A stretch of 64,000 nt of DNA, taken from positions 869,803-933,802 of the forward strand of contig ML996687.1 of assembly GCA_010356995.1 (NCBI GenBank). Direction: 5' to 3'. This document shows positions 1 through 64,000 of the stretch, in pieces (position 1 is the first letter of the stretch; each line of letters opens with the position of its first letter). Under the pieces are notes generated by a model. The model was given only the letters and a program-made list of their open reading frames with translations. It was not told the DNA's origin and searched no databases. Both the position numbers and the translations under genes were made by a program. Origin of the DNA: Trichodelitschia bisporula. Taxonomy: Eukaryota.

Positions 1-783
1 AAGATCCTCATCTTCTACGATGCCGACAACACGGCCTACTACCTTGCCCAATGCCTCGATTTGATGCATGTCAAGCACCTCATTTATACGCGATCACTAT
101 CCCAGGAGCAGCGCTCCGTATACATCGTGAACTTCGAAGAAGATGATTCAATCCGCGTCCTCCTCATGGACATCCGCGCCGGCGCCTTGGGACTCAACGT
201 GAACAAAGCTTCGCGCGTCTTCTTCATCAATCCCGCCTGCCGTCCCGCCATCGAGGCTCAAGCCATCAAGCGCGCGCACCGCATCGGCCAGACCCGCCCT
301 GTGTTCGTCGAGACGCTCGTGCTGCGGGGTTCCGTGGAGGAAGCCATCTTCCATCGCAGCAAAGCCATGACTTCGGCCGAGCACCATTCGGCCAAAGAGC
401 TGACAGACGACAGTGGAATGGCTCAGGCAGTGCAGACGGCGACGCTGCTACCTTTTACGCACAAGGACGGGTCCCCCATGGCGCCATTGAAGGTGCCGCT
501 GCGGTTGTTCGGTCAGGCTGACGACGACAGTCTGGTCAACGAGGGACCGAAGAAGCGTGTGAAACGTGGGCTGGCCAAGCGACAGGAGAGGGCAGGAGAC
601 AGTGCTCTGGCCCTGTGTGACTCTGATAACGACGCGACGGAGCATGAGGACTGGTTGGGGTCTGGCAAGGCTTCGGATCTTGAGCAAGATGATTGCCTCA
701 TCCCGGAAGTTATGGAACCGGGCGACGAGCTGGGAACATCGACCTTCCGGCCGAATGGCGATATGTTTGGTTTGCGAGCTTAG
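1..783 (+). CDS. SNF2-family helicase, C-terminal HELICc part (5'-truncated by window edge)
   Basis: Frame open from base 1 (KILIFYD...); SNF2 motifs V/VI: LLMDIRAGALGLNVNKASRVFFINP and EAQAIKRAHRIGQTRPVFVETLV. Confidence 0.85.
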   Translation, partial: KILIFYDADNTAYYLAQCLDLMHVKHLIYTRSLSQEQRSVYIVNFEEDDSIRVLLMDIRAGALGLNVNKASRVFFINPACRPAIEAQAIKRAHRIGQTRPVFVETLVLRGSVEEAIFHRSKAMTSAEHHSAKELTDDSGMAQAVQTATLLPFTHKDGSPMAPLKVPLRLFGQADDDSLVNEGPKKRVKRGLAKRQERAGDSALALCDSDNDATEHEDWLGSGKASDLEQDDCLIPEVMEPGDELGTSTFRPNGDMFGLRA

Positions 784-1163
784 TCAAGGCGTGCGCGGAA
801 AGTGTGGGGCTTGGGTTCTTCAATAACTAGTAGGGGAACGTCGGCATTTGGGGGATAGTTAAATTGAGTCGACCTCGAAGGCCGAGTAAGGCGAGTATAC
901 AATCCAACCAACCCCATGTGAGTGTATTCTCGGCGCCTTGTGCTCGATCAACCCACCTTCTACATGCCGCCAAAGCGACAGATATCGTTTCATCGTAACC
1001 CAGATCCGCAGTATCTCAATGGCGTATCCAAGCGCCAGAAGCCCACCCAACAGACAAGCAGCGCTCAAAAAGGTATTCACAAGAACCAAGGTGGATGGCA
1101 ATTCACGCCTTCTTTGACCACAACGCACATCAAAAGATCCATTCCATCGCTCATGCATACTCG

Positions 1164-2557
1164 TCAGCGCGCGTTCGCCGATGCACCCTCAGCCCGGACA
1201 GCCGGCGCCGCCGACGGCGGGCGCGAAACCGGCGACACGGCCGTAATCTCAATCGACGGCAGCGCCCCCAGAGGTGCTAGACGGGGAACGGTGGGCGTGG
1301 CCGGACTTTCGTAGGGCGGCGCCTCGCCCCAGCCGAGGTTATCATAGCGTGGGGGTTCCTCGGTGGGGATGACGACGGCAGGTGGGGAATCGTCGGCAGC
1401 ACCTGGAGGCGGCACAATGGATGGCGAGCGCGAGGTCGCCTCAAGGGAGATTACATCGTAATCGTCGTCCTCGTCAGGGGGCGCGGCGGTCGAGGCGGCG
1501 CTGAGCACCGACGAGCCAGAGCGGCCGCGGTGGTGTGTGGCCAAGCTGCCGGTGGTGCCTGCGCCTACACCGGCACCAGCGCGCATGCTGTCGCTGCTGA
1601 TGGACGCGGCTGAGTCGAGGAGCGGACGGTTGTCGGAGTCGGTGGAGTTGGCGCGGATGCGCGACCCATCGTGGCGCGCCACACCCAGAGCACCGTACTG
1701 CACGGCCGAAACGCGGCGATCCCGGCTAGCCGACCGGTGCTCAGCAATGAGCTGGGCGGAACGCGGCGGATCTTGTTCGAGGCGCCGGCGACTCTCGTCC
1801 TGGAGACGGCGAACGGTCTCAAGGTCCCCGCGAGCACGCGCCTCGCGGCGTAACCGCCGCCGCTCCTCACGCTCGGCCGCCTCCTCGCGACGCGCTCGAC
1901 GAATTTGGTAGAGAGATTCCATCTCTTCGTCTCGGCGTGCCTCCTCTTCGTGTGTTGACTCTGGGTATTCGAGGACGACATCAATGCCAGCACGTTCGCC
2001 CTCACGGCCCAGGATGAGTTCCGTCGGGCGTGCTGCCGGTGTGTATGCAGGTAGCGTCATAACACTTCTCACGGATGTATGGCGGTCGACGCCCTGTTCC
2101 GTTGCGTTGGCCTCGCGCTCTACATCTGGTCCACTGGCCCGGTCGGGGCTGGGCCCCCGACTATTGCGCTCGGTCGTACGCCGTCGTGTAGGAGAGGACT
2201 CTCCTGGCTCCAATTGTGCAGTGTATTCGCCGCGAGACGGCTTCGACGACCAGAAACGCAGGCGTTTAGTCAGGCTAACGCCCGGTTGAGGTTTCCGCAC
2301 CGAGCGACGATTGCGATGCGAGGCCCGGAGTAGTGCGAAGGCTATTATGCCCAGGAAGAGTACAATGACTACTATGACAACACCCTGTGGGCATTAGCAT
2401 CGTTGGAGTGTGGCTCGAGATCGAGGCGTAAGCATACAATCACAATCTTGTTGGGACCGGTGCCTGATTCATCTGTAGCCGGCTGATTGTCCTGCCTTCG
2501 TATACGATATATCTCGCTGCTTCGAGCAGCGAGCAGGACTCTCGATGGGAGTATCAT
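1164..2557 (-). CDS. Hypothetical single-pass membrane protein with Arg/Glu-rich coiled coil; intron 2385-2437
   Basis: Exon 1 MILPSR...NKIVI joins across GTATGC..GCTAAT..CAG in frame to GVVIVVIVLFLGIIAFALL (TM helix) and the 378-aa ORF; contains SVRSVMTLPAY and PPxY motifs. Confidence 0.75.
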
Positions 2558-3448
2558 GGCGAACGGTGGTGTTTGGATTCACCGATAGGTTTTGGTGGGT
2601 TGGTGGGAGGCCTATTCAGGCAGAGCCTCCTACAACATCGAAGCGGACATGTAGGTGAGAGGAACAGTGGAAAGGAACAAGAAGAAGGGAGATGAGGCGG
2701 AGGATGTGGAGGAAGAAAGTCGGGAAGAGGAAGAGGCGAGGGAACCTTAGGTGAGGTGTGAGATGAGAAGAAGTGAGCGCTAGAGGCGGGGGAGAGGTTT
2801 CTTTGGTAATGTTGATGGTTCGAATCCAACCCTCTTTGGGGGTGGAGGGGGGGGGGATGCACTACCGTAGGTGAATGAGGTGAGAAAGCCGGGGTAGGAG
2901 GGGAAGGGGGGGGGGTGGTGTGTCCTTAGTCCTCTCTGCTTCTCTCCTCTCTTGAGGGTGGCGGCTGTGCCTTTTGGGGGTTGCTTTGCAAGGTGCCTGG
3001 GATACCTATTTTAGGACCAATCACCAGCCCCGTCGAGACAGAAAGCCACACACACATACGTGGCTGTGCACAAACTGCGTCTGCCTTGGTCTACTAGTTA
3101 GCGAGGGAGACGCAAGTGAACTCGTCAGCGGCGGAGGAATACGGGTACTGCAGAGGCAGAGAAGCAGATAGATAGAGAGGTAGAGAGGTAGAGAGGCAAA
3201 AAGGCTCGAGAAGGCAAAGGCTCCCTTGGACTGGAAAACACGGCTATCACTTGTGGCGCAGCAAACCCCCCCAACATCGGCTGTCGCTTGGGCCGTCTGC
3301 TGCAGCAAATCGGTAGATGGCGGGTAGAGCACATAATGCGCAAAATGATCATCGCACGTTTGCTGGGTATCTTGTCTATCCAACTCGTTAACCCCAAAAA
3401 CCGAACAAAAACCCCAAACTCCATCATTGACACTCCTCCCCGAAACTC

Positions 3449-4514
3449 TCATCTCAGGCTGGCTCGCAAGTTGGGCCCGCTTCCCGAGACCGTGGTCGTG
3501 TACATGGCTCTCCCGCCTTTATAGTTTCCGTGGAAGGCTAGATGCAGGCCATCTGCAGCTATGCTCGCACCCCCAGGGGCTTCGAGGTTGAAGTTCCCAG
3601 TCACGAACATGGGCCCGAATTTGACGTACGGACCGGTGATTCGTGACGCTGAAGCCCACGTCACGTCGTAGAGCGTGCTCGTGAAGCAATTGGAGCTGTA
3701 GAAGAGGATGTATGTGCCATCCTGCGTCCGCATCAGGCTAGGAGCTTCAACGAGTGGTCCGTCGCGGTTATCGCGGTCGATCAACTGCACCGGTTTTCCC
3801 ATTGCCGTAACCCCATCGGCTTCCACCTCAACTAGCATAATGGGCGTGCTCCTCTGTGGAGCAATGCCATTCTTGCATATACCTCCTGAGCCGATGGAGT
3901 TCCCGTCGACCTTGTACAGGAGATACCGTTTGCCGTCCGCATCCTTGAATCCAGACGCGTCGATGGCCCCGCCAGCGCCGGGAGATGCAATCATTGCATC
4001 CATGCCCTTGCCGGTACCGTCGGGATCTGGGCATACGAGCGGTCGTGTCATGGAGATGAAGGGGCCTTCGGGAGTGCTGGAGGTGGCTGCTCCGACGCAA
4101 TGCTGGCCGGGAAACTTGGCGAGAGCGGCGCTGAAGTAGAGCAGAAACGACCCATCGTCCTTGGGACTAGTCAGCCTCGCATGTAACGGAGTGGGGATGA
4201 AATCCTACCCTCTGGCTCACGTCCGGCGCCCATACCTGCGGGCTTGCTGGATTGGCCCACGCTGGCAGATTCGGCATGGCATCTTTCTTGATCACGGTCC
4301 ACGAGCTGAAGTCGGTCGAGTTGGCAACTTGGACGTTGTACCGGCCATTTGTGGTCGCATACGCGTACCACTTGCGCTGTGTGTTGAGGATGGAAGGATC
4401 GGCAAAGTCCTGCGAGATTACAGGTGTAGCTTGCGCTTGACGCTTCGCGGGTGCGCAAAGGGTTGTTGAAAGATGGAGAGTAAGAATGAAGAAGAAAAGT
4501 GAGGAAGTGAGCAT
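3449..4514 (-). CDS. Secreted glycoside hydrolase family 43 (arabinanase/xylosidase-like); intron 4160-4208
   Basis: Signal peptide; GH43 motifs DFADPSI, WAPDV, GAIDAS, LVEAPS; intron joins ORFs 4167-4514 and 3449-4051. Confidence 0.92.
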
Positions 4515-5892
4515 GACTAGAAATGACCAGTGGGAAATCCGATGTCAACCACGCGGCCAGGTCACCAGACGCTACACCGGAAAGTTGAAATCCGATAAGC
4601 TAGCACACCCAAACTGGCTGAGAATGGAAGGTTGTAGGTTAGAGGATGCATGTAGAGAAACTCGGGCCGGATGCTAAGAGAAGAGAAAGTGTGCCGGCAT
4701 GAGAGACAGAGAGAGGAGACAACAAAAATTCTGGAGGTTTTCGGGAGGGAGAGACCAGCTCGGCTAGCACAAACACAACAGCTGGACCCCTCTGATAATG
4801 AATGCAACCTGCTCCCACAGCAGACCGACTACCTACCGAGTAAAAGCTGCTATCAACTGGGGGACAAGGGTCCTATGGAGGGGAAGTTTGGGACGCCATG
4901 AGAGTCCGAGCCACATATCATACGTTGTAGCCGTGCCGTTACGCGCCCCGCAGCCCTGGGACGAAGCGGGGAGGGCAGTGGGGAAGCACAAAAAAGCTTC
5001 ATTGTCAGCCTTGCTTCCCAATGCGGGGGGGTTGTTTTGGAGTGGGGACTCATCCTCCGAATCATCTCCAAACGTCCAAACACCCAAACGCCCACAGACC
5101 ACCGAGGAATTGCTTGCATGCCAGCGAGGACATGATGGGGCGGGCTGGTGGAGTTTGAAACATTAGAGAGAGTAGTGAGTGGGCCTTCTGTGGCCATGGC
5201 AGGCCTGCACGTGCAATATCAGCAAATCAACAAGCGTAGGTGCAGAGTAAGAGACGGGCTGGCTATAACGTGGTTTTACAGAGATCACACATGTTTCGGG
5301 CGTGGGGGTTCTGGCCAACTCAAGACAAAACCGCATATTCATTATGGTTATGCGACACGCCCTCCGCGCGTGGGAGGAGGGCTGGTTCTAAGGCTGGGAG
5401 AAGGGAGTGAGGAAGCCCCTATTTGGTACCCGTATAGTTGACGGGATGAGTATTTCTGACTTGTCCATTCTCTCCGCTGTTACAGAGATGAGAAGTTATA
5501 TCGGAGCGGAGGTGAGCGGTTGGCCGACATGGAAGAAATTGAAGGTTGAAGCAAAGGACCAGAGATGTTGTTGAGTTTGGGTCCCGGGGCGTCATGTCCA
5601 AACGGTCTGGACGAAACGGCGGAAGCATTGGCGGGCCGAGACCCCAACACATTATTGGGGGGAAGGGGGGGGGGCTTAACGCTCCAGGCCCTACACTCCG
5701 ACTGAACAGCGCACCATTTACGAGCCCAAGGAATATGATAAAGTTGCGAACTGCAAAGTATTGGGGACTGGGTCGCATCGGAGGGGAGCGAAAATATTGG
5801 GGCATTGGGGGAACATTGGAGCCAGCAAAACCACAGAGACACGCTCTACGGAGACGTCCAATGCGCCAGTGGGCCATTTCTTTGGCCTAGAA

Positions 5893-5960
5893 ACTCTCTC
5901 TCCATCAGCCATCCCTACTCGACACTCTCTCTCCATCAGCCATTCCTACTCGACACTCTC
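5893..5960. repeat. 31-bp tandem duplication (about 2.2 copies) spanning the FMN1 stop codon
   Basis: actctctctccatcagccat(c/t)cctactcgac at 5893-5923 and 5924-5954. Confidence 0.9.
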
Positions 5961-6651
5961 ACGTCCCGGGAACACAAGCAGTGACTCGTCCTTCTTCCAC
6001 TTCTCATACGCCGGTCGCGCCAGGCTCTGTCTCGTTACATCAATATCGGTCCGAATGTCGTCGATAAGCGACTCCTTGGATACGTAGTCGTACTCTGGCC
6101 GAATGAAGCCGAGGATGAGGAGGTTGAGATGGCGCCCGTAGAAGTCCTGCGCAAACTCGTGCATAATGTGCACTTCCTGTCCACCGCCACGTCAGCCCAG
6201 TGCGCTTCCTGGGGGGAAGGGAGGAGAGGGTGGATGCGCACCACGCTCCGCACCGTGTTCTTATAGAATGGGTTCCATCCAATGCTCATGACCATGGGGT
6301 AGATGGTGCCACGCGCGTCGCCCTCGAGTTTGCCTTCGGCCTGCGGCGTCGATGCGGGCGGCGCTCCCTCAAGCCCGGCCCAGCCGTAGTAGACGCCGCT
6401 GTCGAGGTCTTCATGGCCGCCTACAGCAAGGCCCTCGAGCGGGATGTTGGCCGTTGGGATACCCAGCTGCGTGCTCGGTTAGATACGTGTGCGCTTTGCT
6501 GCCGCCGTTCCGGCATTCACGAGGAGAGTCACACCTCTCTGCTGCCCCGCCCGAATCCTTTGATGACGGGCCCGCCGAGCTTAACGGGGAAAGGCGGGGC
6601 TGGCCCCTCGTCCGGGCCAGCAACGGCGTCTCTTGCGCCAGAAGGGCGCAT
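5946..6651 (-). CDS. FMN1: Riboflavin kinase (2 introns)
   Basis: [13 protein letters not shown] | [32 protein letters not shown] motifs joined over GT-AG introns. Confidence 0.95.
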
Positions 6652-7122
6652 ATCGAAGTCGTTGGGTATGGACGTCGGGAGTGTGAAGAGCGAGCGTTGC
6701 GGAGCGGAGTGACTAGGCCGGAGTGATGGTGGGCACCAGCGGGGCGGCCCCGCGGATGAGTTTTGTACACTTCGGAACCAGGGAGCGTTTCGAGTTCTCT
6801 CCTCTCCGATACGAAGCTCAATTGCGAATTGCACCTTTTTCTTTTTCCAGAGTCGCACGATACTGTGGTGGATAAAGTCGCAAAGAGATATTCGCCTTCA
6901 GTAGAAAGTTATTCTCAGTGGAGAGATTATAATAGTATGTCGAACGGTGCAGCAGGGCGGCAGCAGCCACGGCGGGCCAGAATGTCCTTCCTTCAGTACC
7001 ACCATGCTTCCTATTGCTATACAGCGTATGCCGCCATCACATGCTGTTAAGCTGCTTTGATATAGGCTTATTCTCCTTTGCCAAAGCAAAAGTCGTTCCC
7101 TTCACTGTTGCAATTTCCATGC

Positions 7123-7770
7123 GGGTACTTTATAATCCACAGCCCATAAATGTTACATCAACACTCCTCCAAAAACTAGTCCTAAAGGGTAAAGTCTACT
7201 GGTCCCTGCGCTTATGGTTGCTCACGTGTAAGACGCCAAGACCCCATCAAAAACTTGCTGCAAACTTCAAATCGCGATGCACCCCTGCCACAAAATGATA
7301 TAAGATGAAGCCAAACTTATTTTGATTGCCTTAATGCACTGAGTATTTTGACACTTACCCCATTGTTACAGCATTGTTGGAGAAGAGTTATTGCGATATA
7401 AAGCTTTTGTGGCTTGATATGGCTTGATGTGCCTCGGGCGCGCCGGCGCCAAGACCCAACTAGAAAGCTATAAAATTTTAACTTGCGATAACTTCATTTG
7501 TAGCAACGTTATCACGACAAAGGCATACTAAAATACTCGTCGCGCCGAGGCGATCAAAATGAACCTAGAATTAGTTTTGTATTAGCTTGTGCTATGAGTG
7601 CATCGCGCCTTGAAGGTTTGCGGCAAGGTTTTAGTAGAGTCTTAGCATGAGTTAGATTTTTAGGGTGTGGAGCTAATGAGTCCTTGCAAGTAAAGTTTAC
7701 CCCTTTGGGAATAGTTTTCTGGAGGGCTGTAGATGTAACATTTATGGGCTGTGGATTTTTATAAGTACCC
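7123..7770. mobile_element. Non-autonomous fold-back element (Mutator-like MITE), copy A
   Basis: Ends GGGTACTT / AAGTACCC; perfect 26-bp inverted match 7134-7159 vs 7732-7757; imperfect arm symmetry continues to the centre (~7440); flanks tttccatgc (7114-7122) and cttccatgc (7771-7779) form a 9-bp TSD with 1 mismatch; AT-rich; no transposase ORF. Confidence 0.85.
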
Positions 7771-8026
7771 CTTCCATGCTTCATTCTGAGTAGCCCGTGC
7801 TACCTAGCCGTGCCAGCTTACTGTAAGCCATCGCGTCATGCCGCAAGACGCCTCAGCCGTTGGCTTTTATCCTAAAGTCAACCACATCCATCTCTCCTCC
7901 GGCCTCGAGATTAGCGACTAACGAGGGCGGTCTAAAAGGAAGCACGGAGATATGCTCATAGTTCAAGATGGGCGACGGTTGTGAGCTGCCTCGGTGAAAG
8001 TCTAGCGACAACAAGATAATGCCCAT

Positions 8027-9102
8027 CTAAGCCCACCGCTTTCCCGTGAGGCGCTCATAAGCCTCCGTATAGCCATTTCGCGTTCGAGCCACCACCTCAT
8101 CGGGCATCTTCACACCCTTCACGTCCTTCAAGCCGGCTTGCTTCAGCCAGTCTCGGAGAGGCTGCTTGTCCAGAGAGTCCTGGGCCCGGCCTACCTCATA
8201 CTTTGCTTGGTCCCAGAAGCGGCTGCTGTCGGGGGTCAATACCTCATCGATCAGTACCACTGAGGGCGGCGTGGTGGACTCGTCGAGCCCGAACTCAAAC
8301 TTTGTGTCTGCAATGATGATGCCTCGCCTAGCTGCGTGATCACGGCCAGCGATGTACAGTTGCAAGGAAAGATTCGAGATCTGGTTGGCGAAATCTTCAC
8401 CCACAATCTCCGCCGCTACGTCCAGTAAGTCGCCGGCAGAGCCTCAATGATTTGCGATCGGAACATACCTTTCTGAGGGCTGATGTTTTCATCATGGTCG
8501 CCCACCTCGGCCTTGGTGCTCGGGGTCCATATAGGCGTCTCAAGCTCCTGGCTTTCCCGCAAACCCTCGGGCATCTTTATGCCATGTACCGTTCCAGACT
8601 TTTTGTACTCACTCCAGGCGCTGCCCGTGATGTATCCCCGAACAATGGACTCGAGGGGTAAAACCTTTAGTCGGCGCACCTGCATGCTTCGACCTTGGAA
8701 GACCGGGGCGAGATCCGACTGTGCCAGCTTCTCGGGCAAGTCTAGGGTCAAGAAATGTGTTCGAAGCGATGGGACCTTTTGGCTGAGCACAGAAAACCAG
8801 TGCGCGGATAGCTGCGTGAGCAAGCCGCCTTTATCAGGAATTCCCTGGTCTAGTTAGACTACCTTGCTGAGTTTTGCACCGAGAATATCATCACATTATC
8901 TAAGATCTTTGACAATCAGCATTGACTCAACTGGAAGAGAAGGAAACTGACGTACAACATCAAAGGCACTAATACGGTCCGTCGCGACAAACAACAGCGT
9001 CTTGTCATCGATTTCATACAAGTCCCGAACTTTGCCGCTCGCGAGGAGCTTGTAAAGACCCTTCAAGTCGGGTTTGATGACGGCTCCCGTAGTGTTCGAC
9101 AT
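8027..9102 (-). CDS. ADE1: SAICAR synthetase; introns 8907-8955, 8845-8894, 8416-8468
   Basis: [59 protein letters not shown]. Confidence 0.97.
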
Positions 9103-9464
9103 TGCGGGCTGGTGGGGGGTCGGGAGATGGGAGAGCAGAGGAGAGGAAAATGATTTTCTGTCAATGAGGTGATTGGGTAGATGGTTAAGTAAATGTCGTG
9201 ACTCCTCAAAAGCTTGTGAATGTTCAGTCCTAAATCGCCCGAGTACGTCATTGGCTCCCGGCTTGTCGAAAGGTTTCCTGTCCCCACAGAAAATGGTAGT
9301 TCCAGTTGGCGTGATTTGCAACGATGGAAATGTTCATTCAAACAACGGTCAGCGAATAACTGTACAAGTCGCATATCAAAACCGTAGTTTATCGACAAAT
9401 TGGATACCGAAAGAAGTCCCCCCCCCACCTTCCTCCAGCCGTATCAACCTCTCACTCGGCCGCT

Positions 9465-10359
9465 ATGGACGAAGTGTTGCAATCTACGTTGCTGCAATCC
9501 ACGGTGCTGCAGTCGGAATGGTACCGCCATGTACCGCCAACGTGCAACAAGATGTCCATCTCAAACCTGAGGCTGAACGTGAAATGCGGACCGGACGCGT
9601 GGGGAAGAATGGGTCGGCTGCAGCCCGTTGTCATCTCCATCACCCTTCATTTTGGCCAACCCTTCATCTCGGCTGCAGATGGCGACGTGCTCGACAGCAG
9701 CACCGTCAACTACTCATCACTGACCAAGAATATCATTGTCGCCATTGAGCGTTTCGAGACCGTTGGTCACGATCTGGATCTTGCGCTGTTGGCAACCATT
9801 GTACAGACGGCCGCCCTCGAGACCAGCTCTCCACCGCCGTTTACCGCCACCGAAGTGGATATTCTATATCCAAAGGCCTCAAGAGCCGGCGAAGGTGTCG
9901 GCTACAGGGAGGGTCGCATCCTCGGCGAGGGTCATGGTCTGGCTTACTCAGTACTCTACTTCCAGGATATCCACGACCTTACAATTGTCGGCATAAACAA
10001 CCACGAGCAAAAGTTTGAGCAGCCGCTTGTCATCAACGTGTGGCTCGACGGTCTGATCTTGTCGAGTCCCATGAGTATCTCCGAGTTTGAGGAAGCCATT
10101 GTCTATGTATGTTTTGACCTTCTGTTGTCGACCTTCAGCCGCTCACTTCACCCAGGAGATCGAAAGTCACCTTGGAACCAAAACCTTGGAGAAACTAGCC
10201 ACACTCCTCTCCAAGAGACTGGCAGCGTCTTCGAAGGTACGCCAGCTTGGAGCTGCATCTAGCACTGCGATACTGGGCTTGAGAATCCGGAAGCCTTTGG
10301 CTGTTCCTCTGGCTGACGGGCCTGTGGTGGAGGTCTCTCACCCACTTTGTGAAGCCTAA
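9465..10359 (+). CDS. Stand-alone tandem dihydroneopterin aldolase (FolB-like) domain protein; intron 10107-10155
   Basis: GPDAWGR..QPV..STVNYS (domain 1) and IVGINNHEQKFEQPL..TLEKLA..IRKPLA (domain 2), as in the N-terminus of fungal Fol1. Confidence 0.75.
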
Positions 10360-10741
10360 AACTTCATATCACAGCATCATTTCCCCAGCCGTTCATGAAA
10401 ACAGCCTACGTCACGCTTTGGGCGGATTCCTCGCGCAGCGCAGGAGCTCTCGGAGTTGCATAGCGGTTACCTGAGACGATACATTAAATAGACTCAAGTA
10501 AACACACATGCGCCATACTCTACCTCAGCAACTCCATGCCATGCCCATTATTCGCGCTCGTAGCGACTGACAATCCGCGAGTGGATGCCAGAGAGTCGAG
10601 TCAGAGCATGCAACAATATGCATGTCCCGTGCCCACACGCTACATGAATATGGTACCTTCTGTGAGCTGTAGGGCGCTACCCCACGGTATCCGCTGTTCG
10701 ACATAGTAATGGTGAAACAAATGGCGAGGTTCGAAGTGCTC

Positions 10742-11383
10742 TCAGTCCTCGCCTTCACTCTCCTCCATGGCGCTGCCTTCATCATCCTCCATAGGGACAT
10801 CCTCGTCATCTTCCTCGTCGTCTCTCCTCCGCTTTGTACCGGCCTGAGATATAGGTACCTCTGTACGTCCCGCCGGCAAAGAGTTGAAGATAGACTGCTG
10901 TAGCTCGGTAGTCTGGACTGCAGCTGCAGCTGGGATCTTGAAGGTCCCGTCGAGCTTCGCAACAGTCTGAGACTTGCTGCGGGCGTATTGGACTTTCTGC
11001 AACAGTAACTCAGTAATTGGCAGCGTTTCGACGGACAAACTTACCATCTCCTTTCCAAAGAACTCAAATCCATTCAGGGCACGCATGGCCTGCGCCGCGC
11101 ACTGAACATCGCGGAATACTATGTGAGCCTGTCCACGCATCTTCATCGTTTTTAGGGCGATAATATCGAGGATAGGTCCGAACGTGCTGAAGAGCATATA
11201 GAGGTTGCGTCGCAGGTCTGGCTTCTTGAGACTGTCCGGCAGATTTTTGACGTAAAGACTGAATATAGGTGAGCATGCTACATAAAATCTAGAGGGCTGG
11301 AGGATTTCTTACGTCTGGTTCGGAGGCACCCCAAGGGAAGCTCCACGGGGAGGAGGGGCGCGTGTCGCCATGGCCGCGGACAT
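10742..11383 (-). CDS. U1A / U2B''-type snRNP RRM protein (2 introns)
   Basis: PPNQT|LYVKNL, LYMLFSTFGPILDIIALKTMKMRGQAHIVF, F(F)GKEM|KVQYARSKS. Confidence 0.92.
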
Positions 11384-11721
11384 CGCGTTTCGCAGGAGAA
11401 AGCAAATGTAAAGGCGACCTGAACGTGTAGATTGACGGCACGAGTAGGCCGAGGAGAGTATGAGGAGGTGGTGGCTTTGTTGTTGGCGGTGAAAACTGAT
11501 CGAGTTGATTTGACGTTGGCGATAGTGTAGTTGGCGCTGTATAGGTGGGAGGTCGAAAATGTCGCGGCGGCGGACAACACCAAGCCCTGCCCGCAACTCA
11601 CAAGTCGACGGACAACTCACGCTCGCTTTTATTACGCTCCGCACCCCCGCCCCCCACCACTCGCCCCGCGCTCAGGGCCAATTGATCTGCCAGCTGCTCC
11701 GAGATACCCTACAATGCTGCA

Positions 11722-13182
11722 ATGAGTTTAATCGTCGCACTATCACGCTCGTCGCGGCCGCGGGTGCTCCAGCAAGCCACCCTCCGACTCTCGGCTTCGT
11801 CAAGCACCCGCCATGCCTCCAGCTCGACGTCTTCCAACCCCCCGTCTAACCGCCTGCGCAACTTTACCTACGGATCATCATTGCTGGCCCTTGTCACATT
11901 CGGATACGTTTACTTCACCGACACTCGCGCTTCCGTCCACCGCTACGTCGTGCCACCCCTACTCCGCGCCCTCTACCCAGACGCCGAGGATGCCCACCAT
12001 GCGGGAACAGCAGCACTCAAGCAGCTCTATGCGTTTGGATGGCATCCGCGGGAGCGTGGTGGTCCGGACGCAGATGGCATGCTGAATGTGGAGGTGTTTG
12101 GCCACATGCTCAGCAACCCCATCGGAATCTCGGCCGGCTTGGATAAGAATGCTGATATCCCGGATCCTCTCTTTGCCCTGGGCCCTGGCATCGTCGAGGT
12201 TGGCGGCATCACAAACCTCCCACAGGACGGGAACCCTAAACCCCGCGTATTTCGCGTCACGTCTCAGAAGGCACTGATCAATCGTTATGGGCTCAATTCG
12301 GAGGGCGCCGACGTGGTTGCCATGCGCCTGCGCCAGCGCCTTCGGGAGTTTGCTTATAAACACGGCTATGGCATAGACGAAGAGGCGGAGCGCTTTGTCC
12401 TGGACGGCGAAGCTGGCGTGCCTCCCGGGAGCCTCATTCCCGGCCGTCTGTTAGCCGTTCAGATTGCAAAGAACAAGTTGACGCCAGACGATGACTTGGA
12501 TGCCGTGGTGCGCGACCACGTCGTGTGCGTTGAGAAGTTGGGCAGGTACGCCGACATTCTGGTGGTGAACGTCTCCAGTCCCAACACGCCCGGGCTCCGC
12601 TCTCTGCAGTCACGCGAGCCCCTGACAAAGATCCTCTCCGCCGTTGTCAACGCTGCGAATTCCGTCAACAGACAGAGAAAGCCCGTTGTCATGGTCAAAG
12701 TCAGCCCCGACGAAGACTCAGAGGAGCAAGTCCACGGCATTTGTGACGCCGTGTGGGAGTCGGGGGTTGCAGGTGTGATAGTGGGGAACACTACGATGAA
12801 GCGCCCGGACGCGCTACCGCGCGGCTTCACACTTCCTTCAACAGAGGTGCGGGTTTTGATGGAGCGCGGCGGATACAGCGGCCCGCAGCTGTTCGGGCAA
12901 ACAGTGGCTCTGGTGCGCAAATACAGGCAGACACTCGATCAAGGACCTCGGGTGGACGCTCCGACGGAGAGCCAAGGTGAAACAGCAAAGTCACCAGCGC
13001 GGGAAGAGTTCAAGCCGAAGGTCATCTTCGCTTCGGGGGGTATCACTAATGGCGAACAAGCACTCGCTGTGCTGAATGCAGGCGCCAGTGCTGCCATGTG
13101 CTACACGGCCACGGTGTACGGGGGCCCGGGAACGGTGGGGAGGATAAAGGGGGAGATGCGCGAGGCCATCAAAAGGTCATGA
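11722..13182 (+). CDS. URA9: Mitochondrial class 2 dihydroorotate dehydrogenase
   Basis: Presequence plus TM; DAEDAH, NPIGISAGLDK, GNPKPRVFR, INRYGLNS, VNVSSPNTPGLR, GGYSG. Confidence 0.96.
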   Translation: MSLIVALSRSSRPRVLQQATLRLSASSSTRHASSSTSSNPPSNRLRNFTYGSSLLALVTFGYVYFTDTRASVHRYVVPPLLRALYPDAEDAHHAGTAALKQLYAFGWHPRERGGPDADGMLNVEVFGHMLSNPIGISAGLDKNADIPDPLFALGPGIVEVGGITNLPQDGNPKPRVFRVTSQKALINRYGLNSEGADVVAMRLRQRLREFAYKHGYGIDEEAERFVLDGEAGVPPGSLIPGRLLAVQIAKNKLTPDDDLDAVVRDHVVCVEKLGRYADILVVNVSSPNTPGLRSLQSREPLTKILSAVVNAANSVNRQRKPVVMVKVSPDEDSEEQVHGICDAVWESGVAGVIVGNTTMKRPDALPRGFTLPSTEVRVLMERGGYSGPQLFGQTVALVRKYRQTLDQGPRVDAPTESQGETAKSPAREEFKPKVIFASGGITNGEQALAVLNAGASAAMCYTATVYGGPGTVGRIKGEMREAIKRS

Positions 13183-13395
13183 GCGAACGAGGTGCGCCTT
13201 AGGGTGGGCAGTGGCATGTCTAGACTGATGCCTGCTGACCATGGACTTCAACTGTACTATGCACAGACTTCGATTTCACCTCACGGCTCTCGAGACCGCA
13301 GGCCGTCCAATCATGTATATATGTTCGACACAGAAACACAGAAGGCGTTCATAGATCCTACGGAGAGGTGGAAACCCGACTGCACATCCATCCAG

Positions 13396-15287
13396 CTAGA
13401 GCTGCGCCAGAGCAGGCCTTTCGCTGTAGATCTTGAATGGAACACCTTCCAGATCTGCCTTGATCTGCAGTGCAAGGAAACGACCGAAAAATCTAGCTTG
13501 AGCAACATTACCACCCGTAAACCACACTCCCGGGTCTGCGTATCGTGTCAGCATTTGCTCCAAAATGGAAATCGGCACCCCACGCGCACAGGTTAAAACT
13601 TACGGCCGATGGGCTTCCAACCTCCTCTCATCTCACCCTCGCAGTCGACGCACCACCAATCCTCAAGCTTCTCATCAACCTCACGGTCAAAAAACTTTGA
13701 AGCTGAGAGTCGCATGTTACCCTCAAAGCCCGTGGCAAATACGACCACGTCAGCATCGAGGGTGCTTCCATCGTCAAACCGCAGGCCGCTTTCCGTGTAG
13801 CCCGTCAGTACCGCATCTGACTTCATCCGAATGAACCCGGCACTGATCTTCCGGCTCACACCCACGTCAAGATAGTGACCTCCGAAGCGCTCCAACAAGC
13901 AATGGTACAGGTCCATGTTTCGCTCGGCGCGGAAGCCCGCGCGCTCAAGAGAGTCGAAGCGCTCGCTGTCTTGGGAAGCGAAGTTGCTGATGGCACGCAT
14001 CGCCATTTGACGGGCGATTGCTGTCGGGGTTGTCATCATAATCCCATCCGATACCGCAACTGGTACTTCATCGTTGTAAATCGGGTCGTAGATCCGTTGA
14101 TAATACTCAACGGGCAGAACTGGAGTGCGTCCCCGTTGTACCATAGTTACTGAGCTGAGTCCAGCCCGAAGCATGTCGTTGGCGACGTCATGTCCCGAGT
14201 TTGCAGTACCGATGACCACCCCTTTCAGGCCGCTCCACTCCGTTGCGGACTTATATTGAGCGGAATGAAGCACCAACCCCGAGAATGATTCACGATCTTG
14301 CAATGTAGGCATTCGAGGCTCCTGGCCTCCACCACCGATCGCCAGGACAATGTGACGAGTTTTGATTGTCATCTCGAGGCCAAGGTGGGCGATCTTCAAT
14401 GTCCAAGTGCGTTCCTTTGCGTCCCACGTTGACTTCACCAGTGTGGTCGACAACCAGACATCGAGTCCGTACATCTTGACGAACTTCTGATACCCTTCTT
14501 TCAAGTCATTGATGCCGAGGTGGTAGGGGTACTCTGGACCCCACATGCGCGCAAAGGGCAGTTGACCATAGGCGCGAGACGTGTGGATGCGAACTGAGTC
14601 GTAACGGTCCGTCCAGTTCTGACCAATGTAGGCATTTTTCTCGAGAACAACGGCAGAAACCCCCAGCGCCTTGAGGTAGCCTGCCACGCAGAGTCCGGAC
14701 ATGCCTGCACCGACAACCACACAGTCGTGAACGTTTGAGCCGTTGGAATCTGAGAAGGGAGTCAAAGGCCTCTCAACTTGCCAGTCGACCACTGGTTCAC
14801 ACTCATCGACGTTGCCAAGGCCGTCAATGCCCTGAAGCATGGTAATCATCGTCCAGAGCTTCCATGTCTGCGAATCATGAACGATTCTAAGTATGCCACT
14901 GCACAATAATGGTGGTACGCCCGAGGTCTGGAAGGTTATTTTTGCTTCCACCCAGGAGGTTGGCGGACCAGGAGGTCGAACGATTTTAACGGAGCCAGGG
15001 GTGATTCGATGGTTGACGGGTTGATGGTCGCTCCAAAGTTTGCGCCAGGCTGGCACTACATTGGCCGCACCATGAAGAGTCCTCACAGTGCCCGTGAGAG
15101 CATAGAGGTCTCGCCATATGGTTTGGCTGGAGATTAGTGTATCGTCCAAGTCCTGCAGACGGGAGAGGCAATCTTCGGCAACAGGCAATGGATCAATGCC
15201 GTCTGGCACCGAGGTGGTTGGAAGGGCACCAGGCAACTTGGAGATAGGGAATGCCGGCGTGCGGGTTGGCTTCGTAGGTTTCACCAT
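13396..15287 (-). CDS. Flavin-containing monooxygenase (YUCCA/type II FMO-like); intron 13536-13603
   Basis: GAGMSG, WTDRYDS, FSGLVLHSAQY (FxGxxxHxxxY), GTANSGHD, DVVVFATGF; last exon HPGVWFTGG...ALQIKA. Confidence 0.92.
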
Positions 15288-17041
15288 TGTTGATAGATGT
15301 GAGGCTTGCGGTTTGCGGTGAACGTCGGTTGCTATCTATGTCTGGGTAATGGCAGCAAGGAGGTCAAAGAGAAATGATAGGGGCGATAGAGGGGAGAGGG
15401 TGGGGGGGATGAGGTTTAATGAATAATGAATAGGTCAGCTTCTGTTTTTAAGACGCAAGACTGGCTCTTAGTCACTAGGTCGTCGCTTCAGCTGTCGCTT
15501 CCACTATCCCTTCCTTACTTTAGCGATTAGGAAAGAACGACCGGCCAAGTCTTACATACCTTTACCCTCATCCCTACAATCCTCTCCCCCAATAGAAAGT
15601 GCAACTGAGTACTCAAGTTAAATCTTCCTGTGGGGTCACCGTGACAAACACGTTCTACCGTATTTTCCCGTCCATCATCTCTTCCATCATCTCTTCAATC
15701 ATCCCTTCCACCGTCCCTCCCTATATCCCTCCTTTCCACCCATCACGCCCCTCGGCTACCAACAAGTGGCCTGTTGCGAGAGGTTGGAGCCTTAATTGTC
15801 CTAGTGCTTCAAGCTGAATGCCCAGACATGACAGACAAGCATAGTGAAATGCGGAGGATTTGTCGCTGCAGGTGGGAATGGCAGACCGCCTTGCTGGAAA
15901 TGTGGAAGCTGTCAAATCATAGGGGTGAACGGATATACGTAGTAGAGATCAGAACGATGCTAGAGGAAGGTTAACATATGCTTTTCTCTGATGGGGGTAC
16001 GCCGGTGATCCCTATAGGCCGAGAACTAGCATGTGGCCTCCTGTACGTACCGTCCAGACCCAGCGCCATGTGGAACGTGGGTGACATTGGCGCACCCAAG
16101 GAAGCGGGGGCGGCATCCCGCTTTGCCACTCACACCTACCAACAGCACTCTTGGTCCCAAAGCGGCCAGTACTGAATGGGAAGAGTGGTTGTTGTCTGGC
16201 GTCCTCATTTGCCGGCTAGAGTCAGCCTGACCGCGCCTTTGTCGCCGATTGTCAGTAGATGTGTTCGGTGTAAGGCGGGAACCCGTCTTCAAATCTCACA
16301 TCCAGCGTTTAACAAGACCCCCATCTAACAATACAGGGTCAAGAAGCAAGTCACCATAAAGAGTAATCCCTCAGGCCCTCGGAACCTCAGCTTGGATGAC
16401 CCTCAAGGTAATGGGCACTTGGCAAGGCCCTCAACCTGACCTCGCTACCCTCAACACACTGACCACACCTTCGCAGCGCCACAGTCTGGTTGGTGGACGC
16501 AAGGAAAGGAATATATGCACCTTTCTCACTTGCCGCACGCCATTCAAGGCCTTCCACAGCTGATCCTCCAGTGACGGCCATCAATGCACCTTGATGTCCA
16601 ATTAGGGCGATGTGGAGGTGCATGGAGGATAAGGCTGAGGTGGAGCATGCGTTGGCTCAGCGGCTGACGGGACCTTGGGACGATCGAGTGGGTAGTCATC
16701 GAAGGAAGAGATATGAGCGAGGGGGTGCATGGCGGGGCGGGGCGTGGCGGGGCGGAGTGCGGGTCAAGGCTAATTTACGGCCACAGGTGGGAGGCTCAGT
16801 GGACCGTGATTTAAGCACTACGTTGTCGGTCCAGCTGGTACAGTATCGGGCGGCATTATGTATTCAAGCGACCTTTTCTTCTCTTTTCGGCGCTGGGAAA
16901 TCAGCATGCGGCGCATTTGGTGGGAACGGCGAAAGACGGTACGGGTAACTGAACGAGTACCGTACCGTATCCAAATCGGTTGGAAGAGGGCATTCGCATT
17001 GTAATTCGGTTGTACTCGACCCCTCCAGCAAATTCACGAGG

Positions 17042-17632
17042 GGGACTCATTAGGTGCAACACCCCAAAAATCTTAGAGGCACACCTTGAATACAAACCCC
17101 CCATACTTACGACGCCAAGACTTTGCCAAGACCCTGTCAAAAACTTGCGACAAAACTTCAAGTCGCGATGCACTCATGCGCCAGCATGATATAGAATTAA
17201 GGATGGAATTATTAGAGTTGCCTCATTGATGCGATTATTTTAGCACCACTCTCGTCGTCGTCGCGTTGCTATAAAAAGAGTTATTGCGATTTGAAGTTCT
17301 TGTGGCTGTTTGTGGCTGCGGGTGGCTGCGGGTGGCTGAATTGAGCGTGAGCCAAGACCACAGCAAAAACTCCACAAACTTCAACTCACGATAACTCATT
17401 CATCGACAACGTCATCGCAATGAGGATAATATCAAAATACTCGTCGCATCGAGGCGATTTTAATGAACTAAGTTTTAATTTTATATAATTTTATCGCATG
17501 CGTGCATCGCGACTTGAAGTTTTGCGGCAAGTGTTGGTGGGGTCTTGGCATTAAGTACATAAAGTAAATTATGGGGGGTGTGCCTCTAAGGTGTGCCTCT
17601 AAGATTTTTAGGGTATGCGGCTAATGAGTCCC
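17042..17632. mobile_element. Non-autonomous fold-back element (Mutator-like MITE), copy B
   Basis: Ends GGGACTCATTAG / CTAATGAGTCCC; perfect 9-bp TSD TTCACGAGG at 17033-17041 and 17633-17641; perfect 22-bp inverted match 17152-17173 vs 17502-17523; shares internal blocks with 7123-7770. Confidence 0.92.
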
Positions 17633-17979
17633 TTCACGAGGTTTACCTACGGTACCTTCATGTTTCTTTATCCCTGCCAACTTTCTTAGCAGGAGCTGAG
17701 CGGAGTGGTGTAGCGACATGTTGTGCGCCTCGTATTCTCAGTCACGTGCTACTAAGCTCCAAAGCTTGTACACGACTCCAGGACGAAGAGAAAGGGAGCG
17801 AGAACCCGAAGACATCATATCCTCAAAGGAGTTCAACTTTCTGTACTTCTAAATTTAGTCTAAGGTGCTTGGTACGTGCCCCGCCTCTTCTCAGAATTCT
17901 CTAGCCGTCTCACGCTCATAGACTAAGGTTATCTTACGGCACCTAAACCTACAACAAGAAGTGCCAGGTGCTCACTACT

Positions 17980-19434
17980 ATGTCGCTTCCAATTTCGCCC
18001 ATGGAAGCGATTGAAATTGTGCAAAAAGCAGTTGCCTTATACAAGAAGATTCAAGACGCTCCGGAGCAGGTGGCCAAGATCGGGAAGCGCATGGAGCGCT
18101 TGGAGCACTACCTGCGTGGGCTCCAGGAGCTGTTGAACGCAAAGAGCAGCAATACCTTGGCATCACTTCAGCCAGCGCAAACTCAGCAATTGAAATTGGT
18201 GATCCAGGATATCAAATCCGATTCCCAACAAATCTACGACATCCTCTACAAGTGGGACAACAATGTGGGCCCCTTTGGGCTTGAGCTTCGCTTCAAGACA
18301 ATGGCGCAGGCGCTCTTTGCGACTGGCAGCAGTCCGGATAAATTAAACGACCTGTGTGAAAGCATACAGCAGCATCAGTCTGAGCTTAGGGACTTTTTGC
18401 AGCTCCTTGGCTGGTTTGGCCTCAATCAGATTCTAGTTGCCAACCAGGCGTCATCTCTGGAGAAATCTTCCGCAGGAGCCTCCAAAAAGGCTTCCGAGAG
18501 CGCTGCTGAAAAGGATCCCGTGAAGGTCCCCGCACAGGCTTTCGCTAAGAATCCCGGCAAGGCTCCTGCAAAGGCTCCTGCAAAGACGTCTGCAAAGGCA
18601 CCTGTGCAGTCTGCCGCGAAACTCCCTGCAAAGCCCCCTGTACAGACTTCCGAAAAGACTCTCGAGAAGGCTAGCGAGAAGGCGGGCAAGAAAGATCCTG
18701 AGAAGGCGCTCGCGAAGACTTCCACAAAGGTTCCTGCAAAGACCTTTCCGCCGTCTCTGCTTGTGACGCCTTCGAATCCGATCGGACTGGACTACAGCAT
18801 CATCTTTGTCGACGCCCACAACCTGGGACGAAGCCGGGTGGCCGAGGCCCATGTCGAACTCCTCCGTGAGTGGACTTTGGGTGCAAGGGACAACTGGCGC
18901 ATTAGCACAGTGAGCTCAGCGGGGATCCGAGTCAGAACTGGTTGCGATTGCGCGGATATTATGCAACAACTCGAACCACCGGTGCCTTTGGTTGATGGCG
19001 GCAAGCGACCCAACTGGATGGCACTGGCTGCCCTGTTCGACAATAACCTTTTCAATTACCCCTTCAAGTACGAGATTCGAGATGATGCCCTTTCACGAGC
19101 TTCTAAAGGAATCACCACCACGCTCTTCAGTCGCTACGACTACATCCTTGTCTTCACGGGCCGTGATCAAGAAGATCTCCTCCGCCTGAAACAGGCCTTA
19201 GTCTCTAAAATGGGTGCCTCAGCAGCCCCTAAGGGAAAAGGTCGCGTTGCTCACCTCGGGTCATATCTTTCAGCAAAAGGCAAAAGCCCTTCTCCCATGA
19301 AGGAGGCCCAGAAGAATCCGGATGGCTCAGACAGCAGGCAAAACTGGAACAAAACTGTTGCCGAAATCAAAATTGCTGTCAAAGCTTTTCTAAGAAGCGA
19401 GATGGCTTGGTTACCGCCGTCCCCTCTAGTCTAA
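17980..19434 (+). CDS. SesA/HeLo-like N-terminal helical domain + K/A/P-rich linker + degenerate LMW-PTP/ArsC-fold domain
   Basis: Intronless 484-aa ORF; amphipathic N-terminus (AIEIVQKAVALYKKIQDAPEQV); IIFVDAHNLGRSRVAEA, VSSAG, YDYILVF match the LMW-PTP layout VLFVCxxNxCRSxxAEA / xSAG / FDYIL. Confidence 0.75.
   Translation: MSLPISPMEAIEIVQKAVALYKKIQDAPEQVAKIGKRMERLEHYLRGLQELLNAKSSNTLASLQPAQTQQLKLVIQDIKSDSQQIYDILYKWDNNVGPFGLELRFKTMAQALFATGSSPDKLNDLCESIQQHQSELRDFLQLLGWFGLNQILVANQASSLEKSSAGASKKASESAAEKDPVKVPAQAFAKNPGKAPAKAPAKTSAKAPVQSAAKLPAKPPVQTSEKTLEKASEKAGKKDPEKALAKTSTKVPAKTFPPSLLVTPSNPIGLDYSIIFVDAHNLGRSRVAEAHVELLREWTLGARDNWRISTVSSAGIRVRTGCDCADIMQQLEPPVPLVDGGKRPNWMALAALFDNNLFNYPFKYEIRDDALSRASKGITTTLFSRYDYILVFTGRDQEDLLRLKQALVSKMGASAAPKGKGRVAHLGSYLSAKGKSPSPMKEAQKNPDGSDSRQNWNKTVAEIKIAVKAFLRSEMAWLPPSPLV
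18460..18745 (+). repeat. Degenerate 12-bp coding minisatellite (K-x-P/S-A/E period)
   Basis: aaggctcctgca aaggctcctgca aagacgtctgca aaggcacctgtg...; Lys or Gln at roughly every 4th residue. Confidence 0.75.
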
Positions 19435-19515
19435 AAAATGCTGCCAGAGCTGCGCCACCATCGCCGCACCAGCGCCACCCGCATTCTATCACCGCTATCC
19501 GGTATCCTGACGTAT

Positions 19516-21327
19516 CTAGTATACATACCTGAATTGAGGATTTTCTCTGTCGGTCGCACCAGCCCACGCGTCCTGGTTGCTCATATCAACCTCACCCACG
19601 TCCTCGACGATACCATGGTTGCTCTGAACCCGGTCCCGCCTTCGATTTTCCCACAGGTAATACTGGAATAAGCACACAAAGACCACGGCGCAGCTTGCCT
19701 GCGTGGCCATGACGGTTAACGTGGCGGGCAAGTACCGCGGCGCGTATTTATCTTGGAAGGTTTGCGGGCCTAGGATTCCACCGATACCGTAGCATGCGCT
19801 CATAACGCCCGCTGTCAACGCACGCTTTGTATGGCCGGAAACGTTGGCCATGGCCCACTGTTGCATAATGGTGGAGATGCTGGTGATCGCTCCCACGAGG
19901 TAGATTCCCACCAACGAACCAGCGGCATTCGGTTGAGGAAGGAAGGAGAGCATCGCTGCGCCAGTGATACCGGCTATTTGGATTGGTCATCAGGTGTTAT
20001 ATGCGTCTATCTGACCGCGGGGCTTACGGATTGTGCATCCCACACCCCACGCCCAACGGTATGACGTCCGTCTGATGCCAAAGCCGACAATCATGTTGGA
20101 CAAGATGTTGACGATCCCGCTGGGCATGTTAAGTAGTGCTGACTGCCTGCTGGTGAAGCCGAGATTCTTGATCAGCGTCGTCGAGTAGGTGCCTGTCAAG
20201 CCAGACGTCATTGCCGCCTGCGCAATTAGCATATGGTTATAGTGGGATATCTGCTGACGTGTGTTTAGAGTCGCATACCAAGACCGCTGGCAGAGCCAAT
20301 CCATATATCTGAACATCCTTGGCAGCCTCCAACAGTTCCTACGCCCCATCAACTCATGCCAACCGCTGGTGGGCTCAACGTGGAGACTTACCCCTGGCCG
20401 CGGCTTGTGGTTCGAGATACCCGTCATATTCACGCTGACGTGCTTCAAAATTGCCACCTTCTCTTCTGTACTCAGCCATCGGGAGTTCATGGGAGTATCG
20501 GGAAGGTAGTAAAAGCACAAGCCAGCAACGAAAAGCGTGATGATGCCAAGTGCAATGAACATCAGCCGCCATCCGGCGAGTTTGCCTTGTTGCGGTACCT
20601 GGAATGCATACGACATCAGCCCTCCAAGGATTTGTCCGACTCCGGGAGCCGAGTGCCAGATGGCGAATCGAGGAGCTTGTTCTGACTTTCTGTACCACTG
20701 AGCTGTGATGAGCATGAGTGATGGGCCGATGGTCGCTTCGGTTATGGCGAGGAAGATTCGGGCAACGAAGATACCAGCAAAGTTTTGGACCGATGCGGTA
20801 CAAAGGGTCACCAATCCCCAGCCGATCATGCACGAGCACAGCCACTTTGAAGCGGGGAGGCGTTGCAACAGGTATGTGTTCGGTAGCTGCATCGCCAGAT
20901 GGGCAAATGCGTACCCCGAAGCAACGTTGGAAAAGTCGCCATGCTTGAAGTGGAGGTCCTTAGGTAGGCCCATGAGAGCTACGAAGGCTATCAGCCCTGT
21001 CCTCCACTACCGGAAAGCCAGCAGCTGCCAAGCTTACCTGTGTACTGTAAAGGGTCAGCGAAGCACAGAGTTATCAGGACGACGAACGTTGTAAATGGCT
21101 TTGTCCAAGAACTGCATGATAAAGCACAAGCACATCAACGGTACAAGACATCGATCGATTTTGTGTCTCAGTTTGACAATGTCGATATGAGAAATGTCGA
21201 CGTCTTTGTGGGCGTCGAGGAAGATGGCGGCACCGTCGAGGTCACTGGGGGCTGGCTCGGACTCGGACTCTGTCGACAGGTTCTCTTCGAAGATGGTGAC
21301 CGATTTCTCGTCTTTTTCGAGCGCCAT
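19516..21327 (-). CDS. MFS transporter, allantoate permease (Dal5/ACS) family; 5 introns including a 7-nt micro-exon
   Basis: KIDRCLVPLM, MQFLDK, ITAQWYRKSEQAPR, YLPDTPMNSRWLS, NVSGHTKR, TDRENPQFRY. Confidence 0.93.
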
Positions 21328-22790
21328 GACGAGACCTAGGGAAAAGATATGGTGCAGACAGCTGAAAAGGTAAGAGATGATTTGAATCGAAGAGGCCGTA
21401 GGAAGTCTCACTGCTTCAGCAAACTCCAGCGCCCATCGCGGGCTACATATTCTGACTACCCCACACTAGCTACGCTCGCTACGAGTACGCGTCCGCAATA
21501 TCTATCCACCCCTATCTGAGAGGATCAAGGCTCCAACCCGCAAGCCGACCAGTCCGCCACCCGTGACAGTCTGGGGTGGATTGCTGCAGGTACTGTAACG
21601 TCACTCATGGGCTCCAGCGAGCCTCGCCGGAAATGTCATTAAAATGGGATGGCTCGACCGCCCCTCGGCCCGGCCCAAACGGGTTTAAGGCCAATTCAGA
21701 CGACAGAAGGATAGGGGCGCAAACCGAATGGTCCCTGCGAGGGCGTGATTGTTTTTGGGCACATGGTCAATATCAGAAGAGATCTCTGAGACAAGACGCA
21801 AGGCAGCAACCGGAGAAGTAGAGCCGTGAGAGCCTTGCGAAAAGACCCCCAGGGACTTTGTGGCTCGGCGGTCGTCTGAAGCGATCTGACTTGGCATTCA
21901 GGCTAAACGCGGGAGCCGCGGGAGCATCTCTCGGCATGCATCGATCATCACTGGCTTGTCGCTCTCTCTCTTCTTCGCACCCTCTCCACACAAAGAAGCA
22001 TTTACCTGTACCACCATTTTTCCATCCGAGGGCGGGGGGGAGTGGCGGAGCGCTTTGCGATGTGTGTAGCCGGGTGTTCTCTTCGCGATGTTGGTCCCCC
22101 ATTCTCCATGGAACAAAAGAGTCGCGAAGCCTGAGAATGTGGAGTCCCGCATGGGTCAGCTTCTGCTCACGCGGAAAAGCTTGTTGGGTATTGTCATGGT
22201 CAGGTCACCCTGGGCGGAGTCGAAACAAGCTTCAAGCCACCGGCGACGCAACGGATGAGCGAAGGCCACCCTGTCAGATCATCAATCTTGATTGGAATGG
22301 CAATCTATGAGCCTTCCTCTACTCCTTACCGCATTTCCAGAAGACGCCAAGTACGGCAGCCGTTCCTTCGAGAACTGTACGTGCCAGAACAAAGAAAGAT
22401 CTTCACTGTACATTAATACATCAGTACATTACTGATCTTCAGTCTAGCTTGACCGGAGCCCTTTGTTTCCCATGTGAAGCGGTCGACCGAGGAAAGGCTT
22501 TGTACCTTTTGTACCCATGGATACTGTCAAAAGTCACTTCCATGTTGTCCTCAGCCGCCCCAAAGCTTCTATTGACACCCCAATCGGGAAGTCGCCATAC
22601 CGCATCGTCAAAGCAGCGCATTGTGTGTCAAACCACCACAAGTCTTGTATTGACGCCCAAACTAGGAAACACCATGATGCTATTAATCCGCGCTGCAAAT
22701 CCATCAGCTCAATCTGCCTCTCGGAATTATCCTTTTCCTCAACGGCTCATCGACCCACAAAACAACCATCACTATTCCAGCGATCCAACC

Positions 22791-23330
22791 ATGCGCTTCA
22801 AGACCCTCGCCTCAGCACTTCTCCTCGTCGCCATCGCCGTAGTCCTTCTCCGGGACAACCCGGCCGGCCAAAACGCCTCCGGCAACTATCCTGAGGGCTG
22901 TGACCCCTTCGGACCCAACCCCGCTCCAGCCGGCGCTCCGCAGCCCAAATTCTCGGGTAAGCGCACTCCGAAATCCGCACCGGCTCCAGCACCAGCTCCG
23001 GCTCCAGCCCCGGCTCCAGCCCCGGCTTCGAAGCCCACTCCCACTCCGGCCCCGAAGCCGCCTCCTGCGGCTCCGCCGCCTCTTCCTTCGGCGCTCAACT
23101 GGCAGTCTCCGCTCTTGTCGAGGATCTCCCAGATTGTGTCCGCCGCTTCGGCCCTTCCGAAGCCTCCTCCGCCGGACACACGCACGATTACAACGACGAG
23201 ACATGAGGCACCACCTGTCTCAATGATGCCTGGATGCTTACTCCGGAATGTTTCGCCTTGCACTGATGTTGGGAAGCCCTACAGCTCGTTCAAATTACCC
23301 GGACCCCCCAAAACCAAATCCGGTCACTAA
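22791..23330 (+). CDS. Putative small secreted/anchored Pro-Ala-rich orphan protein
   Basis: ATG in CAACCATG context; MRFKTLASALLLVAIAVVLL hydrophobic leader; (AP)n tract. Confidence 0.45.
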   Translation: MRFKTLASALLLVAIAVVLLRDNPAGQNASGNYPEGCDPFGPNPAPAGAPQPKFSGKRTPKSAPAPAPAPAPAPAPAPASKPTPTPAPKPPPAAPPPLPSALNWQSPLLSRISQIVSAASALPKPPPPDTRTITTTRHEAPPVSMMPGCLLRNVSPCTDVGKPYSSFKLPGPPKTKSGH

Positions 23331-23860
23331 TGTCCATCGGGTGCGGAGATACTGCTAAGGAGAGTCTTTTTATAATTTGGATATCAGTTTCCTGTATCGC
23401 CGGTTTATTGAGTCATCGCTTCTTGAGCTCTGTGTCAAGGGAGGATACCATCTCTCCCATGTCAAATTGCCACATACCCTGTGTTTGTCACGTGACTCGG
23501 TAAGCTTGATGCCTGACCCCTGCAATTCCAGCCCGGTTGCTGGACTTGCAGGGGTGAAGACTTGGCGCTGGCTGTGCGCTAGCACCCCTAGCTCCCCCAC
23601 ACTCCACATTCACGCGCGAAACCCTTACATAGTTCTTCAAGCTTTCAATGAATGTTTTTCCACAACCAATGCTGTGCAACCGATGATTTGTGCGCCCCTG
23701 ACACTCTGTTATGGCCCTCATGTGGCAGAAGGTGTATGTCATGCTGGACAAAGAAGACTCTAGGGATATCGGATTACGTGGCCATTGTTTACAAGTTGGC
23801 AGAAGTAGAGCCACTGCACCCTCCAAGTTTCTATCGGTAATCACACACTTCGGAGTTGCT

Positions 23861-25780
23861 TCACCTGGAGTTGGCAACTTTAGTACCGGGCTGTAGTGCC
23901 ACCCGCACCAAGTCATGGAAACGCGGAGTTCCGAGTCCAGTGACAGGATCCCATCCCTTGGTCGCGTTCCAACTCGCAAATGGTACGAAAGACGCCGAAA
24001 TATTTTCACTCAGGCCGTCGACCGTACCCAGGCACCCCGTAGATCCCCCGTGTACAATGTCGGTCAATGCCCGGAAACCCTCAAGATACAGCCAAGGGTT
24101 CATCATGCCTAGCGGCGCCTGTCCGGCTTCAATACGCGCCGCATTGATCAGTCCGACCAGTCCCGCAACGGTCGGTGCTGACGCGCTGGTTCCGCTGATG
24201 GATGTAACCGCAAGAGAGTCGACGACCCTGAATTGTTTACCTTGCGCCGAGATATCCGGAATGGCGCGGCCATACGGGTTGAAGAGACCCGCCCATTGAC
24301 TGCCGAGCTGAGCAAGATAATTTTCCACCGCGGTTTCCTGGTACCAGGGGCGCGGCCAACGTTCCGAAAACCCGCCAGAGGAAAAGAGGGCAGCGCGCTC
24401 TGGATTAATATTCTGTGTGCTGCCAACCGACGTTACAAATGGACAAGTCGCTGGGAACGTGGCCTGAAAACGCGTGGCATTCCTTCCGTCATTAGTCTGG
24501 CAGTTGGATCCAACACCATCGTCCCCGCTCGAGAATATGACTGTGACTCCGCGCGCTCCTAGCTGGCCAATCATGTTGCAGACGACGCGAGAGTAGTTCG
24601 CAGGGACCGTCTGCTCAGCTTCTCCATATGAAATTGTCAGTGTATGGGGAAGGGTCCCGTCAGCTTGGTTGAGCAGGTATGTAAAAAATTCGAGGTACGG
24701 CTCATTGGTGTTCATTGACTCTGGAGGATTGGATAAATCCGGAACTCGAGGGCCTTGCCCAGCAGTACTGTAGAAGTGGGCTCTCACGGGAAAGCCAAGA
24801 GCTGCGGCGTATTGCATATCAAGATTTGCTTCATAGCTTGGGTATGCGAAGCCTTGACCAAGCTGTCCACCTTGAGCAATGTCAGCCCGAAGTGCGAGGC
24901 AAAAACGGATGTTCTACCATTGACGGAACTCCAAGTGAAATTCGTCCCATTTGCCCAAGGGGCGAACTGTGAGGTGAAAGAAATGAAATCTTCGTACTGG
25001 GCGGACTCGTCCAAAAAACCCGCAACGCCCACGAAACCAGTGTCATTGGTACGAGGCAGATAGTCATCTATGCAGTACAGTGCCTTCAAGCAAGAAGGCG
25101 TCATGGTTCGGTTGCAAAAGGTGGGGTCGGTACTAGTGGTATCGGACTCGGCATCGGGCTTTCCGAGGCGAACCCGTTCCCGAATATGATTCCGCTGCGA
25201 AGTGAGTTGGCTAAAGCGGGTCGTAGGCTGGACCATATCGACATATCGGAAAAGATCCTGAGGAATCGAATAGTGGAGTGTTCGTATGGTGGTGACATCA
25301 GGACGAGAAGGTTGGGTGTAGATGCCAAACTCGGTGTCCATCATGGCTTCGGCTTGCGTTACAGTCGCTGTGAAGGTAATCCAGTTGACGTTTGTTACGA
25401 TGCTATCTTGATTGACGCCATATCTGACGAGCCACGAAAGGACGTCACCCACGGCACCTGGTGAGGGTTGCAACAAATCGTTCAGCTCGTCCCTTTTCAA
25501 GTGACGACCGTAGGTGGGATGGTTTGGAGTTGACATGTCATACAGGGTTTGTTCAAAGAATGCTTGATTCGGCTAGCATATGGTTATTCGCTAGACATCT
25601 CGGGGAAGTGCACAGAAAGCTTACCGACTTCAACGCAATGCGGAAGTTCAGACGTGTGTCCCGGTGAGGCCAGGCAGTTAGGTTCCATCCTGGTGGTGCA
25701 GCGGCGAGGGACTCAAAGCGTTCAAGGCTTTGGGCCCAGAGACCAGTGACGAAGAGCAACAATGCCCAACGCAGATACAT
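23861..25780 (-). CDS. Secreted tripeptidyl-peptidase / sedolisin (S53), 2 introns
   Basis: Signal peptide; prodomain STPNHPTYGRHL; EANLDMQY, SSGDDG, SGGFS, GTSASAP, GWDPVTGLGTP. Confidence 0.95.
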
Positions 25781-26691
25781 GATGCACCTTTGGACTTTGG
25801 AGAAGGGAATGAATGAATGAGTAAGCAAGAATATGGTCCGAAGGGAGGTCGGACTGGTTGGAATAGAAGGTATATGAAGGTGCTGATGCACAGGTTGAGG
25901 TTGGTAGAGATGCTTGGACGACGCAGCAACTGGTTCTTCTTCTTCCCAAGGGAAATGATTTCCAGGTAACTAAGAAATGAGGTGTGGAAAAGCTGCGAGG
26001 GTGTGTATATATTGATGCATGTTGATGGCATCCTGCCGCGCGCTGGGCTGACACTTGGGCCTTGTGGGCCACGGCAAGCAGCAAGAGCGGATGCGATGAC
26101 GGGACGCGATGACGGGATACGATGGATACTGTAGTTCCTGGTCTGACAAGAGCCAAGAGATTGTGGGGTTTTCTTTCCGAGATAAAAGCTCCTTCTCCAG
26201 ATCGAGTATAGCGACTCTTCGCCTCTTCCAAGTGTTCTTCCTCGCGAAGGACGATATAGTGAAGTCGCTATTGCTTTATCAAGCATCCCTAAGCTTCCTC
26301 CTCCTCCTCCTTCCCCACAACCTTCTTCCTCTCCTTTACTCCTTCCATCATCTCCACTGACCCATCTCCTCTATCCTTTTAACCTTATTCCCCTTCTTCC
26401 ACCTTCCGGTTGGTGTCCACGGTTGCATCTGTGGAACAACGCGGTCGCCATTCGGATATTAGTTAATCTTCCGTGCAGCTGCCGCCAATTGCCCTTGAGT
26501 TACGTTACCCCAAACCGTGGCCTAAATATGCTGTACACACGTCTGTTACATTGAGAAACGCTGCAGTATCCCGTGTGCATGTTGAGTTACGTGGCGTAAG
26601 CAAGCAAAGCGTCAACAAAGGGAAGGAGAAGGAGAGATGCACGTCTGATTTGACTTCAGGTGGTATGCTCTTGGCACTCAAAGGTGGCAAG

Positions 26692-26742
26692 CCACCCCGT
26701 GCCACCCGTGCCACCCGTGCCACCCACGCCACTCTTGGTGGC
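26692..26742. repeat. GCCACC/GGTGGC motif array (9-bp gccacccgt tandem) upstream of the IMPACT gene
   Basis: ggtggcaagccaccccgtgccacccgtgccacccgtgccacccacgccac...ggtggc. Confidence 0.7.
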
Positions 26743-26852
26743 CTCACCCCTTCACCACTTCCAGTTCAACTTCCAGTTCAGCTTTCAGTTCAAACAGTGC
26801 CGTACAGTACCAACTGTCCATTTTCTTTGGATTTTGCAGCATCGCCATCAAA

Positions 26853-27662
26853 ATGTCTGCCAAACGCCCTCTTCCAGATGCCTCCGACTCGCCTATATTT
26901 CGTTCCGAGCATATCGACGACCGGAAATCTACCTTCATCGCCCTCTTCAGTCCAACTCTTCGTGCCCCAGCACTCCAAGCTCTTCCTGAGCTCCGGTCCG
27001 CCTCGCACCGCATCGCCGCCTGGCGATTGCCTTCGTCGCAGAAGACCCTTACTCCACAATCCTCGACCCTCTATTCCCTTGGGCACGATGATGACGGCGA
27101 ACAATGGGCTGGCAGCAAACTAGAGAAGCTCCTCGTTGATCTAAAAGTCGAGGGCACCGTCGTTGTCGGTCGATGGTACGGAGGTATCAACTTGGGTCCC
27201 GTTCGCTTCACGCATATTGAAAATTGCGCCAGAGACGCTATTAAGCAGGCCGCTGGCTACCATACGCCTCCATTGACGAAATGCCCTAGGACCGGTGACG
27301 GGTCACCTCAACAGGGCGTCTTGGAGCAAGCCGCGAAAGCTGCTCTGGTGTCAGAGCTCCTCGAGCGCAATCGCAGCATATCTGTACTACGCGACCTCGT
27401 GAACCAAAAGCGGGCTGCTCAAAGCCTTCCGGTACGCCATTCTGCGCCTGCTGGCCCCAACGCTTCACTCGAAAGCCGCGAGTATTTTGAAGCTTTGCCG
27501 CTGGCGCGTTTACGAGCCCTAGAGCGTGCAAAGGACGCAACAACCGCATTCCTCCTGAAGGAGATTGACAAACTGGAGAAGTTGGATGCAAAGAATGTGA
27601 TACAAGATCCATCTGCGGAGCATCTGAAGAGTGACGAACAACCATCGCTCCCAGATCCGTAA
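26853..27662 (+). CDS. IMPACT/YigZ (UPF0029) family protein without RWD domain
   Basis: IDDRKSTFIA, ASHRIAAWR, HDDDGEQWAG, VVVGRWYGGINLGPVRFTHI. Confidence 0.9.
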   Translation: MSAKRPLPDASDSPIFRSEHIDDRKSTFIALFSPTLRAPALQALPELRSASHRIAAWRLPSSQKTLTPQSSTLYSLGHDDDGEQWAGSKLEKLLVDLKVEGTVVVGRWYGGINLGPVRFTHIENCARDAIKQAAGYHTPPLTKCPRTGDGSPQQGVLEQAAKAALVSELLERNRSISVLRDLVNQKRAAQSLPVRHSAPAGPNASLESREYFEALPLARLRALERAKDATTAFLLKEIDKLEKLDAKNVIQDPSAEHLKSDEQPSLPDP

Positions 27663-27748
27663 GCCCATTTTCTACGGGCAGCTAACAATGATGTATGTAC
27701 AATACCCGAACGCCTCCGATGCATGTTTTTTACTCGGCCACCGTCGGA

Positions 27749-29508
27749 TTAATCATACCAGAGCGCATTCGCGCAGCATCCTGTGCCTGACGCCTCGATC
27801 GAGCCATCTCTTGTTCGTACCACAGCCTTCGCAACCACTGTTCCGTTCGCCGTCGGGAGGGGAGCTTTCCAAGTGGCCACGATCTTCGCCACTATAGGAA
27901 CTTGAGCAGGAACTGGAGCGGCCGGCGGTGCACCTTCGGGGCGGTCCTGTCTCGGGACCATTATCTTGCTCTTCAGTTTCTTCCGGCGGTCGTCGTCATC
28001 GTCGTCGTCCCCCCACGACCACGGACTTCCACCCCCTCCTTGTTGCCATGGATAGCCGCCGGCCGGTGGCCCTTGCTGCCACGGGGAGCTGCCGCCAGGG
28101 GAGGCACTACCTGGAGTCTGCAGCCACGGGTAACTGGCGCCTCCACCCACGACCCCGCCTCCAGACACCGGCTTTGGAGGCGGCGGTCGTGGGTTCTCCA
28201 CCCACATACCGTCTTGCCAGCCACCTATGGCAGGTGATGCGGCATCTACGCCGCTCGCGCCTTCGTAGCTGATGCTTCTCAAGCCATCGACTTTCCACAC
28301 CTTCCGATTGTTAGCTAACACGCAACAGGTTTGGATTCTTCCATCCTACCTGTACCATGCCCACCTCGCTGTCGCTCAGGGCAAAGTATTCATTCCCCCA
28401 CGGCGCAGGGCTTACCGTGTTGGCAATTCCACCGCTGGTTGATGTTTGCACCTGGAACAATCGCCGGAGCGGGAATCCGGGTCCCTGTGGGTGGTTTGGC
28501 TGTGGAGTCTTGCTCTCCTTCATCGGGACCAGCAAAATCGCTGTGACATAGCCGTTCCTGCCACTGCGGCGCTTGTTGCGGGGTCTCCGAGTGGGATTAG
28601 GCCTATGGCGCGTGCTGGCGTAGAGCACATCATTATTCACTGAAATTGAGATCTCGTCGGCTAGATATTCTGCTGGATCTTCGCCTGGAAAGTGGGTCAG
28701 CTTCACTCTGGCCAGACAAGGAGGTGGGATATTTACCTTGTGGTATCAACGAATACGTCAGACCCGTGAAAGTTATCGGTGTTTCGCTCTTTTCCTGTCC
28801 CTGGTTGATGGCGTACACGGCAATTTCGTTCTTCGCCTCCAAGACGACGAATAGAAACTTGCCACCTGGGTGCACAATAAGATCGCGGGGTCTGGCATCT
28901 TCCGTCGGTGCGGGCGCGAAGGCTACCTGCTCCAGTTTTCCAGACTCTGTATCAACATGATGCGCCCAGATGCCGTTGGCTACGTCGTCGGCACTGTACA
29001 GAATATTGTTGTCGGGATCCATGGACATCCCCTGCACACCAGTTGACGATTTGAAGGTCAAGTTCTGAACTATGTCCTCCAGGGTGCCATCTGGCTCCAC
29101 GCTCATCGCGTTCAAGCAGTTTCCGAAGGGAGCGCCGTAGACGGTGAAAGGTGCCTTCATTAGTGGCAGGACGTATGCCGTTTTGAACCCTTTCGTCGCT
29201 CCCTGACAGCCGCTCTCGAGTTCGATGCTTCGTCGGTACCCCAGGTATGTGCTGTTCTCAACGGCGTATGACGCGAAGCCGTCCCGCTCACCAGCGTACA
29301 TGGCTGACTTGTCGTAGCTGAAAGAAATCCACGAGTGGCCATCGTGCGCGGCGATATTTCCCGACAATTCGAGTGTAGACTTTTGGTCGTCGAATTCGAG
29401 CGAGTACAGCTGTGGCGTCGTGAATGAGCTGACGAAGATGTGGTGCATGTCAGCCAGCGCCGGCCTTGCGGCCAGAAGCGCAGCGATCGACTGGGTCAGA
29501 CCCCGCAT
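27749..29508 (-). CDS. Secreted lactonase / carboxy-cis,cis-muconate cyclase-like beta-propeller; introns 28685-28736 and 28301-28349
   Basis: MHHIFVSSFTTP, LYSADD, RPRDLIVHPGGKFLFVVLE, GGIANTVSPAPW, C-terminal GCCANALWYD. Confidence 0.88.
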
Positions 29509-31121
29509 GGCGGATTTTGTCTAAACCGGGCCGTGATGTCAGATATTCAGCGAACACGGTAAAGAGTGACACGGTGGGAGATGTGCGACGACGCGGGCGA
29601 GTGCAGAATATTATCCTCACGGGCTTATACCGCCGGCCAGTCGGTAGTCTCAAAAGCCGAACAGTACGGCATCCTGACAACATGCAAAACTCGGCCCTTG
29701 GCGCCTTAAGGTGACACGGCTCGCAATGGCTAGCTGCAAACACGGCATCCGCTCGCGAGAGGTGGGCGGCAGCCTGGCCAAAGGCATGGCAATTGCAGAG
29801 AAATGAAGGCGAAAGTGACTGCAAATCAGCAACCTTCCCTCTTTGGTAAACGGCACTGTGGGATCGGACATGAAGCTAAGCCGGAGTAAGGGCCGGCTTA
29901 AATCTAGCCTTCTTACACGAGACGCCAGTATAGGGCTGGACCGCGGGATCGAATATCGCGGGTGGGTTGGCAGGTGGCGTGCTTGGCTCACGAGGCTTGA
30001 ACTCGTTTCAAAGTGATTAACCTAGCAATTTCCCACTTTCTAGAAGTAATAAACGAATGTTCGATGACTTCGGCGCCGGTGGGCGATCTTGAAAGCGTAT
30101 GCCCAAAGCTTTTTGCGACTGTGGGGAACGGAGCGTACTATGAAAACACCCTTGATCACAGGTCATCGCCTTGCAGCATCAACCTGGCAACGTGTAGTCT
30201 GAACAAATAGGTACCTGAGTGCCTTGGGACCAATGCGGGAGACCTGTCTGCTCAACAATACTTTTTAATGGCATCACGTCATGAATTCCCTCGGCCTTCC
30301 ACTCCATTCAACCGACCGCGGTGAGACTCGTTTTCGTCAGATCTTGCCACGCTACAGGACGGAGATCGATTAGACTGGGAGTGCGTACGGTACGGTACTG
30401 GGAAGGCAGGGCAAACCGGGAGAGCAGCCGGATACGAGCGGAGAACCTTGACGCAGATCGAGCTCCACAACCACTGTTTCGAGAGCAACGTGGGGGATTC
30501 AATAAACATGCTCAGCGAATAACCAAACAAGCTTGCAGCTCCAAAGATATGCCGACGAGTGGCCAAGGTCGTGGCCGAGTATGGCTAGTGTTGAGGCGCA
30601 TGGCCGTTTCGGCTCAGCCTTGCTATGGGAGGCAAAGTACAGGTGCCTTGGCAAGGCTTAACGGTACGGCGACGATCGCGGTATCCGAGCAATGGCCTTC
30701 CCAGCTGACATGCTAATATTTCCTCGTCGAATGCGATGTACAGAAGACATCTGGGCCAGGGAGTGGCTCGCTAGAGATCTTTGGAGCTAGCTCAATACGG
30801 TAGCTAGTTCATGTAATAATCGAGGCGATGCCTGTACAGATGTATTCATTCAGGCTGCCAGACACAGCCAGAAGTTCAGGGCTGGTACGAAGCTACCGTC
30901 CGCAATTATGTTCACTCCCGAGCAGAGTACTGCTTTGCGTACCACAGTAGAGCTCGCCAATGCGGATGGGCTGCACAAGCTTTTAGTTCTACCCTATGTC
31001 CCTAGAGTCGGTATACGGGTGGGAAGCTCACTCTTGCCAAAAAGGAACGTATTCGTCCGAACAACGAAGCAAAAGAAAAACCCAACGAAAAAGGCGTCTT
31101 GCTGAGGAAGACAAAAAGATT

Positions 31122-31229
31122 TGACAAGGGTGAGATTCGAACTCACGCGGGTTTCCCCAATAGATCACAGCTGCTGTACAGCCAAGCGTACGCTTGAGAC
31201 TATCACCTTAACCGCTCGGTCACCTTGCC
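31122..31229 (-). tRNA. tRNA-Leu(CAA) with ~27-nt intron (31166-31192)
   Basis: Minus strand GGCAAGG..CCTTGTC acceptor stem, A box TGACCGAGCGG, CTCAAG anticodon loop, long variable arm, GTTCGAATC B box, downstream T5 terminator. Confidence 0.92.
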
Positions 31230-31481
31230 GATTTGATGGGAGAGTTTGTCCAGGCTTGTATATTAGCAAGAAACTAAAAGCACCAACCATCTGGGCGCTC
31301 GCCCAATGGGAAAGTAGAGAGGGATGACATCCTGAGTCCGTGCACACCACAATGAGCTTCGGAAGCGGCAGAATGCTAATCCGAGGTTTTTCGTCTGCCT
31401 CAAAACCTCCGCAACTTCTTGCAAATCTTCGTCCGGCATCCAAAGCACAAAGGTACGTTTTTTCCGCTAAGCACTTCTTTA

Positions 31482-31570
31482 TTCCTATGATTATGACACA
31501 TACAACAATCTGTCAATCCCCTGAAACGTGGTCTCAGACTGCGGATGTTGAGCCTTGAAAATATGATTTG
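31482..31570 (+). ncRNA. Probable intronic box C/D snoRNA (SNORD110-like) guiding 18S rRNA 2'-O-methylation
   Basis: C-like ATGATTA 31487-31493; guide CAATCTGTCAATCC (31506-31519) complementary to conserved 18S GGAUUGACAGAUUG; D' CTGA 31521-31524; lies in GTACGT(31453)..GCTGAC..AAG(31627) intron; terminal D box non-canonical, so the 3' end is uncertain. Confidence 0.75.
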
Positions 31571-31631
31571 CATTCCTCACTTCATTACATGTCGAACCAT
31601 TGGAGAACAGTTGCTGACTGAACAAAGCCCA

Positions 31632-32492
31632 ATGGCGGACATTACCGTAGCAGAACCGTTTCCTATATTTGCAGTAGCGAACAAATACATCCTCTACGAC
31701 ATCAATACAGTCACGTACATCCGGCGCGTCCACCACATCTGCGGTGTACTGATCGGCAATATCCCCCAGGCTGCACAGCAGAATGTCTTCAGTGGCATTC
31801 CGCTGGAGCTCATACCTGAAGAAGCGCGGTTGCTGGTAGAACGCGGAAGTGCGTACATAGTAGATGATGTAGCATCACACCGACGGGGCCTAACTGATCT
31901 GAGTGCTGCCGAACGCATCGCGTTTGTGTCGGTGCTGGAGAAGCAAGGTCTTGAGGCAGCGCTGGCGCAGAAGCGCAAGGCAGACAAGAAGAGGGAGAAG
32001 CATTTTGAGAAAGCAGGAGGCAAGGCAAGGAAGCGGGGGCCTGACCGTGAGGACACCGAACTCGAGTCAGCCTCTGCATCGTACGCCGTTTCTCGGGCTG
32101 CGAGTGTTGTGCCTAACGATTCTGACGTGCAGCCGCTGTGCATTACCCCTACGACATCGTATCCTCCACTGAGTGCTCCAAAGCCAACTACTGCTCTCCT
32201 TCCCCCCGCATCACCTTCTTACGACCTCTTTGCACATCTTCATTCCAAGGACTACTTTCTTTCGCCCGGCCTGCGTTTCGGCTGCCAGTATCTAGCTTAC
32301 CCTGGAGATCCTCTCCGCTTCCATAGCCATTTCCTGGCTAACGGCGTGGCTTGGGACCAGGAAATCAGCTTGCTCAACATCGTCGCCGGTGGCCGCCTCG
32401 GGACCGGTGTGAAGAAGGGCTATCTCGTTGGCGGCAAAGACGACAGCCGCGACGAGGTAAGAGTGTTTTGCTTCGAGTGGGCGGCCATGTGA
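31632..32492 (+). CDS. SEN34: tRNA-splicing endonuclease catalytic subunit
   Basis: HHICGVLIG, QQNVFSGIPLEL.PEEARLL, FLSPGLRFGCQYLAYPGDPLRFHSHF, GRLGTGVKK. Confidence 0.96.
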   Translation: MADITVAEPFPIFAVANKYILYDINTVTYIRRVHHICGVLIGNIPQAAQQNVFSGIPLELIPEEARLLVERGSAYIVDDVASHRRGLTDLSAAERIAFVSVLEKQGLEAALAQKRKADKKREKHFEKAGGKARKRGPDREDTELESASASYAVSRAASVVPNDSDVQPLCITPTTSYPPLSAPKPTTALLPPASPSYDLFAHLHSKDYFLSPGLRFGCQYLAYPGDPLRFHSHFLANGVAWDQEISLLNIVAGGRLGTGVKKGYLVGGKDDSRDEVRVFCFEWAAM

Positions 32493-32930
32493 GAGGATCA
32501 GGACTTGCACCTTTCCCACTACGCCGCACGGGTGCAGCATCTGAATGCGCTTGCCTTGGTCAGAAAAAAAAGGCTTGCTGTTCCGCACCAGAGAACCAGG
32601 CCCATCGGAGTTAAAGCTAGCACTCGTGGACCCACGACATAGGATCACGGAGACGCCGCTATGAGTCGCAGCCGTCTGGTTTTCACTCTTGACAGAGGGC
32701 AAGACAGAGAGGGCTGAAGCAATAAAGATGCGTAGGTGCCATGCTGCTGGTGCGAAGGAGTCAGCTAGTTCATTCGGAGCATGACGAGGGCTGGAATGAG
32801 ACTGACCGATGTTTATTTGATGGCGCGTGAGCCCTCTATGGAAATGGATAATTATTAATTCTTATGCGAACGCCTGATGCCGTGATGTTCCTGTGCGATT
32901 TCCCAGCGTATCCCGTCACTTAGGACTCTA

Positions 32931-33581
32931 TCAAACCCCATCACCACGTTCTAGGAAGCCAGGATCCATCTCGATCCGCTTCTCAAATTTGCGCCACCAT
33001 TCCTGGAAACTCTTGAGCGGGACAACTTCATGACCGCCAGGCCCACCTCCACTGAAGCTGGCGAGGAAGTTGAAGGCGTTGGCAATGATGCGCTGGGCCA
33101 GGACTTTGGTCGGCACGCCCGGTGCTGTGGTAGGCAGCGTGCGCTTCACCAGCTCGTTGCCTGCTGGTTTCGCTGCAGCGCGTGCAGTTGCTAGCGCGAC
33201 AGCAACCTGAGAAGCGGGTTCGAGGCTGATACCCAAGACGATAGGTGCGCTCCCCGCGTCAGTCGTCTGCTCGTCCGTCATGGCATCCTGATCGTCAAGG
33301 GCGCCAACCCCAGTGGGAACGGTGGCGGGACCGGTACGGATGCGGAAGATGGCACTTTGTTTGTCGTTGTCGAGAGCGCCGAGCAGGCGGAATTCTGAGT
33401 CAGGTGGCAGTTGAACGTAAACGGCCGCGGCGGAATCCGGGGGCATTGCTGTTCCGGGTGTCAGGAAGACTGCGAGATGGTGGAAGGGAGGAGAAGGCGG
33501 AATAGTGAATGCAGCTTGCGTAGGGGAGATCTGATTGGGAGAGGTGAGGATTGGGCGACCGGAAATCAGGACAGCAAACAT
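32931..33581 (-). CDS. OPI10: Hikeshi/Opi10 (DUF775) family protein
   Basis: HHLAVFL, LGALDNDKQSAIFR, LAQRIIANAFNFLASF, VPLKSFQEWWRKF. Confidence 0.9.
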   Translation of the reverse strand: MFAVLISGRPILTSPNQISPTQAAFTIPPSPPFHHLAVFLTPGTAMPPDSAAAVYVQLPPDSEFRLLGALDNDKQSAIFRIRTGPATVPTGVGALDDQDAMTDEQTTDAGSAPIVLGISLEPASQVAVALATARAAAKPAGNELVKRTLPTTAPGVPTKVLAQRIIANAFNFLASFSGGGPGGHEVVPLKSFQEWWRKFEKRIEMDPGFLERGDGV

Positions 33582-33869
33582 GATGTTAGGATACAGTCGG
33601 TGAAGAGGACATCGAGCAGTGAGCGAACGAGGCGTTGTTTGGGGTTGGTTTGTGCCTCTGTACTCCGGGGAGGCAATGATATTTGAAGGTGGGAAGGCTT
33701 AGATCTTTTGACACGAGATTGCTGCCTCGTCAGGGGTTTGTGAAAAACCCTCTTTCTGCCTCGACGTCGTACGGCGAGACAGGCTTAAATACAACCTACA
33801 AACCCTCTCCCCCTCTGCTCTGTGCCCATTCCTGAGCACTTGACGAACTTCTGCATTCCTATCGCAATA

Positions 33870-34894
33870 ATGCCTGTGTCCCTCAGCAATCTCGACCTCA
33901 TCAACAGCTGTGATCAGTATGCACATGGCCCTTGAGAGCTACCCCGCTGACCCCGCACCCTCACCTCAGGTTCCCCTATCTCGATCCCTCCAAACCGCAG
34001 GAATACTTTGACCATCTCAACAAATATGTCCACCTACGCGTCGTCAACCAGCCACGTCCCGAAGTCACCTTTGGTCTGATCCGTCCTGAGGTGGCAGAGG
34101 GAATCGCAAAGTGCGAAGGCTGGGAACTCGATACCAACAGCACGCCTTCGACCCTCACTCTTGTCGCAGGCTCGACGGCCGATGAGCGCAACGTCGTGGT
34201 CGACAGGTCTATGCGATCACTGCGCGAGGCGCGCGTCTTCCAAGTGCTTGACAAGTGGCGCGAAGAGCTGTACACGGTTTATGGCGTCGATAAACGCGAG
34301 CTCTTCGCCGTGGAACGCAGCGCGAGCCCGCTGCTGGGCGTGGTGACGTACGGCGTTCATATGACGGCCTACAAGCGACACCCCTCTGGCATGCGCATCT
34401 GGGTGCCACGGCGTAGCGCCCACAAGCAGACATACCCGTCCATGCTGGACAACACCGTCGCCGGCGGCATGGCGAAGGGAGAGCTGCCGTACGAGGCGCT
34501 GATACGCGAGGCGAGCGAGGAGGCAGACCTTCCTGAGTCTCTGGTACGCGATCGTGTTGTAGCCGTGGGAGCTATCACCTACTTGTATGAGCGCGATAGC
34601 CAGGCGGGCGGCGAGTGTGGCTTGCTGCAACCAGAGTGCCAGTACCTTTACGACATGGACCTGACGGACTCAGGAGCGGAGTGTGCGCCTAATGACGATG
34701 AGGTGGAGTCCTTCAAGCTGATGGAAGTGGCCGCTGTGAAAAGTGCACTGAGGAATGGCGAGTTCAAGCCCAACTGCGCCATGGTTATGTTGGACTTCCT
34801 CTTACGCCATGGGCACATTGTTATGGAGGATGAGCCGGACTACGGCGAGATCGTTGCGCGACTGCACAGGCGTCTGGAGTTTCCGATGCGATAG
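33870..34894 (+). CDS. Nudix hydrolase, thiamine-pyrophosphokinase-related (YJR142W-like); intron 33917-33969
   Basis: SNLDLINSCDQ|FPY; WREELY, GVVTYGVHMTAY, KQTYPSMLDNTVAGG, REASEEA, FKPNCA. Confidence 0.9.
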
Positions 34895-35012
34895 AGAGCG
34901 GCCCTCAGATGTCCTTATTTTAACGCCTATCCTAGCTATACGTACATGCCTCTGTATATCCCCAAACGCCGATATGCACCATTTTACCCGATTCCACCAC
35001 TAGAACATCGTT

Positions 35013-35539
35013 CTACTTCTTCAAAAGAAGATAGACGTTGTCGACGCGGAGAGGAGTCAGCTTCTTGTAAGGGCCCTCAATGAAGAGAAGCAAGCCGCCG
35101 AACGAGACATAGACCTTGCTGTGGTGTTGTTAGCTTCGCACAAAACATCTCGGTTGGTTGCAGCGATAGCAGACACGCATCGACATGCCCATCACTGCTA
35201 GGCGCAGGACTTGACGTACATGATCTCGCCCTCGGCGCCTTCCTCGAAGCGGTAGACCTTGCCGTAGCAGACGTAGTCGTACAAGTCCGCAAGAGTCTGC
35301 TCACCAGGACGATCGCGCCAACCCTTGTCGTCCTTGGAACCATCGAGATTCAGCGTCGACGCCAGAAGCAGCTGCACGTTATCGTCAACGGAGAGCGGGT
35401 ACAGATCGGTGTTCACATCGAGAGAGACGCTGGTGCTGTTGTCGGCGGAGATGGCCGTATAGCGCGCCACACGGTCATACTTCTGGTCGTTGCATCCGGT
35501 CAAAGTAAAGTTGTCTTCGTAGAGGTGCGAGTCCGACAT
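35013..35539 (-). CDS. RPB8: RNA polymerases I/II/III shared subunit (1 intron)
   Basis: KYDRVAR, LDVNTDLYP, LADLYDYVCYGKVYRF, YVSFGGLL. Confidence 0.96.
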
Positions 35540-35788
35540 GGCGGGTAAGGTGGGGTTTGGAGTTTGCGGGTTGGAGTGTGAAGTTGTGCAGGTGTTGGCA
35601 GGTGTGGAGGAGCCTCAAACATTCGGCGGGTGGTTGGATTCTTTGAGGCTGTATGGATTATGTAATCGGATTCAATGGATGCGCGCAGGGCTGAAAAGCC
35701 AACGCCTCCTCCACCGACCGCATTATTTCTCCACTACATCCGTACCCAAACGTCACTACGTCCACTCCTCCACATCGACCATAAAGCC

Positions 35789-37458
35789 ATGGTCGTATCC
35801 CGACCCATAGCGCGATTATTTGAGCATAAATATCCTTCCTACAGCATACGACATGCCTCGAGCGCTATTCAAATCCCACGAATTGCATCCCTTCTGAATC
35901 CCCAAGCGGTGGACGGATCCATCCACGTCAACGGCTTTGTGCGCACAATTCGTAAACAGCGACACGTCGCTTTCGCTACAATCACCGATGGTTCCTCCAC
36001 CGAAGCGCTGCAGACCATCCTGACCCCAGAACAAACAAAAGGGTTAGCAATGAAGCATGCTCGTGGAAATCAGGAATCTGCTGATGCGCCGCTTTCAGAG
36101 TCACGCTCGGAAGCGCTGTGCAAATTGTTGGAGAGTGGAAGCCGCGTCCCTCGAGACAGGACGAATATGAACTCCATGTCCGAGACCTTAAGATTCTAGG
36201 CGAGCACGACTCCACGGTAGGACGCCTCTAGCCCCTGCAACTACGCCGTGAAGTGCTCACTTACCAAGCCCGTCTGTGGCCTTCCCCGTAGTCGTATCCG
36301 ATCCAGAAAAAGTTCCATACCCGCGAATTCCTCCGCACCCTACCCCACCTTCGAAGCCGCCTGAAGTACAACGCCCTGCTTCTCCGCCTTAGATCCGACG
36401 TGATTAGTCGCGTGACGTCCTTCTTCGAAGAGCTTGAATTCGTCCAAACACACACGCCCGTCATCACGTCTTCCGACTGCGAGGGCGCCGGTGAGGTGTT
36501 TGCCGTAGAGTCGGCTGCCGCCGTAGCCAAACCGAGCAAGACGGCTGCTACTCACCCTCGACCCTTCTTCCGGGAGCCTAAGTACCTCACGGTCTCGTCT
36601 CAGTTGCATCTCGAAGCCCTTGCGCTTTCCGTCGGCCGGGTCTGGACGCTGTCACCTACCTTCCGTGCGGAAAAGAGCGAGACCACGCGACATCTGAGCG
36701 AGTTTTACATGCTCGAAGCTGAAGTTGCCTTTGTGGGCAATGTCGGCGATCTTATGGAGCTCCTGGAGGCAATGCTACGGGCCGTGGTCTCCAAAATACA
36801 ATCATCACGTCTTGGTGAGGAACTCCTTCTGGCCCGAGATGACCATGACAAGGACCCGGAGAATCCTGAAATCACTCGAGGGGAACTGGCTGCGAGGTGG
36901 GACGGCATAACGAGCGAGGAGAAATGGCCCCGCATCACCTATGCCCGCGCCATAACCCTGCTTCAGGAAGCCGAGCGGAGCAACACGACGAGCTTCGAAT
37001 ATCCACCTCTCGTCGGCCACAGCCTACAGGCTGAGCATGAAAGATACATCGCGCAGACAGTCGGCTGCGGCTCACCCGTTTTCGTAACCAACTATCCACG
37101 CGACATCAAAGCCTTCTACATGGCGCCGTCAGGGGAGAGCGCGGGCAGCGATGATATACCGACAGTCGCTTGCTTTGATCTGCTGGTCCCGGACGTGCTG
37201 GAACTGGCTGGAGGCTCAGTTCGCGAGCACCGATTCGACGCGCTCATGGACTCGCTCGTGCGGCACGGGCTTACAGAGTCCAAGGAGGCGGGAGTGCCGA
37301 AGAATCTGCAATGGTACGCCGACCTGCGCCGGTACGGTAGCGTGCCACATGGTGGCTTCGGCCTAGGCTTTGACCGGCTGCTCACCTACCTTTCCGGTGT
37401 ACCGAACGTGCGCGATGTTGTCAGCTTCCCAAGGTGGCACGGTCGCTGTGACTGTTGA
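35789..37458 (+). CDS. SLM5: Mitochondrial asparaginyl-tRNA synthetase (2 introns)
   Basis: Presequence; FATITDGS, YPIQKK, SSDCEGAGEVF, YLTVSSQLHLE, FRAEKS..RHLSEFYMLE, PHGGFGLGFDR. Confidence 0.93.
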
Positions 37459-37862
37459 ACGTATGCCACCGGATCGCGTCGCTCGTAGTGTAAATTTCGA
37501 GGAACTCTACACCATGTAATTGTATATAGAATAACGACATGGTTTCTGCTCCGCCTAATGTTCCACCTCGGCCTCAATGTTGTCTTGTGAGAATTCCCTC
37601 ACGTGATGAGTATCATCGCCTTGCGGCCAATCCGATGTCGGTCATTTGTCACCGACGGCATACCGTACTCTCATCGAACAGGAGACATGACGGACGAAAG
37701 ATGGATCTGAGCAACGGCAAGTTGAGAGCAGGTAAAACTGGTTGTACATTCTGTTCACAAATCCCCAATCGCCCTATGGAATTGAGCATTCAAAGCGCCC
37801 CCACCCGGCCCCCAATCATGCACCACCCAGTCTAGCCTCCCGGCCTCTTCTCTTTGCAACGA

Positions 37863-38564
37863 TTACAGTCCAACAGCCAGATACAACGTCAAGATGGCTG
37901 TAGCACCCACAGCGGCCCAGCCCGTCTGCTGCACCTGCTTATTGGTGATCTGCTTGGCCATATCCCAGGTCAAGTGGCGCAGGCTGTTGACAGTGTGGAA
38001 GACGAAGGGGAAGGCCAGCGCCGACTTGGTCAGCACCTTGGCAACAATGGGCCAGGCGGCAAAGGAAGCCGCAATGGCCGACGACTCCAGGTGCCAACCG
38101 AAGAGAGGCGAGGCGAGGTAGGCAGCGCTGAACAGGTACAGGCTGCCGCTGAGGGCAACGCCAGTGATGCGGTTCAGCGCGGAAAGGTACCAGGTGATCT
38201 GGGGCTGGTAGATGCTGAGATGGGGGGATACGGGACGGCGCAGACGCTGCTTCGCGAGGATCTCTTCGCCGGTCGACTGCGAAACCTGCTGTGTCACCTG
38301 TCTGTTTGGCGAGGGTATAGTCAGCGACGTTCTTCATATGACAGCTTCTGCGCATTCGAGGAAGGACTGCCTACCTCCGCTGCACATAGTGCGTGTTGGT
38401 AGCGAAGGCGGCAGGCGGCGCAAACTTGGCGACGAGACTGGTCGGGCGGATGAGCGCTGCGATGGTTAGCAGATGTGCCGAGTGCGCGGGGTAATAGGCA
38501 TTGAGGTGATTGTGGGGAACACACCTCGCCGAGCGGAGGTTTGCAAGATCCGAGAAGTAGACAT
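37863..38564 (-). CDS. SDH3: Succinate dehydrogenase cytochrome b560 subunit (2 introns)
   Basis: QRLRRPVSPHLSIYQPQ, LNRITG, FHTVNSLRHLTWD; upstream exons encode a presequence (MSTSRILQTSARR). Confidence 0.95.
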
Positions 38565-38979
38565 ATTTGTGGCCAGGTGCAATTTCAAAAGTAAAGGGCG
38601 ACGACAATGGCCAACGGGTGTTTCGTGACTTTGCGGAATGGGCGACGAGAATGACGGACGGGCAGGTTGGCCGAGGGAAAGCGGCACGGGCGGCCACTTC
38701 GGGACCGGCGCTTGTCTGGTCATTGGCGTATCCAATCACCATGCAGGCAAAGTGAGCGGCGCTTCACGCGGCTAAACCGTTCGAAAGTGCTCACGTAAGC
38801 GCATCTGCTGACATAAGGCATGAGGCTACAGGCGATGGGCAATGCGGGGTAATTTACATATCTCTCCTCTTGATGGACAGAAGATAGATGAACAGACAAC
38901 CCAATCCTCTCATCGCCATTGTGGCGCAAGATATACCCTGTCATCCTCCTCTCTAAGCAGCCAAGAAGAAAAGTCTAAT

Positions 38980-39345
38980 ATGACAACGGCCGACGACGAC
39001 TCAGAGAAGCGGACGGCCGAAGCTCGCGCCGCTGTCGCAGCCACCCTCTCCTCCATCGGCACGTCCATCAGCTCCGAGATCCAGGGCCGTGCCGCCGACA
39101 TTCACGCCAACGAGACCGCCATCGCGAAGCAGGAGAAGGAGCTGGCAAAGCAGACTGCCGCCTTGGCCAAGGAAACGGCTCAGTGGCAGAAGCTGGCGGA
39201 CACGAGCACCAAGAAGCTCAACGAGATCGGCGACATCCAGAACTGGGCTGAAGTTATGGAGCGGGATCTGCTTGTTTTGGAGGAGACGCTGCGCATTGTC
39301 GAGGGTCGACCGGATGTGGAGAGCGCCAGCGGGACCAATAGGTAG
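38980..39345 (+). CDS. BLOC-1 subunit 1 / GCN5L1-like protein
   Basis: Coiled coil ending LNEIGDIQNWAEVMERDL. Confidence 0.88.
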   Translation: MTTADDDSEKRTAEARAAVAATLSSIGTSISSEIQGRAADIHANETAIAKQEKELAKQTAALAKETAQWQKLADTSTKKLNEIGDIQNWAEVMERDLLVLEETLRIVEGRPDVESASGTNR

Positions 39346-39560
39346 GATTCGGGAGGGCATTTTACCTGCTACACTTGAGCATTACTGGGTTGCACCCACA
39401 ACTGAGCACTATATCATGTACATTCGTTACGTGTTGGTGTACAGGGGAGTGGTTGCCGTAGTCCTCTGCAGAGAAGGGTCATATATAATCGGTACCACTG
39501 TGACCAGTTCAAGATGGATCCTGGTATGCTTTGAAGCCCAACCGGAACTCCCGCTCCTTG

Positions 39561-40910
39561 CTATCGTCCCTCGTCGGCGGCTACGGCCTCTTGCCCCAGT
39601 GAGCTCGGTGTTCCAGGCCTAGATCCCGCTGGCGCAAGTCTTCCGCTGGCAGTCCGCCCGGACCCAATACGCCGTCGGCCGGCCGCAGCACTGCCACTGC
39701 CCGCTGTTCCCGTACTCCATCTCCGTTCGCGCTCCTCGCTCTCGGGGGTCGGGCTGGTGCTGCTCCGCGAGCTGCTGCGCGAGTGACCCTCACGCTCGTC
39801 GCGGAGTGTGCTTGGTCGCCGACGGTGCTTTGACGGCGCCGGATGCAATGTCGAGTGAGATGTTGAATGCGAATGCGACTGGGAGTGCGCGTGCGCGTGC
39901 TGCCCTTGTGGGAGTTTCGCCAGGTCGCGCGGGCGCAACGGAGTCAAACCTGCGATGCGTGCCCAGCCTCGCCAACCTGCCCACCAGGCCCAACCACCCT
40001 CATGGCGCGCGAGGGCACGTTGGCTGGCGCGAATACGTGACCGCAGCTCCGAACGCCGTGCGTTCTCTGCGTCCCAATAGGCGGCGCGGTACGAGTCCCA
40101 GTCCTCGCGGAAGTCGGGTGTAAAGTGCTTCGGGAGCAGGATGAGACGCAGGGTATCGCCACCGGGAGCAATATCTTCTTCAGCGAAGACGGGAGATGAT
40201 GAGACGCTGGACGAAGCACGTGGGCGCGACTGGGCTGCCAGAGCGCGCCGCTCGGCTGTGGTGTAGTCGATGAAGTGGTAGGACGAAGTCGGGGCGGGAA
40301 AGATGGTGGAGAGTGGAAAGAGGGCGGAGAGGGGTGAAAGCAGTTCCTTCCACAAGGGCGTCCCCGTGAGCACGATCTTGACGTTCATGCTGCGCAGACC
40401 GCGGTTGGTTATACCCAGCCAGCGACGCGGCCAGCGCAAGCCGCGCTCCCACTGCCCCGTCACCCAAAACAGCGCTGCCATGACGTATCCGCTGATAAGC
40501 GCCACCTTTTCGCCCGTGTCTACGAGCCAGTATACGGAGCCGCCGACGCCGGTGCCGTCTTCACGAGGTCGCAGGAACTGACCGTAGGTGAAGTAGGCGA
40601 TCCACATCAGCAGGAGGATGAGAACGAAAGTGTGCTGACGACGACGAGCGCGAAGTATCAGGTATTGTTGTCGAAGGGAGGCCTCGAGGATGAGGAGGTT
40701 GAGGTATATTTGAGGAGGAGCGGAAGGGAGGAGGGCAGTCGGATCAGAAGTTTGCGCGGGAAGGTTGCGCGTCGAAGCTGTAGAGCCATGGCTGCTAGTA
40801 GGACGCTCGATGGTGGCTAAGGGAGCGCTGGATGTGATGGCGATGTGAGGGAGCGTGGCATCGGGAGGAGGAGCGCCCTTCACGATTTGGTCCAGCTTGG
40901 AGGCCGCCAT
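39561..40910 (-). CDS. SPO7: Nem1-Spo7 phosphatase regulatory subunit
   Basis: IYLNLLILEASLRQQY, two TM segments, NRGLRSMNVK, LILLPKHF.PDFREDWDSYR. Confidence 0.9.
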   Translation of the reverse strand: MAASKLDQIVKGAPPPDATLPHIAITSSAPLATIERPTSSHGSTASTRNLPAQTSDPTALLPSAPPQIYLNLLILEASLRQQYLILRARRRQHTFVLILLLMWIAYFTYGQFLRPREDGTGVGGSVYWLVDTGEKVALISGYVMAALFWVTGQWERGLRWPRRWLGITNRGLRSMNVKIVLTGTPLWKELLSPLSALFPLSTIFPAPTSSYHFIDYTTAERRALAAQSRPRASSSVSSSPVFAEEDIAPGGDTLRLILLPKHFTPDFREDWDSYRAAYWDAENARRSELRSRIRASQRALARHEGGWAWWAGWRGWARIAGLTPLRPRDLAKLPQGQHAHAHSQSHSHSTSHSTLHPAPSKHRRRPSTLRDEREGHSRSSSRSSTSPTPESEERERRWSTGTAGSGSAAAGRRRIGSGRTASGRLAPAGSRPGTPSSLGQEAVAADEGR

Positions 40911-41295
40911 TTGGGGCCTTCGGGGTAGAGGAGAGAGAGGTCGAAAGAAGGCTAAAAGAACGATAGGCCTCAGCAGCAAGTCATGGCGACAGCTCGGGTG
41001 TATTGTAGCAGTGAAGAAAGGATGCGCTTCGCTGGTCGCAACGCTGGCCCGTGACAGGGTGTACTCCGTAGGGAGAGCGAAAGTTTGACGACTTGTGAGG
41101 CTTTGCTGTAGAGTTGAAGACCAACCGGATTGGGCAATAGTTTTGGGTCGGGTTGTTTACTCAAATCTGACTGGACTGGATAGCAGAGGGTGGCTGGTGG
41201 TTGGCTGCAGGTAGTTTGCTGGCTGGTATGGTTTTACTGCTGGTGGTTTACATACTGCTGGGGAGAGAGAGTTGCGCAGTTGGTTGTATTGGAGG

Positions 41296-41325
41296 CGGTC
41301 AACAGCGGTCAATAGCGGTCAACAG
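41296..41325. repeat. 10-bp tandem repeat x3 adjacent to the gap
   Basis: cggtcaacag cggtcaatag cggtcaacag. Confidence 0.8.
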
Positions 41326-41334
41326 GGGGAAGCC

Positions 41335-41769
41335 NNNNNNNNNNNNNNNNNNNNNNNNNNNNNNNNNNNNNNNNNNNNNNNNNNNNNNNNNNNNNNNNNN
41401 NNNNNNNNNNNNNNNNNNNNNNNNNNNNNNNNNNNNNNNNNNNNNNNNNNNNNNNNNNNNNNNNNNNNNNNNNNNNNNNNNNNNNNNNNNNNNNNNNNNN
41501 NNNNNNNNNNNNNNNNNNNNNNNNNNNNNNNNNNNNNNNNNNNNNNNNNNNNNNNNNNNNNNNNNNNNNNNNNNNNNNNNNNNNNNNNNNNNNNNNNNNN
41601 NNNNNNNNNNNNNNNNNNNNNNNNNNNNNNNNNNNNNNNNNNNNNNNNNNNNNNNNNNNNNNNNNNNNNNNNNNNNNNNNNNNNNNNNNNNNNNNNNNNN
41701 NNNNNNNNNNNNNNNNNNNNNNNNNNNNNNNNNNNNNNNNNNNNNNNNNNNNNNNNNNNNNNNNNNNNN
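41335..41769. other. Assembly gap (N run)
   Basis: Run of n characters. Confidence 1.
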
Positions 41770-41812
41770 CCACATTTATCGTGCCTCCCATCTATCCCGC
41801 ATAGCCTTCATC

Positions 41813-43209
41813 ATGGCTGGTCCTACCGACAAGGAGGACAAATCCGACCAGCCCGTCACCAGTATCTCGCGCAAAGAGTTTATCAGCCAGCGCGATTCGG
41901 TACGTTCCTCCTCAAGTTTTCTGCGTTCAATTCCTCACGTCTTCATCTCCGCCTGCCCCGTTCCCCTGTTGTCGCATCGCGCCACATCGCGTCGCATCGC
42001 ATCGCGTCGAATCGCATCATGATCGCATCGCCAACCACACCTGTATCCCACATACCTCAAATGTCCTTGCAGCGCATCATGTCGCGTGCCAACGCCGTAT
42101 CCAAACACCATCTGATGAAATTCACACCCAGCGCTTCGCATCCGAAAAAGCATCATGCTTCGCGCCCATCTTGCCCGTCGTTGCCAGTTTGAAACCTCTT
42201 GCTAATTGTTCTTTCCTTGCTTCCTCTAGGTTGTCACTGGCCTCACAGCTCTCATCGGCGCCATCGGTGACCTCAGCCAGGCCTACATTTCTCACACTAA
42301 TAAGCTCCTTTCTGGCGGTAGCTCCGCTGCTGAGGGTCTCGACACATTAGCCATCTCCAACTTCCTAAGCACCACAAATGGCATCGGCAATCAAGCTGGT
42401 GTGGCCGCCGCCGCTGCTGCTGCGCCCAAGACTCGTCGCAAGCGCGTCAAAAAGGAAAAGGATCCCAACGCTCCAAAGCGTCCCTTGACCGCCTTCTTCC
42501 TCTACTCAACCAGCGCGCGCCCTCTCATCAAGCAGGAGATGCTGGAGCAGGCCGACACCGTCACACCCGTTGCTGTCAACAGCGAGATTCTCCGCCGTTG
42601 GAAGGAGATGAACGAGGAGGATAAGAAGGTGCGCTTTGCTCTTCTCTCCGCCCTCTACTTGCTGACGCCATATAGGAGTGGAAGGACATGTACGAGGTGA
42701 ACCACGAGCGCTATAAGCAAGAGGTCGCCAACTACAAAGCTCAGACCGGCGTCGACTTGATTGGTGCCGATGAAGAGGATACTCCGGATGCCGAGGGCGA
42801 GGATGTTGAAATCGAGGATCTGCATGTTGGGACCCCATCGTCTGACGACGCCACGTCGTCTTCGTCCGACGAGGACGTTGTCCAGAAGCCTCCGACGCCT
42901 CCTGCCGTCAAGCCTAAGCCCAAGCCAACGAAGCGCAAGGCCAAGGACAACGGTGTCGCCGCCCGCGCTGCCATTACTAGCCCCTCGGCTCAGCTCTTGC
43001 AGAGCAAGGTCGCACAAACTCCCGCCGTCATTGAATCGGAAAAGCGCAAGAAGGGTATAGAGCAAACGAGCCCCGAGGAGCCGCGCAAGAAGAAAGCCCG
43101 CAAGTCTAAAGGTGGTGAAGAGGTGGTCAAGAAGGATGTTCCCGAGGTTGCGCCTCCGATTGTTGACAAGAAGGAGAAGAAGAAGAAACGCAAGAGCGAG
43201 GGCTTCTAG
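41813..43209 (+). CDS. HMG-box protein with acidic/Lys-rich tail (Hmo1-like); introns 41900-42229 and 42629-42675
   Basis: KKEKDPNAPKRPLTAFFLY..RRWKEM..EWKDMYE..ERYKQEVANY. Confidence 0.88.
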
Positions 43210-43922
43210 CGTCTTCTCTCCCCTTATCTGTAGTCCAGGTGCTCGGTTGTGATCCCCTGACCGTTCTTCATTCCAATGATCGCATCTTGCCTCCTTTTCT
43301 TCCGCTTCTTGTACGCAATTGCGAAATGGGGTCTTCCATGTCATTCGGGTCGGTGTACGGAAGCGGCATGTAAGAGGGCGAGAGCGTGTATGCTTTAGTT
43401 GTGGGTTGAGCTTTGTATCCGGTGGGCACTCCGGTGGGTATGGCTAATGACCACGGTGCGGGTTATGGGCAATAGGCTTGTTTTACTGTAGTTCTAATAC
43501 TGTAGGAAGCCGTGGAAGCGAATCTTTGACATCCATGACTGCAAAAAGATGATGATTCAAATTCCTCCACAATATTCGGCAGATATCTCCGTTCAGCCTG
43601 CAGATCTGTGAGTGACGCTACTGTACTAACCTTATTCTACTGTAAGCACACGCACTCAATGCAAGGCTTAAGATCCGCTGCAGGGATGGGGGGGCGACTT
43701 CAAGCTCTCTGGGTTTGCTTTTGCGGTGAAGAACAGCACTCTTCAACTCCTCCCTCCCCCAAACATAAGGCCTCCCCACGAGACTTGCGGCCCTTTAAAT
43801 CCTCTTCTTTGCTCTCTGCACAGTTTCCTTCACAATCGCAACCTGGAACCCCTCAAAAGGCGTTACACCGAACGGACGTCCAGAAAGGTCTGCAGCACTT
43901 CCACTACATACCGCATCTCCCT

Positions 43923-45270
43923 ATGTCTTCCCCCCAGGACCGTCCCACTTTTCGCGCCCTCGTCACCGGTGCAAATAGGTAAAATCTCTCCAATTTTCCA
44001 GCCATGCTCTCCTAGCTGATCTCCCCATGGTGGCCTCGGTTTCGCAATCTGCGCGCGTCTCGCCGACGAATTCCTCGCCACGCGCCCTTCGTCACATCAC
44101 CTATATCTCATCCCTACAACGCGCTCTGCCTCAAAAGCCTCAGATGCCGTGGCGCGCCTCAAGTCACGTATTGCAAAGTCGCACGGCGAGCCAGCGGCGT
44201 CGCGCATCACTATCGAACCTCTCCTCCTCGACCTGACAAGCCTACTCAGTATTCAGCGCGCGTCCCGTGAGCTACTTGGCCGCATCCCACGCCTCGATGC
44301 AGCAGTGCTCAACGCTGGGATTGGCGGGTGGATCGGTATCGACTGGGGCGCCGTGGCCAAGCAGCTCGTCTCCGATCCCTTGGGAATCGTAACACGCCCG
44401 GCATTCAAGAAGACGGCCGTCGGGTGGACGACGAAGCCTCAACTGCCGGCAGACGCGCCATCGAGCCTCGGGGAGCAGGAGCCGGCACTGGGAGAGGTGT
44501 TCTGTGCCAATACTTTTGGCCACTATATGCTTGCACACTACGTCTCGCCGTTGCTTGCAGGTGGGCATGGTGTCGCTCCGGGCCGCGTCATCTGGGTGTC
44601 GACTCTCGAGGCCCACGCGCATACCTTCGTTCCTGACACCGATTTTCAGGGCGTCGCAAACTATTGGTCGTATGAGTCCTCCAAACGCCTGGCCGACCTT
44701 CTCGTCTTGACCTCAGATCTCAAAGCCACGGAGCCGTGGGTGGACAGCTACTTCGTAGATACTGATCCGTCGCACCCTAAGCGACCTTCCAGCAGCCGCA
44801 CCCAAAAGGCTGAAAATATCGACGAACCCGCCTCCAGCCGATCAAGCACGGCACGTCCACGCATGCTCATCGCCCATCCCGGCATATGTAAGACGAGCAT
44901 CATGCCCGTTCCCGCCTTCATAATAATCTTCTATCATCTCGCTCTCTACCTGGCGCGTTTCTTGGGCAGTCAGTGGCATACCTGCACCCCATACTCTGCC
45001 GCGACTGCTCCTGTGTGGCTTGCGCTCGCTGACGATACCGCCATTGATGGGGCCGAGGGTGGACGCAAAGGCAAATGGGGCTCCGCAGCCAATCGGTGGG
45101 GCAGCGAGAGAGTGTCGCGAACGGATGTGGACGGCTGGGATGTTGGAGGGCGACCTGGGGCTGGTGGAGAGAGCAGTTTGGCTTTTACGACACTGGGTAC
45201 CGAATGTTGGCGGCGGATGGAGGAATTGAGGGTGGAGTGGGAGCGCCGCTTGCAAGGCTTGATGGTCTAG
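43923..45270 (+). CDS. ERG27: 3-keto-steroid reductase; intron 43979-44030 with apparent non-AG acceptor
   Basis: ALVTGAN(S)|GLGFAICARLADEF, LNAGIGGW.GIDW, LGEVFCANTFGHY, YESSKRL, HPGICKT. Confidence 0.9.
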
Positions 45271-45606
45271 ATAATTTATATATGGATGGTGCTGATGCTG
45301 ATGCTCTGGTGCATATCAACCGAAGGAGGAAGGAATCTGAAGAGCTGAAATAATATAATATAATACTCAATTATAAAGGAGCTCCCTCGTCCTAGAAAAC
45401 GCTCATGCAATTACTGGCGTGGCCGGCTCTGCTTCGACGAAGCGCGCGCATTTTGACTTTCGAACAATATTTCTTGGCTCACCGGCTGTGCTACGCGTCG
45501 CGACCCTTGAACCTCCATATCCACGACATCTTCGTGGCTTCACTTCACCCCAATCTAAGCACTCTCAATACGCAAAACCTCCACTCTACCTTTGACCTCT
45601 TTAGTC

Positions 45607-46441
45607 ATGACTTCTAACAATGCGCCACCGCTCAACTCCCTGCATGAGCTTCTCCTCTTCGGCACCGTCTCCGCCACGCGACAGCCTGCACTTCTCCGCA
45701 TACTTGCCGGCTACGCCGGTCTCCAGCCACATGCCATCCTCGAACTGCACGCCTATTTCAAACCCACACGATCACCAACGGTTGTCCAGCAACGTGGTGG
45801 CAGCCAAGGCATAACTGGGCTGAAGCCGGGTCAGCAGGCACAGGCTGGTCCCAAGGACCTGTACTTCTGGCAGCTCGTACGCAATGTCGAGGAAGATGAG
45901 CTCACGGATGCGGGCTCGGATGCGGCCAGCTCCGGCACAAAGCCTCACAAGTGGCAGTTGCAGTTTCGCGACACTCCGGAGCCGGGCAAGAGGAGCGCGG
46001 CGATTAGGTTTGCCGTCAACCAGGACGTTGTGCACGGCGATCCCGAAGCGTACATGCAGGCCATGGAGTACAGGTTTGGAGAAGCACCCCACTATCCCCG
46101 GAGGTTTCTTGCTAACCTGTCGCGCAAGATACCAATCAAGGCATCTTCTTGAAGGGCACCGGCTAGTTTACAACAACGTCGTCATCTCGCTGTATCGCGC
46201 CTTCGTTCCACGGGAAGATTCTGCCACCGCTCTCTCCCCTCTACCACCTCGCAGCCAGCTCCAGCTCCTGGACCCGAGCGGAACGTACATTGTAGAGGCC
46301 AACATCCGGCTCTCAGACAGAAGTAATCCCACTATCATCAATACGGGTCTGAAAGAGTTGGACAGACTTCGCACACAGTTACGCGACATCATCGATTTGA
46401 AGGTCCCAGACCGCCTCAAGCTGGATACGCGAGTCAAGTGA
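45607..46441 (+). CDS. MED18: Mediator subunit 18; intron ~46073-46128
   Basis: HELLLFGTV, WQLQFRDTPEPG, LLDPSGTYIVEA, DLKVPDRLKLDTRVK. Confidence 0.9.
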
Positions 46442-46864
46442 GGGTATCTTATCGCGTCGTCAATTGGGAGCATGACCTCCTCGCCAACAAGTACTGCTGC
46501 TGTCTTGAGCCATCTCTCGCACCACCTTAAGCCATGACCCCTGGAGCGTAAGGACCCTCGGCTCTAACTGGCACCCCTCGGCCCGAAATGAATCTCAGTA
46601 CTAATGGCATAGCAGATGCTTCATGCTACTTGCCTTTGGTCGCCAATAAGCCGATAGAATTTTCGATTCGAGGTCTAAACAAGTTGTGTCATTGATCTTA
46701 CAACCAGAATTCACGACGTGGGCTTGCGTTATTTCCACAAATAGGGACGCAATAGGCCTAAGGAGTGGACTCTATCAAAGTTGACCAGAACGGGAAACTG
46801 ATTGCCAATTGTTTTATTGCTGACTTCACGAACCGCTTGTCAATACTCAAGGGCCGGGCCAATA

Positions 46865-46865
<1 letters not shown>

Positions 46866-46923
<58 letters not shown>
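46866..46923. repeat. Poly-C homopolymer (~58 nt)
   Basis: Uninterrupted C run. Confidence 0.95.
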
Positions 46924-47911
46924 TTTCTGAGCCAACATCGGCTGCAATCTGCCCGAAGCCGCTCTCTCGGGGCTTCAAAAGGAAATGGATTTATGAAGGA
47001 GCGCCGTCGCGATTTCGTACAGGCGAGGCCGATTTGGTCTGTTGAATGGTCTACGAGCTCGACCCCTGATCTCCCCGTCCCATGTCTCCGATATCCTAAG
47101 CTCGGATAGGCAGTAATTTGATTTGGGCTCCATGGACACCTCATATATGCCGACCAGACGAGACGAGCCGTGGAGTTACACTTTGAAAAAATTATCAATC
47201 TCCCTTCGCTATTCATCCCTTCTTCTGCCTACCTGCTACGCTTTGGTCCCATTACAGTGTCTGGCCCTGGCTTGTGTCGAAGTGAACCGCAGTGCCTGCG
47301 AACCTCATTCAGATCCGGTGACTCTCTTTTGCCCCAGTGTCATGGAGCTTCCGAGCTCCAGATCCGTATGACTGGCCCATGGTTGGTGAGACCGTGATGG
47401 GCCGATGAAGCGCGAAACCCGGCCATCTTTTTCTCCTCGCCATCCCGTTCATCAGACATCGCTTCAGTACAAATTCCTCTCCATTCCCCGCTCTCCAATG
47501 ATTATGACAGCCACCGCTCATAGGCAATGGGGTTTGGTAAGGCAGAGCTGATGTTGGCAACGAGGGATACTATGGCTGGAGACTATTGCCGAAGTGGTAG
47601 CAAGGGTCGTATAGCAAGAGGGTGAAGAGACAAAGAGCAATGCTCAGTTGTAACACGCACTAGTTCTAATCGCCATGCACACTTTGTGGGCTCCGAGATC
47701 TACGGGAGCCGCATCTTGACTATGTGCACGAGCCAGACGTAACGTAAACTGATGGATTTATTCTCAGTCAAATCCGACTATCAGTCTATGTCTTTCCCCC
47801 TTTCGCTGAAGTAATAGCATAAAGTGCGCTCCTTGGTATCTATTTGGGTATGGACACGCAGAGACAATCCAACGAGTAACCACGCTTTGGCCCACCGCAC
47901 GGGCAGGTGCA

Positions 47912-49162
47912 CTAAATGCCAGTTTTGGACAACTGTTCCGCCAAGTCGTCGACGGACTGGGACTCCTCCAAAGCCACATTCTCCTGCTCCGCCTCATCGG
48001 CACGCTCAACTTCCTTCTCCCTCACTTCCTCTTTTTCTTCTTCTTCTTCTTCGCCACTGACCTCCTCTTCCTCGTCCTCACTCTCATCGTCCAGCTCGTC
48101 CAGCTCATCAAGGCCCCAGTCGTCGTGCTCACCCTCGTCAAGCGGCGGCCCGCGCTCCTTCCTCCGCTCCAGCAAGGTGTCCCGGAGCGCATCGACGCTG
48201 GAATCGTCCTCATTGAACTTGTTCCCATTGAGCTCAACCCTCCGCAGGTTCGGTAGGTGATCGTCGGCGGCGGTAACGAGCGACTTGAGCCCCTTGGCGT
48301 CGATGTCGTTGAATTGGAGACGCAGGACCTCGAGGTTGGAATTTTTGCCCGCCTGCAGCGCTTCGCCGAGCATACGACCGCCACGCGCACTCAGCAGGCA
48401 GTCGCCGACGCCGAGCTCGCGCAGCTCCTCCCACTCGTGGATGATATCGGACAGGGCGCGCGCACCCATGGCGGTGAAGGTGTTGTCCTGCAGATCAAGC
48501 ACACGCAGGCCGCGCGCCTCCTTGAGTCCCACCTTCAGCAGGTGCGATACGCCCTCCTGCCGTATGCCGTTCTGCACCATTTTGATGTGCGTGACGTCGC
48601 TGTGTGCAGCGTAGGCCCGCGCCCAAGCCTCCATGCTGCCATTCTCCAAGCGGTTGCGACCGCACACTACAGTCCGCAGCGGTGCAGCACCCGCCTCCTT
48701 CTTCTTCGCTGCGAGGCGCGTGAGGGCATCGGCGATAAGGATGCCCGCGTGTGGACCGAGACCGTTGTTGTTGAGGATGAGGTGCTCAAGCGGTGTATGT
48801 TCAGAGAGAAAGGAGACCAGTGGTGCTTGGGTATTGAGGCCAAAGGCGTTGTCGGAGAGGTTTACCGTGTGCAGGTCCGGGAGGGTGAGGAGGGCCTGGA
48901 GCAGCGCATCCAGCGCCAGGGGAATTTCAGCAAGCAAGCGACCGGTGAAGACGTCGGCAAAGTTGGCCACCTTGAGATTCTTGTTGGTCTTAAGAACCTC
49001 GGCGAGAGCCTGTGAGGCTCCGATGCCCAAGGTGTTGCCTAGAAAGTGCACCTCTTCCACATCAGTGTTGTCTTTGAGGGACTCAATGTGAGGGGCAATG
49101 TCTTCGGCAGTGTCGAGCTTGAGGCCCTTGCCTTCGAGGGAGAAGACCTTTGAGGCACTCAT
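47912..49162 (-). CDS. RNA1: Ran GTPase-activating protein (LRR)
   Basis: FSLEGKGLKLDT, ADVFTGRL, NLSDNAFG, CGRNRLENG, MVQNGIR, acidic tail. Confidence 0.96.
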   Translation of the reverse strand: MSASKVFSLEGKGLKLDTAEDIAPHIESLKDNTDVEEVHFLGNTLGIGASQALAEVLKTNKNLKVANFADVFTGRLLAEIPLALDALLQALLTLPDLHTVNLSDNAFGLNTQAPLVSFLSEHTPLEHLILNNNGLGPHAGILIADALTRLAAKKKEAGAAPLRTVVCGRNRLENGSMEAWARAYAAHSDVTHIKMVQNGIRQEGVSHLLKVGLKEARGLRVLDLQDNTFTAMGARALSDIIHEWEELRELGVGDCLLSARGGRMLGEALQAGKNSNLEVLRLQFNDIDAKGLKSLVTAADDHLPNLRRVELNGNKFNEDDSSVDALRDTLLERRKERGPPLDEGEHDDWGLDELDELDDESEDEEEEVSGEEEEEEKEEVREKEVERADEAEQENVALEESQSVDDLAEQLSKTGI

Positions 49163-49743
49163 TGCATCCAAGCGAGAATTGAGGGCTTGAGGAGAAGGTT
49201 GGTGATAGCGATGTACGGAGCGTAAAAAGGTAGTGGAGTTTTGGTGATGAGTGAATGACAAGTTTGTTGACTCCTCTCCGTGATGTTGTGACTGTCCCCC
49301 CCCCTTTCAGCCACTCCGCCACAAACCGCCACTCGACCCCACCACTCGACGCCTTGGTGCCTGTTAACTATTGAATAAAAAACTTGCGCTAGCTCTTTAC
49401 AGCAAGTGGGGGTCTAGCGCTCCACAGTTTCGGCAATCCTCCTAAGGACGAGCCAGTCACTCTCCTATCGCCCTCCTCATTGATTGACCCTGGACCAGGG
49501 GTCTCTGGCTTCCAAGATCCGCGACCCTCACACGCCTCACCATCACCAACCATCACCAACCATCAATCGCCCTCACCATCTACGCCATCCTCACCACCGT
49601 ACCAGCTAGCCCGAGAAACGGACGACCAACAAGTTAAATAACTTGTGCCTCTGCTTGCTCAAACGTCCCGCCGCCACAACTCTCCTCGCGATCGCAATGC
49701 TTCATTGTTCGCATTAAACTGCTCTTGTACTTCTACGCACATA

Positions 49744-50831
49744 ATGGCGCCAGTTGGCCTGTACCACCGCCTGAAGTCCTATTACAGCAAAGAGCCTCGT
49801 ATGTGGTACCCTAAGCTTCTCGGCACTGTATCTATACTAATTTGCATCTCCATGTAGGTGAAATCCCTCCCGCCATATCGACACAATCCGCTGCTGCTCT
49901 GTCAATCCTCTTCACTGTCGTCTACGTGCTTCCCTTCTATCTCAGCAAGGCCACACGTCCCTCACCCACGCTGTCACGCGATGCGCCATCTGTCATCAGA
50001 GCTCGTATACGGGCAGTCACATCAGCATGCATCATCTGCTCAATTGCCGTTCTTCTGATCATTTTTCGAGTTGGCAAAGCAACCGTACCAGAGGCCCTCC
50101 ATTTGTTGGGCTGGTGGCCTGTCGATGTGCTGGCCGTGCTGCGGACGTTGCTGCTTTGCATCATTCTCTTTGCTGGGCCCCTCTTTGAGGCCGGCTTTGC
50201 CGAGGGCCGGTTGAAGCAGTGGATGCGCGGCACCCCCCTAGTGGAGACACTGAGCTCGTGGACCGGTTGGCGCAACTACGTCGCGGGGCCGGTCACCGAG
50301 GAATTGGTCTTCCGCTCGCTGTTGATCCCTCTGCATTTGCTCGCTAAGATGACACCAGGGCGCATTGTTTTCCTGACGCCCCTATACTTCGGCATCGCCC
50401 ATGTACACCACTTCTACGAGTTCACTCTCACCCACCCGGAGGCTCCGGTCCTTCTGGCCTTGGTGCGCAGCCTGGTACAGTTCACGTACACCAGCCTCTT
50501 TGGGTTCTTTGCCGCATTTGTTTTCCTGCGCACCGGATCCGTCTACGCAGCCATTGCAGCTCACAGCTTCTGCAACTGGATGGGACTTCCGAGATTTTGG
50601 GGGCGAGTAGGTGTGCAGGCCGGCGTGCCCATCAGTCCCCCAGGGACAAAGCGAGACGATGAGAGAGCAGCAACCGAGTCGCCTGGAGCTGTCCGAGATG
50701 GGCGGCTGGGTATCGCTTGGACTGTGGTGTACTATCTCCTGCTGATTGCTGGCGCCTTTGGCTTCTATCAGCAGTTTTGGCTGTTGACCCAGGGCTCCGC
50801 GGCCCTGGTACAATTCCAGAGGGGGAAGTAA
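49744..50831 (+). CDS. RCE1: CAAX prenyl protease 2; intron ~49799-49857
   Basis: RNYVAGPVTEELVFRS, FGIAHVHH, QFTYTSLFG, HSFCNWMGLP. Confidence 0.95.
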
Positions 50832-51170
50832 GTGCCTGCCTTTCTCGTGTGGCGTTCGGTTGGCTGCGAATGTGAATATGTATTCTATTTTGCCCTTCTG
50901 GCTGTAAAAATACTACACGGCGTAGCTCAATGGGAAGTGAACTTGATACTCTGGCCACGAAGTACTGGAATGCCCACTTCCTGCGGCTTGAGCTCGCAAA
51001 CTGTCCTAACGCTCCTTAAGATGTGTCTGCAACTGGCTCCCCTTCGTCCAACTCGACCTTCTAGTTCTAGCATATTGCCCCATATAGACTGATTATCGAC
51101 ACGTGATTACGCGTATGCGCATCTCGACCAACCTCCTGCCGCGACTCACTCCGTCACCAACCCCACCAAC

Positions 51171-52061
51171 ATGGCAACATTACCACCGGAGCCTTCAGAG
51201 GCCAATCTCCACCTCACCATTCGCTTCTCCCTCCCGCTCCCAGACCTCCCCCTCACCCTCCCCCTCCAAACACTACCCACCACCCCCGCCCTCTCCCTCA
51301 AGCGCCTAATCCGCACCCACCTCCCCGCCGCCCATGCCTCCACCCGCCTCCGCCTCATCCACTCCGGCCGCGACCTGCCCGACACCGCCTCCCTAGCCGA
51401 CGCCCTCGGCCTAGACCCGCATATCCTCTCCATAACTCCCACATCCGCCAACCCGCGCGACCAAGGCAAAGGCAAGGGCAAGCAAAAGGCCCCCGACCCT
51501 CCAGCCGTCTACATCCACTGCTCCCTCTCCGACACACTCTCCCCCGCCCTCCTCGCCGCTGAATCGCGCGCCGCGCTCGCCGCCGAAGAAGCTCTCCACG
51601 CCGCCGCGGCACCGGCATCCGCGCGCTCAACCCCGGCGTCCGGTGCCGCGCCCGCATCCACCGCGCCCCGACCCCGCGGCTTCGATCGCCTGCTGGCCGC
51701 GGGGCTGAGCGCCGACGACGTCGCAGCGCTGCGGGCATCGTTTCTTGTGCACCTCGCACACACGCACACGCCGGACACGCTGCCGCAAGGTGATGCGCTA
51801 CGGGTGCTTGAGGAGCGGTGGCTGGATAGTACAGGGAGCGAAGGTGGGGGGGCTGGTGTGACAGGGTTGGATGATGATGAAGGGAGCGCCGGAGAGGATC
51901 TGTTCTGGGGGAATGTGTGGGGGTTCTTTTGGCCGCTCGGAGCGCTGGTTTGGGGGCTGAGGGAGGAGGGGGTGTGGACTCGGAGAAGGCAGATTGCTGT
52001 GCTCACTGGACTGGCATTTAACCTTATTTTTGGGTTCGCGAGGTGGAGCAGCTCGAGGTAA
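51171..52061 (+). CDS. DSC3: DSC E3 ligase complex subunit 3 (ubiquitin-like, DUF2407)
   Basis: LTIRFS..LPDL, RLRLIHSGR, VYIHCS, PRGFDRLL, LEERWLD, GFFWPLG. Confidence 0.9.
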   Translation: MATLPPEPSEANLHLTIRFSLPLPDLPLTLPLQTLPTTPALSLKRLIRTHLPAAHASTRLRLIHSGRDLPDTASLADALGLDPHILSITPTSANPRDQGKGKGKQKAPDPPAVYIHCSLSDTLSPALLAAESRAALAAEEALHAAAAPASARSTPASGAAPASTAPRPRGFDRLLAAGLSADDVAALRASFLVHLAHTHTPDTLPQGDALRVLEERWLDSTGSEGGGAGVTGLDDDEGSAGEDLFWGNVWGFFWPLGALVWGLREEGVWTRRRQIAVLTGLAFNLIFGFARWSSSR

Positions 52062-52305
52062 TTGCCTGTTGATTTAGGGAGTCGTACACAGCATGGGATA
52101 TGGCGCGCAGGAGTTGGGGGTTTCATGCATCATATCCGAGCGTCACAGCCGGGGAGTCATGAATTACAACGCTCAACTGTCAACTCGAAGGCAGAAAATT
52201 AGAATACCACAAGCCAGCCGCTCCGAACCTGTGTATCCGATGTGACCATGACACGAATTATAGTTACAATCGCCAGCCCCAAACGCCACCCAATCATAAA
52301 ATCTT

Positions 52306-53103
52306 TCACCGAAACTTGCCGACGATGACAGCAAGGATGAGAAGGACAAGAACAGTGATGATCGCGATGGTTATAATCCGATTTGTAGCCATCCTACCAA
52401 GTGTTAGCCTTGTGCCTCGCGTATATCTTGTAGAGGATTCTAGAGGAAGGATCATTACCTACGCGCCATCCCCCGCAGCGTCTTGATGCTCCGATCCGTG
52501 TAGCTCTCACTCTCCAGAAGAGTCGTGTGCGTATGCTCAATCGTCTCCCTCTGTCGTCCAAGGTCTGCTAACGTGTTCCGGCCAATCTCCTCCGTCTCAA
52601 GCGCAATGCGATGAGAGTCACGCAGGCGTCCGCTGCTGCGCTCAAGGCGCTCCGTGCCGCTCAGCAGCTGCTGTCGCTGTTCGAGGTTCGGGTCTGATGC
52701 AGCATCAGGGTTGTCAGAATAGCGTCCGTAGCGCGGAGCCGAGGCGAGCGACGCCAGCTTGCGCACCACGCTGTCGAGGTCGGTCGAGTAGTTGCGGAAG
52801 CGAGTGTTAATGGCGGGTCGCGTGGCCGTGGGAATGTTCGCTTTCTCGAGCCGCATCTGGTCGAGCTGTTGAGACGGAAGTTAGCAAGTAGTACGGCGCA
52901 AGCATGAGGAGGGCAGTTCTCACGATCTCTTTGGCCTCATCGACCGAGCGCTCGGCTTGGCTCAGGGCGGCTTTACGCGGCTCGCCCGTCAGCTCCGGGA
53001 TCTGCTCCAGTTTCTGATTCAGCTCGGCTTGCACAAGCTTGAATTCAGCCTCATAGCTGGCAAAGAGCTCGGAGCCGGCCTCAGTGTCCAGAATGTCGGT
53101 CAT
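52306..53103 (-). CDS. VTI1: Vesicle transport Qb-SNARE (2 introns)
   Basis: SELFASYEAEF, QRQQLLSGTERL, ALETEEIG, KTLRGMARR|MATNR plus C-terminal TM. Confidence 0.95.
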
Positions 53104-53508
53104 GGTGTGGGTGTGGAGGGCTGAGATGCGGGGGCGGGAGGGGAGGAGCTAGGGAAGGGCGCGGCTGTCGAAAGCAGGTGCAGAAGAATGCGCAACGCGT
53201 GGAGAAATGTGAGCGCTTGCGAAAATGGGCTGCGATGCGACTGAGGGTGAATGGATGTTGGAGGGCGATGTGTCGATGTCGATGGTTTGCGGAGTGCGGC
53301 GCAGGAGGTTGGATGACCATGGCCAGGCACCGGCAGGCCGCACCCGTCTGGCACAGCAGGTCATCAGGTGACCAGGGGACATACACGTGACCTTATCGAA
53401 TTGAGCAGAAGTTCAGATCGAAGGCCACTCATTAGCATTATCGACGTGCCCTCCTTGTCGCTAACCATAGTTTCTACATATAAAGAACCCACCAAATCCA
53501 TCAGATCA

Positions 53509-55258
53509 TTACCTCCGCTTCCGGCGCTCCATCACGCCGTACGTCGCCCTGCGCACCACCGTCCCTGCAGCTTCAATCTCCTTCTTACTCAAAACTGCCG
53601 AGACACAGACCTTCAGCGCAGGGCGCGGCTGCCAGGACGCATCACGCGCAGTAGATCCCAAGATTTGTGGAATGGGCTTGAGGCGTGTAATGAGGACATC
53701 CTTTTTGAGGCACTACATCCCATGTTAGCCCCGCCGTCAAATCTTCAACTTCGGCCACTGCAGCACAGCGCCGGTGGTGGACAAACCTCTTCGACCATCT
53801 CAGCCATGAGCCTATCCTCCTCATCTCTTCCAATTCCAAGTGACTCCACAACCTCAGGCTTTAGCACGAGCATGACCACAGGGTTCTCCGGCGCCGACTG
53901 CGGAAACAACCACACGCTCTTGGGATACCGCTCCGGATTGAATTGATCCCGCAGAGCATCGATGTTCTCCCTTAACCGTACCCCAAGTTCCGGTGTCTGT
54001 TCCCGCATAGCAAGAGCTTCGCTCGCTGTCGTCGCCAGCATAGCCGGCAGGGCCGCGCTAAACGTGTACGCCGAGCTGCTAATCCGCTGATGTTCAACCA
54101 CCTCCAGCGAGCCAGCGCAGAAACCACCACCGGCACACAGCGGGCCGGCCAACGAGCCAATAATCATGTCAATGTGGTTAGGATCGACATTTTGCTGCTC
54201 CGTGACGCCGCGGCCGTGCGTACCAAGCACCCCATACGACCAGGTCTCGTCCAGAATGATGCGGAACTTGTACTGGTGCTTAAATTCCACCTAACCAATG
54301 TTAGAACAGCAAAATTTAAGTTGGAAATGAAGCGTACAAGCTTTGGCAGGTTAACCATATCGCCAACGTTCTCGAACAGGCCTTCGGTGACAATGAAGCG
54401 GCGTGTCAGCGGCTTCTTAGCCTGGCTCCGCACGACGGTCTCTAGTACGCGCTTCAGATCCTCCATGTCGTTGTGATCATACCAGTACACGGTGCTTCTC
54501 GAAACCTGAATTCCTTTACGGATAGGATAGTTCACTGCACGGTCAGCGACGATGATGTCGCCACGCTTGGAGAAGGCAGGGATAACACTGCTGATTGTCG
54601 AGAAGCCTTGCGCATAAAGAATGCATGCCGGTGCACCGATATGTGCTGCAATCTCGGCTTCAGTCTTCATATGAACATCTTGTGTTCCATAGAAGTTTGG
54701 CGGGCCACAGGGTCCTACACCGTAGCGGCGCAAGGAGGCGATGGCCTTTTCCTTGATGATTTCATTGTTTCCGAAGTTGTAGAAGGACCACGAGGCGAGG
54801 TTAGTAACGTGGCGTGAGCCGGAGGCAGTGGCGATTTTGACCTTGGGTCCGGAAGGTCTACCATTGCTGTTAGCAACTGCGCACTATCGCTTCACAACAC
54901 AGGTGAGAAGCGCATACCCTACCACCACCGGCCGTTTCTCATTCTCCGCCTCCTCGATGGTGCTTAATCCGAGAGCAAGCGGCTCCGGCGTCCAATCTTC
55001 CACAAGGTCGTCCACCTCCTCTTCAGTAAGCCGAATCTTGTTCGGCTTTTGGGTCGAGTAGCTTGGGGCGAGCAGATAGCGGACGGCGAACAGAACCAGC
55101 ACGAGCTCGATTGCAGACCGCACGGGGTCGTTTTGGTAGCTCGACTTGATGTACCGTAGCGCTATAGCAGAGCCGGGGAGGCGCTGGAACTGTGAGGTAG
55201 TGACGTTGGCGTAGTGCAACACCTGGTGCTGCACATCTTGGAGATTCTGAAAGTCCAT
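53509..55258 (-). CDS. LCB1: Serine palmitoyltransferase subunit 1 (3 introns)
   Basis: SYQNDPVRS, YGVGPCGPPNFYGTQDVH, IVTEGLFEN, DETWSYGVLG, YTFSAALP. Confidence 0.95.
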
Positions 55259-56378
55259 GGTGCTGTCGGAAACTGGGTCGGCGCGTCTTTGCGAAGTAAG
55301 AGTAGGAGAGTTTGGGGGGGGGAAGAGAGGAGTCTACAGCAGACCCAGGGGACGCGAAAGGGATGGGGATGCGGCCGGATGCGCGGGTCAATCAAATCGC
55401 GGATCGCGCTGCGTGCCTGAGGCTCACAATAGTGGCGTTGTGTGGCTGGCACGGCGTTAGCACAGCCACTGTTAACTGGCGGCCGTTGATTGCTAGCCTG
55501 ACTGCCTGGCTGCCTGGCTCATTGGCACTTTGCCGAACAAATACGGTACGTCTCATCATCTTGTCAGCTTCCATGCCGTCAACCTGATACTCAACCCACT
55601 TCGGCCTACATCCGTACACGGTCCTGCGTGCCACTCATCTTATGCGACTTACCCTACAGTACTTCGGAACATCCGCGGAAGCAATTGGGTTTTCCACTAC
55701 AATATCGGCCAGTAGACACAACGGAACAACTGTCTGTGGTCAATTGTCGACCATTACTGCAGAAATAAAACACATCCTTTGGTTCTTCGCTTCGGCCACC
55801 ACACAACTTGCTGATATCACAATGCACGCAGCCTGGAGTGGCCTGCCTTCTGTCAGTCAGATTGGGCCCGAATCATCCCGACCTGAAAGCGAGGCATATT
55901 CCGGGGTAATAAGCGATTTTGTCCAGACTCACTACATAAGTTGTGCACATCCCGCCCATCTCCACCGTAGCCGGAAAAGCGTTCTAAGCATGCAACTCTT
56001 CTGCAGTAGCATCCAATGGCATCCCTTTCTTCTCACTTTACGTTCAATTCAGAAACGCCTCCCATCATACCCCGCAATGGACCGTGGCAACGGGCCGCGG
56101 CTCCCTCGCGAGTCGACTCATATTTGCGGACATTTATATATTGCCGATTTCGGCGCCTCAGCTGATTGAATATTGATCCCGTTGCTTGTTGCTTGTGCTT
56201 GTTGAAAATTCGTCTTGTTTCACTCTTGAAAAAGATTTCTACGTGCCTGTTTCGCGTCAAAAGGTGCGTGGTGCTTTCAGCAGCATTGCCTCCAACAGAC
56301 CCGACAGCCTTACTCTCCAGGTTCTTTCGCTTTCAGCCTTACGCTCCCCCTGTTCAAGGTGACAGGAAGACGTTCAAG

Positions 56379-57864
56379 ATGCCGTTCTTACCTTCTACCA
56401 GTCCCTCCATCATCATCGTCGGAGCAGGTATCGGTGGCCTGACAACTGCCCTCCAGCTGCACGCCCATGGCATTACCAACATCCACATCTTCGAGTCTGC
56501 GTCAACTCTGGCCACCCTTGGTGTGGGTATCAACGTGCAACCACACGCCATCCTCATCCTTCGCAATCTCGGTCTTCTCCCTGCGCTCGAAGCTACCGGC
56601 ATCAAAACGCTGGAACTGAATTACTATGATCGATTTGGCAGTCCAATCATTCAAGAACCGCGGGGCATGCACGCTGGCTACGAGGTCCCGCAGTTTAGCA
56701 TTCATCGTGGCGAATTTCAAATGCTTCTTCTCGACACTGTTAAGGAACGTCTCGGAGCGGATCGCATCCACCTGGACCACTGCTTCCAGTCCTTCACGCA
56801 GGACGAAAGCGCAGGGACCATAACCGCAACATTCATCCGGCGCAACGATCCTGCCAACCCCCCGGTTGTTCCGTCTAAGACTGCAGACCTTCTCATCGCT
56901 GCAGACGGAATCAACTCCACCGCCCGCAGGATTTTGTATCCGAATGAGGGCCCGCCACGCTTCAGTGGTCGTATTTTGTGGCGTGGCTGCACTGAACGCG
57001 TGCCCTACCTCACCGGTGCGAGCATGGTTTGGGGAGGACATGCCAACCAAAAGTTTATTGCGTACCCGATTAGCGCGCGGTCAGCGCGCAAGGGACACAG
57101 CTTGATTAATTGGATTTGCGAGCTCCGGGTCCGTGGTGAGAATGACCCGGATACCACGCCGCCGAAGACGGACTGGCTGGCCACCGTACCTAAGGAGCGC
57201 TTCGCAGAGCCTTTCGCCAAGTGGCATATCGGGGAGCTTGCGGTCAAAGATCTTATCGATGAGACCGAAAAAGTGTTCGAGTTTCCCATGTGTGATCGCG
57301 ACCCCGTGTCCCGGTGGACCTTTGGTCGGCTCACATTGTTGGGTGATGCGGCACATCCGATGTATCCCAGTAAGTCTTCATCTGCAAGACATATCTGAAA
57401 TTTTACTCATAATAAATAAAGTCGGCTCCAACGGCGCCTCGCAGGCCATCCTTGATGCAGAATGCCTGACCAAGCACCTTTTAGCCCATCTCCCAGTGCC
57501 ATCATCCAATACGCCAATGGACATTCCAACTGCTTTGCTGGCCTACCAAAATGAGCGGCTCCCCGCTACTGCCAAAATCGTCATGGCCAACCGCGCCAAT
57601 GGTCCCGACCACGTCATGCAAGTTGCGTATGAACGGGCGCCGAACGGTTTCGAGAACATTCACGATGTCATCCCGAAGGAGGAGCTCGAGGAAATCGGGC
57701 GGCAGTACAAGGCTATTGCAGGGTTTGACATTGAGAGTGTTAACCGAAAAGCGGTCGACACCGAGGGGAAGGCGCAGCGTTTGGGCCTCCAAAGCCCCAA
57801 GGCGTGGGTTGCGATGCGAAGGGAAAGTGCAACGGGTGTGGTGCCGCTGATCGGGAGAATTTAG
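56379..57864 (+). CDS. FAD-dependent (group A) monooxygenase, PhzS/salicylate-hydroxylase-like; intron 57370-57421
   Basis: GAGIGG, LGVGINVQPHA, IAADGINS, DRDP, LLGDAAHPMYP|IGSNGASQAILDA. Confidence 0.92.
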
Positions 57865-58207
57865 GGGAAGAGAAGCATACCGCTACTCTAGTGGTCCGAT
57901 GCATCTTTCGCTCGGGGCAGAAGCCGAAGGTTTGATGAGTTTGCGTTGCTGGGAGTGGCCGCTGGATCCGTTGATCGCGCCTCTGCTCGAGACTTACAAA
58001 AGCGTTTCAAGTAGAATGACTAGGTACTTTTGCATGATTCTTCTCAATAGCGCAAAGGACTTGAACTCGTATTGGCGTAATGGGCTCTCAAGACTTCGAC
58101 ATGGTGACTTGTGCAGTGGAGAGACTACGACAAATATATGGATATATATGGTATGCTTAAACGTTTTGTCAACAATTCGACCAATGGTCGCAGTGGCTTC
58201 TCCTCCA

Positions 58208-58293
58208 GGTTGTGTCGTATAGTGGTTAGTACAACACGTTGTGGTTCCTTCGCCGGTTCCGTGTAAACCCTGGTTCGATTCCAGGCACAGCCA
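58208..58293 (+). tRNA. tRNA-His(GTG) with ~14-nt intron (58245-58258)
   Basis: GGTTGTG/CACAGCC acceptor stem, ACACG/CGTGT anticodon stem around TTGTGG, GGTTCGATTCC T arm, downstream T5. Confidence 0.92.
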
Positions 58294-60131
58294 CATCTTT
58301 TTGCTCTTCTCTGGTTCATCCCCCATCCATGGGTCATGAGGACTCTGTACCGTACCGTAACTGCCCATGCTCCACGCCACTATGGGTACCCGTACGGGTG
58401 AAAAGACTTTGGCGGCTTCAATCCATTCATTTTTTTTGCCACTTTAGTTGATCTCAGGCTAGTGACTCCTTCAGCAAGTTGCTGATCTCGGACTTAACGA
58501 GTCCAAGACACCAGTGTGGAAGGGAGGACTCCAAGGACGTTGGAGTGTAGTTCTAGGCGTGGGCAGTTGAGATGACGTTGAAGGCGTCTGGCGCCGTGGG
58601 TTAGGTATTTTGAAGCCACCTCGGCCGTTCCACCATCACAAACGTCAAAAGCCTACTTGGCTGACTGAACAGACGTGTCCGTATAACCGGGTCGCCAGCA
58701 GATCAATCTGAAAAGCCCCTGTCTTTCGTTTTGCCATGTAAAGAGCAGCTACCTTACCTCGGTGATCCGGCTTTTAAATTTCGGACCTCAGACTACGCCA
58801 TCGTAGACTTCACCTGACAATCACGAAACCGAACGCGAACATTTGTCGGCATGTTCCGCTGTTTTGACATTCTCCAACATTGGGGAGACAGGATCACAGA
58901 GCCCTATTTTGTTGGGGTTCACCTAGTTTCCCTAGAACAAGATGGTTCTTGTTCTTGATGCTGATGAGCTGTAGCTACTCAAACTTTCAGTTCCAATCGT
59001 CCGGCTGACGATGTTTTACCTGTGAGAGACCTCGGAATGTCCACGTCGCGAAAACCAAAGGATACCCCACCAGGCTCACGGGATATGCTGGAAACAATTC
59101 AACCGTTCCCCGAACATGCCGTACGCACTCCCAATTGTCCGGCTTCCTAGTTTACGCCATACGGGTATGCGTAATCCAAGCCAACTGGCCCCGATATGAT
59201 GGTAGTCAACGTTTACCGGCTTATTCTCAACCCCGCTCACTTGGTCCGCACCCGAGAATCGGCTGAAAGGCCACTTCCTGGCCCTCACCCTTCGCCTTTC
59301 TCGGCATTTCTAGCTTCAAGATTGGCAAGTGTGGAACCAGGGTTCCGGAATAGCTGTCATCCCTTTTGGGCTACACACACGGCAAATAACTGTTCACTGC
59401 ACGTCGAAAGACTAGCCGGAGGCCTTGGATCCGCAGCCTCTCAGCTTTCGCAAGGGTGGTCAATGCGAGGTATCGGTGTCTTGATCCCCAAGGAGCATTG
59501 TACAAAGTTCATATCAACTCCAGATGCGGTGCGGCCCAGTGGCTACTTCTCAACGGGATGGTAATCTCCGACCATATAAATCCACCTTAGCTGGAGACGG
59601 ACGTGGCGGGTTAGCACAGTTCCAACGCATACACCGATCCGATAGAGTGATGCACGGCTAGGATGCGTACTGGCCCGGCAACGGAATACCGTGCCACGGC
59701 TCCCATGCTAAGTGCCTCATGGCTCACCACCTTCTCAAGATCTGAACAGGATAATGCGAAGGTTATCATGGGCTGTGCTCCTAACCTGGAAGAATGATGC
59801 AGCCTCAGTATTCACAACGCATTGCAATATCGGAACGTGGTCGAAGGTACTCTCATATCCCCTATCTCAGTGTGGTGAGTAAACTAACCCTGACCAGGCT
59901 GCGGGCCGCACAGACAGGATCTCCCACAAGTCTCCGATTCAATCTATTTCGTTCCTATGCGAATGCGAATCTGACCACCCACGATACTAAATCTCGTTCC
60001 CGCAAGCGATTGATTGCCAATTTCGCTCTGCACGTTGTTCGTGAACCGGTCTTATGACTGCGCATATATCACCCTACATATACATGCCTCCTCCACTGCT
60101 ACCACCGCCTGCTCACTAGGCCTCCACTATC

Positions 60132-61043
60132 ATGCTTCCCCTCCTTTTTTTCGCGCCCGCGCTTGCGCTCGCGGCCCCTGCTGCTGAGGGGTGCACACGG
60201 GAGTCGCTCATTGCCGCACGCGATGCCTTCTTCAAATCAGCCTCCGAGAAGACCGCGCCAGCCCTTGCGCCCAATGCCAAAATCGCGCTCAACAACAAGA
60301 TCACGCCCCTCGCGGGCACACCGTACAACCTCATCGCGACGAGCACATGGACCACGTTCCTGGTCCAAGCCGTTGACACCGACATCTGCGAGATCGCCAC
60401 CTTCCGCGTTGCGTCGGAGCAGCTGCTCAGTACGCGCCTCAAGGTCACAGCAGCGGGCATCTCAGAAGTCGAGTTCCTGCAGGCCGTCAAGGGCGATCAG
60501 TTCTTCCGTCCCACGGGCTTTCCCAAGGAGGCACCGGCCATGTTCAATCAGAAGCAGGTCCCCGCCCCGCCGCCCATGATCCCTCCTGTCTGGACCCCCG
60601 CCATGGGCATGTTTGAGCACAAGGCGGCAGTCAATCGTGCCACTTGCAAGGCGACCTCGGGTGCGCCCCGGGCCTGGAACCGCCGCGAGTTGATGTACGC
60701 GGCGAACAGCTACTGCGACGGACTGAAGGGTGCGCCGTTCGACAACTGCGTCTTTGCCGGGAAATCGTGCCCACGTAACGAGAACGGCGTGACGACGACA
60801 CAAAACTGCGGCGTCGGGACGGGCGTGTTTGGGTTTACAGTGCGCGGACGGCGGTGGGTAGCTGATACGGAGACTGGTGTCGTCCTGGGTGTCTTTTACT
60901 TCGATTATGGACCGTCCAGCAACTTGTTCCTGCATGAGTACTTCAAGATCCAGGCCGGCACGCTGGCGTACATCTTTGCGCCGATGAAGAATCAGCCGCA
61001 TGCGCAGGTCGCGGCGAGCACCTTTGCGCAGGAGACGAAGTAG
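60132..61043 (+). CDS. Secreted Cys-containing hypothetical protein with internal duplication
   Basis: Signal peptide MLPLLFFAPALALA; intronless 303 aa; strong GC3 codon bias; TATA-like element ~50 bp upstream. Confidence 0.8.
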   Translation: MLPLLFFAPALALAAPAAEGCTRESLIAARDAFFKSASEKTAPALAPNAKIALNNKITPLAGTPYNLIATSTWTTFLVQAVDTDICEIATFRVASEQLLSTRLKVTAAGISEVEFLQAVKGDQFFRPTGFPKEAPAMFNQKQVPAPPPMIPPVWTPAMGMFEHKAAVNRATCKATSGAPRAWNRRELMYAANSYCDGLKGAPFDNCVFAGKSCPRNENGVTTTQNCGVGTGVFGFTVRGRRWVADTETGVVLGVFYFDYGPSSNLFLHEYFKIQAGTLAYIFAPMKNQPHAQVAASTFAQETK

Positions 61044-61669
61044 AAAGAGAAATTATATAGCGTCTGATGGCTGATTCAGCGTGCGGACGAGGTGAATTGT
61101 ACATATGCGGTAGTTGGGGACACGAGCAAAGGCAGAGAGAGACCACTGCTGAACCACCTATATCCATCATCTGGTGACTTCAACCCACCATCCCGCCACC
61201 TTACTTCCAACGCTCCCATCGCTCCCAGCTTATTACTGTAGCCTCTGCCCATCGATTCAACATTAGGCCCGTTGATTCATGTGAAATCCGAACCTTTGGA
61301 CCAATGAATCGTCAGCTTCTGCAGCCTCGCGATCACCTGACATGTGATAAACAGTCACCATCAAGAATGTGCGCCGTGATGCTGGCTAGTTCTAAATGCC
61401 GCGTACGATGACAGACCGCATATGCTGATCATAAAAGATCCCAGGCCTTTGGCCTTTCATTATCAAATACACTACAAGCCTAACGAAATGCAAGTCCCAA
61501 AAGAAACGCCACATCCTATGCACCGATGCCGCTTCTTTTCAGTGCCAGTCATGCCCGAGAGTATATCCAACGCCACGCTACGACACATATGTGCTTGGGG
61601 TATCTGCACGGGAAACCAACGATACTCTTACTCCCCTCTCCCAAAAAAAAAAAACGCCTACTACCCAAA

Positions 61670-63235
61670 CTACGATGCTTCGGCAGCCGCGCTTGCTTCC
61701 TCTTCCACAGATGCCGGGGCAGGGGCCGGGGCCGGGGTCAGGGCCGGGGTGGCACGCTGCCGCAACCGCAAACCCATATAATTTGCCCACCGTTCGGGGA
61801 ACCGATCGGCCGTCGCCTCGCGTGCCCGGCGCTGGCGCACCAGCTTCTCTGCCACCTGCTCCAGCATCGTGTGCGGCGACGCGTACTCCTTGAGCTCTGG
61901 GTCGGCGTCGCGACTCAAGTAGGCGGTCGTTGCCACCTCCATGCGCTTCAGGGTGAGATTTCCCGGGAAAACAACCTTCTTTCCGTCCTGGACTACAACT
62001 TCCGGCTCCCAATTGTCCAGGCGCATTGTCTCCATGCCCGAGCTGACGTTCAACCGCTTGTACCATGTGTGCTGACCACGGGCCGTGTTGAGCATGGCCT
62101 GGTGGTGCTCCTCGCTCTGGGTATATTTGACGAGCATGTTCCTGAACACGGCAAAGTTTTCGGCGATGCGCTTAACAAGGCCCAGGCGGCCAAAGGGGCC
62201 AGGCCATGCTGACGCGAACCCATCTTGGTCCATGTTGTGCCGCCCTGTTCCAATGGACAACAGGAGGGCGGGATGTGCCCTCTCTCCGTATAACGACACA
62301 AACTCTGTCCAAGCGGCGACGGAGGGATTATTTGCGCGAATGCCGCCGTCCTTGAAAACCTTGCGCTCGGATTGAATGTCCGCTTCAAGGGCCTTAAAAA
62401 AGAAGGGTGCGGCACTCGTCGCGCGCGTCACCTCCCAAATTCGCAGAGCGTCTGCTCCTTCGTTGTAGCGGGTGACCCAGACGGGTACGTCAGAAAAGTA
62501 GCGATGGTTATAGGATCGGAGCAGATACGCCTCACTCCGCTTGTTGTGGGTGGCGGTCAAACAGACAGTTTGACAGATGCGCTCAGCCGTGTCCTCGTAG
62601 TACGGCTCGAGATCTAGCGGTTCGGTGCCATCGGGGTGCAGGTGCCACGGGTGCCAGTCCGACCCGTCGCACTCACCGTCTTCGTGCAGCGGGCAGTTTT
62701 CCCGGACAAGACGCTTGACGGCTTCTTGCAGCGGTTGGTGGTGGTACTTTGTGCGCAGTGGAAGGTTGCTTCGCCTTTTGCCGAACAGATCGTTGCCGAC
62801 GGCGCGGTAGGCCTCGAGGCAAGCCGTGATGTTCATGCGCAAGCGACCCAACATAGTGGCGATCAGACCGCCAGTGCTGGTGCCGTACATGACGTCGAAG
62901 TAGTGGCAGGGAAGGAGAGTATTTTCGTCGAAATTCCGACGCTCCGAAGGGTGTTTTACATGGCGCTCCTCAAACTTGTTCTCGAGGGCAGCGATTTCGG
63001 TCATCAAGCGCTTCAGGATCAATAGGCTCGAGTATCCGCGGATACCGCCACCGTCGAGGGTGAGGATGGCTGGGAGCCATGGGTCATCGACGGTTTCGGC
63101 CCAGCGGACATCATCTTGCGACGAGGTGACGCTCAGTGGGCGACGTGGTCGCTGAGGGGGTGCTGGGGAGCCGTTGGCGGTAGTGGGAGGGGATAGTCGG
63201 GAAGGCGATGATGGTTGGGGTGAAAGGGACTCCAT
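61670..63235 (-). CDS. Patatin-like (Ca-independent PLA2) phospholipase
   Basis: LTLDGGGIRG, GTSTGG, RATSAAPFFF, DGG, LSIGTG. Confidence 0.94.
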   Translation of the reverse strand: MESLSPQPSSPSRLSPPTTANGSPAPPQRPRRPLSVTSSQDDVRWAETVDDPWLPAILTLDGGGIRGYSSLLILKRLMTEIAALENKFEERHVKHPSERRNFDENTLLPCHYFDVMYGTSTGGLIATMLGRLRMNITACLEAYRAVGNDLFGKRRSNLPLRTKYHHQPLQEAVKRLVRENCPLHEDGECDGSDWHPWHLHPDGTEPLDLEPYYEDTAERICQTVCLTATHNKRSEAYLLRSYNHRYFSDVPVWVTRYNEGADALRIWEVTRATSAAPFFFKALEADIQSERKVFKDGGIRANNPSVAAWTEFVSLYGERAHPALLLSIGTGRHNMDQDGFASAWPGPFGRLGLVKRIAENFAVFRNMLVKYTQSEEHHQAMLNTARGQHTWYKRLNVSSGMETMRLDNWEPEVVVQDGKKVVFPGNLTLKRMEVATTAYLSRDADPELKEYASPHTMLEQVAEKLVRQRRAREATADRFPERWANYMGLRLRQRATPALTPAPAPAPASVEEEASAAAEAS

Positions 63236-64000
63236 GGTACGGGGGAATATGTAGCTTTGGACGGGATCGGGCCGTTCTGTCGGGCTTGGGTGCGTATATA
63301 TGTAAAGCAGGCGGGGGACGCGGGCTGAATGGGAGGGGTTGGAAGCGTAAAGGGGCGGACTCCAGACGCGGCTCATCCAATTCGTTGAACGCGACGCGAG
63401 CTAATGAGAGCCAGTGAAGACACACAGCCAGCGAGCATGAAGAGTGGTAAAAAAATTAGGAGAAACAAGGCAAAAAGACCAGAAGAGACGGGGGGGGGGG
63501 GAGAGTAGCGAAGGCCGACAAAGGAGTCGCCGTCACTCTCGGCCCGTTGACCCCAGAATATGGAAATATGCGATCAAAACTGGAGAATAATGGGGTGGGG
63601 AGGAGAGGAGAGGTGGGCGTGTGTGGCTTCGCAAATTACAGCGATGCCGCTCTCTGGGGGGCTTCCTCAGCTTCTGGGGAAATAATGCGCCTCAAAGCCT
63701 CACGGGCTGGTTGGCTGGCCTGGCTGGCCTGGCTGGCGGGAGTGGCAATAACCTTATGGCTTTTGGGACTGCGCCCCCCCTGTGACGACGGGGGATGAGC
63801 GGACCGCTAACCTGGATCGCGAGTTGAGGCTCTGGCACTGGCGCCGATGGGCTGTACCGTACGGTAGTGGTGTTGTCGCGATTCTGTGCGATGTCGGCTT
63901 GTGATGAGAGCAAGATAGCGATGAGTTTTGCTCTGAAGGATGATTCATGAACGATGAGAAGATGAGAGGATAAGGTGCGGAAGGCACCACGAGGCAGACT

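Follow-up and report, generated by a model that had tools for sequence, protein, structure and literature searches.

The question raised by this locus is what kind of protein a fungus makes when the fold of an LMW-PTP is kept and the catalytic cysteine is not. In the stretch of 64,000 nucleotides that was analysed (the window), an earlier reading made from the letters alone (the sequence-only reading) described an intronless 484-aa ORF in three parts, with a helical N-terminus, a repetitive linker and a phosphatase-like C-terminal domain. We consider in turn whether the gene is real, how widely it is distributed, what its parts resemble and which explanation of its function is to be preferred.

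The open reading frame listing gives an ORF at 17968..19434 of the forward strand that begins with GTG; its first ATG is at 17980, from which the CDS (17980..19434, +) runs as a single exon of 484 codons plus stop with no contig joint inside. An in-frame TAA at 17944-17946 lies 5' of the ORF, so that an upstream extension of the 484-aa frame is impossible, and the start of the protein, MSLPISPMEA, agrees with the N-termini of its homologues. RNA-like contigs from the runs X1 and X2 span 17927-20184 with zero joints within the ORF, and GT..AG joints are present in the same contigs outside 17980-19434. Further upstream, contig record 2 of run X1 extends over 17766-17870 and continues at 17921; this joint skips 50 nucleotides (cut +1) and defines a 5' UTR exon 1 at 17766..17871 (+), followed to the limit of the contig, and a 50-nt 5' UTR intron at 17872..17921 (+) of the GT..AG type with the donor GTACGT. 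The description of the ORF as intronless is correct for the CDS, while the transcript does carry this intron.

Both runs come from one sample of one study and are marked "RNA?" as a guess, with no run recorded as RNA at this locus; we take them for RNA on the grounds that GT..AG introns are missing from their contigs and the intergenic region 17103-17705 is uncovered. The contig evidence is also compatible with a rare spliced isoform across the ORF. The 484-aa ORF is a real transcribed fungal gene.

A shorter product has been entered in public records. The protein P0002 has 297 aa; it is the same as the ORF through L295, then reads PQ and stops, shortly after the P-loop. The likely cause is an in-frame GTGAGT at 18866..18871 (+), which resembles a splice donor and at which no contig joint was found. 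The record and this GTGAGT could be taken to mean that the ORF arose by chance, is a pseudogene or is a private and degenerate allele, or that its true product is the 297-aa protein; we regard this reading as extremely improbable. Against it, 189 further codons remain open, with 35–58% identity to homologues and pLDDT of about 97, and the RNA-like contigs of the two runs of one sample pass 18866 unspliced. A chance ORF is rejected by homologues with E down to 1e-141 and by 159 representatives at E<=1e-3, and the 297-aa model is rejected as the main product by the unspliced contigs at 18866 and the conservation of the downstream codons. Since the contigs cross the ORF unspliced and have introns removed elsewhere, the public gene model at this locus looks truncated, and its correction is warranted.

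The initial homologue search gave 34 matches at E<=1e-3 (best E 1e-141), and the family comprises 159 cluster representatives at the same threshold, with 111 at E<=1e-10. Column counts and the AlphaFold2 model are based on an alignment of 88 full-length members; a second count uses the 109 representatives that cover the column of Asp278. All members with an organism named in the source belong to Pezizomycotina, and they represent Dothideomycetes, Sordariomycetes, Leotiomycetes, Lecanoromycetes and Arthoniomycetes. Plant-pathogen genera (Venturia, Diaporthe, Pyricularia and Elsinoe) are found among them together with lichen fungi. As far as homology searches define it, the family is widespread in Pezizomycotina and uncharacterised. 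An NCBIfam scan of the 484-aa protein returned noise only (best E 0.023). The literature searched neither describes the family nor gives an LMW-PTP-fold enzyme with an Asp nucleophile: a paper on the fungal pseudophosphatome (PMC13216928) has one passage on Ltp1 and nothing on the present family, and the word "phosphatase" is absent from the review PMC12881547. A sister clade combines the same N-domain and Asp-type P-loop domain with a C-terminal KH domain. Of 20 distant relatives, five have KH_1 at E<=0.01 (three of them with a score above the gathering threshold), and it recurs in three of the 143 representatives at E<=1e-3; the 484-aa protein is without a KH domain.

The C-terminal domain (aa 268-484, core approximately 268-478; 18781..19431, +) is the firmest part of the assignment. 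Its AlphaFold2 model has pLDDT of about 92–98 over 270-478 and superposes in VIA on mouse Acp1 (2p4u_A) with Z 19.3, rmsd 2.1 A and 23% identity over 153 of 153 residues (model residues 271-476). Foldseek gave 62 matches at E<=1e-3, and all among the matches listed are LMW-PTP-family phosphatases; the best, 4z99, has E 9.1e-7, probability 1.00 and TM 0.72–0.79 depending on the target length. The family profile finds human LMW-PTP (5kqg_A) among PDB sequences with E 6.1e-8 and aligns "IIFVDpyNegRSvvAEAy" of the family opposite "VLFVCLGNICRSPIAEAV" of the human enzyme. The Pfam model LMWPc matches the 484-aa protein below threshold (18.5 bits, E 0.0025, gathering score 23.2); it matches 35 of the 88 members at E<=0.01 and exceeds the gathering score in some of them (30.1 bits in P0016, 28.8 in P0023). 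As modelled, the C-terminal domain has the complete LMW-PTP fold, in which helices flank a parallel sheet of four strands and the P-loop connects strand 1 to helix 1, and the LMW-PTP landmarks claimed for it are borne out by the profile, VIA and Foldseek alike.

The P-loop, aligned to human LMW-PTP, reads D278-A-H-N281-L-G-R284-S285 (18811..18834, +) and is the counterpart of C-X5-R-S. Its first codon, GAC (18811..18813, +), puts Asp278 where LMW-PTPs have their nucleophilic Cys, according to the sequence itself, the profile alignment and the column counts; the C-X5-R-(S/T) signature with its nucleophilic Cys is absent, and the motif is D278-X5-R284-S285. Column 278 holds Asp in 86 of 88 full-length members (with one Glu and one Ser) and in 101 of the 109 covering representatives, and Cys occurs in neither set (0/88 and 0/109). 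The substitution noticed earlier at this codon is a family trait: D-x5-R is conserved among homologues, which do not keep Cys. The private Cys-to-Asp allele is rejected by these counts; in addition, two substitutions separate GAC from a Cys codon, as can be read directly from the sequence. A regular expression with Asn required at +3 matched 114 of 178 stored proteins, and its Gln and Arg matches, along with some others, are spurious sites (e.g., in P0024 and P0177).

The remaining P-loop residues of the phosphate cradle are kept: N281 in 78, R284 in 82 and S285 in 75 of 88 members. The nearly invariant S313-A314-G315 (18916..18924, +; S 87/88, A 82/88, G 88/88), corresponds to the LMW-PTP SAG motif and falls opposite "SAATSG" of the human enzyme in the profile alignment. 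The position of the general-acid Asp-Pro is occupied by Glu442-Ala443 (19303..19308, +), the family's "dp" lying opposite "EDPY". Column 442 contains D in 30, E in 11, N in 9 and A in 8 of 88 members (acidic in 41/88), and column 443 contains P in 52 and A in 21. The D-P-Y-Y loop as such is absent: the 484-aa protein has E442-A443-Q444, and the family lacks the aromatic pair, since the positions of the two Tyr are taken by Lys, Pro, Arg or a gap and the six commonest states include no aromatic residue. The statement that the protein lacks a DPY motif stands for E442-A443 and for the missing Tyr pair; it overstates the loss in that Glu442 is acidic and [D/E]-P is found in about half of the members. 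By the alignments, aspartate replaces the nucleophilic cysteine family-wide and is essentially invariant, and the aromatic phosphotyrosine clamp is lost.

The N-terminal part (aa 1-167; 17980..18480, +) is modelled as a helical bundle with a long trailing helix, and recurrent SesA matches point to the SesA/HeLo-like class. Helices are predicted at 8-23, 29-53, 65-93, 106-115 and 118-167 by AlphaFold2 from the 88-sequence alignment (pLDDT 86.4, pTM 0.81 for the domain), and we are confident that the modelled domain is a helical bundle. SesA reaches only 12.2 bits on the 484-aa protein (E 0.2), below the gathering score of 26.3, and PF17111 gives no match; at E<=0.01 SesA is found in 35 of 88 members, and no second Pfam family recurs on this domain. 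In the full-length relative P0158, SesA scores 33.8 bits, above the same gathering score of 26.3 (and MLKL_N has E 4.9e-4), and hhalign aligns it with the family over both domains (probability 99.7, E 3.8e-27, 357 columns). UniRef labels two members with names of the type "Fungal N-terminal domain" or "HeLo domain", and the nearest language-model clusters (scores 0.93–0.95) are Ascomycota proteins with PF17111 (24–29%) or SesA (13–26%). The annotation sets of sesA and HeLo-like domains overlap strongly according to PMC4986451, and in PMC9815663 HeLo-like domains are modelled as MLKL-like bundles.

In the structural comparison by VIA, the MLKL N-terminal domain aligns with the N-domain model at Z 10.5 (rmsd 2.9, 118 aligned residues, 17% identity), and the best 50 rows include seven four-helix-bundle or CC domains, from MLKL, NRG1.1, Rx, AtMLKL3, WeiTsing and MLA13. 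MLKL, NRG1.1 and Rx-CC score Z 10.3–11.6, and the unrelated IncA tops the list at 12.6; Z under about 13 is the helical-bundle background for this domain, and the matches at Z 10–12.6 lie inside it. The HET-s HeLo domain is absent among the best 50. Foldseek, proposed earlier for both parts, recovered the LMW-PTP fold for the C-domain and returned zero matches at E<=1e-3 for the N-domain model. Against PDB sequences, the N-domain profile gave coiled-coil noise only (spike heptad repeats at E 0.002), with the CC domains of MLA10 and ZAR1 at E 0.5–0.6 only and MLKL unlisted. Word-based searches for the N-domain in longer proteins, for instance of NLR size, were empty both with the N-domain of the 484-aa protein (0 at E<=1e-3 among 246 candidates) and with a 15-sequence N-domain alignment (0 among 7997 candidates); known members longer than 416 aa were missed as well, which makes this negative a weak one.

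We believe that the N-domain belongs to the SesA/HeLo-like class by its recurrent sub-threshold Pfam matches and the one relative above threshold; this is supported, less firmly than the C-domain. The suggested SesA/HeLo-like N-terminus is thus favoured by SesA in 35/88 members, by P0158 and by the UniRef names; the structural matches are within background. Both proposed assignments hold up, LMW-PTP for the C-domain and, less firmly, the SesA/HeLo-like class for the N-domain.

The two domains are joined by a disordered Ala/Lys/Pro-rich linker (aa 168-267; 18481..18780, +), recognised by low pLDDT, which is below 50 over residues 181-267 and averages 41–51 in the blocks of 171-270 (AlphaFold2). 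Helices, linker and C-domain are all seen in the model, in agreement with the three-part layout. The linker contains a 12-bp tandem repeat, AAGGCTCCTGCA, in 3.8 copies coding for KAPA units (18559..18604, +), and a second 12-bp repeat in 2.3 copies (18665..18692, +), both from the tandem-repeat search. Its length in the family varies from 2 to 135 aa with a median of 30, and is 121 aa in the present protein; the best PDB sequence match is the tail of ribosomal protein L4 (E 0.031). At least two [ST]P are found in the 30 residues preceding strand 1 in 39 of 88 relatives; the 484-aa protein has one, and a Ser-Pro phospho-tether is rejected as a feature of this protein. The full-length model has pTM 0.54, so no contact between the N- and C-domains is defined in it. 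Taken together, we hold it very probable that the architecture is a SesA/HeLo-like bundle with a long helix, a tether and an LMW-PTP fold with Asp in place of Cys.

The surroundings of the gene were considered within 9360-27659 of the window, where ORFs of at least 150 codons match FolB, DHODH, FMO-like, MFS, subtilase and UPF0029 proteins. No NLR gene was found among these ORFs, and the ORF scan of the same interval, which uses no dedicated amyloid model, revealed no amyloid motif beside the gene. No NACHT or kinase partner domain occurs in the 143 representatives, and no Pkinase match in the 484-aa protein, the 88 members or these representatives. With metabolic neighbours, no NLR and contigs from one sample, a housekeeping role fits as well as an immune one.

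The explanation that we put first, though at slightly under an even chance, is an MLKL-like build with a non-cysteine P-loop regulatory domain. At the N-terminus, a four-helix bundle of the SesA/HeLo-like class would lead into a long helix; a tether that is disordered, basic and rich in proline, and whose length varies, would join this part to the LMW-PTP fold. The C-domain is most likely no longer a cysteine phosphatase; it is probably a P-loop module that binds phosphate esters or anions, and the Asp may allow it a slow turnover. Oligomerisation or membrane action of the bundle would depend on the ligand state of this module, by analogy with the control of the MLKL four-helix bundle by the MLKL pseudokinase. 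That the ligand state of the P-loop controls the bundle is a tentative proposal by analogy, to which we give far less weight than to the architecture; we infer the ligand binding, the interdomain coupling and any membrane or cell-death activity. The invariant Asp and the fully kept cradle are a pattern equally expected of an active enzyme, which counts against the sensor reading.

An active C-domain with changed chemistry is the closest competitor, and we consider it rather unlikely. Asp278 would then be the nucleophile and form an acyl-phosphate, as in HAD phosphatases and receiver domains; alternatively, it would activate water as a general base or bind a metal. On this view the gene would code for a phosphohydrolase, phosphotransferase or phospho-Asp switch whose N-domain serves targeting or assembly only. 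A near-invariant Asp with Arg284, Ser285, Asn281 and SAG kept is typical of a working and not of a decaying site, and 41/88 members have Asp or Glu where the general acid belongs, with Pro next to that position in 52/88. The Cys-to-Asp mutant of PTP1B reportedly retains low activity. On the other side, fewer than half of the members have the general acid, the family is without the aromatic substrate clamp, no motif for metal binding was recognised and the literature searched offers no precedent of an Asp nucleophile in this fold; the Asp nucleophiles of known phosphatases use Mg2+ and belong to a different fold. Drosophila LMW-PTPs formerly called pseudophosphatases turned out to be active (PMC7772506), which again counts for an enzyme.

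Still less probable, in our opinion, is a housekeeping regulator, possibly linked to RNA, in which the N-domain is an oligomerisation or scaffold bundle and the P-loop binds a nucleotide or an RNA terminal phosphate. In its favour are the KH-bearing sister clade, which shares the N-domain and the Asp-type P-loop, the lichen-forming Lecanoromycetes that make up this clade's members with an organism name, and the Lys/Ala/Pro-rich linker with its L4-tail match; yet the present protein has no KH, and a low-complexity basic linker is weak evidence of RNA binding. Conservation across classes, metabolic neighbours with no NLR in 9360-27659, the lack of a NACHT or kinase partner in 143 representatives and the nonspecific structural matches of the N-domain suit the housekeeping role in general; nevertheless, SesA is the only recurring Pfam family on the N-domain, and UniRef names members HeLo or fungal N-terminal domain proteins.

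The boldest form of the MLKL-like explanation is a fungal MLKL counterpart outside the NLR system, and we would call it a long shot. Here the Asp-type P-loop would read a phosphorylated ligand, or be phosphorylated on Asp278 like a receiver domain, and release a membrane-permeabilising HeLo-like bundle; at the same low probability, the ligand could be a phosphoprotein, the family's own Ser-Pro-rich tether, an inositol phosphate, a nucleotide or, in the KH clade, an RNA end. If true, it would be a phosphate-gated executioner of cell death or stress made from a phosphatase fold. In animal necroptosis a pseudoenzyme is coupled to the four-helix-bundle executioner, and the HeLo-like domains of fungi are regarded as relatives of that bundle; the family would be a second, independent solution, with a controlling domain derived from a phosphatase and not from a kinase. 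As the family is present in plant pathogens and lichen fungi, its involvement in cell death or stress would matter widely. Within the literature searched, this would be the first natural LMW-PTP-fold clade found in which Asp is conserved in place of the nucleophile, and an Asp in a PTP P-loop can now be tested as a ligand sensor, an acyl-phosphate nucleophile or a phospho-acceptor.

Among known systems, the LMW-PTPs (mammalian ACP1/LMW-PTP, yeast Ltp1, Drosophila Primo-1/DARP; PF01451) share the whole fold at 21–23% identity, including the P-loop after strand 1 with Asn, Arg and Ser, the SAG motif, the "YDYI" strand and the "LGxY" segment. The present family differs from them in having Asp for the nucleophilic Cys throughout, Gly or Ala for the second P-loop Cys, a general-acid Asp in part of the members only (Glu442 here) and no Tyr-Tyr clamp; moreover, the domain is about 210 residues long, with two insertions, and is fused to a helical N-domain. 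With the SesA/HeLo-like (HELL) domains of fungal NLRs and of executioners under amyloid control, HELLP for example (PF17107, PF17111), it has in common an all-helical bundle at the extreme N-terminus, SesA as the sole recurring Pfam match and UniRef member names of the same class, whereas NACHT/NB-ARC, an amyloid motif and an NLR neighbour are absent and the present protein scores 12.2 bits.

MLKL and the plant MLKLs resemble it in the N-terminal four-helix bundle, the long connecting helix and a C-domain that derives from a phospho-transfer enzyme but is missing a canonical catalytic residue. In structure, the N-terminal domain of MLKL ranks with the best matches and exceeds the others in identity, within background (Z 10.1–10.5, 16–17%). 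The regulatory domain is a phosphatase fold here and a pseudokinase in MLKL, and the connector includes a long disordered tether; we presume that the likeness is at most one of analogous function. STYX, the MTMR pseudophosphatases and the D2 domains of receptor PTPs likewise lost the nucleophilic Cys and kept the fold. These have DSP or classical PTP folds with Gly, Ser or other substitutions and often further erosion (PMC7772506 in part); in the present family, by contrast, one specific acidic residue is strongly conserved and the rest of the cradle is intact.

The window protein is a conserved two-domain protein, whose C-terminal domain retains the predicted phosphate-binding cradle without the thiol nucleophile. 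Of the 88 full-length family members in alignment A1, 86 have Asp in place of the nucleophilic Cys (one has Glu and one Ser). Out of 143 cluster representatives (P0036–P0178), 109 cover this column, with Asp in 101, Glu in 4, Gly in 2, Ser and Thr in 1 each and Cys in none; the remaining 34 are fragments without the P-loop column. Asp is the family state at this position, and these counts answer the concern of the sequence-only reading that Asp278 might be a private degenerate allele. The GAC codon of Asp278 would have to change at two bases to encode Cys.

The residues of canonical LMW-PTP are Cys12 (the nucleophile), Asn15, Arg18 and Ser19 of the P-loop, Asp129 (the general acid) and Tyr131/132. 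In A1, the P-loop keeps Asn281 in 78, Arg284 in 82 and Ser285 in 75 of the 88 members, and the SAG motif is nearly invariant (S313 in 87, A314 in 82, G315 in 88). Of the 88 members, 30 have Asp in the general-acid column, 11 Glu, 9 Asn and 8 Ala, and 52 have Pro in the next column; at these two positions the window protein carries Glu442-Ala443. The earlier statement that the DPY motif is missing holds for the tyrosines, since the columns aligned to Tyr-Tyr of “DPYY” contain Lys, Pro, Arg or gaps, but is too strong for the acid, since Glu442 is aligned with it and 41/88 members are acidic. The column aligned to His of “SHVARQ” varies, with Arg in 37 members, Ser in 11, and Gln and His in 10 each. 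Judging by these column counts, the predicted phosphate cradle is strongly constrained in the family, thiol chemistry appears to be gone from the C-terminal domain, half of the family seems able to do without the acid catalyst, and the pocket does not look shaped for phosphotyrosine any more.

The assignment of the C-terminal domain to the LMW-PTP fold, proposed from sequence landmarks, is secure. The LMWPc match in the window protein (18.5 bits, E 0.0025) is below the gathering score of 23.2; LMWPc is found at E ≤ 0.01 in 35/88 full-length members, several of them above the gathering threshold. The A1 profile matches human LMW-PTP with E 6.1e-8, placing “IIFVDpyNegRSvvAEAy” over “VLFVCLGNICRSPIAEAV” and “eIldP” over “IIEDPY”. 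The AlphaFold2 model built on A1 has pLDDT of about 92–98 across residues 270–478. Foldseek against PDB gave 62 matches at E ≤ 1e-3 (top 4z99, E 9.1e-7), and among the matches listed every one is an LMW-PTP-family phosphatase. VIA-align superposes mouse Acp1 with Z 19.3 (rmsd 2.1 Å, 153/153 residues, 23% identity) and ranks the mammalian, yeast and Drosophila enzymes above the bacterial Wzb, YwlE and MPtpA; ArsC (Z about 14) is also below.

The N-terminal domain is probably of the SesA/HeLo-like class. The model of residues 1–160 (101-sequence alignment; pLDDT 86.4, pTM 0.81) contains helices 7–23, 29–53, 65–93, 106–115 and 118–158, the last of which reaches residue 167 in the full-length model. 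SesA (PF17107) is the sole recurring Pfam family here: its E-value is 0.2 in the window protein, and it is found at E ≤ 0.01 in 35/88 members and at E ≤ 1e-3 in 18/143 representatives. The distant relative P0158 scores 33.8 bits for SesA against a gathering score of 26.3, and matches MLKL_N with E 4.9e-4. Its alignment to the family profile is collinear through the N- and C-terminal domains and takes in the conserved “DAPxE” turn (hhalign probability 99.7, E 3.8e-27, 357 columns); most of this score comes from the C-terminal domain. UniRef names the Pyricularia grisea member “Fungal N-terminal domain-containing protein” and the Zalerion maritima member [quoted passage not shown]. In a language-model search the domain adjoins Ascomycota clusters (scores 0.93–0.95) with PF17111 in 24–29% and SesA in 13–26% of members; a passage of PMC4986451 describes the sesA and HeLo-like annotation sets as strongly overlapping and merged.

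These sequence matches support the earlier assignment, less firmly than that of the C-terminal domain. Foldseek gave no match for this domain at E ≤ 1e-3. The best TM-scores belong to the MLKL executioner domain (0.58/0.64, rmsd 3.4, 17% identity). VIA Z-scores, which below about 13 are background for helical bundles by the tool’s own note, are 12.6 for IncA, 10.5–11.6 for NRG1.1 CC-R, 10.1–10.5 for MLKL, 10.3 for Rx-CC, 9.1 for AtMLKL3, 8.1 for WeiTsing and 7.9 for MLA13; equal scores are reached by Cbl TKB bundles and designed proteins. The structural evidence on the class is permissive rather than discriminating.

A word-indexed search returned 34 homologues at E ≤ 1e-3 (best non-self E 1.5e-141); exhaustive phmmer over 1.84 billion cluster representatives returned 159 at E ≤ 1e-3, of which 111 reach E ≤ 1e-10 and 66 reach E ≤ 1e-30. 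Every member with an organism name in its source belongs to Pezizomycotina: Tothia, Venturia, Elsinoe, Vermiconidia, Saxophila, Diaporthe, Xylaria, Phialemonium, Pleurostoma, Truncatella, Pyricularia, Lasiosphaeris, Zalerion, Venustampulla, Pseudomassariella, Toensbergia, Xylographa, Coniocarpon and Bogoriella. In most members, which are 360–520 aa long, the match to the query falls into the N- and C-terminal domains and is interrupted by a variable linker. Diaporthe amygdali falls in a 504-aa cluster apart from the 394-aa Diaporthe group; therefore, paralogues probably exist in this genus. A Pfam scan of the 143 representatives found no NACHT, NB-ARC or kinase partner; one (alignment A4) has an additional match to Evr1_Alr (E 3.1e-9), which may reflect the fusion of two genes in the model. 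In the subclade of P0158, P0099, P0121, P0141, P0153, P0160, P0164, P0171 and P0175, the predicted proteins end or have an insertion inside the P-loop, after “N-E-[GS]” (in P0158, between N-E-G-N and V-R-S), which suggests a conserved intron within the P-loop codons, often read through or truncated by gene callers.

The ORF listing gives a 484-codon open frame at 17980–19434 (+), and the in-frame TAA at 17944–17946 makes ATG 17980 the first possible Met. The public T. bisporula model (P0002, an NCBI hypothetical protein of 297 aa ending in “...ELLPQ”) is identical to it over residues 1–295 and omits most of the phosphatase-like domain. The break point is an in-frame GTGAGT at 18866–18871 (+), just after the P-loop, which a gene predictor could mistake for a splice donor. 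Contigs of two public sequencing runs (X1 and X2, one sample) were placed on 16500–22500. We read them as RNA because GT..AG segments are missing from them (17872–17921, 20185–20268, 21368–21417, 22377–22447) and 17103–17705 is uncovered. They run joint-free from 17921 (X1) or 17927 (X2) to 20184, crossing GTGAGT unspliced. Hence, the CDS is a single exon preceded by a 50-nt 5'UTR intron (17872–17921, +); the evidence comes from assembled contigs, which a rare spliced form could escape. The annotation looks wrong, with the 297-aa model probably mis-predicted.

The contigs extend about 1.5 kb beyond the stop codon (19435–20980, +), over MFS ORFs on the minus strand (19516–21006), and the plus-strand GT..AG segment that they lack at 20185–20268 lies within the MFS ORF. 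Two readings of the extension are a long 3'UTR that is spliced and an antisense transcript across the transporter gene; a contig spanning two genes is no proof of one transcript. At 20980–21088, the contigs of both runs have a joint over 107 skipped bases, which are bounded by AC..AC and replaced by five extra letters (GTGTA). Its shorter side is just 30 letters, and it probably arose in assembly at a contig end. The 133-aa Arg/Leu/Cys-rich ORF at 18451–18852 (−), opposite the linker, mirrors its low-complexity repeats and is taken for a by-product of their composition.

The linker is predicted to be disordered (residues 181–267, pLDDT < 50), and its DNA contains two 12-bp tandem repeats encoding KAPA-type units. 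Its length in the family is 2–135 aa (median 30; 121 in the window protein), with abundant Pro, Ala, Lys and Ser. At least two [ST]P occur within 30 residues before strand 1 in 39/88 members of A1 and at least three in 24/88, often as “PSPSPSP..R(R/K)D[YF]” directly before the phosphatase-like domain; proline-directed kinases could phosphorylate these sites, which lie beside the predicted phosphate-binding pocket. The window protein has only one [ST]P in this stretch and no such Ser-Pro motif. In a sister clade that shares the N-terminal domain and has the Asp-type P-loop (“ILFVD..NG.RS..AQAYLE”), a KH domain follows at the C-terminus. KH_1 was found at E ≤ 0.01 in 5/20 distant relatives scanned (P0154, P0143 and P0159 clear, P0151 and P0166 weak), three above the gathering score; named members of these clusters are Toensbergia and Xylographa. 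At the same threshold it was found neither in Pseudomassariella (P0163) nor in Venustampulla (P0155). The P0163 tail is KH-like by eye.

The most likely reading, which we hold tentatively and short of even confidence, is that, as in MLKL, the C-terminal domain would control the N-terminal bundle, here by sensing a ligand with its P-loop. No defined contact between the two domains emerges from the full-length model (pTM 0.54). Catalysis through Asp, or a phospho-Asp switch, is favoured by the near-invariant Asp and the intact cradle and disfavoured by the patchy general acid; we consider it somewhat less likely.

Less likely still is a housekeeping role, possibly RNA-linked, with a merely structural N-terminal domain. 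The KH sister clade and the basic linker favour it, as does the ordinary gene neighbourhood: six of the eight ORF translations scanned within 9360–27659 matched a family (FolB-like, dihydroorotate dehydrogenase, FMO-like flavoprotein, the convergent minus-strand MFS transporter, subtilase and a UPF0029 protein), two matched none, and no NLR was found among the eight.

In the full-text literature, where few subscription journals are covered, we found no account of a clade that has the LMW-PTP fold but Asp in place of the nucleophile, and no description of a HeLo-like/LMW-PTP fusion. The architecture would be a variation on a known plan, in which an executioner-type four-helix bundle is fused to a pseudoenzyme or an enzyme of altered chemistry. 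The family is broad, its conservation pattern is clean, and the role of Asp278 is open to direct biochemical testing.
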